64,000 bases of DNA, from positions 52,142,001-52,206,000 of the forward strand of contig NC_083223.1 in the NCBI RefSeq assembly GCF_032191835.1. The letters run 5' to 3'. Below, piece by piece: positions 1 to 64,000 of this stretch. The position numbers were made by a program, and so were the translations under genes. Numbering within the stretch: the stretch's first letter is position 1; each line of letters starts with the position of its first letter. The notes under the pieces are model-generated. The model had not been told where the DNA came from. It did no database searches and saw only the letters and a program-made list of their open reading frames with translations. The DNA comes from Heteronotia binoei (Eukaryota).

Positions 1-407
1 GTTTTAATCATATAATCCTTCCTAGAATAGTGCTTCACAAAGCATAGATCCAAAAATCTCACTTTATAGGACTTGTGATGACCGAGGATTCAAGGTACCT
101 TGATTAACACTAGATGATCTCAGAAGAAACATTCTTTTCTGGGAATGAAGCAATAAAATCAGATTTCTATGAGCAGATGAGTTTCCCTTTAAGGGGACCA
201 ACAGCCAGGGTGAAGATGACCATTTACCTACATGCCAGGAAATGGCTAGACAGATGGCTATTTGGATATTGGTATACAGAAGATTTGGTAATATGAGCCT
301 GGTTATGATTAGAGAAAAGATGCAAGGCAGCACATCCTCCAATCTAATTTCAGGATAGGTCAAAGAGAAACCCTCCCAGTTGGTATAGGAAAAGTCTGGA
401 TATACTG

Positions 408-675
408 AAGAAGAAGAAGAATTGCAGATTTATACCCCACCCTTCTCTCTGTATCAGAGACTCAGAGCAGCTTACAATCTCCTCCCCCCACAACAGACAC
501 CCTGTGAGGTGGGTGGGGCTGAGAGGGCTCTCACAGCAGCTGCCCTTTCAAGGACAACCTCTGCCAGAGCTATGGCTGACCCAAGGCCATTCCAGCAGCT
601 GCAAGTGGAGGAGTGGGGAATCAAACCTGGTTCTCCCAGGTAAGAGTCCATGCACTTAACCACTACACCAAACTG
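408..675 (-). mobile_element. Squam3-type tRNA SINE
   Basis: Reverse complement begins cagtttggtgtagtggttaagtgc...ctcttacctgggagaaccagg; (TCT)n tail. Confidence 0.85.
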
Positions 676-701
676 AAGGGTGCACAAGCCAAGAACTAGG
701 G

Positions 702-840
702 CAGGGCTGGCCAACGGTAGCTCTCCAGATGTTTTTTGCCTACAACTCCCATCAGCCCCAGCCAGCATGGCCAATGGCTGAGGCTGATGGGAGTTGTAGG
801 CAAAAAAAAACATCTGGAGAGCTACCATTGGCCACCCCTG
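702..840. mobile_element. Palindromic hAT-like MITE, about 140 bp
   Basis: Near-perfect fold-back; TSD AACTAGGG/AACTAGGA; second copy at 62152-62294. Confidence 0.85.
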
Positions 841-2385
841 AACTAGGAAATGGGGGACAAGTGGAGGGAAGCCTTTCTTGGCCAGTTTTTCTTTTCAAAG
901 TTCCAGTGGGCTTGCACTCATTCCATGGAAGAAAATAATAGCAAGCATACAACATAGTTTCATGTTTTTTTTCTGTTTTCGTAGTCCTATAATACCCTGT
1001 AGTGTTTTGATATAGTGTTCAATATGACTTTGTGCTTTAGTGAACTGAGATTTTAAAAATCGTAAATAAATAATTTTTTTTTCCTTTTTAAAGATCTCAA
1101 ATCATGTCGAAAAGGTTTCACCCAGAACACCTGGCAGTTTGGTCATGCACAGACCAGAAGCACTTGACTGGGGTACAGACAGCAGGCCAGGAAGAAGGGG
1201 GCACACAGTGGTTCACACACTCTATCAGAGCCTCTATCAGCACCTCAGGCCATGGACAGCAAAAGAAAGAGTAGCCCTTGAGCAGTGGTCACTATCAGAG
1301 TAAGGCAAGAGAGGGGGAGGTAAGTGGGACAAATATTCTCACACACCTGCAACCACTCCCACTGCCTTTCATAGACTCTTGGGCAAGGAAGGAGGATTGA
1401 GGATCAGGTTATTACAGCACTCAGCCAGCCAGTGTGGCAGGCTGATTAAACAGTCAAGATTAGGATATGAGACACCCAGATCCATACTCTACCTTGAAGC
1501 TTTCTGAGTGACCTTGGGCCAGTTGCACACTTTCACACAACCCACCTAACAGGGTTGGTTGTAAGGACAGAATGATTTACACCCTACTGAGCTCCTTGGA
1601 AGACAAGTGAGGGAAATGTTCTACAATAATAAACTATGGAACATGGCTTGTAGTAGAAGGAACAGCTATGGACACAGGCCAAGTACTTAAATAGTAGCAG
1701 GAACAGCTATGCGCATAACCCAAGTATGCACTGTGAAATAATCACAATCAGCAGTCAATTATTGTTAAGAGGTCCTCAGTGAAGCTATACATCCAGGTAG
1801 CTGTGAGCAATTTACCTCTCCATTGTGCTCTTCCCGATAGGAAGCCAGAAGCAGAGGGGCGGGGAAGGGGAGCCTACTGAAGGTGCCCCTCTGCAATTGG
1901 ATAAAAAGTGTGCATGTGCATGAAAGCTTATACCTTGAATAAAACTTTGTTGGTCCTAAAGGTGCCACTGGACTCAAATTTCAGACCAACACAGCTACCC
2001 GCCTGACTCTACCAGCCATACTCTGATGTGGATCTCACTTTGTGGAATGACCAGCCTGGGGAGGTCAGGAAAGCTCCTGCACTCCTATCATTCCACAGAA
2101 TTTATAGAACAGAATTGTCCAGGAGGGCCCTTATAGGGGGAATAGGATCTCATTTAGGGTCTGCAGAATTTAAGGTTGCTTTTGTTACTTTTTGTTTTGT
2201 ACTACATTGCTCCACTAATTCTGTAAACCAGTTTTGTGGCACTGTTGTGTGTGTTATACTGCATTTAGTGCACTCTCTAATTTGTATAATCCCATTTTAT
2301 CGGACTCTTGGTTGTTATGTGCAATCCTGCTTTTTGTGTTGTTTTTGAAGTTCCCTGAGTCTCAGTGAGAAAGGAATACTCTAAA

Positions 2386-2897
2386 GCAGAGGTCCCCAAC
2401 CACTGGGCTGCAGACCTGTACCAGTCCGTGGCCTGCTAGTAACAGCCCCGCAGTCTCTTTCACCCACCTGGGATCTGGGCAGATGAAAGAGGCAGCATGG
2501 CCTCACTCACTCCAAAGCAGCAGGGAGGCAGCCTTGGAGCAAGGCTACACCGCCTCTTATGTCTGCCTGGGTACCAGGCTGGCAGAGGGGGCAGCTCTGC
2601 TGCAACCTTAGCCTACCTTCATTTATGGACCCCTGCCGATCAGAAGATCAGCAGGGGTCTTTAAATGGGAGGGGGAGGCTGATTGGCCTTCTGCTGCCTG
2701 GCTACCTAGTGGGGAGGCCAGAAACAGTCCCAGTCTCTCCCCACCCCATTTAAAGACCCCCATGTGGGCAGGAATGGGCATGGGTTTGGGATCAGTCAGG
2801 AGTGGCAAAAACCCCAGTGCCATTCCACCCCCCACCCCCCCAGTCTGTGGTAAAATTGTCTTCCAGGAACCCGGTCCCTGGTGCCAAAAAGGTTGGG
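2386..2897. mobile_element. hAT-like MITE (family of 20493-20982, opposite orientation)
   Basis: gcagaggtccccaacc...ggtccctggtgccaaaaaggttggg. Confidence 0.7.
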
Positions 2898-3764
2898 AAG
2901 TAAATACACTCCTTTTGCTGACTACCCACTGACATCTGAGGTTTCCCACACGCCTTCCTTCCAATCTAACTTTTTAAAAGTCTCATTGATACTTAACTTT
3001 TACAACATGTTTCATACCTACTCTGTATCTTTTCATTCTAACTACTTCTCAAGATTCTGGCCAATAAGAACACTTTGACAGGCAGGGATTAAGCCAAAGG
3101 AAAAACAAACTACGCCAAGAATATTCCACACTCCATTTTTTTCCGCAGTCCAAACATATGTGGATTAGCTCTGCGGGGAATGCAGCCCACATCCTTGCAA
3201 CCCCAGCTCTATGAAACGGGGGGAAGCACATTTCTCATTTTTGTTATTTCTGACTAGATCTATTAACTGGTTGTTATGAAGAACAGCAGCCAGTTTTGTC
3301 CCCCCCCACACACATACACCACTTTGTGCTTGCTTTATGTTCTCTACAACATCCAGTAAAATACGTTGCACGATCTTCTATAAAAGCGCAGAGACGTGCC
3401 TGCTATTTTAAAATTGTTAACCACCAACGCCAGAAAACACAGCCAAACAATGCAAAGAACAAGCATCCATTTCGGTTTGTTTTGCTGGTTTACGTATGCT
3501 TCATTTGACTTTTCCATAAGTGTTGATGTGTTAAGACAAAACGCACGTTAAGCACGCATTAGGTTAACAAAATCGCAAAGGCTTCAGACAACAGTATGAG
3601 CCTCAGCTCTGTTCTGAATACAATGGCATCTTGATAGTTTCCAACGGGAAACCACCCTCTGACACTCAGGGCCCCGAAGTTGCTGCTCACTCCTGTTCAG
3701 CGCACATTTGCTGCCCCACCCCGCCCTACATCAGCTTCTCTCAGACACTGAAAGCATCACTTAC

Positions 3765-3830
3765 CTTATGATTGTTGAGAAAACAGGGACTGCGTTGCAG
3801 CCTGTGCCTGAGCAGACACTGTATATATGA
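3765..3830 (-). promoter_or_regulatory. Possible TATA promoter and non-coding first exon of the next gene (COLEC11 by vertebrate synteny)
   Basis: TATATA at 3822-3827 and a perfect donor AAG|GTAAGT at 3765/3764 on the minus strand; no coding exon is seen in the window. Confidence 0.35.
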
Positions 3831-5169
3831 ACCTCATTGCTCCTATTGCCAGACGCTCAGTCACTTGGAAACCCAAAGGCAACCGTCTTCTGCTCGACAT
3901 TCAGCAAATCAGGCCCAACACAGTTACAAGCGTTATCTGTAAACAGCTTCCTGTTTGAAACAGCTCAGCTGTCCAGGAGGACAGTAATTAGGAGCAAAAT
4001 GTGTGGGAACGCTAGAGGCCCATGATGTAAGCTGCTTCTTTTGGCCATGCACTTTTTTGGAAAGGCAAAAATGCCTCTCTGTTCACAATTCCACTTCCCA
4101 TGAAAAGAAACCCTTTCAGGCCAGCCCTCATGCAGTAATGTAAACAGGATCCCACTGGAGCAAATGTTCTGTTATTTTACTTTTATTTTGAGCCACGCAA
4201 AAACATGTCGCAGCTATCGTTCTCAAGCTTGAAAACCATTCTATAACAGGTCAAATTCACCCTACTACTTTGGACTAGAGGTAGAGGTTTATACTTGCAA
4301 TTTTTAAAAATTAATTTCCCCTCATGTAGGTGGTTTGCATAAGTTTCTTATAACCCTATTGTGCCACTTTAAAGTGTGCAGGGAGTTGATTTTGTTTACA
4401 GGGGACAGCACTAAAACAGTATGACCCCCTCCATTTGTAGTTTGAAATGCTACCACCCAACCCTCTTCATCTATCATTTAATTCTGTCTAAAGTGGCTTC
4501 TGTAATATAGTCTTCACAGGAGAGACAGATGCAAATGTACTCTGTCCCTGGAGGGTGGTCACATCCATTCTCCTATACAGATTGCTGCCTGCCCTCCATA
4601 TTAGAAAAAGGCAGCCCAGATGCCTTTGAAAGATACTAAGTGCACTGCAGAGCTCCTACTCTGTTTCCCAGGAGCTACAATTGGCGAGGGGGGGGGGAAG
4701 GTCAACTTTCTGTAGTCACTTCCTATTAAGAGGTCACTGAGGTCAGCAATTTGGAGATGCTTGCTGCATGGTGTTACTCAAGTGACCACTGTAATGATGG
4801 TCCACAAAGAATAGTAGTGAAATGAAATAGTGTGACGTGAAAGAGTATGAAGATTTAAGTTTGCATGGGGAACAATTAACCGGGAAAATACTGGCTGTCA
4901 TACACACTTTTTACCAGTTGTCTCATATACAGCTTGTCCCAACATGTAAAGAGCAACATATATGCAGAGTACACTTTACTTTGCATGAAATATACCACAT
5001 AGAACTGGACAGAGGGGAAAGACCGATTCCTAACAAACAGTATGTGGTTTTCGTGCCCTGCCATTGAAGATCATGTTACAAACACTGAAACACCGCTGCA
5101 TATACTTCTCTGCAGATACTAGTGTTGTCAACTCCAATGCCTTGATATTTGGAGGCAGCACCTGGAGAC

Positions 5170-5452
5170 AAGAGCCCCGTGGCTGCAGTACTGCAGTCCA
5201 AGCTCTGCTCACAACCTGAGTTCAATGCCGGCAAAAGCTGGGTTCAGGTAGCTGGCTCAAGGTTGACTCAGCCTTCCATCCTTCCGAGGTCGGTAAAATG
5301 AGTACCCAGCTTGCTACAGGTAAAGTGTAGATGACTGGGAAGGCAACAGCAAACCACCCTGTAAAAAGTCTGCCAAAAAAATGTCATGATGTGATCTCCC
5401 CATGGGTTGGTAACAGCTCCATGTTTGCAGAGGATTACCTTTACCTTTTCTT
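5170..5452 (+). mobile_element. Sauria-type SINE with RTE/BovB-like tail
   Basis: gagccccgtggctgcagtactgcagtccaagctctgctcac...gggaaggcaacagcaaaccaccc...tacctttacc. Confidence 0.75.
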
Positions 5453-7559
5453 TCTTTTTTTAACCTGGAGATAGGTGGAAGTTCCATGAGCATAGAATGC
5501 CATAGAGCTTACCCTCTGAAGCTGTTATTTCCACCAGGAGAAACTGATCTCTGAAGTGTGGAGATGAAAAATTCTGGAAGAACTCTAGGATCCACAAGTT
5601 AGTAACTTATGAATAATAGGAACTTGGTGATAAATCAAGATAGGCAGCCATGTTTGTCTGTCTGGAGCAGTAGAAAAGAGGAGTCCAGAAGTACCTTAAA
5701 GACTAACAAAAAGAGCTTGGTACAGAACCATAGTGAGATAACATATTCACTCCAAGATTCCTTGTGCTAGAGGAGAGGACTTGCTGGGCAATGGAATCCA
5801 GAGGGAAGTTCTAAGGCCTATTTGTCAGAGATGGGGGTGGGGGAGAATACATAAAATAAAAACTGAGACTCCTCTTTGTACTCCTCTTTGTTGCTGTGTA
5901 ATATAAAATAAAAATGTTAAGTCTATGACTGCTTCCAAAGGTCACCAACTCGACAAAAGCCTTCCATGATAGAGGTGCAGTGACTTGAATATTTACATTC
6001 AGGAATCCTTTCAGCACATCTTCCTCAAAGTTATCAGTAAATATTGGTAAGTCTACAATTCTGGGGGCAGTTGAACTTGTAGGTTCCATTCCATGGCACA
6101 CTTGTTGAACTCATGAAATGCAGCTGAAAAGGAGGCAAATTTGAGGACTTGTATATGTACTAATTACATCTTTAAGTATCAAATTTGATCTGTTTCAGCC
6201 ATTTGTATGCAATTTAGTTTGCCACACCACACTAAATTTCAGGTTGAAGCCATGCACACAAGAGTATCATATTTGAAGGTTTCTGAGATGGAACTAGCAA
6301 AAAAGCAGGATCTCAGTATAAAATTACTTGGACCTGCTTTGGGCCAAGAATCCAATTACTACCAGCAGATTCTTGATTTTGTGCCTAGAGATTTTGTAAG
6401 GGTAGGGTAGGGTCAATGGACAACTATGTGATGGACTCAAGGGCTCTCCAGAACAGCAGCATTCCCAGCAGACTCATTAAAACTTGGGCAGAGAACTTCC
6501 CACAGTGGCACTAGGAACTTTTTATGTTTGACTTTAAACAATGTATATTCTAGGCAAGCAATGCTACATTCTGAGACCTCAAATTAATAAACTTTGCAGA
6601 AGGGGAGACTGCCATCCTGAGAGACTGTTGCTTTATAACATTAGAAAGGTTTTAGTGGGAAAATGTCTCTTGGTAGTTCCCGCTAAAGAAATCTCAAAGC
6701 ACATCAGCCAGCTGGGATCGAAGAGTTTCTTTTGGCTGCAGTTCTGGGAAAAAGGACAAATTCATCTTGCATGCATCTTTCCATTCCCAGTTCAAATACT
6801 CAAAATCTGAAGTTCTTGGATCACCAAGTATGGAAAGCCAAAAGAAAAAACAGACCAAGTAACCTCATAATTATGATTAGCAGAATCCAAGCTGAAGTTC
6901 AGAGCCCTTTTGCCTAAGAAAATGGAGGATGTTCTTTGAAAGAATATAGCATAGCCCATAACATTGGTTTTTTGTGTCCACTTTTGGATAAAGGAACAGC
7001 GCTTGCCTTGTAACCAACTGAAATTCAGAGTCCATTGCACAGGTGTGAAACTCATTCATTTCGAGGGCTAGATCTGACATAAATATCACTTTGTTGGACT
7101 GGGCCATAATGTGCTATAAAATATACGGTAATACAAGGTACTGGAGATATAAACTTTATAAAGATGATTTCAGATGCCAAATGGCAATTTCAGGTGAATG
7201 ACAATAGCAGGCTTGATTGGATTAGGTGTGATATGCAGAGGGGTAGTGGGTGTAGATACCAGCATTGGTAATGAGACAGGAAATCTAGGTCTCAATTTGG
7301 TCCAGGAGGATTCAAAGAATAAAGGGACATTAGAAACCACAACATTAAAAAAGTAAAACATTTAACTTTCCAGTACTTTCTGCTGCTGACCTAAGAGTCA
7401 GCAAAGGAATTTCAAAGGGAGATTAGAGACTGCTGAATTCCAACTGATAATGAAGCTCTAGACAATGCATCTTCCAGGACTGAACCAAGACCTACGTTTC
7501 CTCTCTTATTACCAACACCTGCTATTATCATCTGAAATCATTCCAATCTCCAGGTTATA

Positions 7560-7665
7560 AGAACCAATAGACTCATATTCTACTTGCATCTGAAGAAGTG
7601 AGCGGTGACTCATGAAAGCTCATGCCCTGCCACATATTGTTAGGTGCTACTGGACTCCTGCTCCT
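7560..7665 (+). mobile_element. Penelope-like element terminal fragment carrying a minimal hammerhead-like motif
   Basis: GCAT-CTGAAGA-A-GTGAG(cggtga)CTCAT-GAAA-GCTC-ATGC followed by ...taggtgctactggactcc; related fragments at about 1905, 21065, 33380, 43850, 52240, 57720 and 63955. Confidence 0.65.
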
Positions 7666-9858
7666 TTTCACTAATCAAGATGTGTGTTGTTAGAATTCTT
7701 TTTTGCCCCTTCATCTGTTTAAACTGGAGAGGTGGATCTCTCTAAGTGAAATAATGTGATGACTTCTGACTGAGCAAAATCCACTCAGTGCTAGCGATAA
7801 TAATGAAACAAAGGAGAAGTGAAGAAAGGCAGCCAGCAAGGTGGTAGGGGAGAAAGGGAGACATGTTGAACTAGAACATATGGAACCATTAGACGTCTAT
7901 TTCCAGTCATTAAATAACGAAATCCAATCCAAGTGTTTTAATTCCTAATCAGGGTCTTTTAGAAAGAAAATAAAACCAGAAATCTGCTCTGCATCATTTA
8001 CGGAGGCTTGACCTGACAGGGATTGCCCTCTTGACGTGTCTCCCGCCCGGGGGCTGTCCACAGGAGCTGCAGCCACAGTTTGGGACTCACGGCATCTATC
8101 AGTCATTGTTTGCGCCAAAAAATCGCCCCTAAAATGGCTGCTGCCATTAGCGATGCGCTGTGAAGGGGGAGACTCTGTCGCGCCCGTTGGAGAGGCTGAA
8201 CACTTCTGCCCGCGGTGAACTGAGCCACCTTTGCGGGAACTGTTGCCGGGAACTGAAACAAGCTGGGAAGACATGTCGGTGCCGGTTTCTTCCTCCACGG
8301 CTTCAGCTTGAGAGCCAGGAGCAGGCGTGTCCTCCAGGAAGTTGTCCCTGAAGCGATCCATTCGCACCTTTGCGATAATGCGGCTAGTGGGTGTTTTAAA
8401 GAAGCCGCGGTAGTGCTGTTCTCTCATCCCCTTTCTAGAAGCAAAGTATTGGACTGGAAGGAACAGAATAATAAGTGTGGGTCAAAGGAAGAAATTAAGG
8501 AAAAAAGGTAAGTGTTTGAGTAAGGTTGGAAGAGGAAGGAAATAGGAATAAAAGTATACTGGAAAGAATGAAGCTATGGAGCTAAGCTCTAATAGTTGCT
8601 TTCCCTCTCGAGGCAGGAAAGAAACTGAAGCGATGGTGTTCCAGTGCCACAGGAAGAGGAAGCAGATTTTAGTCCTGCCTCCCTGACATGAAGGTGGGGA
8701 ACACCCCATGATGCCCTCCGACTCAGAGGGAGAATTAATCTGCAACATTCTCCAAATTTTGGTCATTCACCATACACATAAAACTCCACGGGATCCATGC
8801 ACATAAAAATCCATCACAAAACACTTTCCTCAGATCATCATCGTTTGTTAATCTGCCTTGAGTCTCAGTGAAAAAAGTGGACTATAAACAAATATTTTAC
8901 ATATGGTTGGATTCAGCAACTGTCTTCTGCTACCCAAGGAGACTGGCTCTGACAGACAAAACTTACTCATTTGGTACAAGGGAGCCTTTCAATCTAACCC
9001 ATTGTCCTACAGGTCAGTTGTAGTTTCCCATCCCTATCCACAGCAGGAGCATGTGACTTCTCTAATTTGCTGTAGAATGATTTTTACATTATTGTGAAGT
9101 GACTGGCCCAAGTGTGTTATTTCAGCTTGACCTAGAGAGATGGTTGTAAAGCATTTTGCACATTAAAAACTCAACAGGAAACAATGACGTGCTCACCTCC
9201 TTCTTTCATCCACCCCAATGCATGAAAGTAGCTCCTTCCTTCCTAAAATGTCATGCCATTCACTTCTCACTATGTTAACAGTAAAACCAGTGCATAAAAC
9301 TATACCAGCACTCTACTTGAAAAGCTCTTGATGGCGGATTTTCAAAAGACTGTTTGATTAATCCTGGTAACTGTAGACATTAATCAAGATACTGTCAACA
9401 TTCTCATCTCTACGTAAGTCAGCTAAACATACTGTCTGCCCTGAAGGCATCATGCTCCTTTATCCAACACAGAGGCCAGAAGTTGCATTTTCAGGCTTAA
9501 AGACTTTTAAAAGTATTACGAGGACAGAGAAGCAACCATTACAATTCTTAAGAAATGTTTCCACTATTTTTGGAGGAAAACTTTTGATGTTCTTTGACTA
9601 TTACGTAACAATCAAGGGCACAGATCTGCTGCAAGTTTATATGTTTTTTAAATCCAACTTTTCAGGAAGTTCTTAAATTGCCAGTGCACGTGGCACAATA
9701 TACAAATAACGGAAGCCTTATGGTTACCTACCTCCAGTAGCTGCAAACCTGTCACTTGGGACCTTTAGTTTCCATAGCTAAACCTTACAGCTAACACCCC
9801 TCTCTTCCAAGATGTTTTAATAAAAGACATTCCTTTCAAGAGATTTAACAATTAACTG

Positions 9859-9864
9859 TTTATT
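9859..9864 (-). terminator. RPS7 polyadenylation signal AATAAA
   Basis: AATAAA on the minus strand 19 nt after the stop codon, typical of short RP 3' UTRs. Confidence 0.85.
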
Positions 9865-9882
9865 CAGTCATTTCTTTGCACT

Positions 9883-18081
<8,199 letters not shown>

Positions 18082-19567
18082 TCAGAGATTGATGTTAAGA
18101 ACAATTTCCTCCTTCCAATAAACAAAGCAAATGACTGAGGTCCTTGATGATATGCAAGCAGAATCCCAAGTCTGTAAGTCAGACAACTGTCTTGCTACAT
18201 TGCAGCTTTGCTGACTTGAACATTATTGGAGCAATAAATGGCAAATAAAGCCACTATCAGCAGTTAAGCTACACGCAAGAAAAAGCCTAGAGGTTGTGAG
18301 CACACAACACTAGCAAGAAGCCCTGGTTCTACTTGCAACTGATATGTGAGTTCACTGGGTTGCCTCAGGAGAAACACCATTTACTGTGGCTTCAGCCTTC
18401 CACACACACTACCCTCCTTGTAACATCCACTTCACAAATTTGCTGCCACAGCTGCTAAGACTATCAAGTGAAAAGTTTAATATGAATACAAGAAGTGTTG
18501 CTGTACGTAAACACAACAGAGATTACCACCCCCCAGGACACTCCAGACAAGTAGTCACACAGCACACGACATAGCTGAGCAGTGATGAACTCTCAGATGC
18601 TGCATTTCAGCTTCTGAGGAGCCCCATAATATGAGGCACCGCAGGTCAAATATCAGTGAAGTGTAGTGCTCTACCGAGGAAGTGCTGGATTCAAATCCTT
18701 ACTTGCCATGAAACTCACTAGGTGAACTACCCAGTTATTCTCTCCCTCAGCCTAGCTCACCTCAACAGGATAAAATGAACTAATGGATAACTATGTACAC
18801 TACTGTGAGCACATTGAGAGACAAAAAAGACAAGAATAGCACAACTAAAACCACTCTCAAGCCCCCCTAAAGCTCTAATAACTGCTGTAATGATCCTGAC
18901 TTCTTGTCTTGGATTGTAATAAACTGTTGATCGAACAACTGCGGTATGGCCAATCCCGACACAGCATGTGATCCCCACCTAACCTGGAAACACTACAAGC
19001 TGCGCATCCGCACACCCTCCTCTCCAGGCGGCATGCCAGAGCTATCAGTTTTGCCGACCATGTGTTATTGCTGCCGCCAGAGAAGAAAAGGGGAAGCCGC
19101 TGGGAAGGGACTGACTGACCGGCCTTCATCTTTTTTTCAGATGCTCAGCTAAGAAAGCTATTCTTGCCTTGTCAGCTGCCTGCTAAAAGGGCGCTTAAGG
19201 GGGGCCAGCCCCAGCCTCCGTGGTCGTTTCAGCAGAGGAGCCCATGCAGCCAGAGTCACAGTCAGAGCTTCGCGAGCAACACCTTGGGAAGCCCCCTGCA
19301 GCCTCCATAGCTCAGGCAGGCCAAGAACGCCGTCCTGCTCCCCCCGCGCCGGCGGTGAGGCCTTCCCAAAGCCGCCCCTCTCCCAGCGCCAGCCAGCGCA
19401 GGATCCGGCTCAATCCCCGGCGCAGGTCAGCCATCGGGGGCTGAAGGGCGGCGAATCGGGCGTATCCCGAGGCAGACCGCTCAGACAGCCGAGCTCCCCT
19501 CAACTCAGCACAATATTACCGGAGCCGCGACGGAAAAACCCCGCCACCCTCCAAGCCGGGCCCCAAT

Positions 19568-19740
19568 GGATGGCACCTACCTCTTGCAGCGCCGGCCTAA
19601 GGAAGAGGAAGAGCTATCGCGAGAACACCAAAAGAGCCCTTGCCCGGGAAACGGGCAGCTCCACCCACCTATCGCCTTGAAGCCACACCCGGAAATGGGT
19701 AACCGCTTCCGACCTTATTTGAGCTCTGGGGCGGAAGTTG
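19568..19740 (-). promoter_or_regulatory. RPS7 core promoter with ETS/GABP-like and YY1-like motifs
   Basis: CCGGAAAT 19689-19696, CTTCCG 19706-19711, GCGGAAGT 19731-19738, GCCATC (minus) 19569-19574; these motifs are typical of vertebrate RP promoters. Confidence 0.65.
19581..19613 (-). promoter_or_regulatory. RPS7: RPS7 non-coding exon 1 with 5' TOP tract
   Basis: Minus strand CTCTTCCTCTTCCTTAGGCCGGCGCTGCAAGAG|GTAGGT: a pyrimidine initiator followed by a donor, in a CpG-rich region. Confidence 0.9.
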
Positions 19741-20610
19741 TGCTTCTCAGGCAGGACCAAGCCGCATTCGACGCAGCAGGAGAAGGAACGAAAAGCGACA
19801 CCAAACTTTGATGTCTGACATTTTCTCCCTTCAAAGTCGAGAAAAGGGGTGGTGGCAGTAGCTGAAGCTAAAGAGTGAATGGCTCTGTAAATGATGAAGA
19901 TGTAATTTAATTTTGTTGATTTTTTTTCTTCTCAGCCCAAGGAAAGTCGCCTGTGTAACTGAGCAAAGTCCTTCAAATTCTGATGAAACGGTAATAATCT
20001 TTCTCTTCTTCACGAAGAGCCTGTCCGTTTGACACCTACATCAACAAAGTGTGTGGGCACGCACACACATAGTGGTATAAAGTAAATATTAATGCCAAAC
20101 AAGGTTATTAAAATCCATACAATCGATTACTTTCAGAGTAGTAGTCGTGTTGAGTCTGTTGCTGTGAAAATAATAAAAATTTCTTATAGCACCTTTAAAC
20201 ATATTTGCAATACTGTCCCACAAATGTTTACTCTAAAGTAGCTACTATCGAGAGAAGCGAGGCTTATTCTCCAGCACAATGATGCTCCATGTGTAGTTGC
20301 TGGTGCCTGCTTGCTTCTTGGAATATTGGGACAACAAACTCTCATTTATTACACTTCACACCCAGGATAACTAATGGGTTTAGTACATGGACATCATTCT
20401 GTTTTATATTACCTTTCATTGTTGTTTCAGCCCAGTTAACGCTAACTAACAAACACCAGACCCCAACTTTTGGTTCTTTTAATTTGCTAAAACAGCAGTC
20501 TCCAACCTTTTTTGGCACCAGGGACCGGTTTTATGGAAGACAATTTATCTATGGACGGGGGTGGGGGGGTGCACAGTGGTTTCGGGATGATACAATTGTG
20601 GACTTTATTT

Positions 20611-20881
20611 TTGTGTGGTGGTTAAGTGTGTGGACGCTTATCTGGGAGAACTGGGTTTGATTCCCCACGCCTCCACTTGCACCTGCTGGAATGGCCTTGG
20701 GTCAGCCATAACTCTCACAGAGTTGTTCTTGAAATAGCAGCTGCTGTGAGATCCCTCTAAGCCCCACCTACCTCAGAGGGTGTGGGGGAGGAAGATAAAG
20801 AAGATTGTGAGCCACTGAGATTTGGAGTGGAGGGCAGGATATAAATCCAGTGTATTATTATTATTATTATTATTGTTATTA
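20611..20881 (+). mobile_element. Squam3-type SINE nested in a hAT MITE (about 20493-20982)
   Basis: gtggttaagtgtgtggacgcttatctgggagaactgggtttgattcc; (TTA)n tail; flanks form cag...tccaacc / ggttggggacccc termini. Confidence 0.8.
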
Positions 20882-21699
20882 CTACATTGTAATATAGAAT
20901 TAAATAATGATACAACTCATGGCCTGGTTGCTAACAGGCCACGGACTGGTACTGGTCCACAGACTGGGGGTTGGGGACCCCAGTGCTAAAAAACATTTCC
21001 ATGACTCTGCATATTAACTCCCTGCCCACTTTCTCTATATTTAGGACTGCTTACCATTCCATACTATCGTCTAATGAAGTGTGCTTAGAGCACATGAAAG
21101 CTTACATTCTGAACAAAACTCTGTTGGTCTTAAAAATGCAACTTGACTTTTGCTTTGTTCTACTGCTTCAGACCAACATGGCTGCCCACCAGGAAAAAAA
21201 AAGTTGGAGATTGAATAAAGGGGGCAGAGACGTGATCCCCATTGGCAGTTGCTGATCCAACTTTTCTGGTCCACCAAGTGTTAGTGTATTCTACTGCAGA
21301 CCTCTTGTTTAAAGTGGACATTGCCCATCTTCCCTTTTCATGTTTACATTTTCTTCCCTGTTTATTAAAAAAATTCTCCAAACATCTCAGCATAAAGAAG
21401 CTCTACATAATAGACACCAGTTGGCTTAATTACTTTTTTTCCCTTTAACAGTAAATTGTGCTACACGCCAGCATCCTCTGAAGAATTGCTACTGTACATA
21501 CAAATTAAGCTCTTCCTCTTATGTTTTTCTTCCAGAAAATGCATAGCCAGAACATGCAAATGATTTAGATATCCTGAAGGGTTCTAAGCTGTACTGATAT
21601 ATCTCATTAAACTGTACTTACAGTTCAGAAAAAGGGACAGTATCATCATAGTCTGATTCTAGTATTGCAAAATGCTTTTCTGCAGCTCCTAGTGCTACA

Positions 21700-22030
21700 T
21701 GCAGTGCAAATGAAAGCAAATTTTTCTCTTTTATATTCCCAGGAATATTGTCATTTTCCACTCTCTTGCATGTACCCTCCAAAAATCTATTATTCCAATA
21801 GATTCAGGGGTTACTCCTGAAAAAAGTTTTTAACTGCACTGCAGTCTTGGTTTCAGTTGCAGCCTGCAGTAGCCTGAGAAAATAACTGTAGTTGCAATCT
21901 AGGGGAAAAATTTATACCAGGGATAGAGAGTACAGTTGGAGTTCTTTCTTCCATATAACTTCCATTTAGCATTCTCTCTCCTTCCTATGCCATATCATTT
22001 GCTTCTTCCATAAGTAATTAAACAATATCT
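21700..22030 (-). mobile_element. Degraded L1-like ORF2 3' fragment
   Basis: A-rich minus strand with a TPESIGII-like motif and lysine/tryptophan-rich decayed frames; recognition is weak. Confidence 0.35.
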
Positions 22031-24351
22031 GCATCTTATGTTCCATTTCCCTGTCGCCTGTGCTTCCAGTTCTCTTTTCCTATTCTCCAGACAGCACTGG
22101 GAGTTTGGAATGCACAGAGAGGACTGGGTTAAAGTTGTATCTAGATCATTTTAAATGAATCGTCATGAATTCATGTGATTTTTAAACTGAAATAAAATAA
22201 AACCAGTATCATATTGTAAATAATGTTTTTGTCTATAGGCCAGGGGTGTCAAACTAATTTGTTATGAGGGCCAGATCTGACACAAATGAGACTTTGTGGG
22301 GCCAAGCCATGCGTGTCATAAAATGTAAATGCCAGGTAGTAAAGCTATGAACTGTATAAAGGATACAAATAAACACAATTAAATATATTTCTTTGCCTTA
22401 AAATACAAACATACTCTTGTGATTTTGTTTTAAAATGGAGAAGTGGGGAAGTAGTTGAATTTGGCTATGCAATTTTAAAAATAAAACATCAAGAAAAAGC
22501 ACGAGGATCACAGCACAAACTAAAAATATAAAATGCTCTGAGCCTAGGAAAACATGAAACGGCTGGGCGTTGCAAGCTTCTCCCCGCCCCCATCTGCTCA
22601 GATTGGCAATGGCTCTATAGTGTAATATCCTCTAGCAAGGCCAGCATTACACTTGTCTATGGCAGTGCTTCAGTCTGATTCCGGAATATGTAAAATGCAC
22701 CACCCCCTTCCAGAACAGGGCATCTGCCTATTAACAGCAGTGGCAGGTAACTGAGCTGGTCCCTCTTCAGAAGCACTGGTCAAATGTTCATGAGGACCAG
22801 TGCTTATCAACAGGATTCCTTAAACTGGCTGACTCCTCTCCTTGCTAACAAACATGGTAGTGTCACAAACACTTAGTTCAAGAACACAAAATTACAAAAT
22901 CCTGGCAATGTGAATCTTCACACACCATTCTGGTAAACTGCCATAAGCCCCTTTTACAATCCCAGCAATCAGAAGCTAAGAGACAAGCCTCTCATCTTCC
23001 CAGCACTAAACAAAGTCAGCCCTGCAAGGTTGGATACATACAGAAATGAGTGTCCACAATTAACCTGATAGGGTGAGCACTTGGCCTAGGAATTGGAATT
23101 AGGATTGAAGCCACTTGAACACAAAAGACCACAAATTTAATTAAAAATAGAGTTATTAAAAGTGTGCAAGAATATTTCAAACGAGAGTAAGTAATGAATC
23201 AAAACAGCTAAGAGACAAACTATACAGTGAGACATTGGTTCAAAACAAGAATACAAATTGCAAGATGTTACTATTCCAAAGTTGCTCAGCAAGCAAAGTC
23301 CAACTCTCTCCAGAGTTTGCACAGGCAGAGTGTCTGACCCATGTCAAGCAGGTTTCAAAGTTCACATCCAAAATCAAGGAGGAAGCGGCTACTCATGCCT
23401 TGCCAGTTGCTAATGGAAAAGGATAACAAGACCAAAGAATCCATCATAATTCGGGCCCATAAACCAGTCAGAGCCTTGGCTCATTATGTCAGTGTTAGTA
23501 TTACTAAGTAGGTGACCTAAGGATGAAATGGAGGGAGCTATCTGCAGACTAGTCCAAACATTTCTCATGTGTGTAAACAGTGCAAATCCTGATGTCTAGA
23601 TGAATGGAATGTGGTTAGTAGATTACCACGGTGTCATGGTTTCATCCTTGGGAAGGGAGTTTGAGATAGGAAGCTTTCCTCCCTGCACCTGGCTGTTATC
23701 TAGTCATGAGGTCAGCTTTGCTGAATTTTCCCAGCAAGAGTTATTTTTCACTTAAGAATTTCAATTCAGTCTGTGGCCTAGAGTCAAAACCAAGCCTGAA
23801 CCAATGTTTGAAAGAAGAAGGAAGTAGGCAAGAGTATCAGTCCCTTGACAGGTAGAGCTTTTAATGTGGAGTCCAAGAGAAAAACATGTATATGGAAACC
23901 ATCTTTGCATTGGATGCATTTGGAGTTTATTCTTTTTAAAAATGTGTTTGTGTGTCTATACCTGGAAGTCATGGTGACCTCTGGCGACTGACCCCTACTG
24001 AGGGCCTGGAGGATTTTTGTCACAGGATTTCTCTGCGTGGACCAGCAGAGGGCTGAGGTCCTGGTGGCAAAAGGAAAAACACACAGTTGCTCTCTAGTCT
24101 AGTTTATTAAGTTCAGGCAAAATAGCACAGTGTGCTGTTGTAAAAATTCCAAACAAAAGAAAAAGAGAACTCTCTTGCTGTTGTTTGAGGTTCACTAAGG
24201 AGCAGTCACCCAGCATCTCTGAACAACAGAAATCAACAATATTTAGACTCTACCATACCTGGACGCTACAAAGGTAAATGTCAAAGAGGTGTGTCTATGC
24301 ACCCGTCTCCTAATAGCATCACTAGTCCTAGGATCAAGGGGTCCTTTAGAC

Positions 24352-24926
24352 CAGAGGTGTTGAACTCATTTGTTATGATGGACGGATCTGATGTAAATGA
24401 GACCTCTCCAGGCCAGGCAACGTGTCATAAAATGTAATGCCAGAAAACCAAAATATGAACCTTATAAAGGACACAGACAAACAAAGATTAAAAAACAAAA
24501 CAAAACGTAAAGCATGCTTAAAACATTAGCCTTAACATTGGTCTTATAGGTGCTTTCTTTGTATCTCTCCAGTGCAATCCAGGCTCTCTCAATTGCACAG
24601 AAGAACTACTGAGCCAAGCCTCTCTTCCTTCTATTGGCTGAGACTCCTCCCCCTCTTGGTCTCCTGGGGAAGGAAGAAAAGAGCCAGAGCTTCCTTTGAA
24701 ACAAGCTATCCCTCCCCCCGCTTCCTCCCCAAGGGAGAAGTCTCAGCCAATGGAGAAAATAAAGGCTTTGCTTTGTAGCTCCTGTATGATTGAGCCTTGC
24801 AAAGCAAGCTGTGATGCAGAAGAAAGCAAGAGAGAGGGAGAAGGAAGCAGATGACAGCCAGTTGCTCAGGAGCCTGATAGGAGCCCTCCAGGGGCCTGAT
24901 TCAGCCCTCAGGCTGCATGTTTGACA
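24352..24926. mobile_element. hAT MITE of the same family inserted in the ERV LTR
   Basis: cagaggtgttgaactcatttgttatg...gcatgtttgaca; internal homology to 17130-17748. Confidence 0.8.
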
Positions 24927-26124
24927 ATACAAAGCCAAATTAATCAGGCTCTATAGGCATTATGTCTTGGTGATGGTATATGGTGCCTGGAAGAATGCAA
25001 ACTATTTTGTAGGTCACAACATCTGGTCAGAAGTAAGACACCCTCATCCATGCTATTAGGAATCATGGGACAGAACCAGAGTTTCAAGGAGTTGGGCTTT
25101 ATATAAAATATGTCTATGCATGAATCTTCAAGTCTCCTATACCAAACTTTCGCCACATCCCCTCACCACCCCGGAGACTAGAAATTCATATCTCCTCATG
25201 GGGTCCATATGTCTATTTAATACTGATGTATAGACAGAGGGACTGAAAGAGCTACTAGTCTAATACATATGGCAATGCGATAGGTAGGACATAAAGGAAA
25301 TCCATTCATAATACAACAAAAAATCACAATAACCAATCCTACAATTACCAGGATCTTCAAAATAGCTCTGCATCATCCAGCAACATCAGCCCAGAATGCT
25401 GGGAGTCTGGGACTGAGGGTTTTTTCTGTCAACCAATTGGATAATGAGGCTGCAGATGCTTTTTTTTTTAAGAGCCCATTTATGGGGGTGTTCTGGGTCC
25501 AACATCACTGTAATAAACGGAATATTAATTGTGAAAAGATGGGTAAATTGCAAGCACCATTGGTGAACAGACACAATCGTAAGGTGATAAGATCTATCTC
25601 AGAAACTGCTTATAATGTCAACACAGATTAGAATAGGTCTAAAAAAAAATCTCACTCAAAGTGTTATTACTTGCTGTGCTAATTCACTGTAAGAGGAAGA
25701 ACACATGTCATATGACTAAAACCAAACCACAGATTACATGGATAAAGCTGAATGATATTAAAACTTAACGATTCAGTTAGAACAAAAAGAAAGTTCAGTT
25801 TAACTAAAGGTCCATCATCTTCTGGGTTGGAGAAAAGCCCCAGCCCTGATAATTCTGGACGATCTTGCAGAATACAGTTTATGGGTTAGGGGAGGTTAGG
25901 CAGCTGTAATGAGAAGGCACACTACCAATCTTTCAGGTCTGTAATCAATGCCAAACAGATCCACAAAAGTGTGCTTACACAACTGCCTCTCCCACTCACC
26001 AAATTCAGCATTGTGCTTCAACTGGTATAAAAGGTGGAGAGAGAAAGTTAAGTACCATAACTGTTGGTCCCACCCAATGTTCCCTCTAAGCTGTGGAATC
26101 TTGTGAGCAAAAATTCTACTTTGT

Positions 26125-26391
26125 GAAGAAGAAGACTGCAGATTTATACCCTGTCCTTCTCTCTGAATCAGAGACTCAGAGCGGCCTACAATCTCCTATA
26201 TCTTCTCCCCCCACAACAGATACCCTGTGAGGTGGGTGGGGCTAAGAGGGCTCTCACAGCAGCTGCCCTTTCAAGGACAACTCCTGCCAGAGCTATGGCT
26301 GACCCAAGGCCATTCCAGCAATTGGAGGAGTGGGGAATCAAGCCCGGTTCTCCCAGATAAGAGTCTGCACACTTAACCACTACATCAAACA
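26125..26391 (-). mobile_element. Squam3-type SINE nested in a hAT MITE (26075-26554, TSD GTCCCACC)
   Basis: Same family as 408-675; the host has CAATGTTCCC/GGGAACACTG termini and an 8-bp TSD at 26067-26074 and 26555-26562. Confidence 0.85.
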
Positions 26392-28061
26392 GATTATCTT
26401 TGTGAGCTACAGCCATTAATGTTATGAGTGAGTGATTTGGTTACTGCATAAATTAGTTTGCTCTGGGACCATTTTTCCTGAGCTAAGACAAAAGTGTGTG
26501 AGTCAGAGACTAAAAAACTGTGAGCTAGCTGACACTAACTCAGAGGGAACACTGGTCCCACCTTCTCTGAGTTACTCATGAGCAATACAGCACTTAGATG
26601 GATGAGGACTGTTCTTCCTGGGTCAAAGGTTGTAAAGTCCCTTGGTGACCTGGGCACACTTCCTCAATGACTACTTCCTCTTCCTCATCAGAGGTCGAAT
26701 CGATCCAAGTTGCTATCATCAACCACAAACAATAGGGTGGACACGGGGTGGTGCTGGGCTCTGGTTCAGCTCTCCACACGTTCAAGGAGTGGATCCAGGT
26801 GTGTCATTCCTGAACCTTCACAGCAGTGTTGATGATTAACAGTGCTTAATACAGACTTTCTCAGTTGGGCTGGGAGGTGTTCTTCTATTGACGGATCAAG
26901 ATCCACACACTGTTTCCTGGGGAGATGTTGTGGCATGCAATAGATGCTGGAACAGCTTGGACATTCTTCTCTTGGAGAGATCGTAGCAAATGGGATAGGA
27001 GAAGCACATAATTAGAGTCATGGCCACTATCTTTAGATAGAGAGCTTAGGTGGGATATGTCACATAGAAGAATAACAGGAATGTGGTTCAGAGAACTGAA
27101 AGCCCTGCGGGCAACTTCTCAGAACCCAAAGGTCAAAATTGACCATAAAATCCAGAAATGATCCTTATAAAATGTTACTCTCAGCAGTCCATATTAGTAC
27201 TTAAAATAGTTTCTGTATGCAACAGTACAGTTGTACTACCATGCTAGGGGCTTATAGGGAGTATAGTGCTTAGTGTAAAGTCAGAAACTGATTAATATGA
27301 GTGCCTTATACCAAATCACCAGAGGGAGGGAAAAAGCAAAAGACAAACAGGGTAACAGGGTTAGACACAATAACGGGCTATGCATTGGAGCATGGGGTTT
27401 TACCATCAGGTCCAGAAGCCACATACCCTAGAAATTCTAGAGAGAGCAAGCTGTCCCTAGAGTGTAGTCCCAGCTCTAGTCATTGTACTTATTTTCTAAA
27501 TATTCAGCATCACTCACAACAATTATGGTGTTCCAAGAACACTCATTTAGGGGACCCCAACTGACACTGGGGGCACAAGATGCCACCTAGCATTGGTACA
27601 GCTATCAGGATGAGGTGTATAATTGGGAAAACACACCACACAATCAAGTCCTAGGTTTATCTAAAAGGTCATGGAGCCCTTTGGACAATACAACATCAAA
27701 TTAATCAGGCCCTATAGGTGTTCTGTCTTGGTACATGGTGCCTCTAAGAATGTAAACTATTTTGTAGGATACAGAGTGTCTGGTTAGAAGTGAGGCACCT
27801 TCATCCATGCCACTAGGAATTATAGGACAGAACAAAAGTTTCAAAGAGTCGGGCTTTATATAAAATATGTCTATGCATGAATCTTCAAGTCTCCTATACA
27901 AAACTTCTGCTACAATATTCAGAGAGGTGGCTGAATAAAGCCTCCCCCTGCCTTCCTGACTTGGTATTTCAAGGTGCCCCCCCCCATCCAAGTACTAACC
28001 AGAGTCAACCCTGCTTAGCTTTCAAGATCTAACAAGATCAGGCTTCCCTGGGCTATCTAAG

Positions 28062-28342
28062 AGAAGCAGTTTGGTGTAGTTGTTAAGTGTGTGGACTCTT
28101 ATCTGGGAGAACTGGGTTTGATTCCCCACTCTTCCACTTACAGCTGCTGGAATGGCCTTGGATTAGCCATAGCTATCACAGGAGTTGTCCTTGAAAGGGC
28201 AGCTGCTGTGAGAGCCCTCTTAGCCCTATCCACCTCAAAGGGTGTCTGTTGTGGCAGGGAGGAGATATAGGAGATTTTAAGCCGCTCCGAGTCTCTGATT
28301 CAGAGAGAACGGCAGGGTATAAATCTGCAGTCTTCTTCTTCT
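28062..28342 (+). mobile_element. Squam3-type SINE
   Basis: agcagtttggtgtagttgttaagtgtgtggactcttatctgggagaac...aaatctgcagtcttcttcttct. Confidence 0.85.
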
Positions 28343-29727
28343 ATTGCACTTTATAGCACTGTTTTATCCATCTAATTAACTATGTGATTGAATTTGTAAC
28401 TGAATTGTATTTTAAAATTGTTTGTTTTATATTGTATTTTATTTATATCACCGTGTTCCGTGTCTGTGAGCCGCCCTGAGCCCGCCATTGGCGGGGGAGG
28501 GCGGGATATAAAAATAAATTTATCTTATCTTATTATCTTATCTTCTAAGTTAGGGTGCATTTGGAGTTTATTCTCATAGTACAGAATGCCCTCCAACCCC
28601 ACATGTAATATTATGAAACTGAAGAATGGGTAGCCACTTTCCCACCCTACAACATTTTTAGCATTTCAGTCTTCTTAGAAGTAAATACCCTGAAACATAA
28701 GTGCAAGCATCACCTCTGGTAGTTATTCCACCACTGTTCATTCTCTGAAACCTTTTGCTCTGGCCCTGACCAAATGAGAAACAATCTGTCTTAAGCAGAG
28801 TTGCTACTCAAATGAAAGCTAAATTGGCCTTGGGATTTGACAGTTGGCAGTGCATTACAAGGACTGGCAGCTGTTAAATGTCTTGTAGCAAGACAGTGCA
28901 ATGCTCTAGGCGAGCAGGGGATAGAGTAGCAAAGTAGGACTCTGGACAACCTGGGTTCGCATCCGCACATCTGCCATGGAAGCTCAGTGGGTGAGTTTGG
29001 GCTCATTTCAAACTCAGCTTAGTCTACCTCACAGAGCTGTTGTAAGAAAATGGAGATGGGTAGTATGGTTTTCTAAAAGCCACTTTGAGTCCCAACTGGG
29101 GAGAAAAGCAGGATATAAATAAATAACTGCATAAAATGCATGCATGAAGGCCTAATGACCCTCCTTGTAAGGCATGCTTGCACAGTGGAAACTGCTTCAA
29201 ACATGGCAAGACACTGCATACCTCTATCTTGGCCTGAATTAACTGTTTAAGGAGCATCTAGCTGTAAGGGTTATAGTAATACTTTACTAAGGTGCTGCTC
29301 TTCATGTTATATAGAAGGACTGAAGAACCAGGTCTTGGCAGCAAGACTGAGGATAGTCACAGGAATCGTCAAAACTGATTGGCAGGGCATGGGGATGATA
29401 TGAAGAACTATCATAAGTGCTGGCTGGTCAGTTCTGGCTGGCTTTTTCCAAGCCTTGAAGGATAGGGAATGCAGCTCTCTGTCTGGGTCAGGAGTTGCAT
29501 TCCTTTCTCAAACCTGACCAGTTTTGGTTCCAGGGCTTCTCCTAGTCACCTTCTTTTCAGCAGGAAGGGGAAGATGTGGCTTATTACCCCCACCCCCATT
29601 CTCACATTTGCAATGAGCAGACTCGGTGCTTTCATGTGCAGTGTTCTCTGCAGGTATGAAATGCAGCTGGTCATCTCAGGAAATCAATGGGGCATTTGGA
29701 CACAGTTGAGTCGGTGGCTGAATTTAA

Positions 29728-29890
29728 GAACATAAGAGAAGCCGTATTGGATCAGGCCAGTGGTCCATCCAGTTCAACACACTGTCACGCAGTGGCCAAA
29801 AAACCAAGTACCATCAGAAGGTCCATCAGTGGGGCCAGGACACTAGAAGTCCTCCCACTGTTGCCCCCCAAGCACCAAGAATACAGAGAA
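29728..29890 (-). mobile_element. CR1 3'-terminal fragment
   Basis: taagaacataagagaagccgtattggatcaggcc tail. Confidence 0.75.
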
Positions 29891-30564
29891 CTTCCTCTTG
29901 AGCTATCAAGTGCATATTTGCCTTTCTAGCCCCCCACCCTTAATTCTGTTTCATGGACACATTGGAGCAGGGTAACTGGTAACTGGCTGTTTCCTAAACG
30001 CCCACAAATGCAGGAGTGGAAAGATCTGGTTTGTAGCTCACTACCATATAGATAACTGGAGGAGAATGTTGTGGACGTTTCTATGCAGGAGAGCTCTATA
30101 TAGAAAGGAAGCTTTCATACCATTCTAACCTGTCCCCTGAAGTTTCTTGCCACTCTCTGCAGGATAATTAACTGTACAAGTGAGAGAGGAAGGTCTCAAT
30201 GCTATGCAAAAGACCAATATACATGAGAGAATCATGGGGAAAAGATCAAAACTAAAACCATGATGATATTACTAAGAATATTTACCGTATATTATAAACC
30301 TGTTAGCTGAAATGCTGAGGGTCTCCTCTTGTTGATGGGGGAATTAGCAAGAGGTAGACCAAAGGTAGAGCTATTTTGTAGCAGGTGTCTTTCACCAAAA
30401 ATATGAAGGTCCAGTATCAGAAAAAAGACTCCATATTTAAAATATTTACTAGAAAAATGTGTAGGAATACAAATTGCACTCAGAATACACACGATCAAGA
30501 GACAAAGAAAAATAGGAGTCAGAAATAAAGACTTTTAGGAATTACAGAGGTAATATTTACCTAA

Positions 30565-31150
30565 GAACATGAGAAGCCATGTTGGATCAGGCCAATGGCC
30601 CATCCAGTCCAACACTCTGTGTCACACAATGGCCAAAAAACCCAAGTGCCATCAAGAGATCCACCAGTGGGGCTAGAAGCCCTTCCACTGTGCCCCCTCC
30701 CCAAGCACAAGAATACAGAGCATCACTGTCCCAGAGAGTTTCAACAAAAAGCTGTGGCTAATAGCCACTAATGGACCTCTGCTCCATATCCTTATCCACC
30801 CCCCTTCTGAAGCTGTCTATGCTTGTAGCCGCCACCACCTCCTGTGGCAGTGAATTCCACATGTTAATCACCCTTTGGGTGAAGAAGTACTTCCTTTTAT
30901 CCATTCTAACCAGACTGCTCAGCAATTTCATTGAATGCCCACGAGTTCTTGTATTGTGAGAAAGGGATAAAAGTACTTCTTTCTCTACCTACTCTATCCC
31001 ATGCATTATCTTGTAAGCCTCTATCATGTCTCTCCGCAGTTGACGTTTCTCCAAGCTAAAGAGCCCCAAATATTTTAACTCTTTCTTCATAGGGAAAGTG
31101 TTCCAACCCTTTAATTATTCTAGTTGCCCTTTTCTGCATTTTTTCTACCT
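30565..31150 (-). mobile_element. Older CR1 3' fragment
   Basis: Same 3' end as the 37245 copy (aagaacatgagaagccatgttggatcaggcc...), but more degraded. Confidence 0.85.
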
Positions 31151-34149
31151 AATCCAGATGTGTAGAGGTCCATGTAAAAATTAAAGATGGGAGACCTGCA
31201 CAGCCATCATGCCACATCTAAGAGGCCCATTACTTAGGGTAATGGGGGTACAACCTGCCCATGTGCCAACAGATTGAACAGAGAGGAGTGGTTTGCTCTC
31301 ATATTTTATAGTATTGAGGGGCAGAGACCCTTTGCAGAGCTATGATGACTCTTAATGGTTGTTGATGAGTCTTTCCTGAGTACCTGAATAGATTCCCAGT
31401 TCAAGACAAAACACAAGAATGACCCTTAATGTTTGTCAGGAAGAGCCATGATGGGCTTAATGTTTGATATCAAATTGGTTTCGATACTCTGAGGAGGAGT
31501 CAGAAGAGAAAACAAGAGATTCGTGCAACATGGCCTGCATTAGCATATAGGTAAAACAAAAGGTGCTTAGCTGGAGCAAGAAGGTAGAAAAGATTAGCCA
31601 TTAGTGGGCATAAGCAATACTTTACCTGGGAACCCATTGTTCTTATACACTCAATTGCTGAGTTTTTGGGGGGAGACAGGAGTCTGCCTGGAGGATGCCT
31701 ATGTTGTAACCTTATGCATTCAGGACAAGCCCAGACAAGTCCTATGGTCTTTGCAGAGAGTGTCTTCACTTTGCTTGTTTTTAACAAGGAGCTTTCATTA
31801 CAGGTCAGGAAAATGGGGACCCCACTGCTTATGGAGTGCTCCCATAAAGGTAGGCAGCACCTCCTGCTTACAAACCCACAGCATATATAAGTAAATCTCA
31901 ATACTAATATAAAAATATATATTTAGAAAACTTTAAATGGTGTCATTACTTCACAGACACATTCATAAATCATTAATGCCAGTCCATAACAAAGTCAAAT
32001 GACAAAACATTTCATGCTGCCAAAATTTCAAAATTCAATGACAAAATATCTTGTGCTGTCAAGGTTTCTTTCTGTAAGTCCTAGCTTCCAAAGACACATC
32101 AACTCCTCACTGAGATGTGCACAGGTGACAACCAATCAAATGCTCCAATCTTTTAGTAATAGTTCTGTTGTGGTGGCAAATCTGACCATCCTGATTGGTT
32201 GGGGCTTGGTGGGACTGTAGGGTATCAGCCTTTGGCCCATCAAACTGTCAATCAAGAGTACTTGCATGCCATTGGGAGAGTCTGCTCCTCTCTCCTGCTC
32301 GAGTGGATGTTGCTAGCCAGCAAAGCTGATTCTGTCAGTAAAATACAACCAACCTGAGTTCTGGCAGTTACTGTAGGAACACACTATTGAACCATTACAT
32401 GTCGGTCACCGTCTCTGGCCTCCCATAGGCTGACTCCCCTGCCCCTGCCTACTGCAGGCCCAGAAATGTTGAACGCACTGCCAAAAGCAGTCTTACCTCA
32501 GAAACAGCCAGATCTCCAACTCGTCTCAGTGTCCTCTCTGTCAATCGGCCTCAGAAAGGGCTGCAGAGCTACTGCAGCCTCACAAAAGGACTCCCAGCAT
32601 GCGAAGCTTCCAAAGGCCACAGGAATAGCCTGGGATCCCAGGCCCCACCGAGAGTGTTTTCTTAGAGCCCATGGCTGTCCGTTGGAAAGTGCTAGCCAGA
32701 GGCTGTTCTTAGGCAACCCAGGCTGCTTTTTCAGAAAAGGGAGAGAGGCCTAGGGGGAATATAATGTCATACAGTCCACCCTCCAAATAAGTTATTTTCT
32801 CCAGGATGGGGAGAGAGATTTGTTGTCTGAAGTTCAGATGGCAGAGATCACCTCCTCCTGGGGGACCACTGTTGCCAATCTCCAGGTGAGGGCTCTCCAA
32901 AAGCACAGATCAGCTCCCCTTGGTGGGGGGAGTGAATGCCTTCACTTGGGTGGGTGGGAAGAGAGCAAGGATGGGGTGGGGACACTCACCCGATTAGCTG
33001 TGTTGTGCTGGAGGAACAGAACAAAGTTTGTGTGGGGATCACGTGGTTGTAATGTTATCTGACCATCTGCACCCCACAAAGTCTGAAAGCAGGAGAGTGG
33101 GAGGATCATGTGTCTGGTCACCCAGATTCCGTAATGCCTGGGAACATAGAGTATAGGCTTTTCACAATCCACCACAGTTCCCCTTCTTGATAAATGTAGC
33201 TGGTATTAAATCTTTGTAGACTATGTAAACGCCGCTGTCTGGTGCGGGGCAGATGTTTCCTGTTATGCTTTAAGTGTGGGTGACTTCAGTGTACTTTCAG
33301 CATGTATAAAATAAAGGAACCTGGCTCAGAAGGGAGGCTTTTCCCCTTACCTGTGTCGAGTGATCATTCCCACAAGTTTGGTTCCAGTGGCACCTTTAAG
33401 GCCAACAAATGTTAATTCAAGGTATAAGATTTTGTATCTGAAGCACTGCATGTGCATAAAAAAAATTATACCCACAATTAAACTTTGCTGGTCTTAAAAG
33501 GTGCCACTGGGCTCAAACTTCGTTCTGCGTTTGACTATAATTCCACAGGGAAAGCCACTATGTTATGCCAATGAAGAGTTCACTGGAGGAGTCTTGTGGC
33601 ACCTGAAAGGCAGCCCACTCCTTCACATGGCCAGGAATGGTCCTCATAGCAGCTGGCAAAGCATGCTGTAGTCTATGAAAACTTATACACAGGGGTCGTT
33701 TTGTAGAAAAATAGGTGGTGGAGCTCATCCAGGGATTATTATGCAGCTGCACCTACTATTCCATGGACACGGTGGGAAGGAGGTGGAACTCTCAGAAGGG
33801 TTCAGGAGATGCGCTCCTGTGATCTCCCGCTGAATCCGAGGCCTGCTTATAGGGAAATAAAATGTTTTTAGAATTGAAAGTGTCAGAAGACTTGTCTGGG
33901 CATGTTTGGTGGTTTGGAACATCCTGCTGTGGCAAGAGACACTGACCCTGACCTCTGCGGGAATTCAAGAGGTGGGGGTTAAAAGCTCTCCCTCTCCGGC
34001 ACCACTCTGTTTGTTAATCAAAAGTGGGACAGAACCAACAAAGTAAAAGGGGGGAGTACTAGAAAACACACATTATTTCATGCTAGTTCTTGGGAAAGCC
34101 CTCTAGCTCTTATTCCTTTAGTTGCCCCCTTTCTTTTTCTTCTGTGGTT

Positions 34150-34271
34150 CTTCCCAGGGGTCTTCCCGCCAGAGTACAAACACGCAGACGTGGTGCTTCT
34201 TCACTGCTGTTTTGCTGCTTAAGGCTGCAGGTCGTTCTTTTGCGCTCAGCGAGCTAACGAACAGGGTGAGT
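34150..34271 (+). promoter_or_regulatory. Putative non-coding first exon of RNASEH1-A (donor at 34266)
   Basis: CpG-containing segment ending ACAGG|GTGAGT; the homologous position in copy B reads GACG|GTAAGT (59331). The 5' boundary is approximate. Confidence 0.45.
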
Positions 34272-35037
34272 AGGAAGGGGGGAGACAAATTGCAGAGCCA
34301 GCATTGAGATCTGAATGCAGGAAAAATATATTTGGGCTGTAACTGTTTCTCTTTTGCAATGCAATGCGGTCAGGTCTTTATTTCACATGGAAAGGTGCTG
34401 GAATCGGAGTACAACTTTGGTGAACATCCGTGGCGTCTTCCTTCTATTCTCTTAAGTAACCCCTGATTCCTTTTTTTCTTATTGGGGGGGAAGCAAAATT
34501 TTGATTTAATGATAAAAATCGAGGTTGTTTCTTTCCAGAAAACCTAAGCACAGTTTCGCATTCAGAGACTCCCTCATCGAGCAAAGACTGAGGACTCCCT
34601 CAAAATGTGAAACTGGAGTTTTATGTCGATTTGGTTGATCCTAATAACACACATTATACGGATTTTGTTTTTGGATTCTACCTCTTGTTAATTCGCAAGA
34701 GCCCCTTGCCTTTTCACCGCTCTCTGTTTTCCACGCTGTATGTGCGGCTGGACTCTTTTCCACTTTCCACATTCGTTCGCATCGTTATTAATCCCTCGGA
34801 GATTGTTCTTGAGTACTGGAAGAGCGTGGGGTTATCTGAGAGGGGATGTACTTAACCGAATGACAGGATGGTCCATAGGAAACAATTGCAGAGCCTGGAT
34901 GGTCCATAGGATATAATGGGAGAGAAGATTGTCCATTGACTTGCATGCGCTTCATTGAAATACATTGAAGCACAGAAACGGCTGCAACAAAAGCCTGGAA
35001 TGGATCTTCTCTCCCATGATATCCTATGGACAATCGG

Positions 35038-35375
35038 CTGCCAACCTGCAGGACTAGATTGACAGTGCTTTGCCAACCTCCAGGACTGGATTGACAGGGG
35101 AGAGTGCACTTTGCCATCCTCTGGGACTGGATTGACAGGGGAGAGTGTACTTTGCCAACCTCCAGGGCTGGATTGACAGGGGGGAAATGTGCTTTGCCAA
35201 CCTCCGGGACTGGACTGATAGGGCAAAATGCACTTTGCCAACCTCCAGGCCTGGATTGACAAGGCAAAATGCACTTTGCCAACCTCCAGGACTGGATTGA
35301 CGGGGAAAGGTACTCTGCCAACCTCCAGGACTGGATTGACAGGGGGAAAGATACCCAGCCAACCTCCAGGTACTG
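35038..35375 (+). repeat. Minisatellite with a unit of about 41 bp, about 8 copies (TGCCAACCTCCAGGACTGGATTGACAGGGG...)
   Basis: Units start at about 35070, 35112, 35153, 35195, 35236, 35277, 35316 and 35358; this explains the repetitive ORFs 34788-35438 and 34852-35445. Confidence 0.95.
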
Positions 35376-35679
35376 CAGTGGGGCTGCAGTTGTATTGGGG
35401 GGCGGGGGCGCGATCCTGTGTACTTTTTGCAGAAGCAAACTCCACGGAGTTCAGAGGCTTGCTCTCAAGTGCATCGATTTGCAGCCTGAGATAAATGGGG
35501 GTTGTAGTTTGTTTATATATATATATATATATTAAGTATCCGCTTGGTGCGTTCGCCCGGCCAACCGACTAGGGTTGGCGTAAACATGTTGGAAATGCTG
35601 TCTAGCTTGGAATAGGCATAGAGCTCTTTTTTCCACAGCGAGGACTCACTGTTGTCAAGAAGTAGCCTCGAACGCCAGG

Positions 35680-35810
35680 GTTCGTTTTCCCGCCCTGTGA
35701 GAGGAGAGAAACAGGCGTGTGCAAGAATATACATTCTCCCTGCCGGGTGGGGATATTAATACGCTTGCGCGCTAGTTGCTTCTTGCGGCGGTGAGCTTTT
35801 CCCGCCAATA
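35680..35810 (+). promoter_or_regulatory. CpG-rich segment with E2F-like TTTTCCCGCC motifs
   Basis: TTTTCCCGCC at about 35685 and 35797; the second is retained in copy B (about 60366). Confidence 0.45.
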
Positions 35811-36534
35811 GAGGTGGTGCATATAGTTTCGGTTCTTTTTCCTTTTGTTTAAATACGGCTATGTATGGGGCAGTGTAACAGTTTAGAGAAACCCACTCTA
35901 CTACAAATAGAATACCTCGTTCAGCTTTTCTTCTCTATACATGTGTTCACATCCTGGAATACCAATTTAAAAATCCAGTGCGGTGGACAGAGATTTCTGA
36001 AATCATTTATTATGTAACCTTGTGCTATTTGTGTCTTAAAATGCAACACATGTATGTTTAGCATTGTAAAATGCATGCTTTTTCAATAAAAGTTTTGTTT
36101 GTTTTTTTAAAAAACAAATAGAATACTTTTTTCTTAGGTTGCCAGCCCCCGACGTGGGATGGGGGACTAAAATAGTTAGATCCAAATTGAGAAACTCCTG
36201 CCGATACGGGGATGGAGCCTGGGGAGGGCAGTGAGACCAATGCCATTGAGTTCCCTTTTCAAAGTGTTCATTTTCTTCAGGGGAACTGATTTCTGTAGTC
36301 TGGAGATCAGCTTTGTCTCCAGGTGAAACACCCCCTCCCCCACATCCATACCTTTTATACTGTCCCAAAGTATGCAACAGTCAGAGAGATTTAATAGAAA
36401 ATGGCTACAGAAGTGCTTGGCCATTCCTGATGCTTCAAGATTAAGATTACTTCTAAGTAGCCTCTGCAAAAGCTATTTTGTAGATGTGGCAAACTTTAGT
36501 TTTACTGTGGTTTTTAATTTTTGTTTTATAGTGT

Positions 36535-36558
36535 ATGACCTGTGAGTTGTTAAACTGA
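36535..36558 (+). promoter_or_regulatory. 7-codon uORF upstream of RNASEH1-A Met1
   Basis: ATG ACC TGT GAG TTG TTA AAC TGA, 3 nt after a strong acceptor (ttttgttttatag, AG 36530-36531); the paralog keeps the same start, length and stop. Confidence 0.6.
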
Positions 36559-36604
36559 ATAAAGTTGACTTGAGTGGGGTGAGGCTGCAGGGAAAGTAGG
36601 GATC

Positions 36605-36720
36605 ATGCTGTACTGGGCCTTGGGCTGGTTAATTCACCCTCGTTTTCTCCCCAGCAGTTGCAGCGGGAACATGTTCTATGCTGTGCGCAAAGGCAGGAGG
36701 CCAGGAGTGTATTCATCCTG
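36605..36720 (+). CDS. RNASEH1: RNASEH1-A first coding exon (mitochondrial leader plus start of HBD)
   Basis: In-frame ATGs at 36605 and 36671; donor TG|GTAAGC. Confidence 0.9.
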
Positions 36721-39700
36721 GTAAGCAGCCAAACAGAAGGTGGAGCACCAGATACCCTGCCCCCCCTTCTTGTTTCTTCCCCAGTTCCCTGAACTTATTA
36801 AATCTGTTTCCCATTGATTTGGTGAACTCAGTGGAGTATATTTCTGAGGAAATGTTTAGCCTTTCTTCTTCAGAAGTCATCAAACAACTTTGGTTCCTTG
36901 TTTCTTGAGAGTATCAGTGCCCTGGTGTTCAGATGACACAAAGAGATCCCAAGCTACAACATGTCACCCAGGATGTTGTCCTAACCCCATTAAGTGTTGT
37001 CACTGAGAGTATGTTCATTGTGCTTAGTTTAACAACAGTGTACAAAGAATAAAACCGGTTAGAAATCAGTTTGAAAGAACTGGAGTTCCCCCTCCCACCC
37101 ACAATGAACTATCTAATTTGTGCATTTGTTTGGGTATTTATTTCTCTGTTTTCTTTTCTCCATTTTATCTTTAGAATAACCTTGTGAGGTAGGTTACACT
37201 GATAGAATGTAACTGGCCTAAGAACACATCAGACTTCCATGGCATAAGAACATAAGAGAAGCCATGTTGGATCAGGCCAACGGCCCATCCAGTCCAACAC
37301 TCTGTGTCACACAGTGGCAAAAAATTTTATATATACACACACACTGTGGCTAATAGCCACTGATGGACCTGTGCTCATATTTTTATCTAAACCCCTCTTG
37401 AAGGTGGCTATACTTGTGGCTGCCACCACCTCCTGTGGCAGTGAATTCCACATGTTAATCACCCCTTGGGTGAAGAAGTACTTCCTTTTATCCGTTTTAA
37501 CCTGTCTGCTCAGCAATTTCATCGAATGCCCACGAGTTCTTGTATTGTGAGAAAGGGAGAAAAGTACTTATTTCTCTGCTTTCTCCATCCCATGCATTAT
37601 CTTGTAAACCTCTATCATGTCACCCCGCAGTCGACGTTTCTCCAAGCTAAAGAGTCCCAAGCGTTTCAACCTTTCTTCATAGGGAAAGTGCTCCAGCCCT
37701 TTAATCATTCTAGTTGCCCTTCTCTGGACTTTCTCCAATGCTATAATATCCTTTTTGAGGTGCGGCGACCAGAACTGCACACAGAACTCCAAATGAGACC
37801 GCACCATCGATTTATACAGGGGCATTATGATACTGGCTGATTTGTTTTCAATTCCCTTCCTAATAATTCCCAGCATGGCGTTGGCCTTTTTTATTGCAAA
37901 CGCACACTGTCTTGACATTTTCAGTGAGTTATCTACCATGACCCCAAGATCTCTCTCTTGGTCAGTCTCTGCCAGTTCACACCCCATCAACTTGTATTTG
38001 TAGCTGGGATTCTTGGCCCCAATGTGCATTACTTTGCACTTGGCCACATTGAACCGCATCTGCCACGTTGACGCCCACTCACCCAGCCTCAACAGATCCC
38101 TTTGGAGTGCCTCACAATCCTCTCTGGTTCTCACCACCCTGAACAATTTAGTGTCATCCGCAAACTTGGCCGCTTCACTGCTCACTCCCAACTCTAAATC
38201 ATTTATGAACAAGTTAAAGAGCATGGGACCCAGTACCGAGCCCTGCGGCACCACACTGCTTACCATCCTCCACTGCGAAGACTGCCCATTTATACTCACT
38301 CTGGCAGAATGGGGATTCAAACCTGTGGCCCCCAAATATCACTCTTAACCTCTACACTGACTCTTTTTTGTTGTTAACATTGGAAGTTAGGACCACATGA
38401 TCTCAGTAAGGGCCAAGCTGTGGTGCCTGCCATTTTAGAAATGAATTTGACCATTTAAAAAATGCAGCCCTTGTGGCATGTTTTTGAATGGTCATATTCT
38501 TCTCTAAAATGGCATCAGTGGCCACAGATAGAACTCATGGGGTACTGTTTGCTCCTGACTTTCAAGAGTATAAAAGTGCTTTGGAAACCTTTTATAGTTC
38601 ACACTAATTGTTAAATAGTTAAATAATAGTTTAGTGTTACAAATTGGAGAGATGGTGATGAATTGAAATTACTGCCTGCTGTGTAGGGGCTTGAGTGTGG
38701 CTTGATGGCTGGAAGCTGTGTGCCTCTTTCCTCCCATTATCCAGGACTGGGATGTTGGCTCAGGTATTCTTGCTGTTTTATTTAGATTGTCTGTGCTCTA
38801 GCTTATATTGTTTGCTAGTACGTGTTCTTCAACTTAATATAGGTTGGTCTCCCCATACTCTTCCTATAGTACAAAGCAAAATATAGATAGTGCCCAAGTG
38901 TACATATGTACCCCCCACTGCTTTTCAAGTGTACGTATACATTTCTTACTGCCCCCCCAGCCCTGCTTTTTAATCACAATTAGTATGAAATTAATCAGGG
39001 TGAGAAATGTAAATAACTTTAAATATGGGAAGGGATTTTCAGGGTCATGGAATCCTGGCGTTTAGCTGCTCCCTGCCCTCCTTCTAAACGCCTTTATCAC
39101 ATAGCTTGTTTTGCCATTTACATCTTTATGTCTTTATAGGGATGAATGTAGAGACCAAGTTGATGGATACGGGTATGCTAGTTTCAGAAAATTTGAAAGT
39201 GAGGAAGATGCTTGGGACTTTGCAAATGGCGAGTCATCGAGATCAACAGGTAACTCTCACAGAAAGAACTGGTGGTTGGCAGATACATGGAACTGGGCAT
39301 GATGTATTCCACTGAAAATACATCTTGTTATCAGACCATACCTGCTAGCAGCGTAATGGACTGGTCATATATCTGATAGAATGTTCCTTCTATTTTTCTT
39401 CAGATGGTGTCAGTTGAATGCTCAGTTACATAATTTAAGTAAATTGTTATTCTGAAGTTTTGGTTGAGTTACTGTTGTACTAAAAATAGCTTTTTAAAAA
39501 GTGAAATGTTTAGATCTATTTAATAGGAAAAAATCAGTTTAAAATACCCACTAAAAAGTTAAAGCTAGAAGAAAAAGGCATAGGCATGTATTCTGAAGAT
39601 TATAACACTTCTCTGTGGTTAAAGTGATCTGAAAAATCTTACAAGAGAGCTACCAGGTTATATCTTTACATGACATTTTTCCCCATATAGATACATTCTC

Positions 39701-42700
39701 CACCCCACCCCATTTTCTGGGAGCCTGTTTCACAGTGTAGGAGGCAGAATAGAAAAGCAAGGATGGTATGATCTATGAGCTTGGTCTGCTATATAAACTT
39801 AATCAAGACACATTCCCACTGGTTGCAAGAAATAGACAAGAAATTTTCTAGTCTTGGCCCAGCGAAGGACGGTATATTGGGACTTCAGAAAAGTGAATCT
39901 TTACGATTGAAAAATTTATAAACGATCTATATCACTTTATCACAGTTATACGAGCTTGGAGAGTATGCTCAACCAATTTTTTTCTTTTTTTGCATTTTTC
40001 CATCTGTAATCACTCTAGGCTATGTAAAATTTTTAGCAGTTCCTTGTTACCATAAAGCATTTATGCTCATGCATTTGAATGCTGCCCTTTCAGCTGTCCT
40101 GTATGGGAGATATTGTAATTATCTTATTCAGACAGGCTTTGCCAGTGTGGCCTGAAAAGGGTTGACTCCTTGCCCTACATGACACTGGAATGTCTATTAT
40201 AATTTCTATCCTGAGTTATGGATTGCCCCTATTTTAACAAAATTACCATCTACCTTATCAAAAGATAGGTCTTGACCTGGATAGCTCTGGCAAACCCAAT
40301 CTTGTCAGATCTCAGAAGCTAAACAGGGCCAACCCCGGCAAGTATTTGGATGGGAGACCTCCAGAGGATACCAAAGTCAGGAAGCAGAGGCAGCCTATCA
40401 AGCCACTTCTCTGAATGTCCTCCATGCCCCAGTAGGAGTCTCCAGAGGCTGCCATGACTTACAGGCACAGGGGCACAAACAGACACACGCATGTGAATAC
40501 ACACACAAATTTACAAAAAGATAACACATTCCCTTATCTGTTGATGGATAGAGAGCTAAGGACTTAGCTGAATGTGGTCAAGTATCTCTCCACCACATTT
40601 TCCTTAAAGAAGTTGAAAAGGAACAGACTAGCTGATTCCAGGCAGGCTGTCTTAAGCAGAAACATTCAGTAGGTAGTAGCCTGAGGGTAGTAGCTTGGGC
40701 ACGGAAGCAGTCCTTGAGATAAATACATACCACTAAAATAGGAAAGTTCCAGTGAAATGGGCCATTCAGTTGAGAAGCTAGAAAACCAGAATTGCATTTA
40801 TGTGTACACTTCAATGAAAATTAATCCCACCAAACTCGTTCAGAGGAAACAGGTGAAGTTTGGCTGCAAGTCTGATAAGTTACAGTTCTAAAGTGATTGG
40901 GATCTCGGTCTTTCACTTCTGGTGAGTAGCTCGCTTTGCATAGAAGGTTCTGTTCTTACTGAAAACCTCTGTTGCATAATACAATATATTCCCTTTATAC
41001 TGGGAATGTTGACAGGAGATACAAGGAATACAGATGCATGACTACCTGGTGACCCAGTGGTTGTTACTGAAGGTGCACTTTATGCTTGTCTTCCTAGTAT
41101 TGTAGCACGTGCATGCTACAGCCCTCCTACTTTAGAGTGTGATGCTTCACTAACTTGTTTGTCAAGCTAGTTTAGTCTGATATATGTCAGAAAGATGTGC
41201 TCTGAAATTCACTGTCATTATAATCTCTGGACAAAATTTGAGTCCAGTGGCACCTTTAAGTCCACCAAAGATGTGCCAGGTATAAGCATCACTTCTTGGA
41301 TACATTTACACATCAATATATCCAATATTTGTTTGCTTCACTATGATTTCCCAGATAATTAAATCCAAACAAATGGTGACTATAAACTAAGCTTGTTAGA
41401 CAGTGGGGTGACAGCAGAGGAGCCATATGGGTAGCAAAGGCTGCACATTATAGTATATGTGCCTTTTCCTTGACATAGTTCAATGGTTGAGCAAAAGAAA
41501 GGTCATAGCAGAGGTGAGTCTTAAAGACAGATTTGAGAGAGAGACATTTTGTCAGGTCTAGAATTCAATTTAATTCTACTGAGGAAAACTGAAAATGAAA
41601 CAATTTTTTTATTGACTAATAACAGAAGGACATATGCATTTGTACAGAAGTTCACTTTAGGGCAAGTGAAAAATTAGAAATGTGGAAATATGTTTTATGC
41701 CCAAGTAGAAAGAATTAATTTCTAACCTGTATCTCGAAGAGTTTATGAGCCATTGTATTTATGATTGTATTTCTGAATTAAAAAATTAAGCAAGGTAAGC
41801 AAAATACAAATTTATGTTCATAGGACGCTATACAGATGTTTATACTGATGGATGTTGTTCAAATAATGGACGCCGTGATGCACGTGCTGGAACAGGAGTC
41901 TATTGGGGACCTGATCATCCTCTGTAAGTACAATCCCATGATAATTAGATAACATTTCTTAAAATTCAGTCTCTGTAACAGTTTCAAGAATTGCAAATCA
42001 ACACTTTGGATTTCTGTACCCAAATGACTGCTTTATGTCATTGACTCTCTGACGACTGCAAAATCCATTTGAACCAATAATGCTGAACTTAGTACCTCCC
42101 ATCATTAGTTATAATTAAAGTAAAGAAATGGATAAATATGTACTCAGAAGTGCTACATTAGGTAAAGTCGGGACCCAAGTTTAAGAAATTAAGCTTTCTT
42201 GTCCCACTGTGTTTGATATATAAATGTACTATGCAACTATTTAAATATTAAAATTTTTAGTGTATTGTATGTTGAAAGCAGCTAAATTAGTGTTGTGAGT
42301 TCAGAACTTCTACTTAAAACAGCTAATATTTCTGTTCATGTCTTGCAAATTATTATGAAGCGCCTGCTCCGTTGGGCTATTGTGCTCCTTTCTTTCTATC
42401 ATACATTCCTGTTGCTGTTGAAATAACCTGCTTTTCCCCTCAGTAGAAAGTGGGTATGAAACTTACTTTTGTTTGGTTCAATTTCTGCCTAGCCCTTCCC
42501 GTAAACAGGCTCAGAGCAGGTTACAACATTGGTTTAAAAGAATAAGTCAAACATTATCCCTAACCAAATGGTGTTCAGACTATTTAAGCTATTTTCCTAC
42601 ATCCCAATGGTATTCAGTTCAGAAAAAGATGGTAAGTGCTCTACTTTCAGCGGTAGTAACAAGACTTTATAAGAAATAATAACAAATGATAACAGGAGGG

Positions 42701-45700
42701 ACCAGATGGTATTTGACATCTGCTGCCTCACCCAAAAGCCTAGTGAAATAGCTCAATTTAACAGCCCCTGTGGAACTATAAAAGGTCCAAAGGGCTCTGA
42801 TCTCTAGTGGCAACTTATTCCACCAGGTTGGGACCAGGGCCGAAAACGCTGTGGACCTAGTTGAGGCTAGGCAGATGTCTTTTGGGCCAGGGATAACCAG
42901 TAAGTGTTGTTTAATGAACGCAAAGCTCAACAAGGCACATATAAGGAGAGGCAGTCCCATAGGTATGTTGGTCCCTGGCCACTCAGGGCCTTAAAGGTAA
43001 TGCCAGCACCTTGAACCAAGCTTGGAATTCTTTCTACAGCCAGTGCAGTTTGTGGAGCACAGGCTGAATGTGTGCCTGTGAAGCCTTCAGCAAATTAAGG
43101 TCTCTGGGCCCAGATAAGCTATCTGGGCCCAGAAACCTTAATAGAAAATCCATTCCACATTTTCCTTGCAACTTTGTGCTGCAGTGTGTTTCAATGGAGT
43201 GGAACTCAGTTTCACTTTCTAGTGTTCCTATGACCAGCTGAAGTTGTTGCCTTCTGAAGTTGTGTCCTTGCAAATAAAGGGTTGATGCTTTGAACCAGCT
43301 TGTCTTTGCTGAATTGACCTGAGAACTGGTGCCTAGTGAGTACTCTAACCTGGGAACCCTCAGCCAAAGAGGGATATTACACTGGAGAGCAATTGCCAAT
43401 CTGAGTAGACAGAAGGATGGGGGGGGGGGGGGGGAGAAGCTTGCAAGGCCCAGCCATTTCATGTTTTCCTAGTTTCAGAATTTTATAGATTTTGTTTCTG
43501 TTGTGATCCTTGTGCTTTTTCTAGATGATTGATTTTTAAAATTGCATTGCCAAATCCCACTATTCCCCCACTTTTCCATTTTAAACAAAATATTGCAAGA
43601 GTTTTTTGTGAGTTTGTATTTTAAGTAAAGAATATATTTTTATTGTGTTTGTCTGTGTCATTTATAAAGTTTATATTTCCACTACCTGGTATTACATATT
43701 ATGACATGCATGGCGTGGCCCCACAAAGCCCCCCATTTATGTCAGATCTGGCCCTCCTAACAAATGAGTTTGACACTCCTGATCTAGTCAAATGGGTCTC
43801 CTGGTGAAGACATTTACAGCCCTTGAACTAATCTCACTATACCAGATAGATCCAGGTTGCGTAGCTGTCTTGGTCTGAAGCACGAGAACAGATTTTGAGT
43901 CCAGTGGCACCTTAAGACCAACAAAAGTTTATTCAGGGTATGAGCTTTCGTGTGCACACACACTTTTTCAGATACATAGAAATGTAACACCATACCAGGT
44001 CATACTCCCTTCTCCCCATTTGTGTATCCTAAATTTACAGTTCTGACACTCTTCACCCAAATGATAAACTTCTCATCCTTAATCAGGGTAACTGAGAACC
44101 ATGGACACCTATAAGCCATCCAGCTTCTCCTGAAAGTTTGTTTTCTCTCTGGAATACCCTTCAAGGTGTTGTTTTAGAGCTGACATGTCAGCATTTGTCC
44201 AAGGAAACATTTTTTCCTAGAAAAATAGCACCCATCTCCAGAGTTGTGTGTATGCAATGTAGGTATGCCATCCTTGCATGCTTGTAATTGTTTTTTTAAA
44301 AATTAAATGAACAGTTGTATGATGAGTTTTATTTACATTATTTATAGCCTGCTTTTCTCACTGGGACTCAAGGCAGATTACACAAAGTGAGTGAATACAG
44401 TCAACAGGATGGGACAATACAATCAACAGGATTTGAGTTGCAAAACCCATAAGAAATCCAAAAAAGCAAAATTGAAGCAAAGCATAGGTGTTAACATGAC
44501 ACATAAAATGATGAAAAATTACATAGCAGAATCCAATATACCACACACTCAACATAATATAAACCACAGTCATTAATCGTTTGTCCATGTAACTTTGTGA
44601 AACATTGTACAGTACTATCCTATTGCCTACATAGAAAAGCCCTCTTGAATAATTCAGTTTGGCATAGTTTGCAGAAAGCCAGAAGAGTTGGAGCATTCCT
44701 GACCTCTTTAGGCAGTCTACTCCACAAGGTCACAGCAGAAAAGGGATGTGTATGAGCAGTTTTTGATTTTGCCCATTTGTAGGTTACCTGCACAGGGCCC
44801 TGTTCAGATGAGCAAAGCTGTCATGGTGGAGCAAGGAGGAGAGACAGTGTTGCAGAGATTAGGGTACAAGACCATGAAGGGTTTTGTATGTGACAGCCAG
44901 TACTTTAAATGGAGCCCCATAATTGATGGGCAGAATGGGAGTAATATGCATGCTCCAACTAGGTCCCTGTAATAACTGAGCTGCAGCATTCTGTCCCTAT
45001 CATAAAATCCAACTAAAAATAACTATTTGTGTAACTTTCTACTGCAAAGACAATTTAGTATTTAATTGTTCCATAAAAATAATTTCTGATCAGATGATTT
45101 TTTTTATTTCTATTTTTTTTGCAGAAATGTTAGTGAGAGACTTCCTGGGCGGCAAACTAATCAAAGAGCTGAAATAAATGTAAGTTGCAGTACAAAATTT
45201 ACAAGACCTGTGTTATCCCAACTTCCTGATTTGCATGGGGATTTGCTCTTTTGCTCCCCTGAAAGATGATTTACTACTGGTAACACTTTAAGATTTATGT
45301 TAACAGACATTGCCAAATTATAGTTTGGTGTTTTATTAACAATACCGCAGCTTATATACTTTATCTTCCCATATGCAGTGTTGTTTGTGGCAATCCAGTT
45401 TGTCAGTGCAAATTAACTGGAAACTCTGTGGTTGGTGCTTGCCCTCCAAAGCAGAATCAGAAGCTACAACTTGGTCGTGGCTTCTAAGTCTGGCTTGGAG
45501 ACTAAACACTTATTTAGTTTGCCAGTTCAGATGGAATAGTAATCTGTAGCATCCTATGAAATGGGAAGGGGACTGCAGGGGGAGTAGGGAGCATGTCAGC
45601 TGACACTAAGCCACTATAAGATGATTGTTTAATCACCCATTAGGAAAATAGAATATTTTCATGGAGCACTATAGTGGATCATATAGTTGATAAATGCATG

Positions 45701-47781
45701 AATTGACTCACATGCCTCAAGTGGCCAAAGAGAGAGGTCTATAACAGAAGCCTCCTGTAAAGGATACAGTAAATAAATGACCGTGTATTCATTGTCCTTG
45801 GGGTAACTTCCTATGACATGTTATAAATGGTTCTGTTTAATCTCCTGAGTTGTGTTTTTGCCAAATATATATATATATATATATTCAGGCAGCTACCAGG
45901 GCTGTACAGCAAGCTAGAAGTCAAAATATCACGAAACTGAATATCCATACTGACAGCAAGTTCACCATTGATGGTAAGCAGTTGGGTTTTTTGATTATAG
46001 TAAATTTATACATTGCCCTATTACATAATACACAGTGAGCAGTGGAGACCTGTGAAGACAAGCAAGGGAAGGGGAAATCCTTGCTGTCTCAGCCGCTGTC
46101 ATTTCCGACCTTCCTGTCTCCCTGTTTCCCTTACCTTTCTGGCTTTGCCTGTTTCTGACCTGTTTCTGCCAGGGTTAGCTCAGTAGTGTGGTGGAAAATA
46201 ACTCATTGTGATTTGTAGATAACGGTATTTTTACTGGTAAATTGATGATGTGATTTAGGTCATACTAATAAGCCAACAGGTTAATGTAACATGTCTATTA
46301 ATTTGAAGCTATTGACCATAAAATCATTTGTTGAGAAGAACTGGGACAAGAGGTACCTATAGGCCTACAGTTTTTTCTGTTCTTTCTCCATCTAGCCATT
46401 TCATGCACATCTGGATTTATCCTCTTTCAGCTTGCCATATGCAGTTCCAAACAAGGAGCTGGCAGTGGGTGAGCTCTACAGTTGGCTAGGCAGAAACTGA
46501 AATTAGTTCTGAAAACTGGTAGGGCCCATTTGTGTTTGAAGCTAATGGTAATATCCTGTCAACTGTGACCATTGTAAAACAGGCCAGTAAGCAACTGAGG
46601 ATTTTAGCATATATAGAATTGTTATTTTGAACATGGACTGAACAGCTTGAGAGAACCCGTCCTCTTCCAACTAGCGTTCACAGTTAGGGTGAACAGGAGA
46701 AACTGCTTAGGAGGAGGTCACTCTCAAGACATTTAGCCTCATGGCATGGAAGACCAGTTGTAAAAGGACACTGACTTAAATAGAACAAGACTTACAGTAA
46801 CTTCCTAAGCAGAGATGCAACCTTTTAAATCAAAGTCAGTGAGTTTACATTGGTGTTACTCAGGATGGCACTGTTCTTCTTTATTTCCTGTCTTTAAAAT
46901 GGCAGGCTAACTGCATTTTATTTGCAGAGTGTGAGGATAAATTCATTACAGGTTCATTAAATGTCCAGATGTAGCCTGTTTGCCTTTTGAAACATCTCAG
47001 CTGGATGGCATTTTATGGATGCTGTGAGATCATTTCTGCTAATCTTTTAAAAAGATATGATCTAGCTACCGTCTTAAAAAAGGATCCTTTTTTATTCTGT
47101 AGGTATGACAAAGTGGGTTCCAAACTGGGAGCGTAATGGTTGGAAAACCAGCACCGGGAAAGATGTAGTCAACAAAGAGGACTTTCAAAGGCTTACTAAC
47201 CTTTCAGAAGGCATGGACATCAAATGGGTATGTAACAAAACTGCTGATGGAGTAAAGAATGAATACATATCTTTAAAATGCAAATCCTGCAACAGAGTAT
47301 GAGCGATTTGTTTGTGTAGTCATGATATTCACAATAACAATATAAATATATATTTATACCAATATAAGAGGTTAGAATGAGGGTGTTTCAGTTCCTTAGA
47401 AGGAAGCTGCCCATCATTCTGGCCCTTATCTTTTCAGCTGTGTTTCCTTGAGATGAAAGAATAAAGTTAGTTTCACAGCTGTAGATAGAGTTGCTGGAAA
47501 GAGGTAGAAAATGTATTCTCGCTTAAAATAAGAAAGAATTGCACTTTGTTCCCAAAATAATAAAACGATATTAAAGCATTGACAATTAGTAGTGGTGTTT
47601 GTAGCAGATGTTGTAGATTAGTAGTAGATGTTCTAGACAAATGCTAGTGATTGCTGTTTGCCATACACTTTTAGTTACTTTGGAAACTTCTTGTCAACAG
47701 ACCCATGTTCCAGGTCATGCAGGATGTAAGGGAAATGAAGCTGCTGATCGTCTTGCAAGAGAAGGAGCTGGAAAACCCTGA
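36605..47781 (+). CDS. RNASEH1: Ribonuclease H1 copy A, join(36605-36720,39140-39249,41824-41923,45125-45179,45889-45973,47103-47227,47701-47781), 223 aa (201 aa from Met23 at 36671)
   Basis: The frame is open across 7 GT-AG exons: leader [69 protein letters not shown], and catalytic domain with YTDG, RAE, TDS, HVPGH, AADRLA. It is divergent to RPS7, as in other vertebrates. Confidence 0.95.
37245..38301 (-). mobile_element. 5'-truncated CR1 LINE (RT C-terminal part) in RNASEH1-A intron
   Basis: ORF with [17 protein letters not shown] and [11 protein letters not shown] motifs; (TTCTTATG) tail; TGGCA direct repeat at 37240-37244 and 38302-38306; absent in copy B. Confidence 0.95.
39140..39249 (+). 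CDS. RNASEH1: RNASEH1-A coding exon 2 (HBD)
   Basis: tctttatag|G GAT GAA TGT...ACA G|gtaact; [36 protein letters not shown]. Confidence 0.93.
40275..40515 (+). mobile_element. 5S rRNA-derived SINE (SINE3-like)
   Basis: cttgtcagatctcagaagctaaacagggcc...gtatttggatgggagacc resembles the 5S internal promoter region; (CA)-rich tail. Confidence 0.8.
41824..41923 (+). CDS. RNASEH1: RNASEH1-A first catalytic exon
   Basis: (G)[33 protein letters not shown], 100 nt, donor GTAAGT. Confidence 0.96.
42680..43090 (-). mobile_element. L2/CR1-clade LINE 3' fragment
   Basis: Minus-strand [17 protein letters not shown] motif typical of the ORF2 C-terminus. Confidence 0.65.
44330..45000 (-). mobile_element. 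Degraded L2-like LINE 3' fragment
   Basis: gtgtaatctgccttgagtcccagtgagaaaagcaggctataaat-type tail on the minus strand and a gtggagtagactgcc motif. Confidence 0.55.
45125..45179 (+). CDS. RNASEH1: RNASEH1-A exon containing the catalytic Glu
   Basis: [18 protein letters not shown], 55 nt. Confidence 0.96.
45865..45884. repeat. (AT)10 microsatellite inside a 3' splice site
   Basis: gtttttgccaa(at)10tcag|GCA. Confidence 0.9.
45889..45973 (+). CDS. RNASEH1: RNASEH1-A exon containing the second catalytic Asp
   Basis: [29 protein letters not shown], 85 nt. Confidence 0.95.
47103..47227 (+). CDS. RNASEH1: RNASEH1-A basic-protrusion exon
   Basis: [42 protein letters not shown], 125 nt. Confidence 0.96.
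47701..47781 (+). CDS. RNASEH1: RNASEH1-A last coding exon
   Basis: [29 protein letters not shown]. Confidence 0.96.
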   Translation, partial: THVPGHAGCKGNEAADRLAREGAGKP

Positions 47782-48140
47782 TCATAGTGTTTTGGAATTA
47801 CAAAGTTCCTTAAGAGTTCTCTGGCTGTAATAACAATATGGGTTTGTTAACCTGTGTCAGCATTTCTAGTTAACATGCATTTTTTGTTGCATCTCTGCCC
47901 AGCTTTGATGATACGTGAGAAGACTCACAAGTGCATACTTTTCCCTATTCTGTAGAGGCATTTTCAAGGTTCTAATTGAAATTAATTCAATTTATGTTGG
48001 AATTAAACTGCTTCATGTTTTTAGGCAGCACTTTTCCATACTTCACAGCTGCAAATTTGTTTTTAAACGTTGTAATTCTAGCTATTTTAGAAGTGTCCGT
48101 AGGATGCTGAACAACAGTATGTTTTCCCATTGAGCTTTGA

Positions 48141-48146
48141 AATAAA
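48141..48146 (+). terminator. Probable RNASEH1-A polyadenylation signal
   Basis: First AATAAA about 360 nt after the stop codon. Confidence 0.55.
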
Positions 48147-48576
48147 AATTTTTGCTTTTACTCTGTGGCATTTTTGCAATTTAGTCTTTATAGGTGAGGC
48201 CATGCAACACAAAAAAAAATACAAACCCCAAAGTTTACCCCTACTATGCACGAAAGTGCAAAATGTCAATGATCAATAACAACACAGTGATCATAAACTT
48301 ACTTTACATTTATTTAAGGTTTGTCCAATCAGTTTCAGTCCACTTAATCACAAGAATCACAGTTTGAGTGTAGTATTCAGCTAGCTGGCAATGTTATGCA
48401 CAGCAAGCATCAGTCTTCTATAATGATAAAAGGATACATGTGCCTGTGGCAGGCATAACTCGACAGTAATAAAGATAGGAGTTCCACAATCAGCCATCAG
48501 CTTAAGAATGATCATGGTGTTGCATTGCCATAAATGAAGAGAAATGGAACATCCTTACTCGGTATGCTCTTTACAT

Positions 48577-49845
48577 CAGGGTGTTAAACATAAGTCCTGC
48601 AGGCTGGATCCAGCCCCCAGAGTGCTCCAATCAGGCTCTCTAGCAACTGGCTGTTGTCTGCTTCATTCTCCCTTGCCGACTTTCTTCGATCACCATTTTG
48701 TGTTTCTCCCCCGATTAGCCAGCAAAGCAGCCTCTGCCAGCTCTTTCTCTCTTCCCCCTCCATTTCCTGGAGGGAGGAGGAGCTTCAGCCAATGAAAGAA
48801 GCTTGGAAGTTTGCCAGGTTCAATCAATGACACTGCTGAGCTACTGAGCCGAACTTCTCTTCCTTAGTGGCTGAGGCTCCTCCCTTTCCTTGTCCCCTGG
48901 GGAAGGAAGGAGAGAGCTCCAGCTCCCTTTCCCCAGTTCCTACCATCGGAGAGATACAAAGAAAGCACTTAAGGCTAGCAACATTTCATTGAATGTATGA
49001 GATTTTTGCCTTGCTACAGGGAGAGACACACAGAGTTTGGTTGGGCTTGTTATGGGTGCAATTGGGTTCCCCTGCTTTTTTTAACTATCCAAGCCTTCCA
49101 GTCATTCTCAATAGGAAAGCATGTGAACTATTTAGAAGAGCCAATAACAAGCCAGAATTAAGCTGAGAGTGTGTCCAGCCTACGTTTACTCAGCAAATTT
49201 CCCTTGATTTTTCTTTCACATTTCCCTTTGGTGATCTTTCTTGAACTTAGACTTCCCAGATAGTAAGTAGGCTGATACTGACTATTACATGGCTGTCTCT
49301 CTGTTCTTGCACTGCCACATATAAGTTGTAGTTCTTTTTCTGGGGAAGACTATAGTTTTGTAGACAACCACATAGCCCTCAGTCTGTGCCATGGTGCCTT
49401 CACATGTTCTTGTCTAGCACATGAAGCAACTTCTGTAGAAAAGCTCACAATGCCCAGCTGCTTCATGTTTTCCTCTAGGTCTTAGGCTCAAAGCATTGAC
49501 CATAAGATCTCTGTAGTGAATGTCAATAGATCAAAAGTAGGTTTGCAACTTACAGATGTGTACATCTGAACAACACCTGAACAGCATATTCAAGATTGGT
49601 ATAGCACAGACACATGGCAGATTTTGATGCAATAATTCATAGTAAGAGGTGACATCAGACTAAAACAAAATATTGCAAGCATGTTATGTTTTAAGCATGT
49701 TTTATTCTAAGTAAAAAAAACCGTTTGTGCCCTTCATAAGGTTTATATGTCCACTACCTGGCATATATGACATACATGGCCCAGACCAACAAGGTCTCAT
49801 TTATATCAAATCTGGCCCTCATAACAAATGAGTTCGACAACTCTG
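48577..49845. mobile_element. Longer non-autonomous hAT element of the same family
   Basis: Related TIRs and perfect 8-bp TSD CTTTACAT (48569-48576 and 49846-49853). Confidence 0.85.
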
Positions 49846-52450
49846 CTTTACATTTTGGTGCTCTGATTGGTTTCTTTTACTCAGTGGTAATTTTGTAGAA
49901 AAAGAAGCTTATTAGGACAACTCATTTGAATATGCCACATACCTCTGACATCACCAGAAGTTGTACTTAGTTCAGCATCTACCTTTAAATGCTTCTTGAA
50001 TTACAATTGTCATAAAATCTTACTCCCATCATACTTTTTAAATTACTTTCTCTTATGTGGCCACGGTGCTTGATGAAGATTCCCATCTGTCTGCTTTATA
50101 TGTTTTGGTTATTCTATTTCTAGAAGTAGAGTAGGTTTTTTTTCTGAACTATTATACTGCCTTGCACATGGCAATATCTAAACAAAGGAACAGGAAGTGG
50201 AACAACATGCGCCAACTCTACTGGCGGGAAAACAGAGCAAAAAGCAACTGGGGATCCATGAAGCAGAGGATGTGAATATGGAAGTGACCCCAACTGTGTT
50301 TCGGGGCACAAGTCTCTGGCTGGACAAGACACACTGAGCATGTACAGAGTGTCTGCTTAAATAGGCAAAAACAACCTGGAGGTATGGCTGGGTTTGTAAA
50401 GTGGTTTAAACAACTCGATGGTTTTTGGAGAGCTTGAGCCAGGAAATGGGCTTTCCAAGGTGAGATTAATAGATTCCCAGTGTAAGACAAAAGAAAATTA
50501 TCCTTAACGTTTTTCATGATGGGCTTAATGTTAGGTATCAATTTGGTTTCAATTCTGACTCCTCAGAGTCAGAAGACGAAGGATTGTGTCATATGGTCTG
50601 TATTAGCATATAGGTAAGACAAAGTGATGCTGAGTTGGAACAGGAAAGTAACAAGATTGGCCATTAGTTGCTAACCAGAGATTAGGTAAGCCATGCAGCA
50701 AAGGTACACTTTCCTAATGGGTGGTGCGGCAGAATTTTAGTAAGGAGACTTGAAGATTCATGTACATATCCATTTAGCTCACATTTGTTCAGTTAGAGCC
50801 CAATTGTTAGAAACTCTGGTTCTCTCCCATGACCCTTTACAGCACAGATGCAGTGTTAAATCTCTAAGCCAGTAACGTAAGTCCTACCAAATATTTTACA
50901 TTCCTGGAGCCACCATGTACCATTTTTGAGACATAACTCCTACAGGTTACAATAAGCCCAGCCTTGGGATTGTCTGAGGACCTCTTGACCTAGTAGATAA
51001 CCAAGGGACTAGCAGTGCCCTTAGGAGAGTGGGTCCGCTCTGTGTCAAGTTAATAGACCTACCTTTTGTCATGTACCTATTTAGGTATAGAGGGTATAAA
51101 TATTGATCCTTATAGCTGGGGCTGCTGGGTGACTGCTCATTAGTGAGCCTCAAAGGACAGCCAGAAAGATCTCTTTCTGTTTTATTTTTACAAGTGTACA
51201 CTGTGCTATTCTGCCTGTTGGATAGTTTGCCTGAACTTAATAAACTAGACTTAAGAGCAACTTTTGCCACCAGGACCTCGGCTCCTGGCTGGTCTGCACG
51301 CACCCCAATAAAGGAATCAAGCAAAAGGTGGCATTGGCAACCATACCGTATTCCAAGTCTATTTTGATGCTATTGGGGTCACTGCTTACAAGGTGCAATG
51401 GAACAGAGTGTGGTGATCCCTATGATCTGTGAGTCACAGTATAGTAGGTGGTATGGGAAATCCACCATAGAGCATTCCTCACACACGACTGCCCAGAATA
51501 TGTATTATCCCACTTTGCCTCCAGTGAGTGCCATTCATTCTCTCTTCCATTATTGCATCTTCACAACACCCCTTGTGAGGTAGGTTAGTCTGAGAGTGAC
51601 TGGCCCTATGCATCCCTGATAAGCTCCATCATTCAATGAGGGGTTCAAGTGCAGGCCTCTAAGCCTGACTAGCTAGACCAGCAGTACACTCATCTACATA
51701 TCTCATTACATATTGTTTACCCATTTTCACTATATTGTATTGTATTCCTTTTTCCTATGGCAAACTAGAATTATTTTTACATGTTAAAAAGTAAATTAGG
51801 TGGACAAGAACATCACTATCCAATGTATTTCTCTTTTAGCTGTATTGACACACTCAAACAGGGACTTTGGTTGCTTATCGCATTACATATATTGAACCCA
51901 TCTCCCATTGTCATTGACAGACAATCTCACATTTTGACATACTACTGTTTTGTTGCTTTCGCATACTCATGCTACTCAGATCAAAGGTTTGCTCAATTCG
52001 TTAATTTTACTGCATACTGCTGTTTTGTTGCTTTCGCATGCTCATGCTACTCAGATCAAAGGTTTGCTCAATTTGTTAATTTTACTATTTTGTCATTGTA
52101 CCATTTTACATTCTAAACCACTGCCTACCAGATAATTTTACTTTACTGTCATTGGTTCTTAAATTTGTACCATGTTGCATTCTGGGCCACTGCCTACCTG
52201 CTATGTATGGCTCTGCTCACTGTGCTGGATTCCTTGTCCGATGAAATGTGCTTAAGAGCACACGAAAGCTTATGTTCTAAATAAAAATTGGTTGGTCTTA
52301 AAGGTGAACTTGACTCCTGCTTTGTTCAACTGCTTCAGACCAACACGGCTGCCCGCTTGGATCTATACACTCATCTATGGCAGTGCTTCAGTCTGATTCC
52401 AGAAGATGCAAATTGCACCACCCGTTCCAGAACTGGGAATCTGCCTATTC

Positions 52451-53020
52451 ACAGCAGCAAAAAAAGCAAAAAAAAACGTGTACAAGAAATAAATATATTC
52501 CAAAAATATTATAGACTCTGTGTCAATTTCTGAAACACTTAGAGATACCATGTAACACACTAAAAAAGTTTCTTTCACTACAGAGAAGATGCAGTCCTCA
52601 CTGAGCTTGTGCCTAATGTAAATGCAATAAGATTTTTTTGCTTGATGTCAACTTGTGAATATTACAGAACAGTAAGACACTTTAAAATGCGAAACGTGGC
52701 CTGAAGTCAACTGACACGTAAGGAACACTTCTATCCCAAATATTTATTTTTCCTTTGGAGCTGAGAGGATTGTTGGATTCCACACAGAGTGTTTGGAAAA
52801 GTGCAAAGATTTGTTGTGAACATGGACTTTATGTGCAAAAGGACTGCATCTTCTCTGTAGTGAAAGAAACTGGTTTTTTACTGTGTTATGTGATATCTCT
52901 AAGTGTTAAAGAAATTGACACAGAGTCAATAATATTTTGGAATATATTTCTTTATTGTACACAGTTTTTTGTTTTTTTCCCTGCTGTTCTTTACTGTGTT
53001 GCCACTTGCTTTTCCCTGTT
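52451..53020. mobile_element. Fold-back insertion with arms of about 147 bp, specific to copy B
   Basis: 52451-52597 is the imperfect reverse complement of 52841-52987; copy A is uninterrupted at about 22735. Confidence 0.8.
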
Positions 53021-54069
53021 AACAGCAGTGGCAGGTAGCTGAGCTAGTCACTCTTCAGAAGCACTGGTCAAATGCTGTTCATGAGGACCAGTGCTTCTTA
53101 GCAGCATGCCTTAAACTGGCTGACTCTTTCTCCTTGCTGCTAACAAACATGGTAGTGTTGCAGTTCCCTAGTCCAAGGGTGTTTGTGTTATGGGTCTGCA
53201 GAATACAAAACCCTGGCAATGTGAACCTTCGCATACCAGTCTGACAAGCTGCCATAAGCCCCTTTTACTACCCCAGCAGTCAGAAGCCAAGAGGCAAGCT
53301 TCTGATCTTCTCAGGACTAAACAAGAAAGTCAGCCCTGTAAGGTTGGATACTTGCAGAAATGAGTTTCCACAAACAATTAACCTGCTAGGTGAGCGCTTG
53401 GCCTAGGAACTGGAATTAGGATTGAAGCCACTTGAACACAAAAGACCACAGCATAGATTTATTAAAACTGTGCAAGAATATTGCAAAAGAGAATAAGCAG
53501 TGAGGAATCAAAACAACATAGCTAATTATAAGAGACTAACTACACAAAAAGACTTTGGTTTAAAACAAGAATACAAACTGCAAGACATTACTATTCCATA
53601 GTTGCTCAGCAAGAAAAGTCCAGAGCTTCCATGGGCAGGTTTCAAAGATCACATCCAAAATCAAGAAGCAAGAAGCTACATATGCCTTGCCAGTTGCTAA
53701 TTGAAAAGGCTAACCCTTAAAACCAAAGGATCCAACATGATTTGGGCCCATAAACAAGTCAGAACCTTGGCTCATTATGTCAGTGCTAGTGTTACTAAAA
53801 GTATGTGACCTAAGGATGCTATCTGCAGACTAGTCCAACCATTTCTCACATGTGCTAACAGCACAAATCATAATGTCTAGCTGAATGGAATGTGGCTAAT
53901 TGGTTATCATGGTGTCATTTCATCCTTGGAAGGGAGTTAGAGTTAGAGATAGAAGCATTCCTCCCTCCACCTGGCTGTTATCTAGTCATGAGGTCAGCTT
54001 TGCTGTGTCCTCCCAGCAACAATTATTTTCCCACTTAAACTTTTCAGCTCAATCTGCAGCCTACAGTCA

Positions 54070-54971
54070 GGGTGGTGAGAACCAGAAAGGATTGTGAGGA
54101 ACTCCAAAGGGATCTGTTGAGGCTGGGTGAGTGGGCGTCAACGTGGCAGATGCGGTTCAATGTGGCCAAGTGCAAAGTAATGCACATTGGGGCCAAGAAT
54201 CCCAGCTACAAATACAAGTTGATGGGGTGTGAACTGGCAGAGACTGACCAAGAGAGAGATCTTGGGGTCGTGGTAGATAACTCACTGAAAATGTCAAGAC
54301 AGTGTGCGTTTGCAATAAAAAAGGCCAACGCCATGCTGGGAATTATTAGGAAGGGAAGTGAAAACAAATCAGCCAGTATCATAATGCCCCTGTATAAATC
54401 GATGGTGCGGTCTCATTTGGAGTACTGTGTGCAGTTCTGGTCGCCGCACCTCAAAAAGGATATTATAGCATTGGAGAAAGTCCAGAGAAGGGCAACTAGA
54501 ATGATTAAAGGGCTGGAGCACTTTCCCTATGAAGAAAGGTTGAAACGCTTGGGACTCTTTAGCTTGGAGAAACGTCGACTGTGGGGTGACATGATAGAGG
54601 TTTACGAGATAATGCATGGGATGGAGAAAGTAGAGAAAGAAGTACTTTTCTCCCTTTCTCACAATACAAGAACTCGTGGGCATTCGATGAAATTGCTGAG
54701 CAGAAAGGTTAAAACGGATAAAAGGAAGTACTTCTTCACCCAAAGGGTGATTGACATGTGGAATTCACTGCCACAGGAGGTGGTGGCGGCCACAAGTATA
54801 GCCACCTTCAAGAGGGGTTTAGATAAAAATATGGAGCACAGGTCCATTAGTGGCTATTAGCCACAGTGTATGTGTGTATATAAAATTTTTTGCCACTGTG
54901 TGACACAGAGTGTTGGACTTGATGGGCCGTTGGCCTGATCCAAAATGGCTTCTCTTATGTTCTTATGTTCT
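54070..54971 (+). mobile_element. 5'-truncated CR1 LINE
   Basis: 262-aa ORF of CR1 ORF2 C-terminus and (TCTTATGT)n tail; copy A has the empty site at about 23785. Confidence 0.95.
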
Positions 54972-55545
54972 AACCAAGCCTGAACTAATGTTTGAAAGAA
55001 CAAGGAAGTAGGCAAGGATTTCAGTCCCTTTGACAGGTAGAGTTTTTAATGTGGAGTCCAAGAGAGAAGTGTGTATATGGAAAGCCAGCTTTGCATTGGT
55101 CAAATGCATTTGGAGTTTATTCTCATAGAACAGAATGCCCCCCAACCCCAGTTGTATTGTAGAATGGGTAGCCACTTTTCTACCCTATTGCATCTAGCAA
55201 TTGAATCTTCTTAGAAGTAAATACCCTGATACTTAAATGCAAGCCCCCTGGTGGTTATTCCACCACTGTTCACTTCAAGGGCCCTGAAACCACTTGCTCT
55301 GGCCCTGACCAAATGAGGAACAATCTGTTTTAAGAAGGGTTACCACTCACATGGAAGCTAAATCGGCCTTGAGATTTGACAATTGACAGGGCATGACAAG
55401 GACTGGCAGCACTTAAATGTCTTGTAGCGATATAGTGTAATGCACTAGTGAACAGAGTGGCAGAGGAGGACCTGGGTTCAAATTCTTACTTCTGCCATGG
55501 AAGCTCAATGGGTGACCTTGGCCTCATCTCAAACTCAGCCTAGCC

Positions 55546-56116
55546 CAGGCGTGTCAAACTCATTTATTATGCGGGATGGATCTGACATAAATGAGACCTT
55601 GTTGGGCCGGGCAATTTGTGTACCTATTTAAGATTAGGAGAACAGGTATAAACTTTATAAAGGACACAAACATAATTAAAGTGTTTTGTTTTTTTAAAAA
55701 CCCTTAAAATAAAACATGCTTAAAACATCAGCATGTGTTGGTCTTAAAGGTGCTTTCCTTGTATTTCTCCCATGGGATCCAGACAACTGAGCAAAGGAAG
55801 CTCTGGCTCTTTCCTTCCTTCCCAGGGGACCAGGAGGGGGAGGAGCCTCAGCCAATAGAAGGAAGAGAGGCTTGGCTCAGTAGCTCTGCTACTGGCAAAG
55901 CAAGCTCTCCCTCTCCACCTTCTCCCAAGGGAGGAACCTCAGCCAATGGAGAAAATAGTAGCTCCTGTGCAACTGAGCAAGACTTGCAAAGCAAGCTGTT
56001 ATTGCAGAAGGAAGCAAGAGAGAGGGAGAAGGAAGCAGATGACATTCAGTTTCTCAGGGACCTGATAGGAGCCCTCCAGGGACCTGATTTGGCCCTTGGG
56101 CTGCATGTTTGACACC
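55546..56116. mobile_element. hAT MITE of the same family
   Basis: caggcgtgtcaaactcattt...gcatgtttgacacc. Confidence 0.8.
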
Positions 56117-58187
56117 AATGACAAAACTTTTTGTGCTGCCAAAATTTCAAAATTCAATGACAAAATCTTGTGATGCCAAGGTTTCTTTCTTTTAAGTCCT
56201 AGCTTCCAAAGATACATAAATTCCTCACTGAGATTTGCAGATGATAGGGTTGTTGCCAATCCCCAGGTGGGGCAACACACAAGAACACTGCATATACCAC
56301 TTTCACAATATATATGCACTTTTATGTGATGAACCTTATATGCTGCTTATTGGTACTGGATATTTATTTTTTGTGTAATATCATTTCTATAGTTCTGAGC
56401 ATTTTGTGGCTTGATAAAGACTTCAAAAGAAACATGTGTGTAAACTCTACTTGAAGAGCAGTTAGCTGCCTCTTTGAAGTTTTTTTCCTGTATCTCTGTG
56501 AGAGACTTTCTCCCTTTTGGCTCCAGCACCTTGGCATCAATTTGGAAGAAGGCTCCGTTTTCTTCAGGATCAACACAAGTGTATTATAGGAACAACTGTC
56601 TTCCTTCTAGATTAATGAGGGACTGAGCCTTTTATGTTAATTTGTTTTGGAGTGTATGTGGCTGATATAAATGGTTTATTATTTCAAGTGCAAAGATTGT
56701 TACTAGTTTGTATAAAGGAGAATGATATAGAAAAAATACAACAGAAAATATAACAAAATTGAGAAGTAGTAAAGTGCATATATATTGTGAAAGTGGTACA
56801 TGCGGTGTTCTTGTGTGTTGCTCCATCTCCTCAGCAGTTTCTGTGTGTTGCTTAATCCCCAGGTGGGTGCAGGGGATCCCCCGGTTTGGAGGCCCTCCCC
56901 GCTTCAGGATAATCAGAAAGCAGGGGGTGGGGAGGGAAATGACTGCTAGGCACTCCATTATTTTCTATGGAGACCGATTTTCATGGGGTATAATGGAGAA
57001 TTGATTTGCGGTATCTGGGGCTCGGGGGGGGGCTGTTTTTTGAGGTAGAGACACCAAATCTGCAGCATAGCATCTGATGGCTCTCCTAAAAAACCCCCAC
57101 CACGTTTCAAAAAGATTGGATCAGGGGGTCCAATTCTATGAGCCCCAAAAGAAGGTGCCCCTATCCTTTCCAATGGAGGGAAGGCATTTAAAATGTTTGC
57201 AATCCCTTCACATGTGATGGCCAGAACTGCCTTTGGAATTCAATTGTGCTTGTCACAATCTTGCTCCTGGCTCCACCCCCAACGTCTCCTGGCTCCACCC
57301 CCAAAGTATTTCTTGAATTGGACTTGGCAACCCTAAACAGATGACAACCCATCAAATGGTTCAATTGATATATGAATCCAGTCCTCCTCCTTTCTTTCTT
57401 CCTACTGCAATAGAATTTGGATCCACAGACCCAGCTTCTTCAATAAATCAAAATAATACATTTCAAAATGCCCCCGCTTTGATCTCAATGCTATTTATGC
57501 ATACTTTCCTGGCAGTAAGCCCTGTTAAACACAATGGCACTTACAGCAAATGAGCGAGCACATGGTTGTGCAGAAAGAAGCTTTTGTGATGGTTCATTTA
57601 TTTAAATAAAAATCAAAATGACAATCAGGGGCCCAAATTATTGACAGGTCAAGAAACTATGTTTGGCTAAAGATCCAGATGGGCAGCTGTATTGTTCTGA
57701 AACAACAGAACCAAGTTTTATTCCAGTGGCACCTTTAACACCAACAAAGTTTAATTTGGGGTATAAGATTTCGTATCTGAAGTATTGCCTGTGCACAAAA
57801 ACTTGTACCCACAAACTTTGTTGCTCTTAAAGGGGCTTAAACTTCATTTTGTGTTTGAGTATATTCCACAAATTTAGCCGCTATGTTATGCCGATGGAAG
57901 AAGAATACAATAAGGGCCTAGACAGTAGCACCTTTAAGACCAACAAAGGTATAAGCTTTTGTATATCACACATACGCACTTCTTCAGTTCACTTCACAAG
58001 GAAGTTTATGCTTGAATAAAACGTTGTTGATCTTAAAGGTGCAGCTGGACTTCTACTTTATTCTGTTGCTTCAGACCAAGATGGCTACCCACTTGGATCT
58101 ATCTTCGATGGAAGAAGAGTTCAGGGGAGTCTTGTGGCACTTGAAAGGCAACCCACTCCTTCATACACCAGGAATGAAGTCTCATAG

Positions 58188-58904
58188 TGTGGCAGCAGGC
58201 ATAGGATCAATAGAAACATGCTTAGAAATTATGTAATCAGCTAAGAAACTATAATCAATATTAAGAATAGGATCAATAGGGCAGAGGTGAAAAGCTTTAA
58301 TGTCATGCAAAAGGGCATCTGTGCTTCTATGTATTACGAAAGGCCTCCACGTAGTCTATAGTTACTAAAAAGGAGAACTAAGAGCAGCTCGCTACGGATG
58401 GCTTGCAACCGCAAACAGTACTGTAACCGAAGCTTATAACCACGGTGGTTAGTGCATAGGAAGCAAGCTTACAAAGGCCCCTTGAATCACCGGTGTAGCA
58501 AAGTACACAAGAAGCAATATTGCATCAATATTCCGTGTTGGGTGGGAAAGTCCCAAACGGTCCAGTGTTATTAGAGATGCTTGCATTCTGTAACCTAGGC
58601 CTCGCGATCATAAATCATCACCAGTGCAGGAGGACATGGGGCCAACAGCGTATGTTTCGTAAGCCAGCACTGTATGTTTTGTAATCATGTGACATTTGAT
58701 GGAATATAACTTTGAACGATATAAAAGCTCGTGATTTTTCTGTAATCCGGGTTCAGACTCTCACCTTTGTGGCAGAAGCCATGGGAGTCTGTTCCCGTAC
58801 GTACGTATATTAATAAACTGAAAGCTGTTTTCCTGAATACGCCTCAGGCCTCCTCTGTCATTGAACCAGCTTTAACGAATTGAGGCAGGGGTCTTCCTGC
58901 TACA
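58188..58904 (+). mobile_element. Solo LTR, 717 bp
   Basis: TGTGGCAG...CTGCTACA termini, 4-bp TSD ATAG (58184-58187 and 58905-58908), TATAAAA 58720-58726, AATAAA 58812-58817; empty site in copy A at about 33646. Confidence 0.9.
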
Positions 58905-61234
58905 ATAGCACCTGGAGTCCTGTGCATGTATGATGGTTTGGAACGTCCTGCTGTAGCAACGGATCACCAGATCTTTCCACCCCAGACCTCTGACGGAATT
59001 CGAGAGCTACGAGTTAAAAGAGAGAAATAAATTGGCGGGAAGGGATTTTTGCTCTCTTCCAAAAACTCCCCCACCTCCACCTTGCTCTTTGTAAATGAGC
59101 CAGAACCAACAAAATCAAAAGGGGGAAATTCTAGAAAAGACAGAGTACTTCATGCTTGTTCCTGGAAAGGCCCTCTAGCGCTTTCTCTTTAGCTGTCCCC
59201 CTTTCTTTTGCTTCTTCTGTGGTTCTTCCCAGTGGTCTTAAAAGCACAGAGAGGAGGAGCATCTTCATCGCTTTTTTGCTTCTTTAAGAGGGCAGTAGTA
59301 TTTGTTGCACTCTTCGGACCTACGAAGACGGTAAGTACGAGGAGGGAGACAAAAGGCAGAGCCAGAACTGAGGTCTGGATACAAGAAAAATACATTTGAG
59401 TTATAACTGTGTCTCTCTTGCAATGTATGAGGTCAGGTATTTATTTCACAATTGGAAAGGTGCTGCAGTCGCAGAGCTACTTCGGTGAACATCTGTGGCT
59501 TCTTCCTTCCATTCTCCTGATCACGTTAACTAACCTGATTCCTTTTCTCGAGCCTTTTTTTTTTTCCTTTTTGAGGGGGAAAAGCAAGATTTTGGTTTAA
59601 TGATAAAATCCGAGGTTGTTCTTTTCCAGAAAAATCTAACTTCAGTTTCGCTTTCGTCTTGGCTCGATGTTTTGTGTCTGTTTGGTTGGTCTTAATAAAA
59701 AGCACGCCACATATATTTCTTTTTGAAGTTTACATGATGTGAATATACAAAACAGCCGTTTCCCTTGTCTTTTCACCGCTGGCTCCGTTTTATACGTCCA
59801 TTCACATCCATATTAATCCGTCGAAGATTGTTTTTGAGTAGGGGGAGGAGGCGATATCTGAAAGGCACGAGTGACGTTTACTTTTTTGACCAAGTCATTA
59901 GGCTTGCATTCCAGCAGCTTGGTTGAGAGTCGGGATGAAAAGTCTCTAGAAGAGCGCAGACCTTCTTTCTTTTGGAAAGTGAGGTGCTCTTGAGTTCGGT
60001 GAACCTTTCCACGGAGTAAGCGCGCGTGGCTGGCTATGGTGCAGTTGTATGGAGAGCTCCCTGCGTGCTTTCCTGCAGAAGTGGGGTCCACGGAGTTCAG
60101 GGATTTGTTCTCAGGTGCACCGATTTGCAGCCCGAGAGAAATGGGGGTGGTGGTGGCTTTTCTTTGTAAATGATCAGATTGGTAAATTCGCCTGGTGTAA
60201 AGAATGTACGAAGTACTTACTGGCTTGGAATATGCATAGTACTTTCTTTAGAATGAGGATTCGTTGTTGTCAAGAAAGAACCGGGAACGCCAGGCTCATT
60301 TTCCCTGCTAGGATGGAGGGCTATTAATACACTTGGGCACCAGTTGCTTTGGCCTCTGCTAATAGTTTTCCCGCCAGTAGAGTTGGCGCTTGTAAGCCGC
60401 CCTGAGCCCGCTTTGGTGGGGTAGGGCGGGATATAAATCGAACAAATAAATAAGCTGTGATCGCACACACAAAATAATGCACTTTCAATGCACTTCCCAA
60501 CTGAGTTTTGCCAGTTCAGACAGTAAAATCCAGTTGGAAAGTGCGCTAAAAGTGAATTGAAAGTGCATTATTTTGTATGTGTGATCACAACCGTAGTTCC
60601 ACTTCCTGTTCCTTGATACTGCCGTGTGCGAGGCAGTATAATAGTTCAGAAAAAAACGCTGCTCTACTTCTAGAAATAGAACAACCAAACCATATAAAAC
60701 ATACAGATAGGAATCTTCATCATGCCACTGTGGCCACAAGGAAAAAGTAATTTAAAAAGGATGATGGGAATAAGGTTTTATTATGACAATTATAATTCAA
60801 GAAGCATTTTAAGGTGGATGGTGAGCTTGATATAATTTAGCACACCTTCACCTCTTTTTCTACGAAATTACCCCTGCTCAGAAGTAATCTTAATCTTGAA
60901 GTATCAGGAATGGCTGAGTACTTCTGTAGCCATTTTCTACAAAATCTCTCTGGCTTTGCATACTTTGGACAGTTTTGTGGGGGAAAACATTAGAAAGTTT
61001 GTCAAATCTTTGAGTTCAGCAAAATTCTCACAGGGGGTTTGAACTATGGAGCCCAGAAGCAAAGTTTTTGGGGGGGGGGGTAAGAAAGAAAGAGCACAAT
61101 AACATAGAGGTTCCGGAGCTCCACTCCTGTGACCTGCCCAAAATGAGGCCTGCTTCTGAGTAGTTGTTGCCAAAAGCTGTGCTGTAGATGTGGCAAACAT
61201 GTTTTACTGTGATTTTATTTTTGTTTTATAGCGT

Positions 61235-61258
61235 ATGGCCTATGGGCTGTTAAACTGA
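61235..61258 (+). promoter_or_regulatory. 7-codon uORF of RNASEH1 copy B
   Basis: ATG GCC TAT GGG CTG TTA AAC TGA after acceptor tttatag at 61230-61231. Confidence 0.55.
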
Positions 61259-61335
61259 ATGGGCTGAGGCTTCAGGGAAGGTGTGGATTGTGCTTTGCCT
61301 GCTTGATTCACCCTTGTTTTCTCTACAGCAGGAAC

Positions 61336-62996
61336 ATGCCTTATGGTGTGCGCAACGGCAGGAAGACAGGAGTGTATTCATCCTGGTAAGCAGCCGAAGG
61401 TGGATGGTCTGGTACTCTGCCCCCTCCCCTCTTAATTCTGCCCTGCGGGTTGCATCAAAGGTGTTCCCTATACTTAAAACTGTTATCCATTGATTTGGTG
61501 AGCTCAGTGAAGTTTATTTCTGAGGAAATGTCCCTTCTTGTGGTTAGATTTTACACCTTTCTTCATCAGAAGTCATCAAACAATTTGGGTTCCTCGTTTC
61601 TTGAGAACATCAGTGCCCTGGTGTTCAGATGACAAAGATCCTGAGCTGTCACATGTCAGCCGGGATGTTGTCTTAACTTTTCATGCTAAGTGTTGTCACT
61701 GAGAGTATTGTTCATTGTGCTCAGTTGAAAAACAATATACAATGGGGAAAAACAGGTTAGAAATGAAGTTTGAAACAAGTGTGGTCCCCCCTCCCCCCAC
61801 AATGAGCTCTTATTTGTGCTCATTTCTTTGGGTATTTACTTCCCTGTTTTGTCCTCTTTTCCAATTTATCTTCAGAACAATCTTGTGAGGTAGGTTATGC
61901 TGAAAGAATGCAACCGCCCTAAGATGATACATCAGGCTTCCATGGCAAAGTGGGGATTCAGACGTGGCCCCCAAATATCACTGTGCACTGATTCTTTTTG
62001 GGGGTTAACATTGGAAGTAAGGGCCAAGCTAGATGTTACAGCAACCAGAGGTTTCACCTGTGTCTGCTGCCATTTTAGGAATGAATTTGACCATTTAAAA
62101 AATGCAGTCCTCATGGCATGTTTTTGAATGGTTGTATTCTTTAAAATATAGCAGAGGTGGCCAACGGTAGCTCTCCAGATCCTTTTTTTTTTTTTTTGCC
62201 TACAACTTCCATCAGCCACAGCCAGCATGGCCAATGGGGCTGAAGGGCGTTGTAGGCGAAAAAACATCTGGAGAGCTGTCGTTGGCCACCCCTGACATAT
62301 CGTTTTGCTCTAAGAGGGAAGAAGTGCTTTGGAAACCTTTTATAGTTCATGCTGATTATTAAATGGTTAAATAATTAGTGGGGATGAATTGAAATTACTG
62401 GCTTTTGAGTAGGGGCTTGAATGTGTCTTGATGGCTTGAAGCTGGTTACCTGGATTCTGAATCTAGCTGCAGTTTCCTCTCCTTCCATTAGTCAGGACTG
62501 GGATGCTGGCTCAGGCATTCTTCTGTTTTATTTAGTTTGTCTGTGCTCTAGCTTATATTGCTTGTTAGTACATGTTCTTCTACAAATTATAGGTTGATCT
62601 CCCCAGACTTCCTATAGTACAAAACAAAGTATAGAAACTGCCAAAGCGTACAAATGGATTTCTTACAGTCTCTCCCCCCTCCCACCCCTGCTTTTGAATC
62701 ACAACCAAAATTAACTAGGGTGATAAATACAAATAACTGTAAATATGGGAAGGGATTCTCAGGGGAATTGAATCCTGGAGGGGTGGTGGGGCAGGGTGCT
62801 TAGCTGCTCCCCGTCCTTCTAAAAGCCTTTATCGCACAGCTTGTTTTGCCATTTACCCCGTAATCTCTTTATAGGGATGACTGTAGAGAGCAAGTGGATG
62901 GATACCGAAATGCTAGTTTCAGAAAATTTGACACAGATGAAGCTGCTAGGGACTTCGCAAGTGGCGGGTCATCACAATATGCATCACAATCCACAA
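61336..62996 (+). CDS. RNASEH1: RNASEH1 paralog copy B, partial: join(61336-61385,62875-62996); the catalytic exons would lie beyond the window end
   Basis: MPYGVRNGRKTGVYSSW / DDCREQVDGYRNASFRKFDTDEAARDFASGGSSQYASQST. The frame is open with intact AG/GT sites, and the flanking introns align with copy A. Functional versus pseudogene status cannot be resolved here. Confidence 0.8.
62152..62294. mobile_element. Palindromic MITE (same family as 702-840)
   Basis: cagaggtggccaacggtagctctccagat...gttggccacccctg. Confidence 0.8.
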
Positions 62997-64000
62997 GTAA
63001 GTCTTGCAGAAAGAACTGGTGCTTGGCAGATACATGGAAGTGGGCATGATGTATTCCACTGTAAATATGTCTTAGTAGGAGACCATGACAGCTAGCAGGA
63101 AAGAAAGGAAAGAAATATGCCTGGTTGATGCCAGGCAGGTTTTCTTAAGCAGAGGAGCAAACTCAGGTAGTATTTGGAGCATGGAGATGGTCCTTGAGAT
63201 AAATACATACCACTAAACTGAGAATAGGGAAGTTCTACTGAAATTCACCACTCATAGTCTGAGAAGCTTGAAAATCAGAGCTGCATTTATATGTACACTT
63301 CAGTGAAAATTAATCCCACTGAAGTCATTCAGAGGAACAGGTGAAGTCTGACAAGTCACAGTCTTAGTGCTTCAGATTTGGGTCTTTCACTTCTGATGAC
63401 GATCTCACTTTGCATGGAAGGTTCTGTTCATACTGAAAACCTCTGTTGCATAATATAGTATCTTCCCTTTATACTGGGCATCTTGGTGGGAGATACAAGG
63501 AATACAGATGTTTGACTACCTTGTGATCCAGTGGTTTTTACTGAAGGTGCTCCTCATACTTGTCTTTCTAGTATTGTAAGAGATGCTTTGACCTGTGCAT
63601 GCTGCAGCCCTCCTGCTTTAGAGTCAAGCCAGTTTAGTCTGGTCTGTCAGAAAGATGTGCTCTGAAATTCACTGTCGCAATTATCTCTAAACAAAATTTG
63701 AGTCCAGTGGCACCTTTAAGACCAAGAAAGTTTTATAAGCTTTCAATCATCACTACCTGGGTGCATTTACACACCAGTCTCCAATTTTGATATATTTATT
63801 TGCTTCATTATGTTTCCTCAAGAATTACATCCAACAAATGCTGACCATATAAACTAAGCTTTTTATTCTTTGCATCTTTTAAACATCTTCATTATGTTAT
63901 ATGCTGATTGCTGCTCACCTACTACCTATACATATGGAATGGTAACTTCCATTTCAGTGTATCTGAAGAAGTCTTAAGTGCACACAAAAGCTTATATCTT

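Follow-up and report, generated by a model that had tools for sequence, protein, structure and literature searches.

We found that the first RNase H1 gene of Heteronotia binoei (Bynoe's gecko) in the analysed window, here called copy A, is a lineage-specific RNASEH1 paralogue and not the housekeeping gene. We consider it probable that copy A is functional, that it is genomically fixed in its compact form and that it encodes a hybrid nuclease, as predicted from its sequence. The window is a stretch of 64,000 nt of chromosome CM063325.1 (52,142,001-52,206,000) without a single N. The RNase H1 genes of H. binoei form a tandem array of three at this locus, of which copy A is the first. Copy B (P0287, 207 aa) is intact, and the bulk of this gene lies past the end of the window. 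Copy C is the canonical gene (290/309 aa; P0163/P0269), starting about 28 kb past the window end, some 44 kb downstream of copy A. The preliminary description had presented copy A as an RNASEH1 gene lacking its linker exon. The exon is indeed gone, but copy A is not the RNASEH1 gene of the animal, as the canonical gene is located nearby, and the loss is common to copy B and predates the split of the two. NCBI annotates copy A as 'ribonuclease H1-like' with 201 aa (P0272), exactly the length that had been proposed. This model agrees with the exons of copy A. The sequence L002 is 100% identical to window positions 26671-57781, and the gene end in L002 corresponds to window position 47781. Whole-protein analyses of copy A were based on P0272, and the exons were searched singly.

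All features given here lie on the forward (+) strand of the window. Reads starting at 36654 carry a 30-nt loose end (82 reads in run X4 and 72 in X6) that matches 34235-34265 with one mismatch, where no chance match is expected; this is where a non-coding first exon ends, with a GT donor at 34266. The reads splice from 34265 to 36655, 16 nt ahead of an internal ATG. The start-codon exon (36655-36720) contains this ATG at 36671, where P0272 starts, and the NCBI product accordingly begins with MFYAV; a W codon is split by the following intron, and a Pfam search of this exon returned a match to Cauli_VI. Directly upstream of this ATG, at 36605-36670, lies a relic of the mitochondrial-targeting start, an in-frame ATG and 22 codons that are mostly intronic in the transcripts seen. 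In tblastn, residues 1-50 of canonical gecko proteins align from 36605 with 60-62% identity. As the splice from the non-coding exon lands within what was once leader-coding sequence, the 'nuclear' Met is the first AUG. Eukaryotic RNase H1 has two starts, one at an upstream Met followed by a mitochondrial leader and one at an internal Met, and the transcripts of copy A seen here lack the upstream one, a minor unspliced form being possible.

The start-codon exon is joined to the HBD exon (39140-39249) by a GT..AG junction, 36720 to 39140, with 215 reads in X4 and 177 in X6. On its own, the HBD exon matches Pfam PF01693 (E 6.4e-07), and it shows a 100% tblastn match with P0272 residues 18-54. The catalytic part begins with the exon at 41824-41923, coding for the catalytic Asp62, and continues with exons at 45125-45179 (Glu103; a loose end past 41923 in 124-129 reads matches its start), 45889-45973 (IHTDS, with Asp127) and 47103-47227 (matching Pfam and P0272). 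The last coding exon part, 47701-47781, encodes THVPGH...NEAAD... with Asp191 and ends with a TGA stop at 47779-47781. Altogether, copy A has seven spliced introns, all at canonical positions. We rejected a processed (retro)pseudogene, as introns are present and alignable to copy C and the gene is part of a tandem array that includes its parent.

The intron at 39250-41823 stands for two introns plus the linker exon of the canonical gene and, the deletion apart, is collinear with L001 11617-14892 of copy C. Copy C has retained the linker exon (L001 13983-14168), which comprises 186 nt or 62 codons and is in phase 1 at both ends. In copy A, a three-way alignment and blastn blocks placed a scar of 166 nt at 41230-41395, occupying the place of 881 nt in copy C (L001 13552-14432), linker exon included. 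The scar opens with a fragment of a dispersed repeat, the seed of which is found again at 1952, 33380, 57719 and 63700. Copy B has the same junction at 63676-63865, so that in both copies about 170-190 nt with the repeat fragment have taken the place of the 881 nt. As the same segment is replaced in A and B alike, a single deletion before the A/B split is indicated. The phases at the two sides, phase 1 at the end of the HBD exon (ACA G, then gt) and at the start of the first catalytic exon (ag, then GA CGC), are as previously described, and with the loss of a phase-1 to phase-1 exon the two splice in frame. The proposal that a symmetric exon was lost to give a compact RNase H1 is therefore upheld by the comparison with copy C. 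A short linker as the squamate norm was rejected, because other squamate RNase H1 proteins have 287-300 aa with full linkers.

Two further differences were found within this intron. A SINE insertion specific to copy A (40268-40515) appears as a gap in the A-C alignment; its 5S-rRNA-like head (40276-40382) matches Rfam RF00001 with 29 bits and E 0.0012, under the gathering score. The equivalent of A 39352-40615 had been reported as missing from copy B. The absence is real, but the stretch of A without counterpart in B ends 70 nt further on, at 40685, and comparison with copy C resolves it into an approximately 1-kb deletion in B and the SINE insertion in A. In the preceding intron, a block of high read depth in the 37100-38500 region is a LINE fragment. 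Tandem Repeats Finder returned nothing for 36700-39200, and Rfam nothing for 37100-38500.

Copy B is the sister gene of copy A. Its start-codon exon lies at 61329-61385 with the ATG at 61336 (L003 position 3001) and its HBD exon at 62875-62996, again ending in phase 1, and P0287 reads ...SQST-R-DYPVVYTDG across the junction. It contains no frameshifts and keeps all catalytic residues. Copies A and B have in common the scar, the lost leader start and 12-16 replacements, whereas they are only 79-80% identical and the conserved HBD Trp, kept in A, is lost in B (W42R). In a tree built without invertebrate outgroups and the long-branch frog and sturgeon genes, A and B group together with support 100/99, and A+B+C (84/80) fall inside Gekkota (100/98). 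In a first tree that included those sequences, the root fell on the A/B branch, which we treated as long-branch attraction or convergence. An ancient paralogue shared with frogs was rejected, as the introns of A, B and C are still alignable, with 76-84% identity. Compact 'ribonuclease H1-like' genes exist in frogs (Dendropsophus P0314, 206 aa; Discoglossus P0020, 195 aa). Like copy A, they are additional RNase H1 genes that evolve fast and whose linker is short or missing, and the Dendropsophus protein has an N-x-H before the catalytic Asp and M176T in common with gecko A and B. In contrast to these genes, which are of independent origin, A and B nest in Gekkota beside C. The frog genes are pulled to the A/B branch when long branches are included, reflecting either convergence or an artefact.

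The predicted protein of copy A contains both domains of a canonical vertebrate RNase H1 such as human RNASEH1 or copy C, the HBD and the RNase H domain with its DEDD site, and has the same intron positions; it differs in the absence of the 62-aa linker exon, in not using the leader in the transcripts seen and in its sample-restricted expression. The HBD (Pfam PF01693) covers residues 2-44 over the full profile (E 9.8e-19) and the RNase H domain (PF00075) residues 58-198 (E 3.3e-41). Between them are 13 residues, compared to 74 in copy C. Eukaryotic RNase H1 carries a connection (spacer) domain of about 48-115 residues at this place, and P0272 has none, its exon being deleted. The HBD matches the human HBD structure 3bsu (E 5e-13), and the four contact residues of the human HBD correspond to those of copy A as Y29=Y3, W43=W17, K59=R33 and K60=K34. 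The catalytic residues D62, E103, D127 and D191 occupy columns that are invariant or nearly so and correspond to the human Asp/Glu/Asp/Asp, the human crystal constructs in the alignment carrying D210N at the third position. An AlphaFold2 model of P0272 has a mean pLDDT of 91.4, with only residues 49-53 below 50, the one disordered stretch of the model. Foldseek aligned its catalytic domain with human RNase H1 (2qkb, 2qk9 and 8swc) at TM 0.93-0.96, rmsd 0.9-1.5 A and E 1e-22. Over the residues they share, copies A and C are 80% identical, and copy A has 67% identity to the human catalytic domain. Counting against a functional copy A, six replacements of its lineage, K33R, C108T, E112Q, Y125H, M176T and F184C, affect sites that are invariant in 33 other tetrapod sequences.

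These data show that the ancestral gene was duplicated in tandem, together with 3.3 kb or more of its upstream sequence. In the common ancestor of A and B, about 0.9 kb was deleted, among it the symmetric 186-nt linker exon, and a repeat fragment remained at the scar. The canonical gene has kept leader and linker and evolves slowly. We propose that the 201-aa product, with its HBD, 13-residue tether, RNase H domain and intact DEDD site, would act as a nuclear or cytosolic RNA:DNA-hybrid nuclease, probably with a tissue-restricted task. Its catalytic domain would be held within about 40-45 A of the HBD, which should place cleavage nearer to the HBD footprint and give less reach and processivity than in the canonical enzyme. 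Such a predicted effect on processivity and cleavage positioning, as raised in the preliminary description, fits the literature.

A more specific version of this proposal is that A and B are neo-functionalised, tissue-restricted and possibly germline nuclear RNases H1, with many replacements in a short time directly following the deletion and a new function opened by the loss of the linker. The polarised amino-acid changes number 12-16 on the A/B stem, 14 in A, 17 in B and 1 in C, and the stem thus has about as many changes as each tip within about one third of the neutral time. We regard this version as a tentative one, with appreciably less than an even chance. The N-x-H next to Asp127 and M176T, which recur in frog genes that became compact independently, may be compensating changes for activity without a spacer.

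Alternatively, copy A could be a stable hybrid binder with little or no turnover, serving as a reader, a shield or a competitor of the canonical enzyme. The spacer of human RNase H1 has 62 aa (PMC3750045) or 64 aa (PMC7657459), and deletion mutagenesis cited in one source reports that activity is lost on deletion of the spacer only, with HBD binding retained (PMC3750045). The engineered human dSPCR mutant, lacking residues 73-135, is reported to be inactive and unable to bind P54nrb (PMC3750045, PMC6846478), and Drosophila constructs without linker beside the catalytic domain were insoluble (PMC7657459). Hence, activity with a 13-residue tether should not be assumed. Where present, the HBD restrains catalysis (PMC7657459, PMC8005817), and the replacements Y125H and C108T of copy A are near the active site. 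Like copy A, the dSPCR mutant has the HBD joined nearly straight to the catalytic domain, but copy A is a natural protein maintained by selection, with about 26-38 lineage-specific replacements. With about 0.12 neutral substitutions per site, A and B still retain all four catalytic carboxylates and the substrate-contact residues that could be aligned, which counts against a non-catalytic binder, as it would not need them. The model of the catalytic domain, predicted with confidence and near the human fold, also counts against it. We therefore view a pure binder as unlikely, although it is the best of the alternatives to an active enzyme.

The rate of protein evolution raises a further explanation, that copy A is a transcribed duplicate in neutral decay and its compact form a functionless by-product. 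Protein evolution is over 10 times faster in A and B than in C, 26 of the 35 A-C differences are specific to A and one is specific to C, and dN averaged over the whole A lineage is near the neutral rate, taken from intron substitutions. However, the 201-codon frame of copy A has no frameshift or stop and all its splice sites are used, compared to about 6.6 indel events expected by chance on this lineage at the intron indel rate. Non-coding divergence (K) is 0.184 for A-B, 0.240 for A-C and 0.235 for B-C. For A and B, compared across 150 codons, the dN/dS ratio is 0.41 (synonymous differences, 18.5 in 93.5 sites; non-synonymous differences, 31.5 in 356.5 sites). By this measure, A and B have been under purifying selection, after fast early change. 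The high, sample-specific expression of copy A and the intact reading frame of its sister also speak against decay, which we find quite improbable.

To determine the HBD-catalytic junction, RNA-seq reads of runs X4, X5 and X6 (sample names coded) were mapped over window positions 36400-42300, together with a contig from X1, which belongs to a separate study. A joint mapped at 39247 to 41822 ('cut +2'), equal to 39249 to 41824 with GT..AG, was found in 46 reads of X4 and 51 of X6 (97 in total). The X1 contig (310 nt, depth 297) passes directly from 39139-39247 into 41822-41923, so that the direct joint sought by the junction-read check occurs in both studies. X5 has 2 junction reads at the first intron, compared to 215 in X4; in the two samples compared, expression of copy A is high in one and near zero in the other. 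No RNA depth belongs to the 2.6-kb intron itself. In X4 and X6, depth is 0 in all bins but two that bear repeats, and these are equally covered in X5, which does not express copy A; the low depth over the SINE is also seen in X5.

A linker-coding exon might still persist in this intron, used in other tissues or via weak splice sites. It had been stated that the intron holds no open phase-1/phase-1 exon. A mechanical cassette-exon search yields 38 open phase-compatible AG..GT intervals, which are chance occurrences, and the two candidates named before (39691-39765 and 40610-40672) do contain stops. Among the joints listed for X4 and X6, no internal exon is expressed in 39250-41823, and none of the intervals is homologous to the linker exon. 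The sole other homologous exon-like unit, at 41016-41072, corresponds to an optional 57-nt exon of copy C (isoform X1) and retains its AG and GT, but is disabled by an in-frame TGA common to copy B, with RNA depth 0 in bin 40931-41127. The reads represent two samples only and include 33 minor joints beyond those listed; however, the deletion has removed the DNA that would match the canonical linker exon, the expressing sample shows zero depth in the intron, and the NCBI model, drawn from NCBI's own RNA evidence, also has 201 aa, which makes a persisting exon very improbable. Removal of the exon by an assembly artefact, for which no support was found, is the least credible explanation of all, as the junction is present in RNA reads of two independent studies, the scar recurs in copy B at a sequence divergence of about 16% and the window is without N.

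The compact architecture reported for copy A is not unheard of, as linker-exon-skipped isoforms are annotated by prediction in many vertebrates, including Eublepharis (P0194), Crotalus (P0175), Falco (P0281), Sus (P0291), Bufo (P0292) and Cetorhinus (P0306). These proteins of 223-234 aa have the same HBD-to-catalytic junction, with the frame kept because the exon is symmetric. They are, however, optional and predicted products of single-copy housekeeping genes and keep the leader, whereas in copy A the exon is absent from the DNA, so that the gene makes nothing but the compact form, and its sequence is diverged. A gene hard-wired for a linker-less RNase H1 is undescribed; our search for literature on a gecko RNASEH1 duplication or an exon-3-skipped isoform found no relevant paper.

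RNase H1 is normally encoded by a single, slow-evolving housekeeping gene, and its linker is poorly conserved and of debated role. It has been proposed to be a flexible leash for processivity, a ruler for the cleavage position or a docking site, e.g. for P54nrb. The gecko has two natural linker-less genes, long under selection, beside a normal gene, and one of them is strongly expressed in one sample. The array is also a clean example of duplication fixing an alternative-splice isoform as a separate gene. P0272 and P0287, set against P0163, are matched natural proteins with which one may ask whether the spacer can be dispensed with and what substitutions make up for its absence, and copy A may serve as a natural test of what the linker is for.

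Two RNase H1-like genes lie on the forward strand of the window, copy A complete and copy B in part. The coding exons of copy A occupy 36655-36720, 39140-39249, 41824-41923, 45125-45179, 45889-45973, 47103-47227 and 47701-47781 (+). The first two coding exons of copy B are found at 61329-61385 and 62875-62996 (+), while its remainder is outside the window. Translations of single exons matched the Pfam domains Cauli_VI (the N-terminal domain of RNase H1) and RNase_H, and a search of all libraries with one exon matched full-length reptile RNase H1 proteins. RefSeq already contains gene models. A word search, in which the squamate orthologues are 287-300 aa long, listed the 290-aa "ribonuclease H1-like isoform X2" of Heteronotia binoei (P0163), and a search with the hybrid-binding domain (HBD) of the longer isoform of this gene, copy C, found a 201-aa "ribonuclease H1-like" protein on the same chromosome (P0272). 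The locus of P0272 (L002) matches window 26671-57781 at 100% identity. P0272 is therefore copy A, and the window corresponds to CM063325.1:52,142,001-52,206,000 of GCA_032191835.1; the NCBI model agrees with our exon map. Copy B is P0287 (207 aa, window-equivalent 61336-70997) and copy C (P0163/P0269) lies from window-equivalent 92,189 onwards. The gene order is A-B-C, all on the same strand.

The preliminary description had proposed that the HBD exon of copy A is joined directly to the first catalytic exon, and the RNA data bear this out. The exon ends read as described (ACA G/gt and ag/GA CGC, both phase 1). Three runs of raw RNA reads and one run of contigs were mapped to 36400-42300. The 39249>41824 junction is a GT..AG joint with 46 reads in run X4 and 51 in X6, and a 310-nt contig of depth 297 from X1, a different study, leads from 39139-39247 directly into 41822-41923. 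Support for the joint 36720>39140 comes to 215 reads in X4 and 177 in X6. Intron bins in these two runs have zero depth except for two bins at 0.2-1.7. A SINE lies in these two bins along with a dispersed repeat, and they are equally covered in X5, another sample where copy A signal is essentially nil (2 junction reads). Given the junction reads and the absence of depth proper to the intron, the direct splice is therefore the sole form visible among the joints listed. Expression of copy A differs about 100-fold between the two samples compared. The reads also reveal coding polymorphism in copy A: all carry, unlike the reference, a synonymous T>C at 39200, and a Pro>Ser change in exon 45125-45179 (LPGRQ>LSGRQ) is present in X4 and X6 and absent from X1.

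In copy C, the linker between the two domains is encoded by an exon of 186 nt (62 codons, phase 1 to phase 1) at 13983-14168 of its locus, L001. The introns of A and C match in collinear blocks as far as C 13551 = A 41229, and collinearity restarts at C 14433 = A 41396. Between these points, 881 nt of C, with the linker exon within, face 166 nt in A that start with a dispersed-repeat fragment. Copy B has the identical junction (63676-63865). The suspected loss of the linker exon is thus supported, and one deletion event in the common ancestor of A and B is the simple reading. Isoform X1 of copy C uses an optional 57-nt exon inside the linker region (L001 13284-13340); its homologues at A 41016-41072 and B 63490-63546 share an in-frame TGA, and that of B has also lost the acceptor. 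The stretch reported as missing from B reflects two events, a deletion of about 1 kb in B and the insertion of a 5S-like SINE in A (40268-40515). Only 13 residues separate the Pfam domains in A, compared with 74 in C. That a short linker is the squamate norm can be rejected, as linkers have 60-75 residues in the squamates examined (python, boa, elapids, Anolis, Pogona, Varanus, skinks and five other geckos).

In the transcripts seen, copy A also dispenses with the mitochondrial leader. Reads beginning at 36654 extend by 30 nt that do not match there; we placed these at 34235-34264, followed by a GT donor. The mRNA therefore has a non-coding first exon, followed by an acceptor at 36655, 16 nt upstream of the ATG at 36671. 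An upstream in-frame ORF (36605-36670), homologous to the leader of canonical gecko proteins, is mostly intronic in the transcripts seen. The acceptor lies inside the old leader-coding sequence, where the FLPSS codons form a polypyrimidine-AG. Because B and C contain the same acceptor-like motif, leader skipping may be older than the duplications. Intron 1 of A alone, and not that of B or C, contains an insertion (37249-38301), the 3' part of a non-LTR retrotransposon whose reverse-transcriptase domain is encoded on the minus strand. All runs cover it at very high RNA depth, with reads just 95-99% alike. Many reads go back by 59-76 nt at 37243-37318. As this copy lacks a tandem repeat, one probably exists in other active members of the family.

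P0272 matches human RNase H1 with an E value of 1e-82. Its AlphaFold2 model has a mean pLDDT of 91.4 and a pTM of 0.71, with pLDDT below 50 only at residues 49-53, and the predicted catalytic domain matches human structures with a deviation of about 1 A. The DEDD residues (D62, E103, D127, D191) are kept. So are the HBD contact residues in the alignment, apart from a single Lys-to-Arg change. Six replacements affect positions invariant in 33 other tetrapod sequences. In copy B, a conserved tryptophan of the HBD (62876-62996) is replaced (W42R in copy A numbering), with F2P and A4G near the start; hybrid binding of B may be weaker than that of A.

In a tree without long branches, support was 100/99 for (A,B), 84/80 for A+B+C and 100/98 for their placement inside Gekkota. 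The branch leading to C measured 0.049, the A/B stem 0.25, and the branches of A and B 0.28 and 0.26. Non-coding distances (A-B 0.184, A-C 0.240, B-C 0.235), with a clock applied, would imply a short shared A/B stem of roughly 0.03, itself a rough estimate, and tips of about 0.09. Polarised replacements number 12 on the stem (plus 4 ambiguous), 14 on A, 17 on B and 1 on C, with ten three-state sites. dN/dS is 0.40 for A-C (188 codons) and 0.41 between the two compact genes (150 codons; 18.5 synonymous differences in 93.5 sites, 31.5 non-synonymous in 356.5). From the intron indel rate of 0.022 gap openings per aligned base, the A lineage is predicted to have gained about 6.6 indels over 603 coding bases; none is observed. 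A fast near-neutral or adaptive phase may have followed right after the deletion, with purifying selection later acting on both compact genes. Paroedura picta (proteins P0201 and P0270/P0271) has a second "ribonuclease H1-like" gene with a full linker, located on another chromosome-scale contig. Its identity to the canonical gene of the species is at least 90%, and this looks like another, recent gecko RNASEH1 duplication.

The compact architecture as such is not unique to copy A, judging from annotated proteins. Isoforms of 223-234 aa that skip the linker exon and keep the leader are annotated in shark, caecilian, toad, birds, rattlesnake, leopard gecko and many mammals (P0194, P0175, P0273, P0276, P0281, P0289, P0291, P0292, P0299, P0306). 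A conserved minor compact isoform may thus exist from shark to mammals, and it seems to be unstudied; we found no paper on it or on the gecko duplication. As with gecko A and B, frogs have compact RNase H1-like proteins from separate genes. The N-x-H replacements just before the third catalytic Asp of A and B recur in three compact proteins of independent origin, P0314 (Dendropsophus, 206 aa), P0020 (Discoglossus, 195 aa) and P0052 (201 aa), and P0314 also shares M176T. When included in the tree, they and the outgroup join the A/B branch, which would reflect either convergence or long-branch attraction. The protein collection contains no gene from another species that is closer to A or B than to that species' canonical gene.

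Linker length ranges from 48 aa in C. elegans through 64 in human to 115 in Drosophila; the role of the linker is unexplained, and a "dog on a leash" model of processivity has been put forward (PMC7657459). Deletion mutants led to the human spacer being called indispensable for activity, and the human enzyme lacking both HBD and spacer is still active (PMC3750045). P54nrb contacts the spacer (PMC6846478), and the whole enzyme has been described as measuring one helical turn (PMC8005817). In view of these published roles, differences in how it positions cleavage and binds partners would be expected of a natural protein with a 13-residue tether. Copy A is a hard-wired, expressed and selectively maintained RNase H1 paralogue with neither leader nor linker and with putative enzyme activity. 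It is a variant of a well-known enzyme, valuable chiefly for the natural test that it offers of the connection domain.

Follow-up and report, generated by a model that had tools for sequence, protein, structure and literature searches.

To our knowledge, RNASEH1 is essential in the animals studied to date and is present in them as a single copy, and the mitochondrial and nuclear roles of the enzyme are hard to separate because one mRNA gives rise to both forms. In the canonical vertebrate and insect arrangement, as described by Suzuki et al. 2010 (cited in PMC6433063), a single gene carries an upstream open reading frame (uORF) and two in-frame AUG codons, from which a mitochondrial and a nuclear isoform are produced. 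Mouse RNASEH1 is required in mtDNA replication (PMC9410905). In Arabidopsis, the nuclear, mitochondrial, and plastid enzymes RNH1A, RNH1B, and RNH1C arose by gene duplication (bioRxiv 10.1101/662080).

The DNA analyzed here (the window, 64,000 nucleotides) matches Heteronotia binoei CM063325.1 at ~52.142–52.206 Mb with 100% identity, so that a gene running past its end could be traced beyond it. Three RNASEH1 genes are arranged in tandem in this species (Bynoe's gecko), in the order RPS7(−)–A–B–C; A and B lie inside the window, with B extending past its end, and C lies wholly outside. The 5′ part of RPS7, the conserved upstream neighbor of RNASEH1, occupies the minus strand at 15251..20285 together with its CpG-island promoter region (CpG island at 19001–20000), and this segment is a collinear blastn match to Eublepharis L002:1-4460, where the gene is likewise on the minus strand and encodes PF01251 Ribosomal_S7e. 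The loci fetched with the NCBI proteins P0289 (L005) and P0291 (L006) match the window at 100% identity over a 12,665-nt overlap and 31,111 nt, respectively. NCBI automatic annotation already names all three genes “ribonuclease H1-like”; a literature search found no paper on the three Heteronotia binoei RNase H1 genes.

The array shares with canonical RNASEH1 the exon structure (lengths 110/100/55/85/125, as in Gekko and Eublepharis), both domains (hybrid-binding and catalytic), the DEDD residues and the histidine, and the position alongside RPS7. In contrast to the one canonical gene, however, Heteronotia binoei has three, of which only C fits the canonical design; B is without the first AUG, the leader frame, and the linker exon, and A and B carry a short open reading frame (ORF) without homology to the ancestral uORF. 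As in Arabidopsis, duplicated RNase H1 paralogs differ in their N-terminal targeting information, although the gecko array represents an independent vertebrate event, localization is deduced here from sequence alone, and the compact copies have also lost the connection domain. We consider it probable that the locus is a three-gene array in which C is the canonical gene and B an intact compact copy devoid of a mitochondrial start.

Gene C (P0281/P0163, locus L004) begins ~21 kb past the stop of B and is 72–81% identical to copy A. Its two AUGs lie in frame on either side of the conserved MLRR leader, and it retains the linker exon as well as the ancestral uORF. C is alone in the array in keeping this leader, the uORF, and the linker exon, and in its strong constraint (omega 0.17). 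C is the canonical dual-start RNASEH1 and would supply the essential mitochondrial isoform. The N-terminal targeting sequence differs among the paralogs, with a conserved leader in C, a decayed leader in A, and none in B.

The first coding exon of copy B was placed on the forward strand at 61232..61385 by alignment to copy A and by the NCBI product P0289. It follows a putative acceptor AG (61230–61231) and contains a short ORF of 7 codons (61235–61258). The earlier note had read the codon aligned to the first ATG as GTG, separated by 46 nt from the second ATG and out of frame with it; this is confirmed, the GTG being located at 61290–61292 and the frame of the former targeting peptide having been broken by deletions of 11 nt and 9 nt in the former leader. 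ATG is found at the first position in A, C, Gekko, and Eublepharis, and GTG in B alone of these. Because Gekko, Eublepharis, and C all have the first ATG, it is ancestral and was lost by B. The second ATG at 61336 is intact, with a second acceptor-like site (ttttctccccag / ttttctctacag) immediately 5′ of it, and intact as well are the donor TG/gtaagc after 61385, the second splice donor, and exon 2 in both its acceptor and its reading frame. Hence the putative acceptor, short ORF, nuclear ATG, donor, and open second exon that B had been said to keep are indeed present, but the short ORF differs in origin from the ancestral uORF, since in A and B it lies in AT-rich sequence without homology to the GC-rich 5′UTR of C and Gekko, which have their own, different uORF conserved between the two. 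Without a mitochondrial presequence, the product of B would be expected to act in the nucleus or cytosol.

Upstream of this exon, a CpG-rich, promoter-like zone extends from 59500 to 60700 on the forward strand (CpG observed/expected 0.6–1.25, against a window average of 0.24). A corresponding patch lies 5′ of copy A at 35400..35900 (forward strand; 0.9–1.0), with homologs at Gekko L003:9232-9682, C L004:9231-9684, and B 60060–60305; the upstream CpG-rich regions of A, B, C, and Gekko are mutually homologous.

Copy B as a whole corresponds to P0289, a 207-aa protein from 7 coding exons that begins with exactly exons 1 and 2 of copy B and maps exactly onto L005, with AG/GT splice sites at all exons and canonical exon lengths. 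Exon 2 (62875..62996, forward strand), which encodes the second half of the hybrid-binding domain, is open and carries an in-frame 12-nt tandem duplication. Intron 2 starts at 62997 and fills the window to 64000, its remainder lying on L005, and further coding exons follow on the same strand at the window-equivalent positions 65414–65513, 67263–67317, 68912–68996, 70363–70487, and 70911–70997. Past 64000, where stops, frameshifts, or missing catalytic exons had been named as signs of a pseudogene, the gene shows zero stops, zero frameshifts, and no missing catalytic exon. The proposal of a real, intact paralog without the ancestral mitochondrial start is thereby upheld, both ORF and catalytic residues being intact.

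The hybrid-binding domain (PF01693, Cauli_VI) scores 65.7 bits in B, 67.8 in A (P0291), and 68.9 in C (P0163), with a cut-off of 21, and RNase_H (PF00075) scores 141.2 bits in B and likewise in A. Copy B aligns to the human RNase H1 structures 2qk9 and 6vrd with E = 7e-72, keeping the DEDD residues and the conserved histidine, and the motifs YTDG, QRAEI, HTDS, HVPGH, and AADHLA are all present. The residues Y, W, F, and K, which we take to be the contact residues of the human hybrid-binding domain, are identical in the B alignment. Approximately 15 residues join the hybrid-binding domain to the complete RNase H catalytic domain, and B is predicted to be a compact RNA:DNA-hybrid endonuclease. 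A tryptophan-to-arginine change in its hybrid-binding domain was entertained as a mark of decay and rejected, the same change occurring in Pelodiscus RNase H1.

The compactness of A and B reflects the loss of the linker (connection-domain) exon. Within intron 2 of copy A, ~880 nt of C that include exon 3 (L004:13551-14433) are without counterpart at 41229..41396, and neither a profile search nor tblastn found a linker exon in copy A. Copy B retains a dead relic of exon 3 on the forward strand (window-equivalent 64510–64691), skipped in P0289, in which the donor has changed from GT to AT and indels of +1, −2, and +1 as well as in-frame stops have accumulated. A single linker-exon deletion common to A and B was rejected because B keeps this relic and A has the exon deleted; what the two do have in common is an insertion upstream of exon 3, and the exon deletion came later, in A.

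The resulting architecture, in which the hybrid-binding domain leads straight onto the catalytic domain in the same phase, is also that of predicted exon-3-skipped isoforms of 225–234 aa from Eublepharis (P0194), several birds (P0282–P0288), Crotalus (P0175), and Carlito (P0292). Those isoforms, however, are automatic predictions from single genes, whereas A and B carry the skip permanently in the DNA itself. Homolog searches mirror this likeness: the A and B proteins were retrieved with the linker-less query P0194, but they rank below other homologs when the query contains the linker, and with P0006 and P0201 they were absent among the best 120 matches listed. In Bacillus halodurans RNase H, of ~196 aa, a short connector links the catalytic domain to a hybrid-binding domain at the N terminus; the enzyme belongs to a bacterial lineage, and its likeness to the ~200-aa compact copies is one of architecture only.

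Two other readings of copy B have to be weighed against that of an intact compact gene. B could be non-functional and in early decay, perhaps transcribed but unneeded, with a frame left open by luck. The first ATG is gone and the leader frameshifted, exons 1 and 2 have a substitution rate equal to that of introns, omega of the hybrid-binding domain is 0.97, and in a comparison of 128 tetrapod sequences this domain ranks last by profile score; in addition, a sequencing-run search with 61150–63100 listed no RNA run, and by N:S counts alone the overall omega of 0.53 is only marginally under neutral (P = 0.06). Yet the catalytic domain has an omega of 0.31, and at the neutral divergence of B, ~8.6%, with ~8 indels expected, the joint probability of a seven-exon ORF with no stop, no frameshift, and 27 critical bases intact is ~3e-5; 12/12 splice dinucleotides and all catalytic residues are preserved. 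The intactness probability and the catalytic omega together identify B as a working gene and no pseudogene. A pseudogene would be recognized by disabled coding exons or splice sites and by neutral evolution throughout, and the annotated ORF of B shows no such pattern, its degraded parts being the former leader and exon 3 only. The unused exon 3, which gained stops and 3 frameshifts and lost its donor, is an internal neutral control that decayed while the ORF stayed open. Selection has maintained the copy B ORF, and we regard early decay as highly unlikely. We judge it very unlikely that copy B continues to produce an isoform with an N-terminal extension that might target an organelle, from an AUG in an upstream exon or from a CUG/UUG start. 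Such an isoform would draw on the frame of ATG 61336, which is open upstream for 41 codons (61213–61335), through the proposed acceptor, with K/R/H residues, zero acidic residues, and in-frame CTG and TTG codons. An open run of this length has a chance probability of ~0.14, however, the NCBI model starts at 61336 with no longer product in the records, and the homologous ancestral start and its frame are destroyed.

A further alternative concerns copy A, which the earlier note had taken for an ancestral-type gene producing both isoforms, with B as its nuclear-only partner. The first coding exon of A, as first proposed, spans 36532..36720 on the forward strand, between a putative AG at 36530–36531 and a donor after 36720, and contains a short ORF at 36535–36558. 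As previously read, its first ATG (36605) is in frame with the second (Met23, 36671) across a 22-codon leader, in which the sole indel relative to Gekko is an in-frame 9-nt deletion. The gene continues on the same strand with exon 2, encoding the second half of the hybrid-binding domain (39140..39249), and the catalytic exons carrying YTDGCC with the first catalytic aspartate (41824..41923), QRAEI with the catalytic glutamate (45125..45179), HTDS with the second catalytic aspartate (45889..45973), and the basic protrusion with NGWKT (47103..47227). The last exon and 3′UTR (47701..48165) contain HVPGH and AADRLA, a stop at 47779–47781, and AATAAA at ~48143. Copy A is kept open by selection (P ~5e-7) and is transcribed, an RNA run of the species (X1) holding 87% of sampled 31-mers of the last exon. 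These properties fit a dual-start gene, but A is derived rather than ancestral in type: it has no linker exon, its omega is 0.45, its exons evolve at ~91% of the intron rate (A, Gekko, and C compared), and its branch in the protein tree is 0.49 compared with 0.04–0.18 in other geckos. Its leader has changed from MLRR to MLYW, with both arginines lost by CpG decay, and the only recorded A product, the NCBI protein P0291, equals copy A from Met23 onward and starts there. Moreover, a partition between A and B leaves out the third member, and it is C that holds the leader, uORF, and linker exon under the strongest constraint described above. A two-gene partition with A as the dual-targeted member is therefore unlikely, and the three-gene arrangement with C as the canonical member is preferred.

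A tree of intron sequences, (Eublepharis,(Gekko,(C,(A,B)))), with supports of 98/98 and 80/86, places A and B as sisters. Their shared stem has an omega of ~1.2 and ~23 amino-acid replacements, followed by omega values of 0.45 in A and 0.53 in B; the excess of the stem value (1.23) over 1 is not significant (P = 0.36). Replacements on this stem at positions adjacent to the active site affect, among others, IYTDS (Y to H), WMHVPGH (M to T), and a phenylalanine (F to C/Y). The probable history begins with an early duplicate of C in which the 5′UTR was replaced and use of the linker exon ceased. The same duplicate acquired the ~23 replacements at a near-neutral or faster rate before a second duplication gave rise to A and B. 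Copy B afterwards lost the leader frame together with the first ATG, which became GTG, while its 207-aa ORF was kept, presumably translated from the former “nuclear” AUG at 61336.

Whether the array amounts to functional specialization is a more tentative matter. It is possible, though we would not favor it, that what was one essential gene with two regulated isoforms is now hard-wired as separate genes, linker-less in A and B, nuclear-only in B, and full and dual-targeted in C, with the burst of replacements on the A/B stem marking a new specialization. One such role might be hybrid cleavage in the nucleus, with R-loops or retroelement replication intermediates as targets. More generally, a canonical gene accompanied by two maintained compact paralogs would provide natural separation-of-function variants in a vertebrate, in which the contribution of the connection domain and the capacity of a nuclear-only RNase H1 can be asked about, and would present a case of isoform partitioning after duplication that involves translational and splice isoforms alike.

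An extra gekkonid copy is also found in Paroedura picta, where a “ribonuclease H1-like” protein (P0201, L001) is annotated from the nuclear methionine. As an explanation of the Heteronotia binoei locus it was rejected: unlike the tandem, intron-containing copies A and B, it is an intronless retrocopy, with 798 nt for 265 aa, and it has kept the linker.

The first coding exons of the tandem RNase H1 (RNASEH1) paralogs A and B differ at the more upstream of two start codons. As the earlier note had claimed, reading and aligning both sites places ATG 36605 of copy A (ATG1) in frame with ATG 36671 (ATG2, Met23), 22 codons downstream. For copy B, the A/B alignment gives GTG (61290) for the codon matching ATG1, and 11-nt and 9-nt deletions leave a spacer of 46 nt, compared to 66 in A. 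Because Gekko, Eublepharis, and a third paralog, C, all carry an ATG at the first position, ATG1 was lost by B. B retains the counterpart of ATG2 (61336), the donor that follows 61385, an AG at 61230–61231, and a 7-codon short ORF at 61235–61258; exon 2 keeps an open frame, in which 12 nt are tandemly duplicated without shifting it. Ahead of 61336 the reading frame stays open across 41 codons, which may encode an extra N-terminus. We infer B's translation start, its 5′ exon, and the acceptor used.

Squamate RNase H1 proteins were gathered with exon 7 of A as the query, and a homolog search with a naturally linker-less Eublepharis isoform (P0194) recovered two Heteronotia binoei proteins, both named "ribonuclease H1-like". 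P0291 (201 aa) is identical to A from Met23; P0289 (207 aa) starts with exactly exons 1–2 of B and continues through a full catalytic domain. The window is 100% identical to the locus of A (L006) over 31,111 nt and to that of B (L005) over 12,665 nt. Mapped on L005, P0289 is encoded by seven exons, at 61336–61385 and 62875–62996 in the window and, counting on past 64000, at window-equivalent 65414–65513, 67263–67317, 68912–68996, 70363–70487, and 70911–70997, with AG/GT splice sites throughout and canonical exon lengths. The Pfam scores are 141 bits for RNase_H and 66 bits for the RNase H1 N-terminal domain, and alignment to human RNase H1 structures shows that the DEDD residues and the His are retained.

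A tree built from introns, (Eublepharis,(Gekko,(C,(A,B)))), supported at 98/98 and 80/86, indicates that the duplications arose in the Heteronotia lineage, later than its split from Gekko; by its branching, C separated from the A/B ancestor first, and A from B soon after. A and B lost the linker exon (exon 3, connection domain) by different routes: it is deleted in A, where 41229 to 41396 corresponds to L004:13551 to 14433 in C, and persists as a relic in intron 2 of B (window-equivalent 64510–64691; L005:13175–13356), with its donor changed from GT to AT, indels of +1, −2, and +1, and in-frame stops. A single deletion common to A and B is thereby ruled out. On one reading, the duplicates would have fixed in DNA an exon-3-skipped isoform. 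The first ~75 nt of intron 2 (39250–39330 in A, 62997–63075 in B, L003:11820–11900 in Gekko) are ~94% alike among the three, more conserved than the flanking exon, and the exon-2 frame stays open through them in both copies, one translation ending in …KSCRKNWCLADTWKWA and a stop; this stretch may be an element that controls splicing, or it may give rise to a retained-intron isoform with the hybrid-binding domain only.

Viewed within the window alone, B looks decayed, since exons 1–2 change at the intron rate in both A and B. Parsimony counts on 201 shared codons gave nonsynonymous to synonymous changes of 23:5 on the A/B stem (omega 1.23), 27:16 on the A branch (0.45), 24.5:12.5 on the B branch (0.53), and 5:8 on the C branch (0.17); the two domains of B differ, with an omega of 0.97 for the hybrid-binding and 0.31 for the catalytic domain. 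At B's neutral divergence of 8.6% and an intron indel rate of 0.0135 per nt, the chances of escaping a stop (0.09), escaping a frameshift (0.004), and keeping 27 critical bases intact (0.09) combine to ~3e-5; the same test gives ~5e-7 for A. The exon-3 relic, whose B-specific divergence of 10.9% is about the neutral-decay expectation since the A/B-versus-C split, exemplifies unselected coding sequence at this locus and serves as a built-in neutral control. With seven intact exons, including those past 64000, and its catalytic residues, B stands as a real gene without the ancestral mitochondrial start. Judged from sequence, it is a functional gene for a compact RNase H1, with expression, localization, and activity predicted.

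The proposal that A is the partner keeping dual targeting fared less well. A has no linker exon and evolves fast (branch of 0.49 in the protein tree), its leader has changed from MLRR to MLYW, and its sole product on record begins at Met23; for these reasons the dual-targeting partner is most likely C. The canonical protein (P0163/P0281) is encoded by C (L004) on the same chromosome, starting ~21 kb past the stop of B, in the order RPS7(−)–A–B–C. C has the conserved MLRR leader, two in-frame AUGs, the linker exon, and a GC-rich 5′UTR with a uORF in common with Gekko. The leader change in A, CGC CGG to TAC TGG at 36605–36616, has the form typical of CpG deamination. Together with a CpG o/e in coding exon 1 of ~0.33–0.35 in A and B versus 0.72–0.87 in Gekko and Eublepharis, it fits the exon's departure from the promoter CpG island, after which CpG decay would have produced MLYW. 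In A and B alike the 5′ region has been replaced, sequence above about −35 from ATG1 being AT-rich, CpG-poor, and non-homologous to C or Gekko; both keep a CpG-rich patch 0.7–1.7 kb farther upstream.

In a self-comparison of the window, 22727–41398 (A) matches 53015–63865 (B) at ~74–78% in non-coding DNA, and the region is an old tandem duplication. A lies next to RPS7, upstream on the minus strand as in Eublepharis, and its seven coding exons (36605–36720, 39140–39249, 41824–41923, 45125–45179, 45889–45973, 47103–47227, and 47701–47781), all with canonical splice sites and without the linker exon, encode 223 aa from ATG1. A is transcribed, given that 87% of sampled words from its last exon and 3′UTR occur in one RNA run. 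Two runs labelled as other organisms (X4 and X6) contain 33–42% of its last-exon 31-mers, a sign either of mixed samples or of close relatives with near-identical transcripts. Directly upstream of A's CpG-rich patch is a direct repeat, tandem or overlapping (35039–35375; ~73-nt offset, 78–79% identity). Two CR1-like LINE 3′ fragments with reverse-transcriptase ORFs (37243–38142, minus strand; 54067–54967, plus strand), one of them in A's intron 1, are 97.9% identical, indicating recent insertion; older copies lie at 30752–31145.

PMC6433063, citing Suzuki et al. 2010, describes RNase H1 in animals as the product of one gene that carries a uORF and a pair of in-frame AUGs. In mouse, the mitochondrial function is indispensable (PMC9410905), and Arabidopsis has RNase H1 paralogs for different compartments (bioRxiv 10.1101/662080). 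A literature search for RNASEH1 duplicates in geckos found no paper. The architecture of A and B equals that of exon-3-skipped isoforms predicted by automatic annotation in many sauropsids and one primate. The P0194 matches include predicted linker-less isoforms of 225–234 aa from Crotalus, Eublepharis, Carlito, and many birds, and exon-3 skipping may be a widespread natural isoform. The sole conserved RNase H1 protein from Paroedura picta among the matches comes from an intronless retrocopy (L001:10001–10798; 265 aa in 798 nt), in which the linker is retained; a start at an in-frame ATG ~72 nt farther upstream would give the protein a new basic N-terminus (MGLSKVSIRIF...).
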